This document shows positions 1 through 64,000 of a stretch of 64,000 bases of DNA, piece by piece. The DNA is from Obrimoposthia wandeli. Its lineage: Eukaryota. Under the pieces are notes generated by a model, which saw nothing but the letters and a program-made list of their open reading frames with translations, was not told the origin of the DNA and did not search any database. Position 1 is the stretch's first letter; each line of letters starts with the position of its first letter. A program made the position numbers and the translations under genes. Location: the NCBI GenBank assembly GCA_977020255.1, contig CDROCS010000253.1:1922001-1986000 (forward strand). Direction: 5' to 3'.

Positions 1-2
1 CT

Positions 3-536
3 ATTGAACGGGCAATAATGAATCAAACCCGTACTATTCGATTACCCATACATGTTGTTAAAGAACTTAATATTTATTTACGTGCTTCGCGTGAATTAAT
101 TCAAAAACTCGATCATGAACCTACTGCCGAAGATATTGCACAGCACCTAGATAAGCCTGTCGCCGACGTTAATAAGATGTTGAGATTAAATGAGCGTATT
201 GCTTCTGTAGACACTCCTTTTGCAGGAGATTCAGATAAAGCTTTATTAGATGTTATTTCGGATGAAAAAAGTACAGGTCCTGAAAGTGACTTACAGTCAG
301 AAGATATGAGTAATAATATTATTCACTGGTTGAATGAGCTAAATACCAAGCAAAGGGAAGTGTTGGCAAGACGTTTTGGTTTACTTGGGTATGAAGCGGC
401 AACACTAGAGAATGTTGGCCGTGAAATTGGTTTAACACGTGAGCGTGTACGTCAAATTCAAGTGGAGGCATTAAAACGTTTACGTGATATTTTGTCTCAA
501 CAAAATTTGTCAATAGAGGCTATTTTTCAAGCTTAA
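3..536 (+). CDS. rpoS: RNA polymerase sigma factor RpoS, 3' part (gene starts before the window)
   Basis: Frame open from position 3 ([23 protein letters not shown]). Region 4 motif [24 protein letters not shown] is typical of sigma-38. Confidence 0.93.
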
Positions 537-602
537 ATTAAAATGAGTGATAATTATCTTACGATGAAAAACGTGTAATTATTTGCTCAATAAATAGATA
601 GC

Positions 603-631
603 AAAAAGCAGCAATTACATGCTGCTTTTTT
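603..631 (+). terminator. Intrinsic terminator after rpoS
   Basis: AAAAAGCAGCA-attaca-TGCTGCTTTTTT hairpin with T tail. Confidence 0.75.
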
Positions 632-1146
632 AGTGTCAAAAACTCATCTGATGAATTTTCTTTAACGAATAAATCAGCAGAATTCACTCCTAGATAAATC
701 AATGGTTTGTATTGTTACGTTAAGTTTTCACTACTATGAGAGCCTCTGTGCTGATCTACTTAATAATTATAGCCAGTGCATGGAGAATAAATGTAATTAT
801 TAATTAATGTGTCTTTTTTCTGCAAATGGCTCTATTAGTAATGCTAAATTATTGACTATAACTGCGCAAAATAGACATTTATAGACGTAAATAGTAATGA
901 AAAATTTAAAATGCCCGTAGAATAAAAAGGTCATTTTGTGGTAATATCGCGCCAGAAAAATTTAACTTAGAGCCAGTGAGTCTTTTTCTTTAGTGGCAAC
1001 ACTAAAATTAATTCTTTACTGAAATACACTGAAATTGGCGAATTTATTTTTATCTAATTGATATTAAAGCTTTTTATGCTTTGATTTTTGTTGGGTAAAC
1101 TAATTAACTGATTTTTATACTCCCATCAAAAGTAGTGCAAGTGTTT

Positions 1147-2484
1147 ATGATTACAATAAAAAAAGGCTTGGATGTTCCTGTAAAAGGCGCTCCTCAGCAG
1201 GTAATCCATGATGGTCCGTCCATCAAAACCGTTGCAACACTCGGTGAAGAGTTTGTGGGTATGCGTCCAACCATGTTTGTTAAAGTGGGTGACCGCGTAA
1301 AAAAAGGTCAGGTGATTTTTGAAGATAAAAAAAATCCTGGCGTTAAATTCACAGCTCAAGCTGCCGGTGTTGTTAAAGAAATTAACCGCGGTGAAAAACG
1401 TGTTTTACAATCAGTTGTTATCGATGTTGATGGCAACGATCAAGAAACGTTTACTGTTTATCCTGTAACTAAATTTGCTTCCTTAGCACGTGAAGACGTT
1501 GTTAAAAACCTAGTCGACTCAGGTTTATGGACAGCATTTAGAACGCGTCCATTTAGTAAAGTACCCGCAATTGATAGTGCACCTGCTGCGATTTTTGTTA
1601 GTGCAATGGATACTAATCCATTGGCGGCAAATCCAGAAATCATTATTAATGAACAAAGTGAAGCGTTTAAAAATGGTTTAATCATTTTATCTCGTTTAAC
1701 TGACGGTGAAGTATTTGTTAGTAAAGCGCCAGGGGCAAATATCCCTGTAGATAACAATGCAACAGTGACTGAGTTTGCTGGTAAGCATCCTGCAGGCCTT
1801 GTAGGTACGCATATTCACTTCTTAAAATCAGCGAGTGCCGAGAGATTTGTTTGGCATGTTGGTTATCAAGATGTTATCGCTTTTGCTAAATTATTCACTA
1901 CAGGTGAAATCGATAATACTCGTATCATTTCACTTGCCGGTCCTGCTGCCACTAACCCACGTTTAGTACGTACGGTTTTAGGCGCGAGCACTGCTGAATT
2001 ATCAGCAGGCGAAACCGTTAAAGGTGAATTACGTGTTGTTTCTGGCTCATTATTAATGGGTGCAACAGCGAGCGCAGTTCACGGCTACTTAGGTCGTTAT
2101 AGTGTGCAAGTATCATTAATTCTTGAAGGTCGTGAAAAAGAATTGATTGGTTACATGTACCCAGGTCCTAATAAGTTCTCGGTAACTCGTGCTTATATGT
2201 CGCACTTTTTCCCGAGTAAGTTATTCAATATGACTACTACGACTAACGGTAGCTCACGTGCCATGGTACCCATTGGTAACTTTGAACGTGTTATGCCATT
2301 AGATATTTTACCTACCTTGTTTTTACGCGATATTTGTTCTGGTGATACCGACGGCGCGCAACAATTAGGTGCCTTAGAGCTAGACGAAGAAGATTTAGCA
2401 CTGTGTACATTTGTTTGCCCAGGCAAAACAGATTACGGTGTAATACTTCGTGATTGCCTAACCACAATCGAAAAGGAAGGTTAG
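1147..2484 (+). CDS. nqrA: Na+-translocating NADH:quinone reductase subunit A
   Basis: [12 protein letters not shown]-terminus (ATG at 1147; the ORF track starts at 1135), GPHPAG-like [14 protein letters not shown]-terminal LCTFVCPGK. First gene of the nqr operon. Confidence 0.97.
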
Positions 2485-2486
2485 TC

Positions 2487-3689
2487 ATGGGCTTGAAAAA
2501 GTTTATTGAAGATATAGAACCGCATTTTGAGAAAGGCGGTAAACAAGAGAAATGGTTTGCACTTTATGAAGCCGTTGCTACCGGTTTATTTACACCAGGT
2601 TATGTAAATAAGGGTAAAACCCACGTTCGTGATAGCATCGACTTAAAACGCATCATGATCACAGTATGGCTAGCGGTTTTCCCTGCCATGTTTTTTGGTA
2701 TGTATAACATTGGTTACCAAGCTGTTGATGCATTAGCTGCAGGTTATGCTTTACCACAATCTTGGCAGGTTGATTTATTCAGCTTACTAGGTGGTTCGTT
2801 AACTGCTAGCTCTGGCTGGTCAGACATGATTTTCTATGGCGCGATGTTCTTCCTACCAATCTATGCTGTTACCTTTATTGTTGGTGGTTTTTGGGAAGTC
2901 TTATTTGCCGCAGTGCGTAAACATGAAGTGAATGAAGGTTTCTTCGTTTCTTCTATTTTATTCGCACTTATCCTGCCAGCGAGTATTCCTTTATGGCAAG
3001 TTGCTATTGGTATTACTTTCGGTATCGTTATTGCTAAAGAAATCTTTGGTGGTACAGGTAAAAACTTCTTAAACCCAGCATTAGCGGGTCGTGCGTTTTT
3101 ATTCTTTGCTTACCCAAGCCAAATTTCAGGTGATGCGGTATGGGTTGCTGCTGATGGTTTCTCTGGCGCTACTATGCTTAGCTCTGCTAGCCAAGGTCTT
3201 GTTGATTACTCAATAAATACTGATTGGTGGAATGCTTTCTGGGGTTTCATTCCTGGTTCAGTAGGTGAAGTTTCTACTTTTGCTATTTTATTGGGTGGTG
3301 CTTACATTCTTTATAAAGGCATTGCTTCTTGGCGCATCGTATTAGGTGTGTTTGGCGGTATGGTTGTTACCTCATTGTTATTCAATGCTATTGGTAGTGA
3401 AACTAATGCTATGTTTGCTATGCCTTGGCATTGGCACTTAGTTATTGGTGGTTTTGCTTTTGGTATGATGTTTATGGCAACTGACCCTGTTTCTGCTTCG
3501 TTCACCAATACAGGTAAATACTGGTTTGGCGGTTTAGTTGGCGTGATGGTGGTATTGGTTCGTGTTGTTAACCCAGCATTCCCAGAAGGTATGATGTTAG
3601 CTATTTTATTCGCTAACTTGTTCGCACCATTGTTTGACTACTTTGTAGTACAAGGCAATATCAAACGGAGGCTTGCACGTAATGTCTAG
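2487..3689 (+). CDS. nqrB: Na+-NQR subunit B
   Basis: [19 protein letters not shown] start (ATG 2487), FMN site [27 protein letters not shown]. Confidence 0.97.
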
Positions 3690-4452
3690 TAATAAAGAAA
3701 CATTTGGCAGAACCCTAGGTTTTGTTTTAGTTATCTGTTTAGTGTGTGCTGCCCTGGTATCTATTGCCGCGGTTGGTCTAAAACCACTACAACAAGCTAA
3801 TAAATTGCTTGATAAGCAAACTAAAATTCTTGAAGCATCGGGTTTATTGGCTGATGCAGGTAAAGATATTGTAGGAACTTATAACAAACGTGTTGTAGCT
3901 AAAATGATTGACCTTAAAACAGGTACAATTATTGAAGGTGATGTTAATACATTTGACGAGCGTTCAGACTCTCGTGATTCAGCAAAAAGTACTAAACCAA
4001 CGCATGATATAGCAGGTCTTAGCCGTCGTGCTGACCGTGCTGTTGTTTATTTGGTTAAAAACGAACAAGGTCAATTAGATACTATTGTACTACCGATTGT
4101 AGGTAGTGGTTTATGGGATCTTATGTATGGCTTTGTTGGTTTAGCAGCTGATTTAAATACGGTTAAAAGTGTTGTTTACTCTGATCTTAAGGAAACTCCA
4201 GGATTAGGCGCAGAAGTGCTTAACCCAAAATGGAAAGCCTTATGGCCGGGTAAAAAAATGTTTGACGAGCAAGGTAATATTGCAATTAAAATCGTTAAGG
4301 GTGGCGCTAAAAAAGGTGACATTCACGGTGTTGATGCATTATCTGGTGCTACATTAACCAGTAATGGTGTGCAGCGTACCTTACGTTTTTGGGTGGGTGA
4401 TGAAGGCTATGGTCCTTTTATTGCTAAATTCCGTAATGGAGGATTGAACTAA
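3682..4452 (+). CDS. nqrC: Na+-NQR subunit C
   Basis: One N-terminal TM helix, HGETPGLG-equivalent [13 protein letters not shown] site [14 protein letters not shown] at 3682 overlaps the nqrB end. Confidence 0.96.
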
Positions 4453-5075
4453 TGTCTTCAGATACTAAAAAAGTCCTCTTCGGACCTGTTGTTGATAACA
4501 ACCCAATTGCTTTACAAGTACTGGGTGTTTGTTCTGCGCTTGCTGTAACAAGTTCAATGGCTAATGCTTTGGTAATGAGTGTTGCGGTTATGTTAGTAAC
4601 AGCATTCTCAAACTTGTTTATTTCGATTATTCGTAATCAAATACCATCAAGTGTACGTATTATCGTGCAAATGGCGATTATTGCTTCACTAGTAATCGTT
4701 GTTGACCAAGTATTGAAAGCTTTCTCTTACCAATTATCAAAAGAATTATCGGTTTATATTGGTTTGATTATTACTAACTGTATTGTTATGGGACGTGCTG
4801 AAGCTTTTGCTATGAAAGAAAAGCCTGGCGTGAGTTTCTTAGACGGTCTTGGTAATGGCTTAGGCTATGGTGCAGTCTTAATGGTTGTTGCTTTCTTCCG
4901 TGAATTATTTGGTTTTGGTACCTTATTTGGTGCTGAAGTTCTACCTTTGATCCAAAATGGTGGTTGGTACCAAGGTAATGGTCTATTAGTATTACCTTTT
5001 AGTTCATTCTTCATAATTGGTCTAATCATCTGGGCTGTACGCCAGTGGAAACCAGAACAAGTTGAGAAGGATTAA
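4452..5075 (+). CDS. nqrD: Na+-NQR subunit D
   Basis: [18 protein letters not shown] and [17 protein letters not shown] motifs. Confidence 0.97.
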
Positions 5076-5077
5076 TC

Positions 5078-5701
5078 ATGGAACATTATTTAAGCATATT
5101 TGTTAAAACCATATTTATTGAGAATATGGCGTTAAGCTTCTTCTTAGGTATGTGTACTTTCTTAGCGGTATCAAAGAAAGTTAGCACAGCGATTGGTTTA
5201 GGTGTTGCGGTTGTGGTAGTACTTGGTTTGGCAGTTCCTGCTAACCAAATTATCTACCAAGCAATTTTAGCGCCGGGTGCACTTGATAGCCTAATGGGAA
5301 TTACTGATCCGAAAGAATCAATTGACCTTAGCTTCTTGTCATTTATTACCTTTATCGGTGTTATTGCTGCGTTAGTACAAATTTTGGAAATGTTGTTAGA
5401 TAAGTATTTCCCTGCTTTGTATCAAGCGCTTGGTATCTTCTTACCTTTAATCACAGTTAACTGTGCCATTTTTGGTGCAGTATCATTTATGGTTGCGAAA
5501 AACCTTACCCTTGGCGAAAGTGTCGTTTACGGCGTTGGTTCTGGTATAGGTTGGATGTTAGCAATTGTATTGATGGCTGGTTTGCGCGAAAAGATGAAAT
5601 ATTCTGATGTGCCAAACGGTTTGAAAGGTTTAGGTATTACATTTATTACTGCTGGATTGATGGCTTTTGGCTTTCTTTCTTTCGGTGGTATTTCGTTATA
5701 A
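5078..5701 (+). CDS. nqrE: Na+-NQR subunit E
   Basis: [20 protein letters not shown] and [13 protein letters not shown] motifs. Confidence 0.97.
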
Positions 5702-5763
5702 ATTTGGTCGGTGTAATGCAAATTTTGTGTGTTACACCCTTAGAGAAGTTTAAGGAATAGTCG

Positions 5764-6987
5764 ATGGAAATTATTCTCGGCGTATCGATGTTTACCGCGA
5801 TAATTATTGCCTTAGTCTTAGTGATTTTATTTGCTAAATCTAAGTTAGTATCAAGTGGTGAAGTAACGATCAGTATAAATGGCGACCCGGCAAAAGCAGT
5901 GAAAACGGCTGCAGGCGGAAAATTATTAGGTGCACTAGCTGATCAAGGAATTTTTATTCCTTCAGCATGTGGTGGCGGTGGTACTTGTGGCCAATGTCGT
6001 GTAGATGTGCATTCAGGTGGTGGCGATATTCTTCCTACGGAAGAAGGTCACATCAATAAACGTGAAGCCAAAACTGGCTGTCGTTTAGCGTGTCAAGTTG
6101 CTGTTAAACAGGACATGGATATTGTAGTTGAAGATGAAATCTTCGGTGTTCAACAATGGGAATGTGAAGTTATCTCTAACGATAACAAAGCAACGTTCAT
6201 TAAAGAACTGAAACTACAAATTCCAAATGGTGAATCAGTTCCGTTTAAAGCGGGTGGTTATATTCAAATTGAAGCACCAGCACATCATGTTAAATATAGT
6301 GATTTTGATATTGATGAACAGTACCGTGGAGATTGGAAACATTTTGGTTTCTTCGACGTAGAGTCAAAAGTAGACACAGATACATTACGTGCTTACTCAA
6401 TGGCTAACTACCCAGAAGAAGCGGGCATTATTATGCTTAATGTACGTATTGCTACGCCTCCTCCAGGACGTTTACATTTACCAGCGGGTAAAATGTCATC
6501 ATTTATTTTCAGTCTTAAAGCTGGTGATAAAGTCACTATTTCTGGTCCATTTGGCGAGTTCTTCGCTAAAGAAACTGATAATGAAATGGTCTTTATCGGT
6601 GGTGGTGCTGGTATGGCGCCAATGCGTTCTCATATCTTTGACCAACTTAAGCGTTTAGAATCTAAACGTAAGATGAGTTTCTGGTATGGTGCTCGTTCTA
6701 AGCGCGAAATGTTCTATGAAGATGATTATAACGGCCTAGCGGCTGACAATGACAACTTCCAATGGCATGTTGCTTTATCTGATCCACAACCTGAAGATAA
6801 CTGGGATGGCTTAACTGGTTTTATCCATAATGTTCTTTTTGAAGAATATTTGAAAGACCATGAAGCACCAGAAGATTGTGAATACTACATGTGTGGTCCA
6901 CCAATGATGAATGCTGCTGTTATCGGTATGCTTAAAGATCTTGGTGTTGAAGATGAGAATATAATGCTGGATGACTTCGGCGGCTAA
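5764..6987 (+). CDS. nqrF: Na+-NQR subunit F (2Fe-2S, FAD, NADH binding)
   Basis: [12 protein letters not shown]...RLACQ ferredoxin motif, [25 protein letters not shown], ends DDFGG. Confidence 0.98.
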
Positions 6988-7027
6988 TTGTTTATTTTAA
7001 CTTGTCTATTATCTTGATTTCGTCGTC

Positions 7028-7064
7028 GGCTGTGCTCATTGACTAACGTCAACTCCGCGCAGCC
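7028..7064 (+). repeat. 29-bp hairpin repeat family, copy 1 (core 7032-7060)
   Basis: GTGCTCATTGAC-taac-GTCAACTCCGCGC. Four more copies at 41749, 43621, 52267 and 52744. Confidence 0.85.
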
Positions 7065-7129
7065 TTCTCGAACTAAAGGCAATATTCAGCGTTAAACTTT
7101 AAACAATAATGTATCGAATAAGCATTTTA

Positions 7130-7157
7130 AATAAAGACGACTTCGGTCGTCTTTATT
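7130..7157 (+). terminator. Hairpin/terminator after nqrF
   Basis: AATAAAGACGAC-TTCG-GTCGTCTTTATT, a perfect 12-bp stem with a cUUCGg tetraloop. Confidence 0.7.
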
Positions 7158-7219
7158 ATTTATATCAATATATTTTTTAAAAAGAATACATCGATATAAA
7201 TAATAATTTGGAACCACTT

Positions 7220-8251
7220 ATGAATAAAATGAAACTAGCGTTGTTAGCGACTTTGGTACTGGTATTGTCTGCTTGCTTCCCAAGTAATAATACCGGGAAA
7301 AATGAAATATTATTGCAAGGTCGCACTATGGGTACGACGTATAATATTAAAGTTGTTGGCACTAAAGAGCAGGTGGAAATGCTTAAATTACAGCAGAAAA
7401 TTGATACAGCGCTGGAACAAGTTAACCAAGAGATGTCGACTTATATTAAAAACTCGGAGATCTCGAAGTTCAATCAATCAACCTCAACCGAAGCTATTGA
7501 AGTTTCACCAGGTTTTGCTCGTGTCCTTAAAGAATCTATTCGTTTAGGTCAATTAAGTGAAGGTAAGCTTGATGTTACCGTTGGACCTTTAGTTAACCTT
7601 TGGGGTTTTGGCCCTGAGCAACGACCTGAAACTGTTCCGAGTGATGAAATATTAGCGGTGACTAAAAAGCGTGTCGGTTTACAAAACTTGGTATTAAAAG
7701 GCAATCTGCTTTCTAAAAAAATACCTGACTTATATATCGATTTATCTACTATTGCTAAAGGTTACGGTGTCGATGTTGTTGCTGAGTTAATTGAAAGTAA
7801 TGGATTTACTCGTTACTTAGTCGAAATTGGTGGAGAAATGCGATTAAGAGGCTTTAAACACACAGGTGAACTGTGGGCCATTGCAATAGAGAAACCAATT
7901 CTTGATCCAAGTGGTGAAGAACGCGCTGTTCATCAAGTCATTATTCCTAAAGATAATGCTGTAGCTACTTCTGGTGATTACCGGAATTATTTTGAAGTCG
8001 AAGGCCGACGTTTTTCACATATTATTAATCCAGATACGGGTAAACCTATTGACCATAATTTAGTGTCGGTAACCGTAATCCACCCTTCGTCTATGACCGC
8101 TGATGGGTTATCAACCACCTTAATGGTGATGGGGATGGAAAAAGGAATGGTTTTTGCTACCAAAAATAACCTTGCAGCATTATTTATTTCTAAGACCGAA
8201 AATGGCTTTGATGAGCGATTTACGGTAAAATTCAAACAATATTTGAAATAA
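7220..8251 (+). CDS. apbE: FAD:protein FMN transferase (ApbE family lipoprotein)
   Basis: Lipobox LSAC, GRTMGTTY, IDLSTIAKGYGVD, ATSGDYRNYF, HIINPDTG, MTADGLST. Follows nqrF. Start could be TTG 7208 or a nearby ATG. Confidence 0.94.
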   Translation: MNKMKLALLATLVLVLSACFPSNNTGKNEILLQGRTMGTTYNIKVVGTKEQVEMLKLQQKIDTALEQVNQEMSTYIKNSEISKFNQSTSTEAIEVSPGFARVLKESIRLGQLSEGKLDVTVGPLVNLWGFGPEQRPETVPSDEILAVTKKRVGLQNLVLKGNLLSKKIPDLYIDLSTIAKGYGVDVVAELIESNGFTRYLVEIGGEMRLRGFKHTGELWAIAIEKPILDPSGEERAVHQVIIPKDNAVATSGDYRNYFEVEGRRFSHIINPDTGKPIDHNLVSVTVIHPSSMTADGLSTTLMVMGMEKGMVFATKNNLAALFISKTENGFDERFTVKFKQYLK

Positions 8252-8390
8252 CACGAATTCGTATAGCCCTATAATAGTTAGTGGCAATTTCTTATTTTAA
8301 GAAATCCATACGAATGACATTTATTACAATGACTCTTGTCCAGAGCATTGGCTGTTTCTAGTTAAATAAGTAAGTTGAGAGCATAAAATT

Positions 8391-8621
8391 ATGATGATAT
8401 TTTTTATTTCCTTTGGGTTTTTCCTTCTTGTCGGTGCTGCTATGGCAGTGGGTTATATTTTTCAAAATAAAACGCTGGCAGGTAGTTGTGGTGGTTTAGC
8501 AAGCGTTGGCATTGATAAAGAATGTAACTGTGATAACCCGTGTGAAAAGCGACAAGAGCGTGAGAAAAAAGCAGCGCTTGAGTTCAACCTACAAAATAGA
8601 ATTGATGTAGAGAATTTATAG
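8391..8621 (+). CDS. nqrM: Na+-NQR maturation factor NqrM (DUF539)
   Basis: N-terminal TM helix, then GSCGGL..C.C..PC four-Cys motif. Canonical position after apbE. Confidence 0.88.
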   Translation: MMIFFISFGFFLLVGAAMAVGYIFQNKTLAGSCGGLASVGIDKECNCDNPCEKRQEREKKAALEFNLQNRIDVENL

Positions 8622-8661
8622 TATTTAACTAAGTTACCAACTTTGTTGTAAATACTCTACT

Positions 8662-8703
8662 AATAAAAAAGGATAATGAATTACTTCATTATCCTTTTTT
8701 ATT
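8662..8703. terminator. Bidirectional terminator between nqrM and dxs
   Basis: AATAAAAAAGGATAATGAA-ttac-TTCATTATCCTTTTTTATT. Confidence 0.8.
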
Positions 8704-8735
8704 ACTTATTTTTTCTGATATAACTTGTAATAAAA

Positions 8736-10628
8736 TTAACTAATAAAGCGCTTTATTTTACTAACAATACCTTCGGCGTCTAAACCTAATTCATGATGTA
8801 CTTCTTCTTGAGTACCATGTTTAACAAAATGGTCTGCAACACCAATATTTAAGATACAAACGGGTTTACCTTGAGCAAGTAGATATTCGTTTACGGCTGA
8901 GCCTGCGCCACCAGCTATGGCATTATCTTCAATCGTTACCAAACAGTCATGCTTGGCATTTAATGCATCAATAAGTGTTTCATCCAGCGGTTTAACAAAG
9001 CGCATATCTACTAGTGTTGCATTAAGCTCTAAAGCCGCTTTTTTTGCTTCACCTAACATAGAGCCAAAACTTAATATGGCGATGCTATTGCCTGTTTGTT
9101 CTTTGTTTTCTAAGTCTTCTGCATTAAGGATGGTTACACCTTTACCTAATTCAATGGTTTCATCAACACCAGGTAGAATTTCTCCTGTGCCGTTACCGCG
9201 AGGGTAGCGGACAACGCTAGGGCCATTTAATTTAAAACCAGTGTTTAACATTAACTGGCATTCTCGTTCATTAGACGGCGCCATAATTACAGTATTAGGA
9301 ATACAGCGTAAAAAGCTTAAATCGAAAACTCCCTGATGAGTCGCACCATCAGCACCTACTATGCCAGCACGGTCAACAGCAAACATTACCGGTAAGTTTT
9401 GTATAGCGACATCGTGAATGAATTGATCGTAACCACGTTGTAAAAAACTAGAGTAAATGGCGACGACTGGTTTTAGACCACCAATTGCAAGGCCTGCAGC
9501 ATACGTTACTGAATGTTGTTCAGCAATCGCTACATCATAGTATTGGTCTGGGAAACGCTGGCTAAACTCAACCATACCAGAGCCTTCAGCCATAGCAGGA
9601 GTAACCGCAACTAACTTTTTATCAACTTCAGCTGTTTTACACAACCAATCGCCAAAAATTTTCGAATAAGTAGGTAAGCTCGGTTTTGACTGAGGTAAGT
9701 TCGTTTCTTCAGGATTAAACTTTGGTACTGCGTGATATTTTATCGGGTCTTGCTCTGCGGCATGATAGCCCTTACCTTTCGTGGTAACTACATGTAAAAA
9801 TTGTGGTCCTTTCAGGCTACGCATGTTTTTAATTGTTGTGACTAAGCTTTCGACGTCGTGACCATCAATAGGACCAATATAGTTAAACCCTAGCTCTTCA
9901 AAAAAAGTACTGGGTACAACCATGCCTTTTAAATGTTCTTCAGCGCGGCTAGCAAGTTCTTTTATTGGCGGGATATTGCCTAATAATTTTTTGCTGCCTT
10001 CTCGAAAACCAGTAAAAATACTACCTGATAGTAATTTAGCTAAATGGTTGTTTAATGCGCCCACATTTTTTGAAATTGACATATCATTATCATTTAAGAT
10101 GACTAACATATCTTTTTTGATATCACCCGCGTGGTTCAATGCTTCAAAAGCCATACCTGCGGTCATAGCGCCATCGCCAATAACGGCGACCGTTTTACGA
10201 TTTTTTGCTTCTTTTTCAGCGGCTACAGCTAAACCTAAAGCGGCAGAAATTGAGGTACTTGAATGGCCTACGCTTAAGGTATCGTATTCGCTTTCTTCAC
10301 GCCAAGGGAAAGGGTGCAAACCTCCTTTTTGCCTTATAGTGTGAAGTTGCTCACGACGACCTGTTAAAATTTTATGCGGATAAGCCTGATGACCCACATC
10401 CCAAATCAAGTGGTCAAAGGGGGTGTTGTAAACATAATGCAAGGCTACGGTAAGCTCAATTGTGCCAAGGCCTGATGCAAAGTGTCCACTACTTTGACTT
10501 ACTGAATTAAGTAAAAAACTACGCAACTCATTACTAATACGTGTCAGTTGTTCCTGCGGCATATTGCGCAGATCTTCTGGAATATCAATCTGAGAAAGTA
10601 GTGGGTAGTCAGCAAGATTTGTAGTCAT
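8736..10628 (-). CDS. dxs: 1-deoxy-D-xylulose-5-phosphate synthase
   Basis: [44 protein letters not shown]. Likely ATG at 10628. Confidence 0.98.
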
Positions 10629-10682
10629 AGTTTGTCTATCGGTAATAATCATTTTATTTAAAGTTTTACTCACTCTACACGC

Positions 10683-11585
10683 TTAGTGGCTGCGTTTAAT
10701 AATAAAAGTGGCAAAATCTGCTAAAGATTGGGTATTGTAAGGTAATCTAGTCAAAGCTTGAAGCGCTTGTTGTAATAAGTTTTGTGCTTTGTCTTGTGCG
10801 CCTTGCAAACCGAGTAGTGCAGGATAAGTACTTTTGTTAGCTGCTAAGTCTGATCCGACGGGTTTACCCAACTCTTCTTCGGTTGACGTTAAATCAATAA
10901 TATCATCTTGTACTTGGTAGGCCAGGCCAATAAGCTGTGCGTATTCGCTTAATATTTTTTGGTGTTCATTGGTGACTTGCTCGCTACACATGGCAGGCAT
11001 TAATACCGATGCTTCTAATAAAGCGCCCGTTTTAAGGGAATGTAACACTTCCAATTCACTGAGTGGAATGTTTTTACCTGTTGCTGCTAAATCCAGCGCT
11101 TGTCCGCCACACATGCCTTGGTAACCAGAAGCGCTAACTAATTGTTGAATTAGCTTAACTTGGATAGGCATTTTAGCAGGGCTTAGATTCGTTGAAAACG
11201 TATGGTTAGCTAAAATATCAAAAGCTAACGTTTGTAAGGCATCACCCGCTAATATTGCCGTTGCTTCATCAAAAGCTTTATGGCAGGTAGGCTTACCGCG
11301 TCTTAAATCATCATCATCCATCGCAGGTAAATCATCATGTAAAAGCGAGTAAGCATGAATACATTCTAGTGCGCCGGCTACCGCGTCAATATCGTTCAAA
11401 TCAGCTGAGATTGCTTCGCCTGTAATATAAGCTAAGTAAGGTCGCATACGCTTTCCGCCAATAAGCAACCCATAACGCATGGCTTCAAGAAGTTTAGTAT
11501 CATTGATGGGAATGCTTTCAAGCTTAGCGGCTAAAAAATCATTAATACGTTGTTGATACTGCTCATAGGACGTCAATATTATCAT
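10683..11585 (-). CDS. ispA: Farnesyl diphosphate synthase
   Basis: GGKRMRP, HAYSLLHDDLPAMDDDDLRRGKPT, HSLKTGAL, YQVQDD. Confidence 0.97.
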   Translation of the reverse strand: MIILTSYEQYQQRINDFLAAKLESIPINDTKLLEAMRYGLLIGGKRMRPYLAYITGEAISADLNDIDAVAGALECIHAYSLLHDDLPAMDDDDLRRGKPTCHKAFDEATAILAGDALQTLAFDILANHTFSTNLSPAKMPIQVKLIQQLVSASGYQGMCGGQALDLAATGKNIPLSELEVLHSLKTGALLEASVLMPAMCSEQVTNEHQKILSEYAQLIGLAYQVQDDIIDLTSTEEELGKPVGSDLAANKSTYPALLGLQGAQDKAQNLLQQALQALTRLPYNTQSLADFATFIIKRSH

Positions 11586-11833
11586 TAACTTTCGCCTGCA
11601 CTACTGTCGAAATCTGTCAGTTTAGCAGTACCATTTTTTTCCAGTAAAATTTGTACTTTTTGCTCTGCAGCTTGTAATTTTACCTGACTTAATTGACTCA
11701 GGTTCAAACCACGTTCAAAAAGTGCCATTGATTCTTCTAGGCTTAATTCACCTTGCTCTAAACTTTGTACTATGGTGTCAAGTTCATTTAATGATTCTTC
11801 AAAAGAGAGATTTTCTAGTTTCTTTTTAGCCAT
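11585..11833 (-). CDS. xseB: Exodeoxyribonuclease VII small subunit
   Basis: SFEESLNELDTIVQSLEQGELSLEESMALFERG. Likely start ATG 11833. Conserved xseB-ispA-dxs order. Confidence 0.94.
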   Translation of the reverse strand: MAKKKLENLSFEESLNELDTIVQSLEQGELSLEESMALFERGLNLSQLSQVKLQAAEQKVQILLEKNGTAKLTDFDSSAGES

Positions 11834-12157
11834 GATTTTTGCTCTAAGCACATAATGATTAATTAATTCCGGCAAACTTACCTTAGCTTGCAACGAGGGT
11901 CAATTAACTTACATCTATTATAGTTCTAAAAATATTTTATCATTAGTGTTAAGTTATTGACACTACGGGCGATAATAAACTTATCTATGTATTTTGTTAT
12001 TAGTAAATTATTCGTTAGATATTAGCGAATACTTTGCACTTAATGTACTATTCTTTTATTGAAGTACGGTCTTACTGCTATTGATTATAAGGAAGTGAGT
12101 ACTTTCTTATACCGATTGGTATTAAAGCGCGGTTAGTTATTGGTTTAGGAGTGTTTT

Positions 12158-12922
12158 GTGGATTTAGCTACGTTAATTGGTATTTTAGGTGCCATTGGTT
12201 TATTGGTTATGGCTATGTTATTAGCTGGTGACATCATGATGTTTGTTGATGCTCAATCAGTAATCATAGTATTTGGTGGTTCAATTTTTGTTGTGTTATC
12301 AAATTATAATATGGGCCAGTTTTTTGGTATTGGAAAAATTATTGGCAAAGCCTTTATGTTCAAACTAGAAAAGCCAGAAGAATTAATTGAAAAAGCGGTA
12401 GATATGGCTGATGCGGCGCGTAAAGGTGGTTTTTTAGCCTTAGAAGAAGCTGAAATCACTAATCCTTTTATGCAAAAGGGGGTTGATATGCTTGTTGATG
12501 GCCATGATGCCGATGTGGTACGTGCTACCATGCAAAAAGATATTGATCTCACGACAGAACGCCATGAAACCGGTGCTAAAATGTTGATGGCGCTTGCCGA
12601 TGTAGCACCTGCAATGGGTATGATTGGCACGCTTATCGGTCTGGTTGCGATGTTATCCAATATGGATGATCCTAAATCTATTGGTCCAGCAATGGCGGTT
12701 GCCTTATTAACAACGCTATACGGCGCCTTTTTAGCTAACGTTATTGCTATTCCCATTGCGGCAAAATTAGAATTACGTTTAGCTGAAGAGAAAATGAATC
12801 AAGAATTAGTGCTTGATGCTGTGCTTGGTATTCAAGACGGTCAAAATCCCCGTGTGATCGAAGGCTTATTAAAAAATTATTTAGCTGAAGGTAAAAGAAA
12901 AGTTGATACAACTGAAGAGTAG
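12158..12922 (+). CDS. pomA: Na+-driven flagellar stator subunit PomA
   Basis: MDLATLIG start, ARKGGFLALEE, APAMGMIGTLIGLV, ALLTTLYG. Canonical xseB/pomAB/thiI context. Confidence 0.95.
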   Translation: MDLATLIGILGAIGLLVMAMLLAGDIMMFVDAQSVIIVFGGSIFVVLSNYNMGQFFGIGKIIGKAFMFKLEKPEELIEKAVDMADAARKGGFLALEEAEITNPFMQKGVDMLVDGHDADVVRATMQKDIDLTTERHETGAKMLMALADVAPAMGMIGTLIGLVAMLSNMDDPKSIGPAMAVALLTTLYGAFLANVIAIPIAAKLELRLAEEKMNQELVLDAVLGIQDGQNPRVIEGLLKNYLAEGKRKVDTTEE

Positions 12923-12951
12923 CGGGAATAGAATTATGTTAAGAGGTACAA

Positions 12952-13893
12952 ATGGCTGAACAGTGTAAATGTCCACCACCTGGGCTACCAGCATGGATGG
13001 GAACATTCGCCGATCTCATGTCTTTATTGATGTGTTTTTTCGTTTTACTTTTATCATTCTCTGAAATGGATGTTTTAAAGTTCAAGCAAATAGCCGGTTC
13101 AATGAAGTTTGCTTTTGGTGTGCAAAATAAAATTGAAGTAAAAGATATTCCCAAAGGGACGAGTATTATTGCGCAAGAGTTCCGTCCAGGAAAGCCTGAG
13201 CCAACGCCTATTGAGGTCATTCAACAACAAACCATGGAGATGACCCAACAAATGTTAGAGTTTCAAGCGGGTGATGAAACGTCTGCAGGTGGTCGACAAG
13301 AGCAACGTGGTACTGAACGTGGTGGTCAATCTCAAAATACCGAAGATGCGCTTTCACAACAGGCGTTGGACCAAGCTAAACAAGATATGGAGGAAGCGGC
13401 TCAAGAACAAGTAAACGATTTAGTGAAGAAAATAGCTGAGCAGTTAGAGCAACAAATTCAAGATGGTGCGGTAGAACTAGAGTCTTTGGGTCAACAAGTC
13501 ATCATTCGAATAAGAGAGAATGGTTCTTTTCCTTCAGGATCTGCTTTTTTACAGCCTAAATTCTGGCCAGTAATTCGTGAAATTGGTGAGTTATTGAATA
13601 CCGTGCCGGGTGAAATAATGGTCTCTGGTAATACTGATAATCGCGGCGTTAATTCTGAATTGTTTAGTTCTAACTGGGATCTTTCGAGTAAACGTGCTGT
13701 CGCAATAGCGCATCAGTTGATTAAAGTACCTAATTTTGACCCTACACGTTTAGTCGTTGCGGGTCATGCAGATACTCGACCTTTAGTACCAAATACTAAT
13801 GCGCTTAATCGTCGTCGTAATCGTCGTGTTGAGATAGCGATTAACCAAGGTAAAGCCAAAGAAACTGAGCGAATTGGTATCACTAAAGAATAA
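12952..13893 (+). CDS. pomB: Flagellar stator subunit PomB
   Basis: WMGTFADLMSLLMCFFVLL with the conserved Asp, OmpA-like C-terminal domain (NWDLSSKRA, NRRVEI). Confidence 0.95.
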   Translation: MAEQCKCPPPGLPAWMGTFADLMSLLMCFFVLLLSFSEMDVLKFKQIAGSMKFAFGVQNKIEVKDIPKGTSIIAQEFRPGKPEPTPIEVIQQQTMEMTQQMLEFQAGDETSAGGRQEQRGTERGGQSQNTEDALSQQALDQAKQDMEEAAQEQVNDLVKKIAEQLEQQIQDGAVELESLGQQVIIRIRENGSFPSGSAFLQPKFWPVIREIGELLNTVPGEIMVSGNTDNRGVNSELFSSNWDLSSKRAVAIAHQLIKVPNFDPTRLVVAGHADTRPLVPNTNALNRRRNRRVEIAINQGKAKETERIGITKE

Positions 13894-14023
13894 AAAGTTA
13901 GCTTGTTTAAAATCATTAAGTGACGCTACAAGGATGTAGCTTATTAAACAATGCCTAAGTATATTCTCCTGAGTAACTATATAGCATTTTTTCGCTTTGT
14001 TATCTTTAAAATTAGCCTAAAGC

Positions 14024-15224
14024 CACGGCAAGATCATTATAAATTGAATTAATGTTGTAGCTGTGATCAAATCAATGCCTAACAAAGCATTGGTTTCCCA
14101 GTATGAGTACTACTTTTTTAAAACATTTTGAATCAATAACTGATCCACGTATTGAGCGTTGTAAAAAACATAACTTACTCGATATCCTTTTACTGGCTAT
14201 CAGTGCCGTATTATCTGGCGCACAAGGCTGGGAAGATATTGAGGACTTTGGTCACTTGAAGCTTGATTGGCTGAGAAAATATCGCGATTTTGAGGCGGGT
14301 ATTCCCAAGCACGATACTATTGCCAGAGTTATCTGTCGCTTAAAGGCAGACGAGATAGAACATGCCTTTCAGTCATGGATATCTTCTCTTGTCAAAGTCA
14401 CAGGATGCGATGTCATTGCGATTGATGGCAAAACAGCTAGACGCTCTTTTACGACGAAAGATAGAAAGAATGCACTTCATACAGTCTTGAAACATCAATT
14501 AGTCAAACGGCTGTCAGTGAAAAAGTAATGAAATAACCGCTATTCCTGAGTTATTGAGCATGCTAGATATTGAAAATAGTATCATTACCCTTGATGCTAT
14601 GGGATGTCAAAAAGCAATCGCTGAGCAAATCATTAAACAGAAAGCGGATTATGTACTTGCACTTAAAGGTAATCATTCTGGCATGCAGGCAGAGTTAGAA
14701 GCTTGGTGGCATAAAAGCCAGCGAGAAGGTGTATCAGAAAGTACATTTGAAAAACATACCGAAATTAGCACAGGTCATGGTCGTATAGAAACGAGAACGT
14801 GTCATCAATTATTGGTTGATAAAGGCTGGTTAGCTAAAGCTTATCAATGGACCGGATTAAGAAGTGTTATTAAAATTAATGCACAAATCCACGATAAATC
14901 AACAGGTAAAGATACAGAGGAAACCCGTTGGTTTATCAGCTCTTTAGGCTTAAATGCAGAGCAAGCATTAAACGCTGTACGCAATCATTGGCAAGTTGAG
15001 AGTATGCATTGGGTCCTTGATATGACCTTTAGGGAAGATGAATCTCGTATAAGGAAAAAGCAAGGACCATTGGTTTTTAATGTGATGAGAAAAATAGCGA
15101 TGGCGCTATTTAAACGAGATGAAACAAAGTCAGTAAGTATGGCGAGGAAAAAGAAGATGGCAGGGTTAGACGATGAATATCGCTCAACCCTGTTAGAATC
15201 AGGGATTAAAATGCGCTAGCCGTG
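14024..15224 (+). mobile_element. ISAs1-family insertion sequence, 1201 bp, with inactivated transposase
   Basis: Imperfect TIRs CACGGCAAGATCATT (left) and CACGGCTAGCGCATT (right, reverse complement). Exact 10-bp direct repeat AGCCTAAAGC at 14014-14023 and 15225-15234. Confidence 0.92.
14103..15219 (+). pseudogene. ISAs1/H-repeat DDE transposase split into two ORFs (14103-14528, 14554-15219)
   Basis: DPR..C.KH.L.DIL, IAIDGK, ITLDAMGCQK, DYVLALKGN, GHGRIETR, HWQVESMHWVLD..F.ED. Lesions at about 14485-14525. Confidence 0.9.
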
Positions 15225-15321
15225 AGCCTAAAGCAGAGACTAAAACGAAAGCTCAACAGACCCTCAAAAAATAGTGTACAATCCGCGCCATTATTTTTTT
15301 GTCTTTTTTAGGTTATAACCG

Positions 15322-16776
15322 ATGAAATTTATCGTAAAGCTTCAATCCGAGATCACTATTAAATCTCGCCCCGTCCGTAAACGTTTCACTAAAATTTTAG
15401 AAACGAACATTAAAAATGTTTTACGTCGTATTGACGAGCAAGTCACGTCACGTATGAACTGGGACAATATTGAAGTTAATACCAAAGACAATTCCCCTGA
15501 AAACCGCGAACGCTTAGTCGAAGCCCTCAAGTGTATTCCAGGCATACCTATTTTTTTAGAAGTACAACAAACTGACTTTATTGATGTTCATGATATTTAT
15601 GAAAAAACATTAGCTGTTCACGCCAGTAGTATTGAAAATAAGACTTTTTGCGTACGGGCTAAGCGTACTGGTACTCATGATTTTAATTCACTAAAAGTAG
15701 AGCAGTATGTAGGTGGTGGCTTAAATCAAGCAGTAGAAAGCGCCAAAGTTAAATTAAAAAATCCGGATGTGACCATACGTCTTGAAATTAAAAATAAAGA
15801 CTTATTTATTGTTACCCAGCGTCATATAGGTTTAGGTGGCTTCCCAATTGCGACCCAAGAAGATGTATTATCGCTTATGTCTGGTGGTTTTGACTCCGGT
15901 GTATCAAGTTACCAAATGATTAAAAAAGGTTCTCGTACTCATTATTGTTTCTTTAACCTAGGTGGCTCTGCTCACGAAGTGGGTGTTAAGCAAATAAGCT
16001 ATTACTTGTGGAATAAATTTGGTGCCTCACATAAAGTTAAATTCTTTGCTGTTGATTTCGAACCTGTTGTCGCTGAAATATTAGATAATGTTGAAAATAG
16101 CCATATGGGTGTTGTGTTAAAACGAATGATGATACGTGCCGCTACTAAAATAGCAGAACGAGGTAAAATTCAAGCACTTGTTACAGGAGAGAGTTTAGGT
16201 CAGGTTTCAAGCCAAACCTTAACTAACTTAAACGTTATTAATCGTGTCACTGATACACTGATATTACGTCCATTAGGCGCTTACGATAAACAAGATATTA
16301 TTGATATCGCTCGCAAAATCGGCACTGAAGAGTTTTCTAAAACCATTCCTGAATATTGTGGCGTTATTTCGAAAAAACCAACCGTGAAAGCGGTACTTTC
16401 TAAAGTTGAAGAAGAAGAAGGCAACTTCAATTTTGATATTTTAGATAAGGTTATTAGTGAGACTCGCGTATTTGATATTCGTGATATTGGTAAAGAAACT
16501 GAAGAAGAAATTCGTGCAGTAGATCTTGTTGAAAATATCCCTGATAATTCGATTGTTATTGACATTCGTAGCCCTGATGAAGAAGAAGATAAGCCATTAG
16601 AATTAGCTGATGTAGAAGTTAAACACATCCCTTTTTACAAGCTATCTACTCAGTTTGGTGACTTAGATATGACGAAAGAATACTTGTTATATTGTGACCA
16701 TGGTGTAATGAGTAAACTTCAAGCATTGTATTTACTTGATAATGGTTTCAAAAATGTAAAAGTGTATCGTCCTTAA
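15322..16776 (+). CDS. thiI: tRNA 4-thiouridine synthase ThiI with C-terminal rhodanese domain
   Basis: THUMP domain, PP-loop [30 protein letters not shown], rhodanese LLYCDHG. Confidence 0.97.
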
Positions 16777-16811
16777 CTTTTACATTGTATTTTTAGAGCT
16801 AATTTCTAACG

Positions 16812-17789
16812 TTAACTTTTAGAGTTAAGGTTACGTACCTGTTGCCATAGTCGAGTATTTTCGGGTGTGGCAACATTATTTTTCTTACCTAAACGGTGAA
16901 TATAACCGTTAATGTAATCAATTTCTGTTGATCTTCCCGCCAAAACATCACTACGCATCGAAGAGCTATTTTTAGCTGTTGCTAGCGCTACTTTATGTAC
17001 TACTACTTGTAAGTCATTAAAGCCTAAATCTATATTTTCAGTTTTGCTGACCTTGGTGATTTCAGTTAATAACGCATCGATTTGTTTAGTAAACCGTGGC
17101 TCATTTACCTTGCCATTTTCAATATTATTGATCGAAGTAATCGGATTTATTACACAATTTATTGCCAGCTTTAGCCATTGTTTGTTGACAATATCTTGAT
17201 GAAAGGTTGCTTGAGGCAGGGCACAGTTTAGTTGATTGGTGAGTTGTGCTTGTTGGGCTAAGCTAAGCTCTCCTGAAAGTAGTCCTATATCCGTTTGACC
17301 TAAACCTGTATGGGTAATAGCTAATGGTGCATTTCGTAAACAGCCATGAGTTGTTAACATCGCGAGTATAACTTGCTGACGGGGTAATAATTTAGCCACA
17401 TCTTCAAAGGTGCCCATGCCATTATGAGCAAGAATAATTATACAATGAAGACTTATATCTTTAGCTATTTTCTTCACAGCAGTGGCTACATTAAATGATT
17501 TTAGGCATAAAATAATTACATCAGCTGACTCTATATCAACTGTTTGACTATAAGTTACAGGGTAAGTTTTTACGTGCTCTTGCAGGTAGGCTGTAAACTG
17601 GTAGCTAGTCGTCTTTAGCTCATTTTTACTCAGCAAATCTTGATTAGAGGCAAGCAAGCTAACGTTCTTGGTTATAGTCACGTTTGTGGGAACGCTATTT
17701 GAAATATTCTCTTGAGATAAGTGATGGTACCAAAGTAGCCCCATTGCTCCTTGCCCAACGACAACAATATTATTTAATCTATTAGTCAT
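16812..17789 (-). CDS. panE: 2-dehydropantoate 2-reductase (ApbA/PanE)
   Basis: GQGAMG Rossmann motif, LKS, HNGMG, WLKLAINCVINP, NSSSM..D...GR.TEIDYING. Confidence 0.92.
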   Translation of the reverse strand: MTNRLNNIVVVGQGAMGLLWYHHLSQENISNSVPTNVTITKNVSLLASNQDLLSKNELKTTSYQFTAYLQEHVKTYPVTYSQTVDIESADVIILCLKSFNVATAVKKIAKDISLHCIIILAHNGMGTFEDVAKLLPRQQVILAMLTTHGCLRNAPLAITHTGLGQTDIGLLSGELSLAQQAQLTNQLNCALPQATFHQDIVNKQWLKLAINCVINPITSINNIENGKVNEPRFTKQIDALLTEITKVSKTENIDLGFNDLQVVVHKVALATAKNSSSMRSDVLAGRSTEIDYINGYIHRLGKKNNVATPENTRLWQQVRNLNSKS

Positions 17790-17843
17790 GTGTTTATTAT
17801 TTACCCTTTAATTAACTTAGTAGCAGGGAATGCCTGTTTTCAA

Positions 17844-18221
17844 CTACAGATGCTTAGCTCTGCTTTTTCGAAAAAAAGTCAGGTAAAGCCATTTTACTAA
17901 CACGAATAAACTAATGCCAACAGCATCAGCGATAAAGTCACCGAATTGACCACTTCTATAACCCAAAAAGGATTGACCAATTTCTGTCAACGCCCCATAA
18001 AAAATGAGTAATGGCACAGAAAGATAAAGTGATAACTTTATAATAGAGTGACTAACCCAAGTTAGAATGAAAAAGCTAGTTAAGTGGCCTATGGTATCAA
18101 TTTCAGGAAATTGAAATATACGTTTTCGTAAAGTGTCAGATAAAAATTCATGTGCGAAAAGCAATAGTACCGATACGACAATTACGGTAATAAGAAAGTA
18201 ATAATGTTGGCGAGCTTTCAC
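17844..18221 (-). CDS. VanZ-family small membrane protein
   Basis: DTIGHLTSF, YGALTEIGQ..LGYR.G..GDF.ADA.G. Usual panE neighbour. GTG start. Confidence 0.82.
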   Translation of the reverse strand: MKARQHYYFLITVIVVSVLLLFAHEFLSDTLRKRIFQFPEIDTIGHLTSFFILTWVSHSIIKLSLYLSVPLLIFYGALTEIGQSFLGYRSGQFGDFIADAVGISLFVLVKWLYLTFFRKSRAKHL

Positions 18222-18325
18222 AAATAATCTGCAATTAAATAAGGAGTTTACTCGATATTAGCACGATTAATTCAGTATTTCTTGTGAGGCGTTTCTGGTA
18301 GCTATTGTGCGTTGAGTTGCAATAG

Positions 18326-18368
18326 TTCAAGCACTCTGAAACGTGCATCTTGATTGGTAACGGGTATA
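18326..18368 (-). repeat. Terminal fragment of TATACCCG-ended MITE
   Basis: Reverse complement TATACCCGTTACCAATCAAGATGCACGTTTCAGAGTGCTTGA closely matches the left end of the 38503 element. Confidence 0.8.
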
Positions 18369-18425
18369 ATAGTGAGCATTGAGTTAATTCAACCTACAGC
18401 TAAACCTACAGAAGAGAAATAAATT

Positions 18426-18908
18426 ATGCCATCAATGGATATCGTATCAGAAACTGATTTGGAAGAAGTAAGAAATGCTGTCGACAACGCTAATCGTGAA
18501 ATTACTACCCGATTTGATTTTCGTGGTGTTGAAGCAAGCTTTGAATGGAAAAAACCTAATATTATCCTTAAAGCTGAAGGTGATTTTCAATTAAAGCAAA
18601 TGTGCGACCTGTTAAGAAGCCAATTAGCTAAGCGTAATGTTGATGCAAAAGCAATGGCGGTTGGAGATGCAAGTGCCTCAGGTAGAAATTGGAGTCAGCA
18701 AGTAACGTTTAAAGAAGGTATAGAGCAAGATATGGCTAAGCAATTAGTGAAGCTTATCAAAGGCGAAAAACTGAAAGTACAAGCTGCAATTCAAGGTGAA
18801 CAAGTTCGTGTAACAGGTAAAAAACGTGATGAATTACAAGCGGTAATGCAATTAGTGCGTACTGCTGAGCTAGAACAGTCGTTTCAGTTTACTAACTTTA
18901 AAGATTAG
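18426..18908 (+). CDS. yajQ: YajQ-family nucleotide/c-di-GMP-binding protein
   Basis: [45 protein letters not shown]. Confidence 0.96.
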
Positions 18909-18939
18909 CGCTTACGGCAAATAAATTGTAATTTCCAAT

Positions 18940-18971
18940 AAAAAAACCATAACCTTAGTTATGGTTTTTTT
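18940..18971 (+). terminator. Terminator after yajQ
   Basis: AAAAAAACCATAAC-ctta-GTTATGGTTTTTTT. Confidence 0.78.
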
Positions 18972-19170
18972 ATGCCTGTTAAAGACTTAGCCATTGTTCA
19001 AATATTATTTAATTACTGCGTCTACAACTTAAATGGTTCCTAAACTCTGAAATAAACATCTTGATTGGTCACTAATATATAAGTTTAAAAACTTTCTTAA
19101 TAATTGATCTCAAGTCTTTAAGTGAAGCGTATTGTAAGTTTTAAATAAAATAATAATCTAAGGAAAACAC

Positions 19171-19935
19171 ATGAAGTATCTGGCCCTTTTCTGGATCGTG
19201 GCATTACTTAGTACTAATGCACGGGCTGAAGGAACAAGAGGAGAGGTGAGAGAACGTATCGAGCCAAAAGGGTTTCTGTATGGTTTAGGTTTAGGTGTTA
19301 ACCAAGAAATATATAGTGGTTATGATTATCGAGTTATCCCTTTGCCTATTATAGGTTATCGAGGTGATAATTTTCGCGTTTTAGGCCCCTTCGTTAGTTA
19401 TGATGCTTTTTCGTTTTCAGAGTTTGAATTGGCTTTACAAGTTGCCCCTCGATTTCAAGGTTTTGATGAGTCAGACAGTTTTATATTTAAAAATATGCAA
19501 GAAAGAAAGTTTTCTATGGATGTTGGCTTAGGACTTTCTTATGAAAAAAATGATTGGAAAGTAGGTCTTTCAAGTATGTTCGATGTACTTGGCAGATCTA
19601 AAGGTTATGAAGCTAAAGCTAACATCTCGCGTGTGTTTCGAAAAGGCCCATTGTTCTTTGAACCGAGTTTAAGTGTTAGTTATTTAGACAGTAACCATGT
19701 TGATTATTATTATGGTGTAAAGGTCAACGAAACTAATGAATTTACATCACAATACCTTGGGCAATCGGCGCTAAATACGACCTTTTCTTTATCCTTAGCC
19801 ACACCCGTTTTTTTTGGGGGCTTTACCCGTGTTGTTGTTGATTATACTTGGTATGATTCTGCAATAACAAATAGCCCATTAGTTGAAGATGAAAGTAATA
19901 TAAGCGCTCGTTTTCTCTTTAGTAAGTTTTTTTAA
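19171..19935 (+). CDS. MipA/OmpV-family outer-membrane protein
   Basis: Signal peptide, PLPIIGYRG, Y..SN.VDYYYGV motif, C-terminal Phe. Confidence 0.85.
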   Translation: MKYLALFWIVALLSTNARAEGTRGEVRERIEPKGFLYGLGLGVNQEIYSGYDYRVIPLPIIGYRGDNFRVLGPFVSYDAFSFSEFELALQVAPRFQGFDESDSFIFKNMQERKFSMDVGLGLSYEKNDWKVGLSSMFDVLGRSKGYEAKANISRVFRKGPLFFEPSLSVSYLDSNHVDYYYGVKVNETNEFTSQYLGQSALNTTFSLSLATPVFFGGFTRVVVDYTWYDSAITNSPLVEDESNISARFLFSKFF

Positions 19936-20051
19936 ATATGCATTGGACTTATGCACGATTGATGTTTTCTAATAGAGAGCTAAATCTACCCTTAAGTCTT
20001 ATATTACAAGGCTATTAGCTCGATTGATGACTTAAACAATAAAAACAGTAT

Positions 20052-20075
20052 AGACGTCTATACGTTTAGATGTTG
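20052..20075. promoter_or_regulatory. Three tandem Met boxes (MetJ operator) upstream of metA-metH
   Basis: AGACGTCT (8/8), ATACGTTT (6/8) and AGATGTTG (5/8) in 8-bp register. TTGACA at 20073-20078 overlaps the third box. Confidence 0.88.
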
Positions 20076-20143
20076 ACATACCTAGCAATCTAAGTAACAG
20101 TGTAACTCTTAATTATTATGTGTATTTTTTGTTAGGTAGCGTC

Positions 20144-21091
20144 ATGCCCATTAAAATTCCCGATCAATTACCAGCGTTATCAATTTTAGATAATGAAAAT
20201 ATTTTTGTTATGTCTGAGAACCGAGCAGCATCTCAAGAAATTCGTCCAATGCAAGTCGCTATTCTCAACTTAATGCCGAATAAAATTGAAACTGAAGTGC
20301 AGATATTGCGCATGCTGTCTAATACGCCGTTACAGATAAATATTGAATTTATTCGTATACATAAAAACGTCTCCAAAAATACGCCAGAAGAGCATCTAGA
20401 AAATTTTTACCATTTGTTTGACGATATCAAACACAAACAATACGATGGTCTAATTATCACAGGTGCTCCGCTAGCTTTACTTGATTATTCGCAAGTAAAT
20501 TTTTGGGATAAAATTTGTGAAGTATTTGATTGGGCGGAAAAAAATGTAACTTCAACTATGTTCTCATGTTGGGCTGCTCATGCCGCGCTATATCACCACT
20601 ACGGTCTTAATCGTCATTTGCGTAAAGAAAAACTTTCTGGTGTGTTTAAACATAAACCGCTTGATGATAAAGAGCCATTAACGAGAGGTTTTGATGAAAA
20701 TTTTAATGTGCCACATTCTCGTTATGGTTACATTGATAAATCAGATTATGAAAGTCTTTCAGATATACAAATATTGGCTGAATCTGAGGATGCAGGGGTG
20801 TATTTAGCTGCCAGTAAAAACAAACAGCAAGTGTATTTAACGGGTCATCCTGAATACGATGCAAGCACATTGCATGAAGAATATTTACGCGATAGTAGTA
20901 AAAGTGCTGACACCACTTTACCCAAAAATTATTACCAAGATGATGATGCTAGCAAGTCGCCGGTTGGCTCATGGCGTAGTCATGGTAGTTTGCTCTATAC
21001 TAATTGGCTTAACTACTATGTTTATCAAATGACGCCATACCAATTAGATGCCTCAAATATTAGAGCTATTCACCCTGATACCGTTATTTAA
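20144..21091 (+). CDS. metA: Homoserine O-succinyltransferase
   Basis: MPIKIPDQLPA start (ATG 20144), LNLMPNKIETE, FSCWAAHAALY, PHSRY, GHPEYD, WLNYYVYQ. Confidence 0.97.
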   Translation: MPIKIPDQLPALSILDNENIFVMSENRAASQEIRPMQVAILNLMPNKIETEVQILRMLSNTPLQINIEFIRIHKNVSKNTPEEHLENFYHLFDDIKHKQYDGLIITGAPLALLDYSQVNFWDKICEVFDWAEKNVTSTMFSCWAAHAALYHHYGLNRHLRKEKLSGVFKHKPLDDKEPLTRGFDENFNVPHSRYGYIDKSDYESLSDIQILAESEDAGVYLAASKNKQQVYLTGHPEYDASTLHEEYLRDSSKSADTTLPKNYYQDDDASKSPVGSWRSHGSLLYTNWLNYYVYQMTPYQLDASNIRAIHPDTVI

Positions 21092-21186
21092 TTTCTCACT
21101 GAAATACCAGCTAATATTAGTTAGCTGGTCATTATTATTTATCTTAGTCAGTTATTAAATAACTTTCAAAACTGCGGAAAAAGAAC

Positions 21187-24100
21187 ATGAAAAAACATCC
21201 ATCTTTTGCTTTATTCGAACAGCAACTCGCTAAAAATATTCTCATTCTTGATGGTGCTATGGGCACTATGATTCAAGCGTATAAGTTTGAAGAACAAGAC
21301 TTTAGAGCAGAACGTTTTGCTGATTGGCATACCGATGTTAAAGGCAATAATGATATGTTAGTGCTTACTCAGCCTGAAATCATTAAAGCGATTCATCTTG
21401 AGTACCTCGAAGCAGGCGCTGATATTCTTGAAACCAACACCTTTAATGCGACTACGATTGCCATGGCCGATTACGACATGCAAGAGTATAGCGCTGAGAT
21501 TAATCGTGTTGCTGCTCAAATAGCCCGAGAAGCGGCTGACGAGTACACTAAAAAGAACCCAGATCGCCCGCGTTTTGTTGCTGGTGTTTTAGGGCCAACT
21601 AACCGTACTTGTTCAATTTCGCCCGATGTAAACGATCCTGCCTATCGTAACGTTACCTTTGATGAATTAAAAGATGCTTATATTGAATCTACTTTAGCTT
21701 TGATTGAAGGAGGTAGTGACATTATTTTAATCGAAACTATTTTCGATACCTTAAATGCTAAAGCGGCAGTATTTGCGGTAGAAACTGTTTTTGACCAATT
21801 AGGTGAGCGTTTACCTGTAATGATTTCAGGGACTATTACTGATGCCTCAGGACGTACTTTATCAGGACAAACTACCGAAGCTTTTTACAATTCACTACGT
21901 CATGCAAAGCCAGTTTCCTTTGGTCTTAACTGTGCGTTAGGCCCGGTTGAATTACGCCAGTATGTTGCAGAATTAAGCCGTATCTGTGATACCGCTGTTT
22001 CTGCCCATCCTAATGCGGGTTTACCCAATGCCTTCGGTGAGTATGATTTCACCGTTGAAGACATGAACACCCATGTAGAAGAATGGGCTTCGTCAGGCTT
22101 TTTAAATATTATTGGTGGTTGTTGTGGTACCACGCCTGATCACATAAGAGGCATGGCTGACTCGGTTGCACATATAAAACCGCGTAAAGTTGAAAAACGT
22201 GAAATTGCCTGTCGCTTATCTGGTTTAGAAGCATTAACCATTAACAAAGATAGCTTGTTTGTTAACGTGGGTGAACGTACAAATGTTACCGGCTCTGCTA
22301 TGTTTAAGCGCTTAATTGTTGAAGAAGATTATGATAAAGCTATTTCTGTCGCTTTACAGCAAGTAGAGAACGGCGCGCAGATTATTGATATCAACATGGA
22401 TGAAGGTATGTTGGACTCAAAAACCGCCATGGTGCGCTTTTTGAACCTGATTGCTGGCGAGCCAGATATTGCTAAAGTTCCAATCATGATTGACTCCTCT
22501 AAGTGGGACATCATTGAAGCGGGCCTAAAATGTATTCAAGGTAAAGGTATTGTTAATTCTATCAGCCTAAAAGAAGGTGAAGAGAACTTCCGTCAGCAAG
22601 CTGAATTACTTCGTCGTTATGGCGCAGCAGTTATTGTTATGGCTTTTGATGAAGATGGACAAGCTGATACACGTAAGCGTAAGTATGAAATTTGTCATCG
22701 TGCTTATCATATGCTTGTTGATGAAATTGGCTACCCGCCAGAAGATATTATTTTTGATCCCAATATTTTCGCTGTCGCTACGGGTATTGAAGAGCACAAT
22801 AATTACGCAGTCGATTTTATTGAAGCAGTTGATGATATTAAGAAAAACTTACCTTATGCGATGATCTCGGGTGGTGTATCTAACGTTTCTTTCTCATTTA
22901 GAGGAAACAACCCCGTTCGTGAAGCAATTCATGCGGTGTTTTTATACTACGCCATTAAAAATGGCATGGACATGGGTATTGTTAATGCCGGCCAGTTAGC
23001 TATTTATTCAGACTTACCTGCAAATCTAAAACAAGCGGTAGAAGACGTTATTAGCAATAGTGATGACGGTGCGACTGAACGTTTACTGGATATTGCCCAA
23101 GAATTTCATGGTAAAGCTGGCGGACAAGTCTCAAAGACCGATTTAACTTGGCGAGAATTACCGATTAACGCGCGTTTATCTCATGCGTTAGTTAAAGGTA
23201 TTAATGAATTTATCGTTGAAGATACCGAAGAAGCGCGTTTAGCGGCAGAGAAACCATTAGATGTCATTGAAGGGCCATTGATGGATGGCATGAATACCGT
23301 CGGTGATTTATTTGGTGCGGGTGAAATGTTTTTACCACAGGTAGTCAAATCAGCACGGGTAATGAAACAAGCGGTTGCTTATTTAAACCCTTACATCGAA
23401 GAGGGAAAAACTGAAATAAGTACCAACGGTAAAGTATTGCTCGCGACGGTAAAAGGCGATGTACACGATATCGGAAAAAACATTGTTGGCGTAGTACTGC
23501 AATGTAATAACTATGAAATTATAGATCTTGGTGTGATGGTTTCTTGTGATGATATTTTGCGCGTAGCCAAAGAAGAAAGCGTTGATATTATTGGTTTATC
23601 AGGCTTAATTACGCCATCGCTTGATGAAATGGTCTATGTTGCTAAAGAAATGAAACGTACAGGTGTAAAACTGCCTTTATTAATTGGTGGTGCAACTACG
23701 TCAAAAGCCCATACGGCGGTAAAAATTGAACCGCAATATGATGAACCGGTAGTTTATGTGTCGAACGCCTCTCGCGCGGTATCTGTAGTAAGTAATTTAT
23801 TATCAAGTGAACATAAAGCAAAGTTCTTTGCCAGTACCCAAGAAGAATATGAACGCGTACGTGTTCGCCATTATAAAAAAGGTCCGCGTTCAAGTTTAAT
23901 AAGCCTTGAAGCTGCGCGTGCTAACGCCACCAAAATTAATTTTGAAGATTACAGACCGAAAAAACCTAACAAACTGGGTGTAACTGTTCTTGATAATATC
24001 GATTTGAACGAAGTGAGAAAATATATCGATTGGACGCCATTTTTCATGACATGGCAAATGTCTGGCAAGTATCCGCTTATTTTAAAACATGAAGTGATTG

Positions 24101-24879
24101 GTGTTGAAGCAACGAGCTTATTTAATGATGCTAACGCCATGCTTGATGATGTTATTAACAATAAAAAAATATCTGCTAGAGCAGTATTTGGTTTGTTTCC
24201 GGCGAACAGTAATCAAGATGACATACAGCTATACACAGATGAAGGTCGTCAGGACAAATTAATGAGACTTCATCAATTACGCCAACAAAGTAAAAAACCA
24301 GCAGGGCAGTTTAACCGTTGTTTAGCTGATTATATAGCACCAGAAGACTCAGGCATTGAAGATTATGTTGGTGCTTTTGCTGTATCAGCAGGTTTTGGTG
24401 TTGAAGATTTAGTAAAAGTTTTTGATGCAGATCACGATGCCTATAATTCAATATTACTCAAAGCGGTCGCTGATAGATTAGCGGAAGCGAGCGCTGAGTA
24501 TTTGCATGAAAAAGTTCGTAAAGAATATTGGGGTTTTGCGCCTGAAGAAGATCTCAATAATGACGCGTTAATTCGCGAAAGTTATCAAGGTATTCGACCT
24601 GCGCCAGGTTATCCTGCTTGTCCTGAACATACTGAAAAAGGTTTATTGTGGGAGTTACTTAATGTTAAAGAAAACATTGATATGGATCTCACCTCAAGTT
24701 ATGCCATGTGGCCAGGTGCAGCGGTTAGTGGTTGGTATTTCTCTCATCCAGAATCAAAGTATTTCGCGGTAGCAAAACTAGCTAAAGATCAGGTACTCGA
24801 TTATGCAGCACGTAAGGGCATGACCGTAGAGCAAGCTGAACGTTGGTTATCTGCAAACTTAGATTACGAACCAGAATAA
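21187..24879 (+). CDS. metH: B12-dependent methionine synthase
   Basis: [42 protein letters not shown]12 motif, [12 protein letters not shown]. Confidence 0.98.
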
Positions 24880-24955
24880 GCTGAACCAGAGTAAGCTGAG
24901 TTGTTTGAATAGATTAATTGATTACCTATTTAAGTAGACAAGTTGAGACTAATAA

Positions 24956-24992
24956 AAAAGGCTGCACCATGTTTATCATGGTGCAGCCTTTT
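24956..24992. terminator. Terminator between metH and the convergent hpf-like gene
   Basis: AAAAGGCTGCACCATG-tttat-CATGGTGCAGCCTTTT, a perfect 16-bp stem. Confidence 0.82.
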
Positions 24993-25097
24993 CGTTTTCT
25001 AGTTAATGCTTTTTAGTAAAATGAATTTTGCTTGTAATGTATTACGTTATTACAAGCACTTTACTGGCCTTGGCTTATGCCTTAGCTCATATCTAAA

Positions 25098-25433
25098 TTA
25101 CGCTGATTGATATAAGTCTGTTTGTGGTACTTCAAACTTATTATTGAATTTGGCGGATAATACACCCTTACGATGTGCTAGTGCTGATTGTAGTTTTTTG
25201 GCTACTTTTGCAATGGCAACATAAAGTTGTTTGTCAGAAGCATTTACAGTTACTTTTTCACCTTCATAAAGTGTGGTTACTTCAAGTTTTTGTAGATGCG
25301 GCTCAACGGTAATAGTCGAGTCTAACGTCATAATTGACGGATAATGTTTAGAGATTTTCGCAAACTTATTCTCGATAGATTGCTTGATACCTTCAGTTAT
25401 TTCAACGTGGTGTCCAGAAATTTTAATCTTCAT
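25098..25433 (-). CDS. Ribosome hibernation factor (HPF/RaiA family), divergent stand-alone copy
   Basis: MKIKISGHHVEITEGIKQSIENKFAKISKHY matches the HPF/YfiA N-terminus. SD GAGGT 6 nt before the ATG. Not next to rpoN or pheA. Confidence 0.85.
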   Translation of the reverse strand: MKIKISGHHVEITEGIKQSIENKFAKISKHYPSIMTLDSTITVEPHLQKLEVTTLYEGEKVTVNASDKQLYVAIAKVAKKLQSALAHRKGVLSAKFNNKFEVPQTDLYQSA

Positions 25434-25489
25434 AGTCTTACCTCTTTTGTTATCTTTAACTTTATCTGTGTCGTTATCTTCAATTTCAT
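25430..25489 (-). CDS. Putative 19-aa upstream ORF MKLKITTQIKLKITKEVRL
   Basis: GAAGGAGG lies just upstream of ATG 25489. The TGA overlaps the hpf-like ATG (ATGA). Confidence 0.45.
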   Translation of the reverse strand: MKLKITTQIKLKITKEVRL

Positions 25490-25670
25490 AATCCTCCTTC
25501 AGTCATAAAAATGCAATAGAAAAATGGTAGATAAATGCAATTAAATGTAACCAGTTTTTTGGTCGTTTTGGGCATGAAATATGCAAATAAAAATTAAGGA
25601 GCAAATAATTACTTGGCTTAATAACTTACCTCAGTCAGATCGTTAATTAGTTTTTGGAGTTGTAATGATT

Positions 25671-26378
25671 TTAGTGATGATTTTTAAAAATACTCGGTAC
25701 CAAGTCTACTTCTCTACAAAGGCCATTAAAATCAGGTACCGTAATACAAGCACCTGATTCAGTAATGAGGCCACTGAATTTCAATTTTTTAAATAATCGA
25801 GATAATGTTTCTGGTGTAATGCCTAACTGTGAGGCCAATACTTTCTTGGTATTTGGCAGGGTAAATCGATTACCACTTCTTTTTTGTTTGCTATAAATAT
25901 CAGCGAAATGCATAACCAACCGTTGATTTGCATTAACTTGTGTGAGCATATCTAACGAATTCATTAATTGGCCTACACGGTTACTGATAAAGCTGATCAC
26001 CTGCAATGATAGTTCAGGGTTGCTAACAAATAATTCTTTAAAGCTTTCGTAGCTATAAGCAGTTAGTGTTGTTTCTTGATCTATGTGGGCACTCATAGGG
26101 TACTCTCTTGGCTGCATAAAAACGGCCATTTCAGCAATAACTCCGCCAGACATAAACACTTTAAATATTTTTTTCTCGCCATTAGGCATTAATCGAGACA
26201 GGGTTACTTTGCCTTTATTCACGCGGTAAATATGGTCTGCGCTATCGCCTCTTTCAAATAAATAATCATTACTATTCAAATTTATTTGATGACTTTTAGA
26301 TTCTAGAGTATTGCGCTGAGACCGCGAAAGTAACTGCAGTATTGAAGCTTCAGTTGAACAAAAATGTGTACTAGGCAT
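25671..26378 (-). CDS. Crp/Fnr-family regulator, Dnr/NssR/HcpR-like
   Basis: cNMP-like domain (YLFERGD, GKVTL, GGVIAE), C-terminal HTH LASQLGITPETLSRLFKKL with E..SR recognition residues. No FNR N-terminal Cys cluster. Start 26378 or 26399. Confidence 0.9.
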   Translation of the reverse strand: MPSTHFCSTEASILQLLSRSQRNTLESKSHQINLNSNDYLFERGDSADHIYRVNKGKVTLSRLMPNGEKKIFKVFMSGGVIAEMAVFMQPREYPMSAHIDQETTLTAYSYESFKELFVSNPELSLQVISFISNRVGQLMNSLDMLTQVNANQRLVMHFADIYSKQKRSGNRFTLPNTKKVLASQLGITPETLSRLFKKLKFSGLITESGACITVPDFNGLCREVDLVPSIFKNHH

Positions 26379-26410
26379 AATATTTCCGTATGTAGGCATA
26401 AGCGATGACC

Positions 26411-26424
26411 TTGATAATTGTCAA
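26411..26424. promoter_or_regulatory. FNR/Dnr-type binding site
   Basis: TTGAT-aatt-GTCAA (9/10 to TTGAT-N4-ATCAA), flanked by CC and GG. Centre 26417.5. Confidence 0.85.
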
Positions 26425-26446
26425 GGGGCTAATGAAGTAATCACCG

Positions 26447-26452
26447 TATAAT
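26447..26452 (+). promoter_or_regulatory. -10 element of a class II Crp/Fnr-activated promoter for the ABC/TBDR operon
   Basis: Perfect TATAAT. A predicted +1 at 26459 puts the FNR box at exactly -41.5. Confidence 0.8.
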
Positions 26453-26469
26453 AAATGAAAATCATTCTC
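26451..26469. promoter_or_regulatory. Fur-box-like operator
   Basis: ATAAATGAAAATCATTCTC, 14/19 to GATAATGATAATCATTATC. Overlaps the -10 end and predicted +1. Confidence 0.7.
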
Positions 26470-26483
26470 ATTTATAGGTTGCT

Positions 26484-27494
26484 ATGAAGTATTTTTCATC
26501 CTGTGTATCGCTATTTTTATTACTCAGTTTTTTGTTATTAAGTCCTAAAGCTAATGCGGGCGACAGTTCCCCTAATAATGAGAGACGTTTTACACTGGCA
26601 GGTCCAGGTGCTGTGGTCAGTTATCCCTTAATGGTGATGGCACAAAAAAGCATGTTGTCGCAGCAGCATATTGCACTTGAGTTTGTGCAATGGAAAAATC
26701 CTCAACAGCTGAGAGCCATGGTTATGGGGGGACAGGTGGATTTCACTGCGATGCCATCAAACCTTGCAGCAACGTTTTATAATCGCGGACACCAACTGAG
26801 TTTAGTCAATATTTCTATTTGGGATATCATGAGTATTGTCAGTCAAAAAGGTCATCGTCTTACTGATATACAGGATCTAGTTGGCCAAGAAATAGCGGTG
26901 CCTTTTAAAAATGACATGCCAAGTATCGTATTAAAGGAGTTACTGAATGCTAACCTGGCGGAAAAGGCGAGCGAGGTTACGATTAGAAATAGCCATAACC
27001 TCGCTGATGCCGCTCAGTTATTATTGGCTAACAAAGTTAAGCATGCCTTATTAATTGAACCGCTAAGCTCAGTAGTTTTATATCAAGCGAATAAAAAAAA
27101 TGCTCAAAAGCAGGGCGTTAATCTCGTCACCTCATTAAATATTAGTCAACTTTGGCAGAGTAGCTTTCCAAATAGCCCTAAATTACCACAAGCAGGTATC
27201 GTCGCTAACATTACCGTCAATCAAGACCGTAAAGTAGTGAGTCAAGTGAATCAAGCATATAAAGCTGCGGCTAGCTGGTGTCAGGATAATGTCGTTCAAT
27301 GCGCTGATATCGTAAGAGTCTATCTGCCTAAAATGCCACGAAAGGCACTAATTTCAGCAATAGAAAAAACAGCAATAACGACAGTGGATGCTAAGTCAGC
27401 TAAAAAGGATTTAGAAAGCTTTTATCGTCTGCTTGCTAAAAGTGATGCGAAGCGCATTGGTAATAAATTACCAGCAGAAGGTTTTTATTTCTAA
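26484..27494 (+). CDS. ABC transporter periplasmic binding protein (NitT/TauT/SsuA-like fold)
   Basis: Signal peptide (..KANA), AGP start of the mature domain, G.VDF..MP.N, DL.GQEIAVP, LLIEP. Followed by permease and ATPase genes. Confidence 0.85.
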   Translation: MKYFSSCVSLFLLLSFLLLSPKANAGDSSPNNERRFTLAGPGAVVSYPLMVMAQKSMLSQQHIALEFVQWKNPQQLRAMVMGGQVDFTAMPSNLAATFYNRGHQLSLVNISIWDIMSIVSQKGHRLTDIQDLVGQEIAVPFKNDMPSIVLKELLNANLAEKASEVTIRNSHNLADAAQLLLANKVKHALLIEPLSSVVLYQANKKNAQKQGVNLVTSLNISQLWQSSFPNSPKLPQAGIVANITVNQDRKVVSQVNQAYKAAASWCQDNVVQCADIVRVYLPKMPRKALISAIEKTAITTVDAKSAKKDLESFYRLLAKSDAKRIGNKLPAEGFYF

Positions 27495-28276
27495 TGGCTT
27501 TATTTAACGATAAAAACCAGTTAATTATAAAAAAATTATTTATCCAGCTTGCTGGCGTTTTAGCGCTTATTGCTTTTTGGCAATACCTTGCCAATCAATT
27601 AAGCAACATGATTTTAGCTTCGCCCAGTCAAACTTTTTCACGTTTGGCTGAGCTGATGTTAGACGCTGAGTTTTGGCAAACATTACAGGTTAGTCTTACT
27701 CGGTTAACTATCGCGCTCAGTGCTGCTTGTTTTATTGGTTTTTCTCTTGGTGTTATTGCGGGGAGAAAAACGTGGGTAAGAGATTTTATCGCGCCAACCC
27801 GCTGGCTACTGATGAGTGTCCCACCCGTCATTGTCGTACTGTTGGCAATGCTGTGGTTTGGTATGGGATCTTCTATGGTGATTTTCATTACGGTAATTTT
27901 ACTTACCCCAACCGTTTATATAAATACTCAAAAGAACATCGCCCAAATTGATCCGCAGTGGCTTGAACTGTCGAAAATATACCAATTTTCATATTACCAA
28001 TGTCTTTGTAAAATTTATATTCCTGCCATTGCACCAGCTTTATGCGCCACGTTAGTCATTGTTTGTTGCAGTGGTGTGCGAATTGTTGTTCTCGCGGAAG
28101 TATTAGGAAGTCATGAGGGCATAGGTTATCAGCTAACAAATGCCAGCAGTAACTTTGAAACGGCAGAGTTATACGCCTGGGTCTTGGTGAGTTTATTACT
28201 TGTTGCTTTGTTAGAGCTGCTGTTACTTAAGCCGATTCAAAATAAGCTGTTACGTTGGCAGGGAGAAAATTCGTGA
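27494..28276 (+). CDS. ABC transporter permease (NitT/TauT type)
   Basis: About 6 TM helices, ILASP, SVPPV...LAMLWFG, YIPA..P, AEVLG...GIGY motifs. Confidence 0.9.
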   Translation: MALFNDKNQLIIKKLFIQLAGVLALIAFWQYLANQLSNMILASPSQTFSRLAELMLDAEFWQTLQVSLTRLTIALSAACFIGFSLGVIAGRKTWVRDFIAPTRWLLMSVPPVIVVLLAMLWFGMGSSMVIFITVILLTPTVYINTQKNIAQIDPQWLELSKIYQFSYYQCLCKIYIPAIAPALCATLVIVCCSGVRIVVLAEVLGSHEGIGYQLTNASSNFETAELYAWVLVSLLLVALLELLLLKPIQNKLLRWQGENS

Positions 28277-28995
28277 TTGTAGCTAATACAAATGCCGTTG
28301 AACGTAATTCACTTTCGCCCATAGTTTCAATGGAAAATGTCACGTTATATTTTAATCAGCAGGCTATTTTTGATGATCTTTGTTTAGACATTTATGCAGG
28401 AGATAAAATTGCTTTACTCGGCAGAAGTGGTGTTGGCAAGTCATCGCTTATGAAGTTGATTGCTGGTCTTGAGCAAGACACGAACGGCTTAATTGTCAAC
28501 AGAGCACTACGTATTGGTTATGTATTCCAAGAGCCAAGATTATTACCTTGGCTTGACGTTGCCCAAAATATAATTGAAGTAATGAAAGCACGAGGCGTTC
28601 CGAAAAATCAACGGGAATCACGCCTTGATGAACTTTTAAATAAGGTTGGCTTAACGGGATACAAACATTATTTCCCGCACCAATTATCAGGAGGCATGGC
28701 ACAACGAGCTTCGTTAGCGAGGGCTTTCTCTACTGAACCCGATCTATTGTTACTCGATGAGCCGTTTAGTGCGTTAGATAAACACGCTACCGATGAATTA
28801 AGTTGTTTATTACAACAATTTTTGACCGAAAAAACTAGCATGCTTTATATCAGTCACGATATAGAGCAAGTCCTTAAAGTCACGACTAAATGCCTATTGT
28901 TGAGGCCTTCAAAACCCCCTTTGCCCTGTAATACAGCTACACCACAAGATCGCGATTTATTTATGAATCATATTTATCCATCAGAGGTTAACTAA
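28273..28995 (+). CDS. ABC transporter ATP-binding protein (NitT/TauT type)
   Basis: Walker A GRSGVGKS, VFQEPRLLPW, signature LSGGMAQR, Walker B LLLLDEPF, H-loop SHD. Likely GTG 28273 overlapping the permease TGA. Confidence 0.92.
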   Translation: MIVANTNAVERNSLSPIVSMENVTLYFNQQAIFDDLCLDIYAGDKIALLGRSGVGKSSLMKLIAGLEQDTNGLIVNRALRIGYVFQEPRLLPWLDVAQNIIEVMKARGVPKNQRESRLDELLNKVGLTGYKHYFPHQLSGGMAQRASLARAFSTEPDLLLLDEPFSALDKHATDELSCLLQQFLTEKTSMLYISHDIEQVLKVTTKCLLLRPSKPPLPCNTATPQDRDLFMNHIYPSEVN

Positions 28996-28997
28996 TT

Positions 28998-29438
28998 ATG
29001 TCCTATGCCGTTTTAATCACCATTCATTTGTTTGCAGCCGTTATGTTTATTGGTGTTGTTTTTTTTGAAGTTATTTTTCTTGAGTCAATAAGGAAGCGAA
29101 TAGCGAGTGAGATCATGGCACAAGTACAAGAAGGGATCACCACTAAAGCGCGAAAAATTATGCCGTATGTACTTGGCTTTTTATTTCTGTCGGGCCTAGC
29201 GATGGCTAATCATCACTTTCCCGGTTTTCAAAATATGATGTCGTCAAATTTCGGCCAACTGTTATCAGTAAAAATGCTCTTAGCATTTAGTGTGCTGATG
29301 CACTTCTTCACCGCTATGTATCTTTCCCGACAGGGAAAAATGAGCTGTAGTCGTTTTAAATTTATTCATTTAAGTGTTTTCTGCCATCAAGTGTTGATCA
29401 TCTTCTTAGCAAAAAATATGTTTTATATCACTTGGTAG
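28998..29438 (+). CDS. Uncharacterised ~4-TM membrane protein (CopD-like/COG3399-like)
   Basis: 146 aa, hydrophobic helices with membrane His residues (TIHLFA, LMHFF, FIHLSVFCHQ), RKIMP motif. Confidence 0.72.
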   Translation: MSYAVLITIHLFAAVMFIGVVFFEVIFLESIRKRIASEIMAQVQEGITTKARKIMPYVLGFLFLSGLAMANHHFPGFQNMMSSNFGQLLSVKMLLAFSVLMHFFTAMYLSRQGKMSCSRFKFIHLSVFCHQVLIIFLAKNMFYITW

Positions 29439-29452
29439 TTTAAGGAAATAAT

Positions 29453-31612
29453 ATGCAATATCACCGAAAAAAAATGGCTTCTCATCAAAAGTCAGCTTTA
29501 AAAAAAAGTTATCTCATTTTATGTATTGGTACTGCGATTATGGCTGCACCGACATTTGCCGATGAAGCTTCATCATCAATGACTATTGATGATCACATTG
29601 AAATAAATAGTCAGCGGACAGAGCGAGCTTTTCCTACATTGGAGGAAGCCCGTAGTGAATTGAAAAAAGTAGCGGGTGGCACCAACTTAATTGAAATTGC
29701 CAAATTACCAGCAAGACAAGCAACATTGCAAGATGCGCTGGGTTTTGAGCCAGGCATCATTATGCAAAGCTTTTTTGGCGGTAATGATCAACCTAGGCTT
29801 AATGTTCGTGGTTCAGGTATGCAAAGTAATCCTGTTAATCGCGGGGTACAGTTACTTTATGATGGTTTACCAATTAACCAAGCCGATGGCAGCTTTATTA
29901 TTGGCTTTCTTGATGTTAAATCAGCAGAAATGGTATCGGTATATCGAGGAGCTAATGCTCAGCGTTATGGTGGCACAACCTTAGGTGGAGCGGTTAATTT
30001 ACATAGTAAAAATGGTACTAATGTTAGCCCGAGTGTAAGAGTTGAATATGGTACTGATGATCGCGTAGGGCTGAGCGGGCAAGTGGCGGGGCAACATGAC
30101 GATTGGGATTACTATCTTAATGCGAGCCATGATAGTTATGACGGTTATAGAAACCATAGTACCTCCGAACGTAATAATATTTCTGCGAATGTCGGAATAG
30201 ATATTAGTGAAACCATTACCAACAGAACGTACTTTCAGTGGAGTGATAATCAATTTGATATTCCATTTGTGGTACCCAAAGACCGAGCTATTAACGTCCC
30301 AGAGCAAGTATTAGGGGACGGTAATACACCGCTAGATAAATTGTTAAACGTATACGATAGAGAGCCATACCGTGACTCTTCCTTGTTAAGGGTTGCCAAT
30401 AAAACGCGATTGAGTTTTGACAATTTACAGCAAGAATTTGGTATCTTCTATCAAGACTTATCAGATACTTTTACCGACCCATTAAAGCACAATGTAACTG
30501 AAAGTCAGGATGTCGGCTTTGAATACGCTGCTAGCTTAACAGGAGATTATATCAGTGAATATGATGAATTCTCCTTATCAGTCAGTGGTAATTTAAGTGA
30601 TATGAACCGACGTTACTTTGCTAACAGTCCTATAAATGGCAGTCAGTTGCAAAAATTTGGTGATGTAGATTTTGCAGCAAGTAATTTTATTTTAGCCTTA
30701 CAATGGCAAGCTCAACTGTCACAAAATATTCAGCTAGTGGCTGCTGCGCAGGGAGTTAACGCTAACCGAGATATTAGTGATAATAAAGGCACGGGGTTAA
30801 ATCAAGATAATAGCTACAATAGTATTAATCCTAAGCTGGGTGTTAATTATCAGTTTTCCGAGGATATTCGATTTTTTGCCAACTTAAGTGCCACGAATGA
30901 AGCGCCGACTTATTGGGAACTTGTGTCTGCCTCAGTCAGTCCAAAAAATCCTGCTATGGCCAAGGTAAGTTTGAATAACTTAGAGGCTCAGTCCTCCAAT
31001 ACCATAGAGTTTGGCTCTAGTGGCAGTATCGGTCAAACACAGTGGAATATTGCACTATATCGAAGTGATATTGATGATGAATTAATTTCTATTGTCAGTG
31101 ATTTTGCTGTTAATGGAAAAACTGACAATTATAATGCAGGCACTATTCATCAGGGAATAGAGTTAGAGTGGCTACAAGGTCTTAGTGAGGGGTTGATTAC
31201 CTCGGGAGATCATTTGTCGAGTAAGTTAGTTTATAATTACTCCGATTTTTATTTTTCTGGTGGTGAGTATGAAGGTAATCAAATTGCCGGTGTGCCAGAG
31301 CATTTAATGCAATTTGAATTACGTTACCAAACAGCGAGTGGTTTATATATTGCGCCAAGCATTAAGTGGCAAATTGACGATGCAGCGATTGATCATGCTA
31401 ATAGTCAATATCAAGATGCTCATCTATTAGTTGGCTTACAAATGGCTTATCAAGTGAATAAAGATTTACGTGTTTATCTCGATGGACAAAACCTGACTGA
31501 TGAAAACTACCAAACGTCTTATGTAATACGTGGTTATTCAAATCCGAAACAACCCAGTTATTTACCAGGTTTTGGCCCAAGCGTCAGTTTAGGTATTAAT
31601 TATAACTTTTAG
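29453..31612 (+). CDS. TonB-dependent outer-membrane receptor, substrate unknown
   Basis: Signal peptide, plug motifs (RLNVRGSG, YDGLP, VSVYRGANA..YG..LGGAVN), NL.DE.Y, C-terminal GINYNF. Confidence 0.93.
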   Translation: MQYHRKKMASHQKSALKKSYLILCIGTAIMAAPTFADEASSSMTIDDHIEINSQRTERAFPTLEEARSELKKVAGGTNLIEIAKLPARQATLQDALGFEPGIIMQSFFGGNDQPRLNVRGSGMQSNPVNRGVQLLYDGLPINQADGSFIIGFLDVKSAEMVSVYRGANAQRYGGTTLGGAVNLHSKNGTNVSPSVRVEYGTDDRVGLSGQVAGQHDDWDYYLNASHDSYDGYRNHSTSERNNISANVGIDISETITNRTYFQWSDNQFDIPFVVPKDRAINVPEQVLGDGNTPLDKLLNVYDREPYRDSSLLRVANKTRLSFDNLQQEFGIFYQDLSDTFTDPLKHNVTESQDVGFEYAASLTGDYISEYDEFSLSVSGNLSDMNRRYFANSPINGSQLQKFGDVDFAASNFILALQWQAQLSQNIQLVAAAQGVNANRDISDNKGTGLNQDNSYNSINPKLGVNYQFSEDIRFFANLSATNEAPTYWELVSASVSPKNPAMAKVSLNNLEAQSSNTIEFGSSGSIGQTQWNIALYRSDIDDELISIVSDFAVNGKTDNYNAGTIHQGIELEWLQGLSEGLITSGDHLSSKLVYNYSDFYFSGGEYEGNQIAGVPEHLMQFELRYQTASGLYIAPSIKWQIDDAAIDHANSQYQDAHLLVGLQMAYQVNKDLRVYLDGQNLTDENYQTSYVIRGYSNPKQPSYLPGFGPSVSLGINYNF

Positions 31613-31632
31613 CCTTTTCTAATATTAAGTGG

Positions 31633-31669
31633 TATAAAGCGAGTCGTTAATCTAACGGCTCGCTTTATA
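31633..31669. terminator. Terminator between the TBDR and peptidase genes
   Basis: TATAAAGCGAGTCGTTA-atc-TAACGGCTCGCTTTATA. Confidence 0.75.
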
Positions 31670-31717
31670 AATTAGTCACTATTAAGTAGTCAATATTAAG
31701 TCGTCATGGTATTGATA

Positions 31718-33997
31718 TTACTGTTTAAAGTGTCTATCAAAGAAATTCATAATCGTTTTATTCAAATGAACTTTTACTTTTTTGCCACGCATACTGTGCT
31801 TGCTGCCAGGGTAGGTCATTAACTCAAATAACTTACCTTCATCTTGTAAGGCTTTAATTAACTTTGTGGTATTGGTAAACAATACGTTGTCATCAGCCAT
31901 GCCGTGATAAACCATCATTGGGCCACTTAAACCAGCAACATAAGGAAATACGCTAGATTTATCATATCCGTCAGCATTAACGTCAGGGTGATTTAAATAT
32001 CGCTCAGTATAATGGGTATCGTAGAGCATCCAATCAGTTACTGGCGCGCCACTTACACCTGCTTTGAAATAATCACCCGCTTTGAGCATAGTCATTAAAG
32101 CCATATAACCACCATATGAGTGACCGAAAACACCAATACGTTCTTTATCAACATACGGCAGAGTTTGTAAATATTTCACACCGGCAATTTGATCGGCAAC
32201 TTCAACTTGACCAAGCCTCTCATAGATTGGGAACTCAAACGCGGTACCACGGTAATTGGAGCCACGATTATCAAGCTGATAAACAATATAACCTTGTTGT
32301 AACATGTATTGCGTGATATCAGCGCCTTGCCATTTGTTAGTGACGAGTTGTGCGTGAGGACCACCATACACTCTCACTATCACGGGATACTTTTTACCCG
32401 GTTGCATGTTTTTAGGTTTATAAAGTTTGTAGTATAAATTAGCTTGTCCATCATCAGACTTTAATGAGCCAAATTCAGGCATAACTAAATCATCATAGTA
32501 AGGTGCTACAGGGTGCTCAGGCGTCACTTTATTTTCAGCCAGCCAAGTAATATGTTCACCATTAGCGAGGTGTAAACTTACTTGCTTAGGGGTGTTAGTG
32601 TTTGAGAAACTATCAATATAACTTTCACTGGTCGCACTAAAATTGATGCTATGAAAGCCATTACGCTTGGTAATACGCTGTACATTTTCAGGTGATTTAC
32701 CGCTAAGAGGTACTTTATATAAGTGGCGTTCAAGGGGGGTATCAGCACGACCGGTAAAGTATACCCAACCATTTTTTTCATCTACACGCGTTAGTGAATC
32801 AACCACCCACTCGCCTTTAGTCAACTGTGAGATTAACTGACCCTTTAAATTGTAATGGTAAAGATGCTTGTAACCGTCACGCTCAGAAGCCCAAATAAAG
32901 CTTTTATTGTCACTTAAGAAAGTTAAATCTTTGTGTAGGTTAAGCCAATGGCTAGACTTTTCCGTTAATAAGGTCTTTTGGCGACGTTTTTTGAGATTAT
33001 AAGTTTTTAATACTAGGTTTTTTTGGTCACGAGTTTGTAACTGATAAGATAGGTTTTTACTATCACTCAGCCATTTTACCCGTGGGATATAAATATCTTT
33101 GTTATCACCTAAATCAACAAAACGAATCTTTTTGCCTTTAATATCGGTAACCGCTAATTGAATATGAACATTATTAGTCCCCGTCGCCGGGTAACGTTGT
33201 TCAATTAGTTCAATTTTTTCAGCGTAAATTTCGTTACGAATAACGATTTTTACTGGGGTTTCATCAACCCGTAAAAAAGCAATGTGTTTCTCATTTGGCG
33301 ACCACCAATAACCCGTCATACGGGCCATTTCTTCTTGAGCAACAAATTCACTCATACCATTTTTAATCGGGCCAGCACCATCGGTGGTTAGTTGGCGTTC
33401 TTCACCTGAAGCGATAGTTAATACATAGATATTTTGTTCACGAATATATGAAACAAAATTACCCTTAGGTGAAAATTTAACATCTGTTTCAAAACCGACT
33501 GTTTCGGTTAAGCGTTTAGCTGTTTTAGTCGCTAAATGGTAATAATAAATATCACCATTTAGCGGGAATAATAATGCGCTGCCATCTTGTGAAAATTGGT
33601 ATTCCATAATGCCAACACCGTAGATACGTTGGCGTTCACGACGGGCTTTCTCTTCATCAGATAAGTTCTCTGGGCCACTAAACAGTGACTGAGAGTCAAC
33701 CAGTAGCTTATTTTCTTTACTGGCTAAATTGTATTCCCACAAATCGTAACGATGTAAGTCTTCCGCTTTACCTTGCAGATAAGTTACCCGTGTTCCGTCA
33801 GGGGAAAATTTTAGTGACTTGGGTGTTTGACCATTAAGAGAAGGCGAACTATAAATGCGCTCAATGGTTAATTGTTCTGTATTTTTCGCAACGGCTGGTG
33901 TTTGTGCATTTTCATCACTTGCGTTTGCATTTAGCGGTAATACTAATGAGCAAGCAAGGACAATAAGTGCTTTTTTAACAGTAAATTTCATAGGCAA
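31718..33997 (-). CDS. Dipeptidyl-peptidase IV-like S9B serine peptidase, exported
   Basis: Signal peptide, propeller FVAQEE..R.TGYWWSP, catalytic GHSYGG, DDNV, KH. Confidence 0.93.
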   Translation of the reverse strand: MPMKFTVKKALIVLACSLVLPLNANASDENAQTPAVAKNTEQLTIERIYSSPSLNGQTPKSLKFSPDGTRVTYLQGKAEDLHRYDLWEYNLASKENKLLVDSQSLFSGPENLSDEEKARRERQRIYGVGIMEYQFSQDGSALLFPLNGDIYYYHLATKTAKRLTETVGFETDVKFSPKGNFVSYIREQNIYVLTIASGEERQLTTDGAGPIKNGMSEFVAQEEMARMTGYWWSPNEKHIAFLRVDETPVKIVIRNEIYAEKIELIEQRYPATGTNNVHIQLAVTDIKGKKIRFVDLGDNKDIYIPRVKWLSDSKNLSYQLQTRDQKNLVLKTYNLKKRRQKTLLTEKSSHWLNLHKDLTFLSDNKSFIWASERDGYKHLYHYNLKGQLISQLTKGEWVVDSLTRVDEKNGWVYFTGRADTPLERHLYKVPLSGKSPENVQRITKRNGFHSINFSATSESYIDSFSNTNTPKQVSLHLANGEHITWLAENKVTPEHPVAPYYDDLVMPEFGSLKSDDGQANLYYKLYKPKNMQPGKKYPVIVRVYGGPHAQLVTNKWQGADITQYMLQQGYIVYQLDNRGSNYRGTAFEFPIYERLGQVEVADQIAGVKYLQTLPYVDKERIGVFGHSYGGYMALMTMLKAGDYFKAGVSGAPVTDWMLYDTHYTERYLNHPDVNADGYDKSSVFPYVAGLSGPMMVYHGMADDNVLFTNTTKLIKALQDEGKLFELMTYPGSKHSMRGKKVKVHLNKTIMNFFDRHFKQ

Positions 33998-34298
33998 ATT
34001 ATCTTATTAAGTTATTTTATTTGTTTGTGTATACCCATGACGTAACATGGATATACATAGATGGTTGTTTACGTTGTGCTTATGACGTCCATGCCAATGC
34101 TTTTAGCTCGAGCGCTTTAGCAAGCACATTTTAGTTAACATGGCTTTGTTAAACTAGCGCAGCGATAGAAAAAGGGCCAATATTTTGTGCAGACATTGTC
34201 TTTAAAACTTGAATTGAGTGCAAGTTTTACTCCTAAAAATATCTTTATAATGTGCAATTTAGGTCAGTTAAACTGCACAATAATGAAATGTTTGGTTG

Positions 34299-35687
34299 CT
34301 ATTTTATTAGTTCAAGAAGCTCATGTATGGTTTTTACTGCCTTGATATTAGCACCTAAGCCTTCCATCGATTTATGATAATTTCGATAAGGAATATAAAT
34401 CTCAGTGAAGCCATGCTGCGCAGCTTCTTTAACGCGAGGCACACCGCTATCTATTGGTCTAACATCACCGTTTAAACTCAATTCACCCATAATGCAGGTA
34501 TTACGCGGTATAACAAAATCGTTCAGACTGCTTAATAATGCTGATACCAAGGCTAGATCGATACAAGTTTCAGACTCATCAATTCTTAGACCACCAACAA
34601 TATTAAAAAAGGTATCATGAAATATTTTAGTTTTGGTGTGTTTACGTAATATTCCCGTTAACATTTTAATTCTGTTCATGTTCAAACCGACACAAACGCG
34701 TTGTGGAAACTCAGCCTCGGTCTCTGTGGTCAAACATTGAATTTCTAATAGCAGGTTTCTATTACCCTTGCGGATACAAGTAATTGTCGAGCCTGGCGAT
34801 TCTGTGCTAGAGCCAGATAAAAATATCTCACTTGGGTTATCAACACTAAGCATACCGCGTTCACACATTTTGAAAATACCGACGGTGTCGATATCACCAA
34901 AACGGTTTTTGTTCGCTCTAAGGGTACGAATTTGACCGTCATTAGTATCAATATGTAAAAGGGCATCAACGATATGTACTAGCGTTTGTGGGCCAGCAAT
35001 TTCATTGTTTTTATTTACATGGGCAATAATAAACATGGTGACGTTGTTCTGTTTACAGTATTGCGTGAGTAACTGTGCGCCGCTTTTTACTTGTGAAGGT
35101 GAACCAGGGCTACCATTAGCATTCTCAGTCACTACCGCTTGAATAGAGTCAATTACCGCAAATTTAATTTTGTTTTTTTCTAGCTCTTCAATGATTGCCT
35201 CAACACTGGTTTCGGCTAATAAATAAAGGTTATTCTCGTCATAATCTAATTTTAATCGGTGTACGCGGTTTTTGAACTGAGAAAGTGATTCTTCAGCCGT
35301 ACAATAGAGCGAGGCCGTAGTTTTTGACATTCTAGCGATTAGATCGGAAAGTAGCGTTGTTTTACCTGCACCGGGATCACCAGAAATAATATTCACTGAG
35401 CCCGTTGTTACACCGCCACATAAAACACGATCTAGTTCGCCTATACCGGTTAATCTTTTTTCTGCGTCAGTAGATTCTATCTCGTTAATTTTTTTAGATC
35501 CGCCACCGGTTAAGCCCGCATAGCCGCCAGTATTTGCTGTACGAGTAACTGCGCTTTTACTTGCTACCTTGGATATCTTCATTTCTACCAAGGTATTCCA
35601 TGCTCCACAACGGCATTGTCCTTGCCAGCGGGTGTGATTCATACCACAATCTGTGCATACAAATTCGATTTTTGCTGCTTTTGCCAT
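34299..35687 (-). CDS. radA: DNA repair protein RadA (Sms)
   Basis: N-terminal Zn finger, Walker A GDPGAGKT, KNRFG motif, Lon-like C-terminus GELSLNGDVRP. Canonical radA-PilZ-serB context. Confidence 0.92.
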   Translation of the reverse strand: MAKAAKIEFVCTDCGMNHTRWQGQCRCGAWNTLVEMKISKVASKSAVTRTANTGGYAGLTGGGSKKINEIESTDAEKRLTGIGELDRVLCGGVTTGSVNIISGDPGAGKTTLLSDLIARMSKTTASLYCTAEESLSQFKNRVHRLKLDYDENNLYLLAETSVEAIIEELEKNKIKFAVIDSIQAVVTENANGSPGSPSQVKSGAQLLTQYCKQNNVTMFIIAHVNKNNEIAGPQTLVHIVDALLHIDTNDGQIRTLRANKNRFGDIDTVGIFKMCERGMLSVDNPSEIFLSGSSTESPGSTITCIRKGNRNLLLEIQCLTTETEAEFPQRVCVGLNMNRIKMLTGILRKHTKTKIFHDTFFNIVGGLRIDESETCIDLALVSALLSSLNDFVIPRNTCIMGELSLNGDVRPIDSGVPRVKEAAQHGFTEIYIPYRNYHKSMEGLGANIKAVKTIHELLELIK

Positions 35688-36005
35688 TTAGATTTTACCT
35701 ATTTTGAAACGATAATATGACTGTAATAAGAGTCATATTATCGAACAATATTATGTTAATTAAACTATTCATTAAGTTAATTATAGCGCTATCAATAAAA
35801 AAAAATAAGACAAAAAAATAACCTTGATTGAGTAGGATTACTGAGAGGCATAGAAATTGCTTGGTTTTTAATGATAAAGTCGGTTAGATTATAATGATTC
35901 TGAATTTTTGTCTAAGCTAAAATAACGATAAAAACTTCTAACCTAACACCAGCGCTATAATTAGTCGTTAAAACACTTGGTAAAGCAGAAGTAAATAATA
36001 AAACT

Positions 36006-38468
36006 ATGAATAACGATTTCAGCAAACACCATAAAATCATTAACAATTTTCGTGGTGAGGTAAACAAAGGAAGCTTTGAAGCTAATTATAGTGCGGTAAC
36101 TGAGCACCTTAATAAAACTGAAAAATTTTTATTAAAAATGGAATTGAAACGCTTAGCAGGCGCTTGTGCGCGTTCCATTGATTTACGTGGTTTAGTTAAT
36201 GGTGAGTGTCAGTTATTTGACTTTGAAGGTCAAACCCACTTTTTGGATGACGTTGCTATTACTACCTTCAAAGAAAATGTGGCCATTTACGGTGGTTATA
36301 CTTTTGGTGTTTATGAATTAGTTAAAAATGCTAAAAATAGTTTTCGTAATATTTATCAAAATGAACAGGTTACACCTATTGCCGTAGAGAGTATCAAGAA
36401 TAATAATAAATCAGGAACAGAAAAACTCCAATACCCAGCCAAACTAAACCTCTTAGCAAACTACCCCAACCGCTCTGAAGAACGAATGAACTTTGCTATT
36501 CCTATCACGTTAACGGTAGTGAATAAGCAACAGTTAGTGACAACCAGTATTGATTTGAGTGTTAAGGGCATCAAGTTCAAATTAATTAATGAAATTCCTT
36601 TATTTAAAGGTGATCAATTAAGCATTGCCTTTACTGGTTTAGAGCAAGAATTTCAATTTAGTAAAGATGGCTTTATTTCTTTTGAAGTTAAAAACGTTCT
36701 ACGTGACTCGGGGACTCAGCTTATAGGCTGTCAGCGTATAGGTATACCTGAAAATGATGGCTTCAAGCGATTCTTAGAGGGTTATATCCAAGGAAATAAA
36801 CGTCGTTATAAAGTTAACTTAGATAATAGTTTAGCGGCATTACAGGCGAGAAGCCTTGAACAGTACGCATTAGTTAAATTAAATGAATTGGTTATATTCA
36901 TGCATTCAGTTAATGCTAATACGGTTAAAATTTTGCCTCGCTATGCGCTAACTACCAGAAACAATCAAAAGCTATACCAATATTGGCGAGATGAAAAAAA
37001 GCGTTCAGCATTACATTACCTTATTAATGCAGAGCGACTAGAACGTCTAAATATTTTACAACAGCAAGGTAAGAGCTTATTAGTTTTTAGTTTTATTCAT
37101 CAACATAAAGGCGATAAGTTTTTCTATACAGTAGATGAAGAGCAACTTAAGCATGATAATGCTTTTTTTCTGCAGTTTTTAGCTTTTGCAGCCAGTAAAA
37201 CTACCTTTGCCATAACGGCGTTAAAATCGCAGGCGATAAATCCAGGACAAGCTTATTCGCCTTTTACTTTATCTACGGCTCTGACTAAGCAGCAAAACTA
37301 TTTAAATCCGCCATTAACTGATGAAGTGAATGATATTCTTGCGCATTTACCTTGTGCAATAATTGCCACTGATGTTACCAATACCAGTGAAATCAGTGAT
37401 TATCAAGCACTGGGTTGTGAAGGTATCGATCTTGAGCGGCTTAAAAGTTTTGGTCATAAATATAGTGAAAATCGCGTTGATGAAATAACGCTAGGTTATG
37501 GTCACCAACGTCAAGAAGTACGCTTTAAATACCAGACCCCTGCCATTATTGAATGCGAAGCCTTAAGTTGGTCAGGACAGTCGGCAGATTTTTCTGTTTC
37601 TGGACTGAAAATTGACTTAGAAAATCCTGCTACTTTATCTAAAGGTGATATCGTCCACTTAAGCTTTCCTAAATTACAGAAAATAACTTCAGCTTTCGAT
37701 TTAAAGCAATTGCCTTATAAGGTCGTGAGGACCAGTAAAGATAAAACAGTGATCAATTTACGTGTGTCCGTTAAAGAACATCAACATATAGGTCGGTCAT
37801 TTTTCAAGTTATTAATTGATAAGAACAAAAATAAATTAACCCCTGATGAATATGCCATGTTAACACCTGGTTTATCAGCAGCGTTAAGAACTTTATATGC
37901 TGTTAATATGGCAATACCTACTGCTATGGTGCAATCCAGTGGCAGTCGCTATAAACTAGAAAAATTAGTCGTAGGGAAACACGGCTATCAAAGTGATAAA
38001 AACTTATTATCAGCGATGTTACAGTTAAGTGATCGACATGGTTATTATAATTTATATCCCTTTTTAGGTAATTTTCAGGTCAGTAATTTAGTTGACCAAC
38101 ACATGAAAAAATTATTGGCAAGTGATACTGCAGTCAGTGAGCTTATCTATATTGCTATAAATCCAAGAATTACCGATGTAGAAAAATCGGTAACGATAAA
38201 GCACGTGAGTGAGTTAAATACACCACAAATGAGAAACATTTTTATTAAAAAATCTTTAAAACAAGGTGATTTTTATAGTCTGGAATTGAAACTGTCGCGT
38301 AGTGATGAAGCTCATATGGAGCATTTAAATCCAGAACTTGCGTATATAGGCTCTTATGCCATACATCGTGGTAAACAACTGGAGCAAGATATATATAGTG
38401 TTGCGGGGTTAATCCAGCTAATTGATGTCACACAAGAAACGTTATTAAGATATGAACTGAGCAGCTAG
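36006..38468 (+). CDS. Tandem PilZ-domain c-di-GMP effector (Vibrio PlzC-like position)
   Basis: Two RxxxR plus D/NxSxxG pairs (RSEER..DLSVKG; RQEVR..DFSVSG). Lies between radA and serB. Confidence 0.85.
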   Translation: MNNDFSKHHKIINNFRGEVNKGSFEANYSAVTEHLNKTEKFLLKMELKRLAGACARSIDLRGLVNGECQLFDFEGQTHFLDDVAITTFKENVAIYGGYTFGVYELVKNAKNSFRNIYQNEQVTPIAVESIKNNNKSGTEKLQYPAKLNLLANYPNRSEERMNFAIPITLTVVNKQQLVTTSIDLSVKGIKFKLINEIPLFKGDQLSIAFTGLEQEFQFSKDGFISFEVKNVLRDSGTQLIGCQRIGIPENDGFKRFLEGYIQGNKRRYKVNLDNSLAALQARSLEQYALVKLNELVIFMHSVNANTVKILPRYALTTRNNQKLYQYWRDEKKRSALHYLINAERLERLNILQQQGKSLLVFSFIHQHKGDKFFYTVDEEQLKHDNAFFLQFLAFAASKTTFAITALKSQAINPGQAYSPFTLSTALTKQQNYLNPPLTDEVNDILAHLPCAIIATDVTNTSEISDYQALGCEGIDLERLKSFGHKYSENRVDEITLGYGHQRQEVRFKYQTPAIIECEALSWSGQSADFSVSGLKIDLENPATLSKGDIVHLSFPKLQKITSAFDLKQLPYKVVRTSKDKTVINLRVSVKEHQHIGRSFFKLLIDKNKNKLTPDEYAMLTPGLSAALRTLYAVNMAIPTAMVQSSGSRYKLEKLVVGKHGYQSDKNLLSAMLQLSDRHGYYNLYPFLGNFQVSNLVDQHMKKLLASDTAVSELIYIAINPRITDVEKSVTIKHVSELNTPQMRNIFIKKSLKQGDFYSLELKLSRSDEAHMEHLNPELAYIGSYAIHRGKQLEQDIYSVAGLIQLIDVTQETLLRYELSS

Positions 38469-38502
38469 TGTAATGGATCTAAAAAAGCCTAATCCCGATA
38501 GC

Positions 38503-38791
38503 TATACCCGTTACCATTCAAGATACAGGTTTCAGAGTGCTTGAGCAATTTCAATTCAAGGCGCTGTGATGAAATAATGGTTGTTCAGGAGAATGTGCAT
38601 TCTCTAATAAGTCATCAGCGTCCTTATACGCATGAAGTGATGTTGTTCAAGCGCTTCTTTGATGGGTTTAAAATCACTTTATACTGCGTTAAATAATCAA
38701 ACCATAGAATGACTATGCTTAAATTATTTGCCTTGCCTAAAGTGGTTTTAATTCCCACTGAAACCCTGCACTTTGATTGGTAACGGGTATA
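38503..38791. mobile_element. 289-bp non-autonomous MITE-like element
   Basis: Perfect 14-bp TIR TATACCCGTTACCA...TGGTAACGGGTATA. No coding capacity seen. Related ends elsewhere in the window. Confidence 0.82.
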
Positions 38792-38853
38792 TTGTAGGTT
38801 GGGTTTAGGCTTTGATAATATTTAGGCTTTGAAACGGTTAAATAAAACGTTAG

Positions 38854-39864
38854 TTACGCTAACCAGTGTAACAAGCAATCTAAACCTTGCACATTTATGC
38901 TGCTATCAGCTTGAGCCAATACGATAGGTTTAGCATGAAAAGCCACACCAAAACTTGCCGCAGCCATCATGACTAAATCATTAGCACCATCGCCCATGGC
39001 AACGGTTTGGTTTGCTGGTATTTGATATTCTTTACTTAAAATAGCTAAAGAATCCGCCTTTACTTGCGCATCGACCACACTACCTAATACTTTACCGGTA
39101 AGCTTACCATCAATAATTTCAAGCGTGTTGGCAAAAGCAGCATCCAATTTTAACGTTTCTTTTAGATGATCAGCAAAATAAGTAAAACCACCCGAAGCGA
39201 TAGCAATGCGCCAGTTATGCTTTTTTAGCTCTGTAATTAGTGGCTTTAATCCGGCCATTAATGGAATGTTTTTGGCTACATCACTTAATATACTTTCTGG
39301 TGAATCCACTAATGTCGCCACACGTTGATGTAAACTTTGGGCAAAATCGAGTTCACCTAACATGGCGCGCTCTGTTACTTCTGCAACTTCTTCGCCAACA
39401 CCGGCTAGCTTCGCTATTTCATCAATACACTCAATCTCTATCGTGGTTGAGTCCATATCCATAACCAATAAACCAGGCATGCTTAATGTAGGTACTTGCG
39501 TTAATAAGGCGGCTTCAATGCTATTTGCAAGTGCAAAGTCAGCCAATGCCTTACGTGCTTTGATAAAGTCAGTGCAATTAACTTGAAAGCGACAACTTGT
39601 TTGATTATTACGGTGATTAATCATGGTCAGTGCGGTGATTTCAAGCTGGGCATAGTTTTGCAGCGCTAGTAGTTGCGATAGGGGAAGCTGTTGGAATACG
39701 ACCAGCTCTATTTGCTTTGCTGTTATTGATTCAAGCAGAGTGGTGTTACCTAAGGTAAGCTCTTGTTCAGACAAGCTAAAGACGACAGGTAATTGACCAT
39801 CTTTTAAATTTTTGGCTAAATACTGTTCAAGCGATAGGGGTAATATGGTGGTAATAAAAGACAC
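38854..39864 (-). CDS. serB: Phosphoserine phosphatase
   Basis: HAD motifs DMDST, SGGF, K, GDGANDL. Confidence 0.96.
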   Translation of the reverse strand: MSFITTILPLSLEQYLAKNLKDGQLPVVFSLSEQELTLGNTTLLESITAKQIELVVFQQLPLSQLLALQNYAQLEITALTMINHRNNQTSCRFQVNCTDFIKARKALADFALANSIEAALLTQVPTLSMPGLLVMDMDSTTIEIECIDEIAKLAGVGEEVAEVTERAMLGELDFAQSLHQRVATLVDSPESILSDVAKNIPLMAGLKPLITELKKHNWRIAIASGGFTYFADHLKETLKLDAAFANTLEIIDGKLTGKVLGSVVDAQVKADSLAILSKEYQIPANQTVAMGDGANDLVMMAAASFGVAFHAKPIVLAQADSSINVQGLDCLLHWLA

Positions 39865-39967
39865 GTTAACTCTCTAGGGTATGTGATAAAAATAATAAAC
39901 TTCACATCAGTTAATAATCTAACTATAGTGACACTATTGATGCGCTAAAACAGTCACCAGTGTTCTT

Positions 39968-40660
39968 ATGAAGCAAGCCGAACAGCCTTTATACCCTAAA
40001 TTATCGTCGATTTATAATAAAATCCTGCAATTAGCTAGTGCAATTTTGCTTATCATAGTACTGATGGGGATCTTGCAGTCTACCGGAGATAAAAATACCG
40101 ATAACTTAACGGCACATTTTAATTACATTGCTAAGCAGCAACTTCAACAGGCCATTGCGGGTGTTGCGGTTATTCTTGAGCAATCACACGAAAGTAAAGT
40201 TGACCAAGACACGTTTTTGCAGCATTACCTCGATGGTTTAACAAAAGTTAACTTTGTGAAACAAGCGCATTTATATGATGCTACGGGGTTATTATTAGTA
40301 TCGAGTACTTCGGTGGAAAAAGATCTCCAAGGCAATGATCTTACTGCAGCAAATGCCAAGAGTATTAATGACCTTTACGGTATTTCTCCACATCAACGTA
40401 ACTTAACAGATACCTTAACGCCTTTTGTTGAAGAAATAAGGTATACCGACTCAAGTAGCTATAAACTTCATGGTTACCTTCGATTTACCATAGAACAATC
40501 TTATTTAACCAATATTTTAGCTAAAGCGGATGAAGATCAGCAGTCTTTACAGCGCTTAATGTTGTTATTAGCTGGTGTGGTAGGCTTTTTACTTACTCGT
40601 GGTTTAAACCGCTTTAGTAGGCGCGGGTATCGTTTAGATTCTGAGGCTAAAAAGGTCTAA
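39968..40660 (+). CDS. AhpA/YtjB (Smp)-family membrane protein
   Basis: Two TM helices flanking a periplasmic domain, PFVEEI...GYLRFT, LMLLLAG.VGFLLTR. Divergent from serB, as for E. coli ytjB. Confidence 0.8.
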   Translation: MKQAEQPLYPKLSSIYNKILQLASAILLIIVLMGILQSTGDKNTDNLTAHFNYIAKQQLQQAIAGVAVILEQSHESKVDQDTFLQHYLDGLTKVNFVKQAHLYDATGLLLVSSTSVEKDLQGNDLTAANAKSINDLYGISPHQRNLTDTLTPFVEEIRYTDSSSYKLHGYLRFTIEQSYLTNILAKADEDQQSLQRLMLLLAGVVGFLLTRGLNRFSRRGYRLDSEAKKV

Positions 40661-40688
40661 TACCAAATAAATTAGTTCGATTGGTATA
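40659..40688. repeat. 30-bp TA-TACCAA...TTGGTA-TA mini-element at the ytjB-like stop codon
   Basis: AATACCAA-ataaattagttcga-TTGGTATA. Same ends as the 60553 element. Confidence 0.45.
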
Positions 40689-40699
40689 ATAGATTTCAT

Positions 40700-41617
40700 T
40701 TAAGTGAAAAATACCTGATTGATGTTATGTTCAAGCTGATTTGCTATTTCCTCTGAGCTTTCAGGGCGTATAGTTGATAACACCTCAAAAATTTTGATTA
40801 GGTTTACTGGAGAATTAGCAGGAGAACTCGCCAGCGCCTCAAGCCTTTCTTGTTCTGTATTCTCATTATTCGTCAGTACTTCTTCACCTATTACTTCTCG
40901 ACTTAACGGCATCGATGGCGCATCAGTTTCTAAGACTAAACTTTCTAAGGGCAGGCGCTTGAGGGTATTTATAGTTTTTTTAGCGCGAGAATAAGTGATA
41001 GTACTACCTACGCCGAGTTTAAAGCCTAAATCAATATAACCAATAGCTTGTTGGTAACTGCCGGAGAAGCCATGAATAATTCCTGCTCTATCTAATTTAT
41101 ACCGCTTCAAAAAAGGCATGATCTTATCGTGCGATTGTCTGTGATGGACTATTATTGGTAGGTCTTGTTGTTTAGCTAAGTTGAGTTGAAAATCAAAAAA
41201 ATGTTGCTGATGATGTAAATTATCTTCAGGTGTTTGCCCGTGATTAACTGCCTGCTTGGCAATAGTTCCATCAATACCAATTTCACCAATGGCGATTATT
41301 TTATCTCGGGCTTGAGTAACGCAGTCGCTTAATTTTTCTAGATGAGAGTCATCTAACCCTTCTAAAAACCACGGATGAATACCTAAACAAGGATAAATAT
41401 TAATAGGCTTATCTGTTTGGAGCACTTTTATGGCACCGTTAAAGTTACTAGAGTAACGCTTGGCTAGATCGAGTACTTGAGTAAAGTTATCAGGCGATAT
41501 AGAGGGAACAATTATACGGTTAATTGAGAGGTGCTGGCATTGCGCTAACAGTAAAAGCAGTTGCTCACTAAAGGCAATATCATCAAGGTGGCAATGGCTA
41601 TCGGTAAACTGCATCAC
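40700..41617 (-). CDS. TatD-family metal-dependent nuclease (YjjV-like)
   Basis: DSHCHL, LGIHPW, AIGEIG, HGFSGS, VLETDAP. Confidence 0.93.
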   Translation of the reverse strand: MMQFTDSHCHLDDIAFSEQLLLLLAQCQHLSINRIIVPSISPDNFTQVLDLAKRYSSNFNGAIKVLQTDKPINIYPCLGIHPWFLEGLDDSHLEKLSDCVTQARDKIIAIGEIGIDGTIAKQAVNHGQTPEDNLHHQQHFFDFQLNLAKQQDLPIIVHHRQSHDKIMPFLKRYKLDRAGIIHGFSGSYQQAIGYIDLGFKLGVGSTITYSRAKKTINTLKRLPLESLVLETDAPSMPLSREVIGEEVLTNNENTEQERLEALASSPANSPVNLIKIFEVLSTIRPESSEEIANQLEHNINQVFFT

Positions 41618-41748
41618 TGCCTCCTTGATTATTTATTATTGAGCTTTAAATATGAACATTTACATCGAGTATGACGAAGAGAGTAATGGTGAAAAAATAT
41701 TTATAATAATCTTAATTTATATCTAGTTAGCGTAAGTGAAAGAAAAAA

Positions 41749-41777
41749 GCACCGAGCTGACGGTAGTCAGTGAGTAT
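41749..41777 (-). repeat. 29-bp hairpin repeat, copy 2
   Basis: Reverse complement ATACTCACTGAC-tacc-GTCAGCTCGGTGC. Confidence 0.82.
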
Positions 41778-41811
41778 TTTTGACGCATCAATTACGCTAA
41801 GTAGGACTAAA

Positions 41812-43572
41812 TTACATACGATCCATCGTTTCAATGCCTAATATATCCAGACCTTGTTTTAAGGTATCGGCAACCACTTTACATAAGGCTAAACGTGAAG
41901 CCTTAACTTCATCGCTGATACCTTCTTTAAGAATAGGACAGGCTTCATAAAAACTCATGTAAAGGCTGGCTAATTCATATAGGTAGTTACATAACAAGTT
42001 CGGCGTACATTCGCTGATTACTGCATCAACCACATCTTCAAGTTGTAATAACTTTAATGCTAAAGCTTTTTCTTGTGGTTCAATAATGTTGATTACAGCG
42101 CTATTTTCTACTGCTCCAGCCTTACTCTCTGCTTTAGAGAAGATGCTTTGAATACGTGAGTAAGCGTATTGTAGGTAAGGTGCAGTAGCACCTTCAAAGC
42201 TTAACATCGTTTTCCAGTTGAAAATGTAATCACTGGTACGGTTTTTCGATAAATCGGCAAATTTAACCGCGCCAATGCCTACTTTCTTTGAAATTTCAGC
42301 TAAATCAATATCGGTAATTTCTGGGTTTTTCTCTTTGATTAATGCTGATGCACGTACGATAGATTCATCAAGTAATTCTGCTAACTTGATAGTACCGCCA
42401 GTACGGGTTTTAAATGGCTTGCCATCATCACCCATCATCATACCAAACGGACAATGTTGGTAGGCTACATTGTCAGGCAAGAAGCCAGCCTTGCGCGAAA
42501 CAATTTCAACTTGTTTAAAGTGTAATGCTTGACGAGCATCAGTAAAAATAATGATGCGATCAGCAGCTAGCTTACCGCTACGGTAGCGACACGCTGATAA
42601 GTCGGTAGTAGCATATAAGAAACCACCACCCGATTTTTGTACGATGAATACTGGCGCTTCACCATCTTTGTTAGCCATTTCATTAATGAAAACAACTTTA
42701 GCACCTTGACTCTCTTCGGCAATTTCTTTCGCCATTAGCTCATCAATTACCGTTGATAAGTCATCGTTATAAGCACTTTCGCCCATAATATCTGAACGTT
42801 TTAATGACACATTTAATTTAGCGTAAATGTCTTCACTGTGCGTGATTGAAATATCAATAAATTGTTGCCATAACTTGGCACAGGCAGCATCACCACTCTG
42901 TAGTTTAACTACATCAGCACGCGCTCTATCAGCAAAACCTTCTTCGTTGTCAAAGCGTACTTTGGCTTCACGGTAAAAGTTTTCTAAATCGGCAAGGGCA
43001 GTTTCAGCCACTTCATCACTAGCAAGTTTATCGCTTAAATGTGCGATTAACATACCAAACTGTGTACCCCAATCACCCATGTGGTTTTGACGAATAACGT
43101 TGTCACCACGAAATTCTAGTGCGCGTACAACAGCGTCACCAATGATGGTTGAACGTAAGTGACCAACATGCATTTCTTTGGCAAGGTTAGGCGCAGAGTA
43201 ATCAACAACGACTGTTTGCGATTTATCACCGGGAACAGCGCCGCGTTGTGCTACGCCAATGAAGTCATCTTTAGCCACTTCGTTTAGTTGTGCCGCTAAC
43301 CAGTTTTCATCTAAATGAATATTAATAAAACCAGGGCCTGCTAATTCAACTTTGCTGGCAATACCCTCTAGGTCTAATTCAGCAACAACTTTAGTTGCTA
43401 GCTCGCGAGGATTAGTCTTAAGCTTCTTTGCCGCACCCATCACACCATTAGCTTGATAATCACCAAAGTTTGGACGATTTGATAAACTTAAAGCAGGGTT
43501 TGTACCTTCAGGTAAGCCGGCTGCAACCATAGCTGCACTGACTCTTTCACTCAATATATTCTTAATATTCAT
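41812..43572 (-). CDS. argS: Arginine--tRNA ligase
   Basis: DYSAPNLAKEMHVGHLRST, GDWGTQFG, YATTDL, KFADLS..R..DY, APYLQYAY.R. Confidence 0.98.
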   Translation of the reverse strand: MNIKNILSERVSAAMVAAGLPEGTNPALSLSNRPNFGDYQANGVMGAAKKLKTNPRELATKVVAELDLEGIASKVELAGPGFINIHLDENWLAAQLNEVAKDDFIGVAQRGAVPGDKSQTVVVDYSAPNLAKEMHVGHLRSTIIGDAVVRALEFRGDNVIRQNHMGDWGTQFGMLIAHLSDKLASDEVAETALADLENFYREAKVRFDNEEGFADRARADVVKLQSGDAACAKLWQQFIDISITHSEDIYAKLNVSLKRSDIMGESAYNDDLSTVIDELMAKEIAEESQGAKVVFINEMANKDGEAPVFIVQKSGGGFLYATTDLSACRYRSGKLAADRIIIFTDARQALHFKQVEIVSRKAGFLPDNVAYQHCPFGMMMGDDGKPFKTRTGGTIKLAELLDESIVRASALIKEKNPEITDIDLAEISKKVGIGAVKFADLSKNRTSDYIFNWKTMLSFEGATAPYLQYAYSRIQSIFSKAESKAGAVENSAVINIIEPQEKALALKLLQLEDVVDAVISECTPNLLCNYLYELASLYMSFYEACPILKEGISDEVKASRLALCKVVADTLKQGLDILGIETMDRM

Positions 43573-43620
43573 TTAATAGACTCTTTATCATTGTTATTTG
43601 GCTCAATACAGTCATCAATC

Positions 43621-43649
43621 GTGCTCATTGACATGCGTCAACTCCGCGC
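43621..43649 (+). repeat. 29-bp hairpin repeat, copy 3
   Basis: GTGCTCATTGAC-atgc-GTCAACTCCGCGC. Confidence 0.85.
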
Positions 43650-43898
43650 GTTTTCTTCTGTTTTGAACCAACTAACTGCGATAAAGAAGCTATTCCGCAG
43701 TTAGTAAAATTTAGTGCTTCTTATCTTTGATATTTTACTAAAGCAATCATCAAAAATAATCTTAATTTGTTCATGTTTGGTTAAGTAGGTAGCGTTATAG
43801 CAAGGCGATTAATCATTTTTATAACGGAGCTTAGTACACTAAGTGACTGCATAAAAATTATTAAGCAACGCTGATAGAACGTTATTTACGACACCAAA

Positions 43899-45479
43899 TT
43901 AGTGTTCACGGGTCGAATGGAACTGTATATCAGGGTTTCTTTCTTGTGCTAGCGATAGGTTAACCATCGTTGGTGCTATATAGGTTAAGTTATTACCACC
44001 ATCAAGTGCTAAGTAATCACCCGATTTTTTCTTAAATTGCTCTAACGTGCGCTCATCATCACAAGTACACCAGCGCGCGGTAGCAACACTAATGGCTTCG
44101 TATATAGCATCAACTTTATATTCAGTTTTCAAACGTTGCACAACCACTTCAAACTGCAATACACCTACAGCACCAACAATCATATCGTTGTTAATGAAAG
44201 GTCTAAATACTTGTACAGCACCTTCTTCAGATAACTGGATCAAACCTTTCTGTAATTGCTTAGCTTTTAACGGATCGCGCAGGCGAATGCGACGGAACAT
44301 TTCCGGTGCGAAGTTAGGAATACCACTAAACTTCATCATTTCACCAGAGGTAAAGGTATCACCTATTTGAATACTACCATGGTTGTGTAAACCAATAATA
44401 TCACCGGCAAAGGCTTCTTCAACGTTTGAGCGATCACCAGCCATAAAGGTTACCGCATCGGCAATTTTGACATCTTTACCAATACGTACTTGTTTCATTT
44501 TCATACCTTTTTCATACTTGCCAGAGCAAATGCGCATAAAGGCGATGCGGTCACGATGTTTCGGATCCATATTGGCTTGGATTTTAAAAATAAAACCTGA
44601 GAATTTTTCTTCTGTCGCGGTTACTAAGCGTAAATCTGTTTTGCGTGGTAATGGCTTAGGTGCCCATTTAGTCAAACCATCAAGCATGTGGTCTACACCA
44701 AAGTTTCCTAATGCAGTACCGAAAAATACTGGCGTTAATTCACCATTTAAGAACTCTTCTAAATTAAAGTCATGAGAAGCGCCGGAAACAAGCTCTAATT
44801 CTTCACGTAAATCATCAGCATAGTTACCAATGATTTTATCAAGTTCAGGGTTATTAAGACCTTTAATTACCCGTTTTTCTTGAATCATGTGACCTAGGCC
44901 AGATTGATACAAAGTAATTTCGTCATCAAGAATATGGTAAATGCCTTTAAATTCTTTACCCATGCCTATTGGCCAAGTAATGGCAGCACACTTGATTTTT
45001 AATACTTCTTCAACTTCATCCATTACTTCCATTGGATCACGTACATCGCGATCCATTTTGTTCATGAAGGTAATAATTGGCGTATCGCGAAGACGAGTAA
45101 CTTCCATTAATTTAACGGTTCGTGCTTCTACACCTTTGGCAACGTCAATTACCATTAAACATGAATCAACGGCGGTAAGCGTACGGTAAGTATCTTCCGA
45201 GAAATCTTCATGACCCGGTGTATCAAGTAAGTTTACTAAGCAGTCATTGTAAGGAAATTGCATTACCGAGGTAGTAATTGAAATACCACGCTCTTTTTCC
45301 ATTTCCATCCAGTCAGATTTTGCGTGTTGACCTGATTTTTTACCTTTTACCGTCCCGGCTCTTTGTAAGGCTTGGCCAAACAAAAGTACTTTTTCGGTGA
45401 TGGTGGTTTTACCCGCATCGGGGTGAGAAATAATGGCAAAGGTGCGACGTAAATCGACTTGCTGTTGCTGTACAGACAT
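43899..45479 (-). CDS. prfC: Peptide chain release factor 3
   Basis: [38 protein letters not shown]. Confidence 0.98.
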
Positions 45480-45805
45480 GCAAATTACCTGTTAAGTAAA
45501 TAGTAGAAAAACGCCTTTAGTACGGAGCTTAGCAATTGGCTTAGCACAGGGCTTTTCATCATTATTAAAAAATTGCGCGCATTATAACATTAAAATAGCA
45601 AAGATTTGTAAAAAGCAGCGTTTATAAGGCTGAACTTTTTATATAATTTTTATATAACCAAAAGAGGCATTAACAGGGACTAAAAATAACGTCAGAAAAG
45701 GGAGCGTTTGCTTTATTTTTACCTTAAATAAGCAAATGTGAGGTTAGCTAATAAGGTGTTTCGATGAGCAATTCAGCTAAAATTAATTAACTTAATATCG
45801 AGTAA

Positions 45806-46054
45806 TCAAATGAATAGGCTAGAAATAAATTGAGATTCACTTTGATCCAACAATGGGACATATACTTTACTGGTTGCTATATTACTTTCATCATTGCTCT
45901 GTGGATTCACTTGGCTTGATAATAATACAAAAGCTTGTTGCTCGTTCATGCCGCTCAGTTGGCTGATTTTTAGCAACGCATCACTTACAATAAGGTTGGC
46001 GACATCTTCATTTGATAGCTGGCTATCTGTAGTGGGGGTTATTTTAGTAAACAT
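45806..46054 (-). CDS. Hypothetical 82-aa protein
   Basis: Free-standing ORF between prfC and rimI in the same orientation, with a purine-rich GAGAG upstream. No family recognised. Confidence 0.5.
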   Translation of the reverse strand: MFTKITPTTDSQLSNEDVANLIVSDALLKISQLSGMNEQQAFVLLSSQVNPQSNDESNIATSKVYVPLLDQSESQFISSLFI

Positions 46055-46253
46055 CTTGCTCTCATCATCACTTGTTAAAAACCTTGTGAGGAATCTTATT
46101 AAGTATCTTGTTGAGCATATTAACTAAAGCAGAGGAATTAACTAGCCACTTTGCGTATGCAAATGTTGTTATTTGTTAATGAATGGCTAGTTTGTTATTT
46201 ATTCATTTATTTACTTAGATAGGAGATTATCAATTTCTTAAAAAGATTATTGA

Positions 46254-46754
46254 TTAGTATTTCAATGACATCACAATGGCATCTTCATAGCCGAAACCAG
46301 AGCTACTTGGGTAGTAACCCGTACGGCGATCAATTTCGATAAAGCCAGCATTCATATAGAGCATTTGTGCCGCGATATTTTTAGCGCGTACCTCTAGAAA
46401 AATTTTTGTTGCACCGAGTTTTTTAGCCTGAGCTAAAAATTGATTAAGTAATACTTTACCGTATCCCTTACCTTGGTCTGTTGGCATGACACAAATATCC
46501 ATCAATGTTGCTTCACCAATAACGTATTCACCAATATAAAAACCTATGGCATCATCGAAAGATTGTTCTTTTGCTTTTTTTGGGCTGGACTCAGTAAGCT
46601 TTTCTCCAAAGTAACGGCCACCGATACAACTTAAAAAGGTTTTTTCACTCCAAGGGTGTGAGTGACAAGCGAGCTCTATTGGCATTAACTTATCTACATC
46701 GGTACGGGCTATTGCAGTAAAATGATTTGGGTTAGTTTTTGTTGTAGTACTCAT
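46254..46754 (-). CDS. rimI: Ribosomal protein S18 alanine N-acetyltransferase
   Basis: HPWS, GNAT motif QGKGYG, FLEVR..N..AQ.LY...GF, R.GYYP, EDAIVM. Coupled to holD. Confidence 0.93.
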   Translation of the reverse strand: MSTTTKTNPNHFTAIARTDVDKLMPIELACHSHPWSEKTFLSCIGGRYFGEKLTESSPKKAKEQSFDDAIGFYIGEYVIGEATLMDICVMPTDQGKGYGKVLLNQFLAQAKKLGATKIFLEVRAKNIAAQMLYMNAGFIEIDRRTGYYPSSSGFGYEDAIVMSLKY

Positions 46755-47125
46755 TGGGTTTGCTTACTCAGTAATTGCCATAATTGCTTTTTAAGCGCCG
46801 GCGACTTTGAAAGTTTAGTAATAGAGGGGGTGAACAGCTGCTGCTCGACCCATTGTATTTCATTTTGTGATGATATTGCGGTGAAATACCAGTTAAAAAG
46901 CCCTAAGTCTATGTGATCACTTTGGTGAGTTATTTCACCGATACTTAAACCTGTTGCTAATAAAATGTCATTGAATAGTTGCTGCCTGGCTAAATATTTT
47001 AAATCGATATCAAGAAAGTGCTTGGACTGAGTTTGCACGTTATCATTAGGCGCACAAGTACGATGCTGCCAAAGACTAATGCCCATTTCAGTGAGTTGCT
47101 CAAATTGATGTTGGTTAATGCTCAT
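46751..47125 (-). CDS. holD: DNA polymerase III psi subunit
   Basis: L.EMGISLW N-terminus, P.LKKQLWQ C-terminus. Conserved holD-rimI-prfC order. Confidence 0.8.
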   Translation of the reverse strand: MSINQHQFEQLTEMGISLWQHRTCAPNDNVQTQSKHFLDIDLKYLARQQLFNDILLATGLSIGEITHQSDHIDLGLFNWYFTAISSQNEIQWVEQQLFTPSITKLSKSPALKKQLWQLLSKQTQ

Positions 47126-47322
47126 CGGTGATGGCTCATTAGTTCTAGATCTAAAGTTAAATATAATGACAGAATTAGCGACAGACTAAAAGCAGATAGA
47201 TTAATGCGAGTAGTGGTTCATTAAATACTTTGGTAAGTATCTATTAGGTTACATATAGATTATTTACTTAAAATATTTAAGGGATATATTAGATAAAATA
47301 GGAGATGAAGCAGGAAAGAAAA

Positions 47323-47399
47323 TGGCAGGGGTGGAGAGACTCGAACTCCCAACCATCGGTTTTGGAGACCGCTGTTCTACCAATTGGAACTACACCCCT
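47323..47399 (-). tRNA. tRNA-Trp (CCA), 77 nt, CCA end encoded
   Basis: AGGGGTG TA GTTC CAATTGGTA GAAC A GCGGT CTCCAAA ACCGA TGGTT GGGAG TTCGAGT CTCTC CACCCCT G CCA. Confidence 0.97.
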
Positions 47400-47412
47400 G
47401 CAGCGAAGTAGA

Positions 47413-47440
47413 ATTATACTGATGCGCTGGAAAAGGTAAA
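47413..47440 (-). promoter_or_regulatory. Putative sigma70 promoter of tRNA-Trp
   Basis: Minus strand TTTACC-16 bp-TATAAT, ending 13 nt before the tRNA 5' end. Confidence 0.55.
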
Positions 47441-47849
47441 GAGGAAATGTCATCTTTTTACCTATTTATAGTTTGTTCGGTGTTTTTATCTACAAAGTGC
47501 TAGTAAACTAGCCTGTTCTACTTGTTGAATCCTAATAACTCTGAAAAATATGAACGATTTACTCTTGGTCTTAATGACTAACCTTGGTGATTATTTACCT
47601 TAGATGAGTTTTTTTATTTTTTTTCATTGATACAGAGTATAAATTTTAAGCTATCGTCATGGCACTAAAGTTTTTGAGCAACGTGATATCAGTTTTTTCC
47701 TGTTCCGGTAATGATATTCTCAGGTCTTAGTGATCTTTTAGTGGGTCATTACTTTTTGGGGAAATGTGATGATACTTTACTTGAGTCTATTTATTACAGT
47801 AGGAGCACCAGCATTATTTATCTTATGCCGATGCTCTTATTCGTTAGAT

Positions 47850-49622
47850 TTAACTTCTTTTTATTTTGCCAACACTTAAGTTACAAAAACGGTATTTATC
47901 AGGATAAGGAAAGACATCTTTATAAATACCATTGGCAACATCTTGTTGGCATTTTTGCCAATATGCCGCAGTTAATAAATCTTCGTGATGTATTTTAAAC
48001 GCTTTGAGATAACTTGGGTTTGCCAAAGCAAACGTAGCGAGTTCCTCAGGGAACATATCTCCAGGCATTACGCTATACCAAGGCTCAGCAGCGTATAATT
48101 GTTCTTCAGTAACTGCTTTAGGCTTCACCCGAAAGTTAATTTCATTCATATAAGCTATTTCGTCATAATCATAAAAAATCACTCGTCCATGGCGTGTCAC
48201 ACCAAAGTTTTTGAGTAGCATATCTCCAGGAAATATATCTGCGGAGATAAGCTGTTTAATGGCTTGGCCATAGCCAAATAAGGCATCATCAATTTTTTGC
48301 TGTACTTTATTTTTAAGAGCATCCATTAGGTATAGGTTCAGTGGCACCATACGGCGCTCTATATATAAGTGCTCAATAATAATAAGTGCTTCATCGCCTT
48401 CACCTTCATAACGAATGATTGAGGGGGCTACTTTTTGAAGTTCAGCTAAAAGCTCATCGTTAAAACGTGATTTAGGGAAGGCTACTTCAGAATACTCCAT
48501 AGTATCAGCCATTCGTCCCACTCTGTCGTGTAGCTTAACTAAGCGGTATTTACCCTTTACATCTTTCTTGGTTATGTTTTTACTGGGTGAGAACTTATCT
48601 TTGATAATTTTAAAAACATACGGATATGAGGGCAGGGTAAAGACTGACATCACCATACCTTTAATACCTGCGGCTAGTTCAAATTGGTCATTACTGCTAT
48701 CAAGGTGGTTTAGAAAATCTCGATAAAACTCTGTTTTGCCTTGTTTATGAAAACCAATAGCGGAATATAAATCAGCTTTAGTTTTATGAGGCATAAGCCC
48801 TTGTAAGAAATTAACCAAAGCATAAGGATGCTCACAATCTACAAAAAAGTAAGCGCGGGCAAAACCAAAAACAACCGCCATACTTTCACTGCTGATCAGT
48901 AATGCATCTATATATAAGCCACCTTTTTCATTATTAAGCACCGCAATAATAAACGGCGTTTCTCCTGCGGGTGATAAGACCCGACCAATGAGGTAGGCGC
49001 CTTTATTTCGATAGAAGGTAAAGTTAAGAATATCAAACTTCATATCCTCTAATTTTACCCGGGTTTTATGTGCTTTGCGGCGAAAGGTCTTAATAAGGGT
49101 ATCGACATCACGATCGAGATCTTCAAAGGGGATCACCGTTCTATGACTATTCATAATGTCACAAATGGTTTGTTTTAAACCAAGTTCTTTCGGCTCATAA
49201 GACGTGTAGATCTCAGGCTGCGTTTTATCATCAAGTCGATGCGCGGTACTCTCGACATAAATATAATCATTGTGATAATACTTACGCTCGAATATGTGAC
49301 AAAAAACCGAGTTATAAAAGGTTTCAGCTAATTCTGGCTGTTTATGATTGATTAATAAATCAGAGTAAACGGTTTTAACTTGAAGCCATAAAACATTATC
49401 AAGCGCGTTAACATTGAAATCTTCTTTTATAGCGTTGAAGGTTTCTTTTACGCGTTCGTCATAAAAATTGGTTCTCGCCCTCGCGGAGCGATGAATTTCA
49501 TTCCATTGACATTGTTGAAAACGGTTTCGGGCTGATTGAGTAATTTCAGTAAAAATTGCAAAATGGCGTTCAAAGCCATTAATAATTGTGTTGGCTATAG
49601 TAAACGCAAGTTCATCTTTCAT
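47850..49622 (-). CDS. aceK: Isocitrate dehydrogenase kinase/phosphatase
   Basis: ELAETFYNSV, FYRNKGAY, AAGIKGMVM.VF, VFKIIKDKF, IFPGDML.KNFGVTRHGRV.FYDYDE. Confidence 0.96.
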   Translation of the reverse strand: MKDELAFTIANTIINGFERHFAIFTEITQSARNRFQQCQWNEIHRSARARTNFYDERVKETFNAIKEDFNVNALDNVLWLQVKTVYSDLLINHKQPELAETFYNSVFCHIFERKYYHNDYIYVESTAHRLDDKTQPEIYTSYEPKELGLKQTICDIMNSHRTVIPFEDLDRDVDTLIKTFRRKAHKTRVKLEDMKFDILNFTFYRNKGAYLIGRVLSPAGETPFIIAVLNNEKGGLYIDALLISSESMAVVFGFARAYFFVDCEHPYALVNFLQGLMPHKTKADLYSAIGFHKQGKTEFYRDFLNHLDSSNDQFELAAGIKGMVMSVFTLPSYPYVFKIIKDKFSPSKNITKKDVKGKYRLVKLHDRVGRMADTMEYSEVAFPKSRFNDELLAELQKVAPSIIRYEGEGDEALIIIEHLYIERRMVPLNLYLMDALKNKVQQKIDDALFGYGQAIKQLISADIFPGDMLLKNFGVTRHGRVIFYDYDEIAYMNEINFRVKPKAVTEEQLYAAEPWYSVMPGDMFPEELATFALANPSYLKAFKIHHEDLLTAAYWQKCQQDVANGIYKDVFPYPDKYRFCNLSVGKIKRS

Positions 49623-49859
49623 AGGGCAATTAACTCTTTAGTCGATTTAAGTAGGTGCTTATTTACCAACATACACTAAAAGCTCAATTGCAGAGATAGT
49701 TTTCATAAATATTGGTTATAACAAGCAATAATGTTGTTTCAACACATGTTTGCTCGTTGTTATTTAGGCTTAAGAGCTAAAAGTGGCGAATTAACTTGCT
49801 ATCAACGGCGTGCAGCTCTAAAATTACGCCTTTTTTACAGCAGAAAAATAGCCAATATC

Positions 49860-50930
49860 ATGCGTGTTTCAGACTTTTCCTTTGATTTACCCGAAGCCCT
49901 TATTGCTCGATACCCAAAAGCCGAGCGCACCTCTAGTCGTTTAATGGCCTTAAATGGTAATTCTGGCGCTATAACCGACGGTGTTTTTACCGATATTGTT
50001 GCGCAATTGAATGCTGGCGATTTACTGGTTTTTAATAACACCCGTGTTATTCCGGCAAGAATGTTTGGTCAAAAAGCCAGTGGTGGAAAAATTGAGGTGC
50101 TGGTTGAGCGTATTATCGATCAAAACACAGCACTTGCTCATATACGTGCAAGTAAATCCCCTAAAGTTGGCAATGAGCTTTTCTTAGGTAATGAAGACAG
50201 TGACGTTAAAGTTAAAGCGACTATGGTAGCGCGTCATGGTGCTCTTTTTGAATTAAAATTTGACAGTGATCAGTCAGTGTTAACTATATTAGACAAAATA
50301 GGGCATATGCCACTACCACCTTATATAGATAGACCCGATGAAGACAGTGATAAAGAACGCTATCAAACTGTTTACAATGAAAAACCCGGTGCTGTGGCCG
50401 CGCCAACAGCCGGTTTACACTTTGATGAAGCATTATTAGAAAAAATTAAAGCCAAAGGTGTTGAACTAGCCTTTGTTACTTTGCATGTCGGTGCAGGTAC
50501 TTTTCAACCGGTTAAGGTAGACGAAATTGCCGATCATATTATGCACGCTGAGTATGTTGAAGTATCAGATGAAGTGGTTGCGCAAATAACAAAAACCAAA
50601 GCAGCTGGTGGTAGAGTTGTTGCGGTAGGAACAACCTCAGTTCGCTCACTTGAGAGTGCTGCAAAAACTGCAAAAGATAAAAATGAACCATTAAGCGCTT
50701 TTTATGGTGATACCGACATATTCATCACCCCAGGTTATCAATTTCAACTCATTGATGCTTTAGTGACTAACTTTCACTTATCTGAATCAACGTTGCTGAT
50801 GTTAGTCAGTGCCTTTTCTGGTTATGACCATATCATGCCCGCTTATCAACATGCGATAAGTCAAGAATACCGATTTTTTAGTTATGGTGATGCTATGTTC
50901 CTAACTAAGCAAGAGTTAAACAAGAGCTAA
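49860..50930 (+). CDS. queA: S-adenosylmethionine:tRNA ribosyltransferase-isomerase
   Basis: [16 protein letters not shown] start (ATG 49860), [37 protein letters not shown]. Confidence 0.97.
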
Positions 50931-51011
50931 CTAAGCAATATACACAGTAAACGTTATAGAAAAATACTATTTATTAAACCAACACCGCCAGCCTGTTTAG
51001 CTAGTAGGTGA

Positions 51012-52181
<1,170 letters not shown>

Positions 52182-52266
52182 CGCTAAAATTAGCTGCTAA
52201 TTAAAATATTTGAATAATCCAGTGGCTAGACAGTTTGCAGCTACTGAGTTCAATTTAAAGGAAAAG

Positions 52267-52295
52267 GCACGGAGCTGACGTTAGTCAGTGAGTAC
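52267..52295 (-). repeat. 29-bp hairpin repeat, copy 4
   Basis: Reverse complement GTACTCACTGAC-taac-GTCAGCTCCGTGC. Confidence 0.85.
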
Positions 52296-52369
52296 CTTTG
52301 ACACCTAAATTGAATACAGTAGCAATAAAGTGAACAGTCACTAACTAACAATAAGAAGTAGAGAAATAT

Positions 52370-52705
52370 ATGAGTTTATTTATCAGTACAGCACACGCAG
52401 CAGACGCACCAGCAGCAGCCGGCGGCGGAATGGAAATGATCATAATGCTAGCCGTTTTTGGTTTAGTATTCTTTTTCATGATTTATCGTCCACAAGCTAA
52501 ACGTGTAAAAGAACATAAAGGTTTAATGTCTTCACTAGCTAAAGGCGATGAAGTCTTAACGCAAGGCGGCATTGTTGGCAAAATCGTTAAAGTTTCTGAT
52601 GAAAAAGACTTTATCGTTGTTAGCATTAGCGAAGGTACTGAAGTAACAGTACAGAAAGGCGCGATAAACGCAGTGCTTCCTAAAGGCACAATGAAATCTT
52701 TATAA
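52370..52705 (+). CDS. yajC: Preprotein translocase subunit YajC
   Basis: FFMIYRPQAKRVKEH, GDEVLTQGGIVG, VLPKGTMKSL. Confidence 0.96.
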   Translation: MSLFISTAHAADAPAAAGGGMEMIIMLAVFGLVFFFMIYRPQAKRVKEHKGLMSSLAKGDEVLTQGGIVGKIVKVSDEKDFIVVSISEGTEVTVQKGAINAVLPKGTMKSL

Positions 52706-52743
52706 TTTAATCTTTGTTATTTGGCTTTATTTCATCATCAAAA

Positions 52744-52772
52744 GTACTCATTGACATACGTCAATTCCGCGC
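52744..52772 (+). repeat. 29-bp hairpin repeat, copy 5
   Basis: GTACTCATTGAC-atac-GTCAATTCCGCGC. Confidence 0.85.
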
Positions 52773-52937
52773 TTTTTCTTTGAACTAAAGCCAACTAACT
52801 TAGCTAAAAATATAAAGTGAATTAATATTTTAGCTAAAAGCTAGAAATCGTTAATTTAGTAATACGTTAAGTAGGGTGGGCAGATTTTTTATCAAAATTT
52901 TGTTCGCGCGAGAAGAAATAAATAAAAAGGACACATT

Positions 52938-54785
52938 GTGTTAAACAAATACCCTTTATGGAAGACGCTAATGGTGGCAATGATTGTCGCTTTAGGTGCG
53001 CTCTATGCTACACCAAACCTATATGGTGAATCACCAGCTGTGCAAGTTTCAGGTTTACGCGGTGTTGAAGCTGATACCGCTACTCTTGATAGCATCAAAG
53101 CACACTTAGAAGAGAGCAATCTGACCTTTGACAGTATTGCTTTAGAGAAAGGACAAGTATTAACGCGCTTTAAAAATACTGAAGACCAGCTTAAAGCTCG
53201 TGATGTATTAGATGATAATTTAGGTAAGCAATTCTCTGTTGCCTTAAACTTAACGCCTAACACGCCAGAATGGTTAGCAGCAATTGGCGGTACGCCAATG
53301 AAGTTAGGTTTAGATTTAAGTGGTGGTGTTAGCTTCTTGATGGAAGTGAACATGAAAGAAGCCATCAATAAAGCTAAAACAGGTATGGTGAGTGATTTTC
53401 GTGGAGACTTACGCAATGAAAAAATTCGCTATCGTAGTGTTAAAGAAGGTAATAATGCGGTTGTCGTTGTTTTCCGTAAAATTGAAGACTTAGAAGCTGG
53501 ACAATCATTACTGAAAAAACGCTATCGTGATTTAGTATTAACAACGGATGACGATAAGTTAACGTTAACGGCAAAAATGACCGAGCAGAAGCTTAAAGAA
53601 ATTCGTGAATATGCCTTACAACAAAACATCACCATTATTCGAAACCGAGTTAATGAGTTAGGTGTTGCTGAGCCGCTTGTTCAACGCCAAGGTAAAAAAC
53701 ATATTGTTATTGAATTACCAGGTGTTCAAGATACCGCTAAAGCGAAAGAAATTCTGAATGCAACGGCGACTATTGAGTTTAGATTAGTTGATACTGAAGG
53801 CGACTTATCAAATGCGTTAAATGGTCGTGTGCCAGCAAACGCTATCTTGTTAAGAGATAAAGATGGTAAGCCAAGCTTATTGAAAAAGCGCGTTATGTTA
53901 ACGGGTGATCATATCACCGATGCTAAATCAGGCTTTGATGAGTATTCACGCCCACAAGTAAATATATCACTTGATAGTGCTGGCGGCTCTAAAATGTCTA
54001 GTGGCACCAAAAGTAATATTGGTAAGCCAATGGCAACGGTATTTATTGAATATAAAGCCACTGACAAAAAAGATGCTGAAGGCAATCTTGTTTTTGAAAA
54101 ACATCAAGAAATCATCTCAATTGCCACAATTCAATCACGTTTAGGTAAGTCATTCCGTATTACTGGTGCAGGTAGTCCAGCTGAAGCGCATAACCTTGCA
54201 CTCTTATTACGTGCGGGTGCTTTGATTGCGCCAATTGCCATTGTAGAAGAACGTACAGTAGGCCCTACCTTAGGTGCTGAGAACGTCAAATTGGGTTTTG
54301 AAGCTATTTTGATGGGCTTTGGTTTAGTCTTTATCTTTATGATGGTTTATTACCGCGCCTTTGGTGTGGTAGCTAACCTTGCATTAGGTGCTAACTTAGT
54401 GTTGATTATTGGCGTTATGTCTATGATTCCAGGTGCTACGTTAACATTACCCGGTATGGCAGGTATCGTCTTAACGGTTGGTATGGCTGTTGATGCTAAC
54501 GTACTTATTTTTGAGCGAATTCGTGAAGAAATACGTGAGGGTAAAACGATTCAACAAGCGATTCACCAAGGTTACGATGCCGCTTTTTCAACGATTATTG
54601 ATGCCAATATCACCACGTTAATTGCCGCATTAATTCTGTTTGCAATTGGTACTGGTCCAGTAAAAGGTTTTGCCGTGACATTATCTATCGGTATCATTAC
54701 TTCAATGTTTACCTCTGTTGTTGGTACTCGTGCCGTAGTTAACGCTATTTGGGGCGGTAAACGCCTTGATAAGCTTTCGATATAG
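52938..54785 (+). CDS. secD: Protein translocase subunit SecD
   Basis: MLNKYPLWK (GTG start), [43 protein letters not shown]. Confidence 0.98.
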
Positions 54786-54806
54786 TAAGGGCAGGAATTT
54801 AAATTT

Positions 54807-55754
54807 ATGCAAATTTTACAATTAAAAAACACTGTCAACTTTATGAGCTATCGCAAGATAGCGATGATATTTAGTGCATTATTAATGATTGCTTCAGTAA
54901 TGTCACTTGCTACTAATAAACTAAACTTTGGTTTAGACTTTACTGGCGGCACCTTGATTGAAGTGGGTTTTCAAGAAGCAGCTGACTTAGAAAAACTTCG
55001 TGAAGTAATGAATACTAATGGCTTTTCTGATGCGAAAGTGCAATTTTATGGCAGTAGCCGTGATGTTGTTATTCGTTTAGGTTTACGTGATGACGTTAAA
55101 GCTGAAATGCTTGGTAATGAAGTATTAGCAATATTAGAAAATGGCTCAGGTCAGAAAGTTGACATGCGCCGTATTGAGTTTGTTGGTGCCAGCGTTGGTG
55201 ATGAATTAGCAGAGCAAGGTGGTTTAGCTATGCTAACAGCACTTATCTGTATTTTGATTTACGTTGCTTTCCGATTTGAATGGCGTTTTGCTGTTGGCTC
55301 AGTGGTAGCATTATTTCACGATGTGTTATTAACTCTTGGTCTGTTTTCTATTTTACAATTAGAGTTCGACTTAACAGTACTTGCCGCCATATTAGCCGTT
55401 ATTGGTTACTCACTAAACGATACTATTGTTGTTTCGGACCGTATCCGTGAAAACTTTAGAAAAGTACGTAACAGTGAAGCTGAAGAAATAATTAATATTT
55501 CTTTAACGCAAACACTTAGTCGAACTTTTATTACCTCAATTACCACCTTATTAGTATTAGCAGCCCTGTTCTTCCAAGGTGGAGCATTGATTCATGGTTT
55601 TGCCACGGCATTATTATTTGGTGTTTTTGTTGGTACTTATTCTTCAATCTATGTGGCTAGTTTGGTGGCATTATCTTTAGGTATTTCAAAAGAAGATTTG
55701 ATACCGGAAGTGATTGAAAAAGAAGGTGCAGATCAAGACGCTATGATGCCTTAA
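54807..55754 (+). CDS. secF: Protein translocase subunit SecF
   Basis: GLDFTGG, ALFHDV, GYSLNDTIVVSDRIREN, GTYSSIYVA. Confidence 0.98.
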   Translation: MQILQLKNTVNFMSYRKIAMIFSALLMIASVMSLATNKLNFGLDFTGGTLIEVGFQEAADLEKLREVMNTNGFSDAKVQFYGSSRDVVIRLGLRDDVKAEMLGNEVLAILENGSGQKVDMRRIEFVGASVGDELAEQGGLAMLTALICILIYVAFRFEWRFAVGSVVALFHDVLLTLGLFSILQLEFDLTVLAAILAVIGYSLNDTIVVSDRIRENFRKVRNSEAEEIINISLTQTLSRTFITSITTLLVLAALFFQGGALIHGFATALLFGVFVGTYSSIYVASLVALSLGISKEDLIPEVIEKEGADQDAMMP

Positions 55755-55759
55755 GCATT

Positions 55760-55830
55760 TATACCCGTTCCACTTGATTATGATTCGCTCAGGTTTCCTG
55801 AAACGAGCATATTTAAGTGGAACGGGTATA
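55760..55830. mobile_element. 71-bp MITE-like element
   Basis: Perfect 16-bp TIR TATACCCGTTCCACTT...AAGTGGAACGGGTATA, 5 bp after the secF stop. Confidence 0.78.
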
Positions 55831-55854
55831 TGCTTGATAAGCAATAGCGATATA

Positions 55855-55888
55855 AAAAAGCCGAGTAACGAAAGTTACTCGGCTTTTT
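55855..55888 (+). terminator. Terminator after secF
   Basis: AAAAAGCCGAGTAAC-GAAA-GTTACTCGGCTTTTT. Confidence 0.82.
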
Positions 55889-56071
55889 AGTTTACGGGTT
55901 TTATTTTATCTGCAAAGTGAGGTTATGCGTTTATCTATTGCACTATATCTCTTTGATAGAGGGCTAACTTAATAGACTTGGAATGAACCTTGCTGTATGC
56001 TGCACGCCCTTTCATGCTGCCAACATTTTCATCCCGCTGACAGTATTTGCTATTTATTAAAGAGATTACTT

Positions 56072-57466
56072 ATGAGTGATAACCCGACAACTAAATTTAC
56101 TGATTTAGGTTTATCTGAGGCATTACTAAAAGCAGTGCGTGACAAGGGCTACGAAACTCCTTCCCCAATTCAAGCACAAGCTATTCCTGCTGTGATCTCC
56201 GGACGTGATGTTATGGCGGCTGCGCAAACAGGTACCGGGAAAACTGCTGGTTTTACCTTACCGTTATTACAACGCCTTAGTGAAAATACAGGCAAAAAAG
56301 TATCACCAAATAATGTTAGAGCACTAATACTTACCCCTACTCGTGAGTTAGCCGCGCAAATCAGCGAAAGTATTGAAGTGTACGGTAAGTATTTAAACCT
56401 TCATTCTATGGTTGTTTTTGGCGGTGTTAAAATTAACCCACAAATAACGCGTCTTCGCCAAGGTGTTGATGTACTGGTCGCTACACCAGGACGTTTACTC
56501 GATTTATACAATCAAAGAGCAGTAAAGTTCAGTCAATTAGAAGTATTTATTCTTGATGAAGCCGATCGTATGTTAGATATGGGCTTTATTCGTGATATTA
56601 AAAAGCTTATTGCGGTATTACCAAAAGACCGTCAAAACTTACTGTTCTCGGCAACATTTTCACCTGAAATTCGTGCATTAGCTAAAGGCTTAGTGAATCA
56701 ACCACTAGAAATTTCAGTAGATGCAGAAAATAGCACCGCTGAAAAAGTCACTCAATGGTTAACTGCCGTTGATAAAAAGCGTAAGCCAGCGGTATTAACG
56801 CATTTAATAAAAGAAAATAACTGGCAGCAAGTATTGGTTTTCACAAAAACCAAACATGGTGCAAACAAGCTTACTAAGCACCTTGAAGCTGAAGGTCTAA
56901 CAGCAGCGGCGATTCATGGTAATAAAAGCCAAGGAGCGCGTACTAAAGCCCTTGCTGCTTTTAAAGATGGCAGTGTAAAGATATTAGTTGCCACTGATAT
57001 TGCAGCCCGCGGTATTGATATTGATTTATTACCACAAGTGGTTAACTTTGATTTACCGAATGTTCCTGAGGATTATGTGCATCGTATTGGCCGAACAGCC
57101 CGCGCAGGTAACACGGGTCAAGCGTTATCATTAGTTTGTGCCGATGAGTTGGACTTATTGTGGGGCATTGAACATGTAATTCAGCAGCACATCGAACGAA
57201 AAGTTATTGAGCAGTTTATTCCCGCCAATGAATTAGGTGAATCACGAGTGATCAAACCTTTAAAACAGGGTAGGCCACCAAAATCTAACCCAAGTCAAAA
57301 TTCAGCACGTGGTAGAGATCGAGTTGAGCATAAAGATGGTCAACGCTCTGGTGGTAATGCTAGTGGTAATAAGGGCAAGCCTGGTAATGATTCATCTAGA
57401 CGTAAAAAACCGGAACATGACGGCACCGGACCTAAGCCTCGTAGAGCAACACGCCCTACAAAATAA
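56072..57466 (+). CDS. rhlE: DEAD-box ATP-dependent RNA helicase (RhlE-like)
   Basis: Q motif, [39 protein letters not shown], basic Gly-rich tail. Likely ATG 56072. Confidence 0.85.
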
Positions 57467-57522
57467 ATGGCGTAATTAATTCAGTAACAAATTGATTCAC
57501 GTAATTAAATGATTCAATAAAT

Positions 57523-57560
57523 AAAAAGCCTTATGACGAGTATTCATCATAAGGCTTTTT
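57523..57560. terminator. Terminator between the helicase and cobA genes
   Basis: AAAAAGCCTTATGA...TCATAAGGCTTTTT. Confidence 0.78.
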
Positions 57561-57603
57561 TAGTGCTAAATTCTGACGTTCAACACGTTTAAAGGGGCAA
57601 GGA

Positions 57604-58395
57604 TTAAGGAGTTAAATAACCTAAATTAGTAAGCTGATCACTAGGAAATAGTCCCACAACATCACCAATAACAATTAAGCTTGGTGGTGTTATCTTATGT
57701 AAAGTGACTAGTTTAGTTAAATTCGCTAATGTCCCCTTTATTACTTGCTGATCTTGGTGAGTACCTTTTCTAATTAATGCCGCAGGTGTATTGATATCAC
57801 GACCGGCTTCTATCAGTTGAGCGGTGATTATTGGCAAACTTTTTATGCCCATGTAAAAAACAATGGTTTGTTCTTTATCATTTAATGCCTGCCACGGAAG
57901 ATCTAATGCACCATCATCTTGCACATGACCGGTTATAAAGGTGCAACTTCTTGCAATTTTTCGATGAGTTAACGGAATGCCGGCATAACTAGTGCATGCG
58001 GATGCTGCAGTCATGCCAGGTACTATGTGACAAGCGATGCCATGGCTTAATAAGAATTGAGCTTCTTCAGAGCCTCGACCAAAGACAAAAGGGTCACCGC
58101 CTTTTAAGCGAACAACTCTTTTACCTAATAAAGCGTTATCAACCAATAATTGATTAATACCCTCTTGTGGAACTCTATGATCTGCTTGTTTTTTTCCTAC
58201 ATATATCTGTTGGCAAGTACTCGGTAGTAGTGCCATGATATCTGCGCTGACTAACCTATCATAAATAACAACTTCAGCTTGTTTGATAAACCGATAGGCC
58301 TGCAAGGTAAGTAAGTCTGGATCTCCAGGCCCTGATCCAACTAAGGCAACCTCTCCAGCAATAAAGGCTTGTTTTGTTGTATTAATAGTTTGCAT
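57604..58395 (-). CDS. cobA: Uroporphyrinogen-III C-methyltransferase (SUMT, stand-alone)
   Basis: VGSGPGDPDLLT, YDRLV, VRLKGGDPFVFGRG.EE, VPGMTAA, GIPLTHR, ITGH, FYMG. Confidence 0.9.
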   Translation of the reverse strand: MQTINTTKQAFIAGEVALVGSGPGDPDLLTLQAYRFIKQAEVVIYDRLVSADIMALLPSTCQQIYVGKKQADHRVPQEGINQLLVDNALLGKRVVRLKGGDPFVFGRGSEEAQFLLSHGIACHIVPGMTAASACTSYAGIPLTHRKIARSCTFITGHVQDDGALDLPWQALNDKEQTIVFYMGIKSLPIITAQLIEAGRDINTPAALIRKGTHQDQQVIKGTLANLTKLVTLHKITPPSLIVIGDVVGLFPSDQLTNLGYLTP

Positions 58396-58446
58396 GCGCT
58401 CTCTTAATCTATTCTTCTATTGATTACTTAACTAACCTAAAGCAAA

Positions 58447-58493
58447 AAAGGCGCCATGTTACCTTTATTTAAAAAGATAACATGGCGCCTTTA
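58447..58493 (-). terminator. Hairpin after suhB
   Basis: AAAGGCGCCATGTT...AACATGGCGCCTTT, 14-bp stem. Confidence 0.65.
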
Positions 58494-58509
58494 AGTATAG
58501 CGTTTAATA

Positions 58510-58565
58510 CATACCCGTAATCAATCAAAGTGCTCTAAGATATGCATCTTGATTAGTAACGGATA
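58510..58565. repeat. Degenerate, internally deleted copy of the TATACCCG MITE
   Basis: CATACCCGTAATCAATCAAAGTGC...TGCATCTTGATTAGTAACGGATA resembles both ends of the 38503 and 18326 elements. Confidence 0.65.
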
Positions 58566-58576
58566 ACTTTACAAAA

Positions 58577-59380
58577 TTATTTGCTAAGAGCATCACCTAA
58601 ATGTGGGCGGATTTCTTGTAAAACATCTTTTAATATACGTGTATTTGCTGCAACGATATTACCAGAATTAGTATGGTTATGACCGCCGGTAAAGTCAGTA
58701 ACTAAACCACCTGCCTCAATCACTAATAATTCACCAGCTGCAGTATTCCATGGCTTAGTGCCAATTTCGAAGAAACCATCAACACGGCCCGCTGCTACAT
58801 AAGCAAGGTCAAGTGCAGTTGAACCTGCACGACGTATATCTGATGTTTTTTGGAATAATGCTGAAAACATTGCCATATAAGCAAGGCTATGTTGTTTATG
58901 TTTAACAGGGAAGCCAGTAGCTATTACAGTACCTGAAATCTCTTTGTTTTTATTTACACGGATTCTGAAACCATTTAGTTGTGCACCTTTACCACGACTT
59001 GCTGAGAATAGCTCACCACGGATTGGATCAAATATAACTGCTTGATCTAATTTGCCTTTAACTTTTAAACAAATTGAAATGGCAAAGTGTGGAATGCCTT
59101 TGATGAAGTTTGTTGTGCCATCTAACGGATCAATAATCCATTGATAATCGTCATCACTGCCTTTTAAAATTCCAGACTCTTCACCAATAATGGTGTGATC
59201 TGGGTATGATTTACGAATCGTTTCAATAATGGCTTCTTCAGAGCTAATATCAACACTGGTGACGAAATCGTTAGTTCCTTTTGATTCAATTTCAACTTTA
59301 TCAAGTTGCTCCATAGAGCGAACGATAACTTTACCTGCTGTACGTGCTGCGCGCACGGCAATATTTAGCATGGGATGCAT
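58577..59380 (-). CDS. suhB: Inositol monophosphatase / Nus-complex factor SuhB
   Basis: MHPMLNIAVRAAR, WIIDPLDGTTNF, RRAGS.ALDLAYVAAGR.DGFFE, PWNTAAG. Confidence 0.96.
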   Translation of the reverse strand: MHPMLNIAVRAARTAGKVIVRSMEQLDKVEIESKGTNDFVTSVDISSEEAIIETIRKSYPDHTIIGEESGILKGSDDDYQWIIDPLDGTTNFIKGIPHFAISICLKVKGKLDQAVIFDPIRGELFSASRGKGAQLNGFRIRVNKNKEISGTVIATGFPVKHKQHSLAYMAMFSALFQKTSDIRRAGSTALDLAYVAAGRVDGFFEIGTKPWNTAAGELLVIEAGGLVTDFTGGHNHTNSGNIVAANTRILKDVLQEIRPHLGDALSK

Positions 59381-59404
59381 ATAGAGTACCTATTTGTAAA
59401 TAAA

Positions 59405-59417
59405 TTTTAAAAGAACA
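59405..59417 (-). promoter_or_regulatory. boxA-like element in the suhB 5' UTR
   Basis: Minus strand TGTTCTTTTAAAA 25-37 nt upstream of the ATG. TATAAT with a GC-rich discriminator lies further up (about 59461-59476). Confidence 0.5.
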
Positions 59418-59744
59418 GTACCTTTCCAAGCAAACATTGTCTTGAAAAGTCTTGAAAATTGAGCGCGCAGATTATAGCAAATAAAAAAGTACTTAGCGAT
59501 AGTATTATTTAAATAATGTTTAATAAGTGAGCGGTTTTGTTAATCACTTTCCTTTAGAGAAAAAAAAACTATTAAATATCAAATTACCATAGATAAATAT
59601 GCCTAAGAAGCGTGCTTTTTGTTAGCTACAGCAGTAATCTTCTATGTTAGAATATTGGCCATCTAGATGGGCTTTAATAGCAAGTACACAAAAAATAAGT
59701 ACAAGTGCTATTAAGCCCGAATAAGCAAACAAGAAGAGTAAAAA

Positions 59745-60554
59745 ATGTCAGATTCCCAACAAGGTAATACCACAGGTACATTATTAGATCGTGTTAAAAT
59801 TGTTTTAGTTAACACTTCTGACTGCCGAAATATCGGTAGTGCAGCACGTGCAATGAAAACAATGGGACTAAGTCATCTTATTTTAGTCGACCCTATTGAA
59901 ATGCCTAATGGTCAAGCTCAAGCGATGGCTGCAGGCGCAACTGACGTTTTAGCTAATGCTAAAGTGGTTAGTACTCTCGCTGAAGCGATTGAAGATTGTG
60001 GTTTAGTTGTCGGTACAAGTGCCCGTTCACGTACATTACCTTGGCCTATGTTAGAGCCTAGAGGTTGTGGTGAAAAGATGATTTCTGAAGCGGAAGAGTA
60101 TCCTGTAGCGCTAGTCTTTGGCCGTGAAAATAGCGGTTTAACTAATGAAGAATTACAACTTTGTCATTTTCATGTTCAGATACCAGCAAACCCTGAGTAT
60201 AGTTCGTTAAATCTAGCCATGGCCGTACAGACCTTAAGTTATGAAGTACGTACTAGTTATTTATTAGCACATGATCAAAATTATCAAGAACGTAGTACCG
60301 GTAATGGTAATTCAATTGCCAAGACTAAAAATGAAGATGATGAATGTTATCCTGTTATCGAAGAAACTGAACGTTTTTATGACCACTTTGAAAAATCGCT
60401 TAAAGCGACCGGCTTTATTGTCGAAAATCACCCAGGTTTAGTGATGACTAAATTAAGACGATTGTTTAATCGCGCTAGACCAGATGTTAAAGAAATTAAG
60501 ATGATGCGTGGCATTTTTGCTTCGATGGAAAGATCTAGCAAAGATAAATCGTAA
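59745..60554 (+). CDS. trmJ: tRNA (C32/U32-2'-O)-methyltransferase TrmJ
   Basis: [47 protein letters not shown]. Confidence 0.95.
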
Positions 60555-60713
60555 TACCAGTTTTATGAAGTTTGTGATCTTGTTGTGCATAGGAAAAGTA
60601 AATCAGGGCAAGGCGCTCAATTGAGTAATAGCTTGCTATTGGGATTGAGAGCAACGCTGAGATTGAATATTTTAACCCGCACAAGTGAGTAATAATTTAA
60701 TCAAATTGGTATA
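60553..60713. repeat. 161-bp MITE-like element with TA-TACCA ends
   Basis: AATACCAGTT...AATTGGTATA (8/10 TIR). Internal CAAGGCGCT is shared with the 38503 element. Starts inside the trmJ stop codon. Confidence 0.6.
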
Positions 60714-60746
60714 ACAACCATTTAAAAGAAAGAGAAGGAATAATTT

Positions 60747-61556
60747 ATGTTTAGTCGTATCAAAGAAGATATCAATAGTGTCTTTGATAGAGATCCAGCC
60801 GCTCGTACCAGTTTTGAAGTTATCCTCAATTATCCGGGCTTACATGCAATTTGGATTCACCGATTAAGTCATAAATTATGGTGTGCTGATTGGAAACTAT
60901 TAGCACGTGTAATATCAACGTTCTCTCGTTGGTTAACGGGTATTGAGATACACCCTGGCGCTAAATTAGGTCGCCGTGTTTTCATTGATCATGGCATGGG
61001 CATTGTCATCGGTGAAACCGCTGAAGTAGGCAATGATGTCACGCTTTATCACGGTGTTACCTTAGGTGGAACTAGTTGGAAAGCTGGTAAGCGACATCCT
61101 ACTTTAGAAGATAATGTTGTTATAGGTGCTGGTGCTCAGATACTTGGGCCAATAACCATAGGCAAGGGCGGTAAGGTTGGCTCTAACTCTGTGGTTGTTA
61201 AAGACTTACCCGCTAATGCTACTGCGGTTGGTATTCCTGGTCGTATTGTGCCAGATAAACACAGCACAGATGAAAACCATCAACGAGAAGAAGTTGCCAA
61301 AAAATATGGCTTTGATGCTTATGCTGTTTCACCTGATAATCCAGATCCCGTTGCTAAAGCGATCGGCCGTTTACTTGACCATATGCATTTAATGGACGAT
61401 AGAGTTAGTGAGCTTTGCAAAGAAATTAACACTTTAGGTGGCGATATTTGTCCGAAAAACTTACCTGAATTAAGAGTGGGTGAGTTTGTTGAAGATGAAA
61501 AGGCAGCTGCAGAACGCCGTGAAAGCAAAGTGGCCAGCTTTGATCCTGAAATTTAG
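60747..61556 (+). CDS. cysE: Serine O-acetyltransferase
   Basis: [38 protein letters not shown] hexapeptide region. Confidence 0.96.
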
Positions 61557-61585
61557 CCTCGCTGTCAATTCCGGTAGTAAAAATA

Positions 61586-61690
61586 ATAGTTGAGTAAAAC
61601 ACTCAACTATTACTTCTCGCATGACATTTCTTGGTATATAATACCTGAGTAAATCACTAGGGTATTTACTTGACTAATCTGTAGGGTTAT
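61586..61690. promoter_or_regulatory. Three IscR type-1 sites upstream of iscR (61586-61610, 61641-61665, 61666-61690)
   Basis: ATAGTTGAGTAAAACACTCAACTAT, ATACCTGAGTAAATCACTAGGGTAT and TTACTTGACTAATCTGTAGGGTTAT fit ATASYYGACTRWWWYAGTCRRSTAT. Confidence 0.82.
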
Positions 61691-61816
61691 GTAAAATTGC
61701 CCAGCATTTGCAAAGTAAGACATTTATTTAATGTTCTTTCTGTCAAATAGCTTTGATTTATTCGTCCAAGTAAAGTGATATATTGAGTACACCAACAAAG
61801 TGTTTGAGAACAGATT

Positions 61817-62323
61817 ATGAAACTTACCTCTAAAGGTCGTTACGCAGTTACTGCCATGTTAGACGTTACTATTCATGCGGTGTCTGGGCCTGTATCTTTG
61901 GCTGATATTTCAGAACGCCAAGGTATCTCTTTGTCTTATTTAGAGCAACTTTTTTCACGTTTACGTAAAGAAGGACTGGTGACAAGTGTTCGAGGTCCTG
62001 GTGGCGGTTATCGCTTGGGCAGATGCTCAGCGCAGATTGCCGTTGCAGATGTTATTTATGCGGTGAATGAAAGTGTTGATGCAACTAAATGCTCGGGTAA
62101 AGGCAATTGCCAGGATGGAGAACAATGCTTAACACATTCCCTTTGGGAAGGGTTAAGTCAACGAATTGAAGAATTCTTGAAAAATATCACCTTATCCGAA
62201 TTAGTCGCTAAAGGTGATGTGCAAGAAGTTTCTAAGCGCCAAGATAAATTACATATCAATGCTCACAAAAGCATAGCCTTAGAAACATTAATAACCACTA
62301 AGAATGTAATGAACGACTGGTAA
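61817..62323 (+). CDS. iscR: Fe-S cluster assembly regulator IscR
   Basis: [38 protein letters not shown] ligands. Confidence 0.97.
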
Positions 62324-62371
62324 TAACTAGTCGCGTCGTATTAAATATTTACCATCGGAGAGAGTTAGCGA

Positions 62372-63586
62372 ATGAAGCTTCCTATATATTTTGATTATTC
62401 AGCTACTACACCAGTAGATAAGCGCGTAGCAGAAAAAATGATGCAGTACATGACCAACGATGGTCATTTTGGTAACCCTGCATCTCGTTCACATAAATTT
62501 GGTTGGCAAGCTGAAGAAGCGGTTGATATCGCTCGTAATCAAATTGCTGAATTAATTAATGCTGACCCACGTGAAATTGTTTTCACGTCAGGTGCTACCG
62601 AATCAAACAACCTTGCTATTAAAGGTGCAGCTAATTTCTATAATAAGAAAGGCAAGCACATCATTACCTGCAAAACTGAACATAAAGCCGTTTTAGATAC
62701 CTGTCGTGAATTAGAACGTCAAGGTTTTGAAGTGACGTATCTTGATCCGGAAGAAAACGGTTTAATTGATTTAAATAAATTGAATGACGCTATGCGTGAT
62801 GACACTATTTTAGTAAGTATCATGCAAGTAAACAATGAAATTGGTGTTATTCAAGACATTAGCGAAATTGGTGAAATGTGTCGTGCACGTAAAATTGTCT
62901 TCCATGTTGATGCTGCACAAAGTGCCGGTAAAATTAATATCGACATGCAAGTTTTGAAAGTTGATTTAATGTCAATTTCAGCACATAAAATGTACGGGCC
63001 TAAAGGTATTGGCGCGTTATACGTAAGCCGTAAGCCACGTATTCGCTTAGAAGCACAAACCCATGGTGGCGGACATGAACGTGGTATGCGTTCTGGTACC
63101 TTAGCGACACATCAAATTGTCGGTATGGGTGAAGCATGTCGATTAGCTAAAGAAGAAATGGCACAAGATCAAGCACATGTTACCGCAATGCGCGATCGTT
63201 TATGGGCCGGCTTAAATAGCATGGAACAAGTCTTTATTAACGGTGATCCGGATAAACGTTACCCTGGTAACTTAAATGTTAGTTTCAACTTTGTTGAAGG
63301 TGAGTCACTCATCATGGCATTGAAAGATTTAGCCGTATCTTCGGGTAGTGCATGTACATCAGCAAGTTTAGAGCCATCTTATGTACTTCGTGCTTTAGGT
63401 CTAAATGATGAAATGGCGCATAGCTCAATTCGTTTTAGCTTTGGTCGCTTTACTACGACAGAAGAAATTGATTACGCAATTGAGCTTATTAAAGGTGCAA
63501 TTGGTCACTTACGTGACATGTCACCACTTTGGGAAATGTTCAAAGATGGTATCGATTTAGATTCAATTGAATGGGCTGCTCACTAA
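62372..63586 (+). CDS. iscS: Cysteine desulfurase
   Basis: [17 protein letters not shown] (PLP Lys), SSGSACTS, ends IEWAAH. Confidence 0.98.
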
Positions 63587-63700
63587 CCAATCGTAGACTA
63601 AAATCTATGATATACGCTTAGTAAAACAACTCATTATTTTAAATAACATTTAGTGTTAAATAGTTCCACGGGATTATTTGACACAAGCTAGGAGAATCAC

Positions 63701-64000
63701 ATGGCTTACAGCGAAAAAGTACTAGATCATTATGAGAACCCACGTAACGTAGGTTCAATGGATAAAAACGATCCATCAGTAGCAACTGGTATGGTTGGAG
63801 CACCTGCATGTGGTGATGTAATGAAGTTACAACTTAAAATTTCTGAAGACGGCATCATTGAAGATGCAAAATTCAAAACTTATGGTTGTGGTTCTGCAAT
63901 TGCCTCAAGTTCGTTAGTGACTGAGTGGGTAAAAGGTAAATCAATTGAAGAAGCGGGTAAAATTAAAAATACCGCGATTGCTGAAGAGTTAGCTTTACCA
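63701..64000 (+). CDS. iscU: Fe-S scaffold IscU, 5' part (runs past the window; not in the ORF track)
   Basis: MAYSEKVLDHYENPRNVGS...GAPACGDVMKLQLKI...FKTYGCGSAIASSS after SD GGAGA. Confidence 0.96.
   Translation, partial: MAYSEKVLDHYENPRNVGSMDKNDPSVATGMVGAPACGDVMKLQLKISEDGIIEDAKFKTYGCGSAIASSSLVTEWVKGKSIEEAGKIKNTAIAEELALP

Follow-up and report, generated by a model that had tools for sequence, protein, structure and literature searches.

A DNR-type regulator divergent from a TonB receptor and NitT/TauT-type ABC uptake operon: a candidate iron-chelate uptake system in a denitrifying Colwellia

Described relatives and layout of the locus

The locus described here can be compared both with the DNR/NnrR regulons (nir, nor, nos, nnrS) and with Fur-repressed TonB/ABC uptake systems, such as phu/hxu of Pseudomonas and FpvGHJK-FpvCDEF with its periplasmic reduction. 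With the former it shares the Crp/Fnr subfamily of its regulator, as judged by the best solved relative, and the likeness to P. aeruginosa DNR extends to the missing Fe-S cysteine cluster, the E--SR helix, a target box resembling TTGAT-N4-ATCAA and a host that denitrifies. However, the operon targeted here encodes transport proteins and is absent from the published regulon reconstruction (PMC1274295). With the Fur-repressed systems it has in common a receptor, a binding protein, an ABC importer and a Fur-like box, but those systems are of the FecCD/BtuCD type, whereas the ABC transporter here is of the NitT/TauT type (with a type I permease and an NMT1 binding protein), its accessory protein is CopD/HemJ-like, or NnrS in the sister operons, and its promoter carries an FNR/DNR-type activator box. 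The haem-uptake system hxuIRA of P. aeruginosa, which has a Fur box and is also DNR- and NO-responsive (PMC8768829), is by analogy a precedent for joint control of an uptake system by Fur and DNR/NO. We found no published description of the six-gene unit in the literature, nor any of a TonB receptor paired with a NitT/TauT-type ABC transporter, in agreement with the original prediction that this pairing is unusual.

The window is the whole stretch of 64,000 nucleotides that was analysed. At positions 25671-31612 its open reading frames place a Crp/Fnr regulator gene divergent from five tightly packed plus-strand genes (Table 1), just as predicted, and the domain calls for all six genes, made by Pfam and NCBIfam profile searches, agree with this. 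The binding protein, permease and ATPase genes overlap, and gaps of 2 bp and 14 bp follow. The predicted terminator was recovered as a strong hairpin 3' of the receptor gene, with a 17-bp core and a folding energy of -25.8 kcal/mol (z = -6.9; 0 of 200 shuffles equally stable); it was missed by a simple terminator scan and is probably a bidirectional terminator for the receptor and DPP-IV genes. The flanks are housekeeping by their Pfam and NCBIfam matches, again as predicted (metH, hpf, a DPP-IV peptidase gene and radA).

Table 1. Predicted features of the six-gene unit and its promoter in the window.
Feature	Position	Strand	Remarks
DNR-type Crp/Fnr transcription factor	25671..26399	-	242 aa as called; Pfam cNMP_binding and HTH_Crp_2
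FNR/DNR-type box TTGATaattGTCAA	26411..26424	+	centre 41.5 bp upstream of predicted transcription start
Predicted -10 hexamer TATAAT	26447..26452	+	sequence reading; putative position
Fur-like box	26451..26469	+	over -10/+1 region; 14/19 matches to GATAATGATAATCATTATC
Periplasmic substrate-binding protein, NMT1/THI5-like, signal peptide	26484..27494	+	Pfam NMT1
ABC permease, NitT/TauT type	27494..28276	+	BPD_transp_1
ABC ATPase	28255..28995	+	ABC_tran; TTG start inside permease gene, alternative ATG 28330
146-aa four-helix inner-membrane protein, CopD/HemJ-like superfamily	28998..29438	+	weak CopD match
TonB-dependent outer-membrane receptor, YncD/PqqU-related clade	29453..31612	+	Plug and TonB barrel
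Stem-loop	31628..31680	.	between convergent receptor and DPP-IV genes; fold energy

Whether the cluster is conserved as a unit was checked, and it is kept at 30-50% identity in Colwellia, Achromobacter, Alcaligenes, Diaphorobacter and Acidovorax, that is, in Gamma- and Betaproteobacteria. Because the whole unit is conserved across two proteobacterial classes, chance adjacency of the six genes is ruled out on this genomic comparison. A sister architecture, in which the binding protein, permease and ATPase genes are followed by nnrS, was found in 32 loci, usually accompanied by genes for a TonB receptor and a Crp/Fnr protein, in Pseudomonas, Thiopseudomonas, Ottowia, Sulfurovum and Campylobacter. 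In our reading the six genes form one regulatory and functional unit, carried here by a denitrifying Colwellia.

Promoter, regulator and the denitrification link

The FNR/DNR-type box matches 9 of 10 consensus positions; the DNR consensus has been published as CTTGATnnnnATCAAG (PMC1274295). In nearly all related loci an FNR-type box is kept 70-75 bp upstream of the binding-protein gene. Immediately after it comes a Fur-like box, and the pair accompanies the operon in different taxa and in any gene order, being found upstream whether the first gene encodes the binding protein or the receptor. The 14/19 score of the window itself is unexceptional in AT-rich Colwellia loci (background fraction 0.1-0.4). 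Equivalent boxes downstream of the FNR-type box score up to 16-17/19, including in genomes of 57-71% G+C (17/19 in locus L038, from a 68% GC genome, 16/19 in L050 and 15/19 in L078), and the box lies in the top 5% of its own locus's windows in 46 of 80 loci. The conserved Fur-like box at the operon promoter, on which the original prediction did not draw, backs the iron-related substrate proposed there.

The regulator is composed of a cNMP-binding-like sensor domain (PF00027, 6e-16) and a C-terminal Crp-type HTH (PF13545, 2e-13), and it probably starts at Met8 (position 26378), since its homologues are 235 aa long. Among solved structures its nearest relative is P. aeruginosa DNR (3dkw, E 4e-21, 79 bits), with FNR at 3e-13 and 53 bits, and DNR was the top solved-structure match for all three regulators tested, from the window and from sister loci. 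The FNR-type N-terminal Cys cluster is absent, there being a single Cys (C14) within the first 200 residues, and the recognition helix keeps the E--SR motif as ETLSR; these features support the Dnr-type assignment made earlier. Identity to the Achromobacter counterparts is about 30%. Apparently this is the sole DNR-type paralogue found on the host chromosome, and consequently it may regulate denitrification in general and not be dedicated to this operon.

Genes for denitrification (nirS, nirF/N-like genes and nosZ) are present on the host chromosome, and similar TTGAT-N4-GTCAA boxes occur in its nirS promoter region. We ran the correlation with nirS on the binding protein in 55 Colwellia species genomes, nine of which have it. 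nirS was present in 8 of these 9 genomes and in 21 of the 46 others (Fisher one-sided p = 0.019, not corrected for phylogeny). This co-occurrence, NnrS in the sister operons and DUF1971/YeaR-like proteins among the neighbours of related loci support the proposed link to NO and denitrification. Iron-type neighbours were also seen among the related loci, namely FecR with an STN-type receptor, and Slam with an HphA-like lipoprotein and a receptor.

Transport proteins and the 146-aa membrane protein

Against NCBIfam, the binding protein scored 39.8 bits with SsuA_fam (cut-off 163.5), the best matches of the permease (SaoP, SsuC, TauC) were all far under their cut-offs, and the best match of the ATPase was the taurine ATPase TauB (143.6 bits, cut-off 357). 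Because no equivalog model was reached, the transporter is placed by these profiles within the NitT/TauT ABC importers but in none of their characterised subfamilies. A structural model of the binding protein (pLDDT 88.7) matched 3hn0 best and then PqqT with PQQ (9b1u, TM 0.69-0.78), PqqT being 17% identical and, behind 3hn0, its nearest solved relative by fold; SsuA, TauA, ThiY and a thiamin-bound binding protein are also near. With N24 left out, 47 positions of the window's binding protein are conserved across the two architectures, a sign that both would handle the same ligand class. Two points count against an iron cargo: conserved residues common to the two architectures are aromatic and acidic (W70, W113, W224, W265, E136, D144, D175, E192), and we know of no NMT1/NitT-type binding protein that binds an iron chelate or haem. 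A paralogous binding-protein gene on contig C2119 is flanked by flavodoxin and Rrf2 regulator genes.

The receptor was rejected as a haem/haemoglobin type, as the FRAP/NPNL pair is missing with only NPKL found, and TIGR01785 gave 66.6 bits against 316.85. In some sister operons the receptors are nearer the haem type (TIGR01785 255 bits; YRSP...NPKL), and overall the sister-operon receptors fall into three clades, siderophore/PqqU-like, haem-like and copper-like. Such a spread weakens the case for an iron cargo.

The 146-aa protein had been called His-rich, which is overstated, as it contains only 6 His (4%), four of them conserved. Its conserved residues (alignment A2) are H10, E24, E29, R52, H102, H124, H130, K139 and W146, and the set H10, H102, H124, H130, E24 and E29 defines, by alignment, a distinct small family. 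Among the loci examined this family is confined to the six-gene operon, apart from second copies that adjoin the unit in some Achromobacter loci. CopD membership (PF05425) was rejected at 20.8 bits, under the Pfam gathering threshold of 32.1. The protein's atlas feature neighbours are CopD, DUF4149, UPF0093 and DUF2214, and its model of four long helices (pLDDT 84) has HemJ, FdoI cytochrome b556, SirB2 and CutJ as fold neighbours (TM 0.5-0.65, weak E-values); in CutJ the match is to the CopD part. What it shares with CopD, HemJ, DUF4149 and DUF2214 is size, four long helices and a conserved His in helix 1; from profile and model, the predicted resemblance to CopD is at superfamily level only.

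CopD-like and NnrS proteins have been linked to copper as well, a further point against an iron cargo. NnrS, described as a haem-copper protein (PMC1274295), fills the operon slot of the 146-aa protein in the sister loci. Profile-profile comparison by hhalign showed no homology between the two (PF05940, probability 0.3%), and NnrS is about 370-430 aa long; the sister operons share the binding-protein family, promoter logic and kind of host with the unit in the window. The unit ties the enigmatic NO-stress protein NnrS, of which the host has two further stand-alone genes outside the locus, to transport. We infer that the 146-aa protein binds haem or a metal and acts as a partner in redox or handling steps.

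Candidate cargoes

Our preferred reading, whose chances of being right or wrong seem to us balanced, is that the operon takes up an iron-related chelate when NO or anoxia coincides with iron limitation, and that the 146-aa protein or NnrS acts as its partner in redox chemistry or metal handling. In vivo, a DNR-type activator sensing NO or anoxia would bind the FNR-type box at -41.5 and Fur would sit on the box over the core promoter, and the five-gene operon would therefore fire only if the cell is denitrifying or NO-exposed and also short of iron. A search for RNA runs that contain the stretch found none. A scarce solute would then cross the outer membrane through the TonB-dependent receptor, be taken up in the periplasm by the NMT1/PqqT-fold binding protein and be moved into the cytoplasm by the NitT/TauT-type permease and ATPase. 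Iron as the cargo is what we infer, most likely in a small chelate (siderophore-like or haem-like) that bears or delivers iron and would serve the high Fe demand of NirS-type denitrification. Perhaps the 146-aa protein reduces or releases the metal of the imported chelate, or shields it from NO; FpvG and FoxB provide a comparison as small-membrane-protein reductases, and by analogy it could play a similar role. Haem d1 and sirohaem, both named in the original prediction, are unlikely substrates, because the unit also occurs in Achromobacter and Alcaligenes, which are presumably NirK-type (copper nitrite reductase) denitrifiers.

Acquisition of copper or a copper chelate for NosZ, NirK and NnrS (a haem-Cu protein), in which the CopD-like protein would handle copper at the inner membrane, we consider unlikely. 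It would agree with the CopD-like fold, with the nature of NnrS, with cupredoxin genes adjoining the unit in L005 and L036, and with the sister-locus receptors of Campylobacter, Lonepinella and Cardiobacteriaceae, which match the NCBIfam TonB-copper model best (164-201 bits). However, the window receptor had no match to that model, the conserved box fits Fur and not a copper regulator, the iron-type modules in the neighbourhood indicate iron, and the CopD score is sub-threshold. A still less probable explanation is that the operon salvages PQQ, or an anionic aromatic cofactor related to it, by way of a receptor like PqqU and a binding protein like PqqT. PqqC, which catalyses the last step of PQQ biosynthesis, needs O2, so under this explanation a failure of synthesis in anoxia would account for the DNR control. 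On the host chromosome lie pqqC and a gene for a protein of about 600 aa with PQQ repeats, which may be a PQQ dehydrogenase. Among solved structures the receptor has no sequence relatives other than PqqU/YncD (E 1e-25), and only 3hn0 matches the fold of the binding protein better than PqqT with PQQ does. The contacts of PqqU to PQQ are Q84, Y99, Q121, R304 and R365 (PMC12124388), but in an alignment that covered the plug contacts, and not R304/R365, the first three are replaced by D112, P127 and I149 in the receptor, which reached only 115 bits with the NCBIfam PqqU model (cut-off 1200) and was rejected as PqqU. The contacts of PqqT include K142/N143 (PMC11331073) and a stacking Tyr, and the binding protein has K142-N143 after strand 6, a match by residue name and number only, unaligned; among its homologues these are not kept (142 is Q or R, and 143 is variable). 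Moreover, the conserved polar residues of the binding protein are acidic, a poor fit to a tricarboxylate, and the operon has a Fur box, whereas iron has no effect on pqqU of P. aeruginosa. Sister operons also occur in Campylobacter and Sulfurovum, neither of which, to our knowledge, is known to have PQQ enzymes.

The operon might instead encode an ordinary member of the NitT/TauT family that takes up an organic sulfur or nitrogen compound or a vitamin precursor (sulfonate, taurine, thiamine pyrimidine) and has its own receptor by happenstance. This would account for the family-level matches to SsuA, SsuC and TauB and for the SsuA, TauA, ThiY and thiamin-bound folds of the binding protein. We find this very improbable, as every score is far under the equivalog cut-offs and none of the 80 loci examined had a desulfonating or thiamine gene, and it leaves unexplained both the linkage to NnrS and the conservation of the DNR-type and Fur-type boxes.

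Gene content and conservation of the unit

ORF calling located all six genes of the unit in the window, and Pfam and NCBIfam searches identified a Crp/Fnr regulator (cNMP_binding and HTH_Crp_2), an NMT1/THI5-like binding protein, a BPD_transp_1 permease with SaoP, SsuC and TauC as its best matches, an ABC ATPase best matched by the taurine ATPase, a 146-aa protein whose sole domain match, to CopD, was sub-threshold, and a TonB-dependent receptor with plug and barrel. None of the six reached an NCBIfam equivalog cut-off and therefore none falls within a characterised subfamily. The original prediction had described five tightly coupled genes ending in a terminator among housekeeping genes, and our analyses agree: the genes overlap or, further on, lie 2 and 14 bp apart, folding revealed 3' of the receptor gene a stable hairpin that a simple terminator scan had missed (-25.8 kcal/mol, z = -6.9), and the flanking genes are metH, hpf, a DPP-IV peptidase gene and radA. 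In Colwellia psychrerythraea ND2E, the stretch from hpf to the regulator gene also holds genes for an extra CarboxypepD_reg-type receptor and for a 455-aa protein that matches no Pfam family; both are missing from the window, and this chromosomal spot is therefore variable.

Positions of the features discussed (C253, the window contig; C2119, another contig of the same mixed assembly; L-numbers, loci from genome scans)
Source	Positions	Feature
Window	25671-26399 (-)	Regulator gene
Window	26484-31612 (+)	Binding protein, permease, ATPase, 146-aa protein and receptor genes
Window	26411-26424	FNR/DNR-type box TTGATaattGTCAA
Window	26447-26452	TATAAT
Window	26451-26469	Fur-like box
C253 (L083:4505-4856)	161505-161856	nirS upstream region, FNR/DNR-type boxes GTGATtcagATCAA and TTGATcaagGTCAA
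C253 (L086 spans part)	1715993-1724906	Stand-alone nnrS and pqqC
C2119 (L002 is the first part)	149584-160599	Lone binding-protein paralogue and neighbours
L003 (C. psychrerythraea ND2E)	3374-7106	Extra receptor and 455-aa protein genes
L009 (Psychromonadaceae)	10354-13265	Unit lacking the 146-aa protein
L037 (Pseudomonas)	12677-16905	Slam, HphA_C and receptor genes
L074 (Campylobacter)	1518-4989	Molybdopterin oxidoreductase and Fe-S subunit genes
L017	2010-6017	Molybdopterin oxidoreductase and Fe-S subunit genes
L005 (Colwellia MAG)	13308-13748	Cupredoxin gene
L036 (proteobacterial MAG)	9675-10451, 10469-10915	Cupredoxin genes
L012	13208-13651	Second 146-aa copy, after receptor gene
L015	13168-13611	Second 146-aa copy, after receptor gene
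L019	13163-13606	Second 146-aa copy, after receptor gene
L020	13151-13594	Second 146-aa copy, after receptor gene
L024	12609-13052	Second 146-aa copy, after receptor gene
L025	4387-4830	Second 146-aa copy, upstream of unit
L026	767-1210	Second 146-aa copy, upstream of unit
L069	726-1169	Second 146-aa copy, upstream of unit

Scanning species genomes with a binding-protein alignment gave 80 loci, which were analysed by ORF calling, BLAST and clustering and showed two architectures. Architecture A, a regulator gene divergent from genes for binding protein, permease, ATPase, 146-aa protein and receptor, is conserved as a unit, as its prediction as a single system implied, in Colwellia, Litorilituus, Achromobacter, Alcaligenes, Diaphorobacter and Acidovorax, with 30-50% identity per protein. 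Architecture B (32 loci) has the order (receptor)-binding protein-permease-ATPase-NnrS, often with an adjacent Crp/Fnr gene, and was found in Pseudomonas, Halopseudomonas, Thiopseudomonas, Ottowia, Castellaniella, Lautropia, Sulfurovum and Campylobacter. Forty-seven positions of the window binding protein (N24 left out) are conserved in both architectures, among them W70, Q74, Q75, R77, N100, W113, E136, F141, D144, D175, E192, W224, Q236 and W265, which argues for one ligand class.

In one Psychromonadaceae locus all genes of the unit but that for the 146-aa protein are present, and its receptor gene is overlapped at the end by a SAM-methyltransferase gene. Another contig of the mixed assembly carries a lone binding-protein paralogue (33% identity) flanked by genes for a flavodoxin and an Rrf2-family (NsrR/IscR-like) regulator, with a COX3-like gene nearby and nnrS about 8 kb downstream.

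Regulator and promoter

The best solved relative of the regulator is DNR, the NO-type Crp/Fnr regulator of P. aeruginosa (4e-21 over the full length, versus 3e-13 for FNR); it lacks a Cys cluster at the N-terminus, and its recognition helix retains ETLSR. DNR was likewise the best match for the regulators of one Achromobacter locus of architecture A and one Pseudomonas locus of architecture B. The 84-bp divergent region contains an FNR/DNR-type box and a TATAAT whose positions place the box at -41.5 from the predicted start, a class II arrangement, and in nearly all loci a box of this type is conserved some 70-75 bp ahead of the binding-protein gene. Directly downstream of it is a second conserved element, which matches the consensus of the iron repressor Fur. 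The window element scores 14/19, which is not exceptional in AT-rich Colwellia loci (background fraction 0.1-0.4); scores reach 16/19 in L010 and L068 and 15/19 in Alcaligenes (57% GC). In receptor-first loci the tandem of both boxes lies instead upstream of the receptor gene (17/19 in L038, with 68% GC; 16/19 in L050; 15/19 in L078; also in Campylobacter L074). Compared with the other windows of the same locus, the Fur-like box ranked among the best 5% in 46 of the 80 loci. As an NsrR site the second element was rejected, being a poor match by eye to the published NsrR consensus and matching Fur at up to 17/19.

The support that cross-genome conservation lends to a putative dual DNR-type/Fur-type promoter is new, and we consider it quite probable that this is a conserved uptake operon controlled by a DNR-type and a Fur-type box. 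The closest parallel in regulation is P. aeruginosa hxuIRA, where a Fur box is combined with a response to DNR and NO (PMC8768829). Upstream of nirS on the host chromosome there are two FNR/DNR-type boxes, which would fit control by the window-encoded regulator. The only other Crp/Fnr protein found on this chromosome was one weak paralogue (25% identity), leaving the window regulator as the only DNR-like one found, and it may thus be the organism's general DNR.

Denitrification and a proposed iron link

The window contig is a Colwellia-like chromosome of 4.68 Mb in a mixed 1.35-Gb assembly of many contigs. It carries nirS, nirF/N-like paralogues and nosZ, which makes the host a NirS-type denitrifier; pqqC and two stand-alone nnrS genes are also present, one of the latter about 7 kb from pqqC. 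Genome sampling was centred on the C. psychrerythraea ND2E genome in place of the mixed assembly. The correlation with nirS that the original prediction proposed to look for was found: the binding protein was present in 9 of 55 species genomes of Colwellia, and nirS was carried by 8 of these 9 versus 21 of the 46 others (Fisher one-sided p = 0.019, kinship ignored), the sole exception being a fragmented genome. Across the family, the binding protein turned up in only 1 of 101 sampled genomes, and therefore the unit is accessory. In the Betaproteobacterial loci of architecture A, a DUF1971 (YeaR/TehB-N-like) protein adjoins the regulator; tehB-like genes belong to NsrR regulons, and the core of the NsrR, NorR, DNR and NnrR regulons includes nnrS (PMC1274295).

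Near the unit in two unrelated taxa, a molybdopterin oxidoreductase gene appears as two ORFs (177 and 772 aa in Campylobacter) and adjoins an Fe-S subunit gene, in a formate dehydrogenase-like layout. The two ORFs may reflect an in-frame stop read as selenocysteine, and the nearness to the unit is probably coincidental.

Iron-type neighbours of the unit comprise FecR with an STN-type receptor and, in the Pseudomonas sister loci L037 and L049, a group of genes immediately past the DNR-like gene that encode a Slam outer-membrane protein, a lipoprotein with an HphA_C domain and another TonB receptor. To these and the Fur-like box we add, as the unit's iron link, the flavodoxin and Rrf2-family regulator genes beside the lone paralogue and the haem/haemoglobin-type scores of many architecture B receptors, and we put the chances of an iron-related cargo at about even. 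We infer that a DNR-type factor would turn the promoter on under NO or anoxia and that Fur would keep it blocked during iron sufficiency; a scarce iron-related chelate would be imported via the receptor, binding protein and ABC importer, and the four-helix 146-aa protein, or NnrS in the sister operons, would handle or reduce the metal or cofactor at the membrane.

NirS, Nor and cytochromes give denitrifiers a high need for iron, and Fe centres are a target of NO. To our knowledge, their iron supply under NO or denitrifying conditions is poorly known, and a conserved operon for uptake that obeyed both an NO-type activator and Fur would meet this need specifically. We class the unit among the known TonB/ABC uptake systems for metal nutrients; it is unusual in its NitT-type ABC module, its CopD-like or NnrS partner and its putative dual DNR-Fur promoter. 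We know of no association of this ABC family with metal-chelate import, and in the literature on NnrS, DNR, PqqT, PqqU and Sao we found no published description of the unit or of any NnrS-linked ABC/TonB operon. Its occurrence in Achromobacter and Alcaligenes brings it into genera with culturable, genetically workable strains.

Cargo and membrane partner

The model of the binding protein (pLDDT 88.7) had its best fold match in 3hn0 (unknown ligand) and its second-best in the PQQ-binding protein PqqT with PQQ bound (TM 0.69-0.78, 17% identity). PqqT was missing from PDB sequence searches even at E = 10, and this comparison therefore holds at the fold level only. Since the only solved sequence relatives of the receptor are PqqU/YncD (1e-25), uptake of PQQ by the unit has a double pointer, but several results speak against it and we regard it as a minor alternative to an iron-related cargo. 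The contacts of PqqT to PQQ include K142/N143 (PMC11331073); the window protein has both, but its homologues do not conserve them. The receptor was rejected as a PqqU orthologue, with 115 bits against a cut-off of 1200 for the PqqU model, and the plug residues of PqqU that contact PQQ, Q84, Y99 and Q121 (PMC12124388), align to D112, P127 and I149. Also, pqqU of P. aeruginosa is not iron-regulated. Copper instead of iron, which we treat as a rival reading, is hinted at by copper-like receptors in five loci, the CopD-like 146-aa protein, and cupredoxin (plastocyanin/azurin family) genes directly beside the unit in two loci, the last a copper or electron-transfer hint at odds with the iron reading. 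For haem, the FRAP/NPNL signature of haem receptors is absent from the window receptor, and receptors of many architecture B loci had a haem/haemoglobin receptor as best model, at 255 bits against a cut-off of 317. Haem d1 or sirohaem, suggested in the original prediction, is unlikely because the unit is also present in Achromobacter and Alcaligenes, which we take to be NirK-type denitrifiers.

The 146-aa protein was modelled as four long helices (pLDDT 84), and its conserved residues are H10, E24, E29, R52, H102, H124, H130, K139 and W146. Its feature neighbours are CopD, DUF4149, UPF0093/HemJ and DUF2214, its fold neighbours HemJ, the FdoI cytochrome b556 subunit, SirB2/YchQ and the CopD part of CutJ (TM 0.5-0.65, with weak E-values), and a PDB search gave nothing significant. 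The modelled features would fit a haem-b- or metal-binding membrane module. It was rejected as an NnrS homologue, as hhalign detected no homology, though the operon slot is identical. Tentatively, and with the odds rather against it, NnrS and the CopD/HemJ-like protein might stand in for one another as membrane partners of a NitT-type importer not recognised before. Under the joint control of DNR and Fur, this importer and the TonB receptor would serve denitrification-specific acquisition of iron, haem or a chelate of iron. If so, NnrS would gain a concrete metal-handling role at a transporter; its place in a transport context makes the role of this core NO-regulon member testable. In Achromobacter, a second copy of the 146-aa protein gene follows the receptor gene in five loci and lies a few kb upstream of the unit in three.
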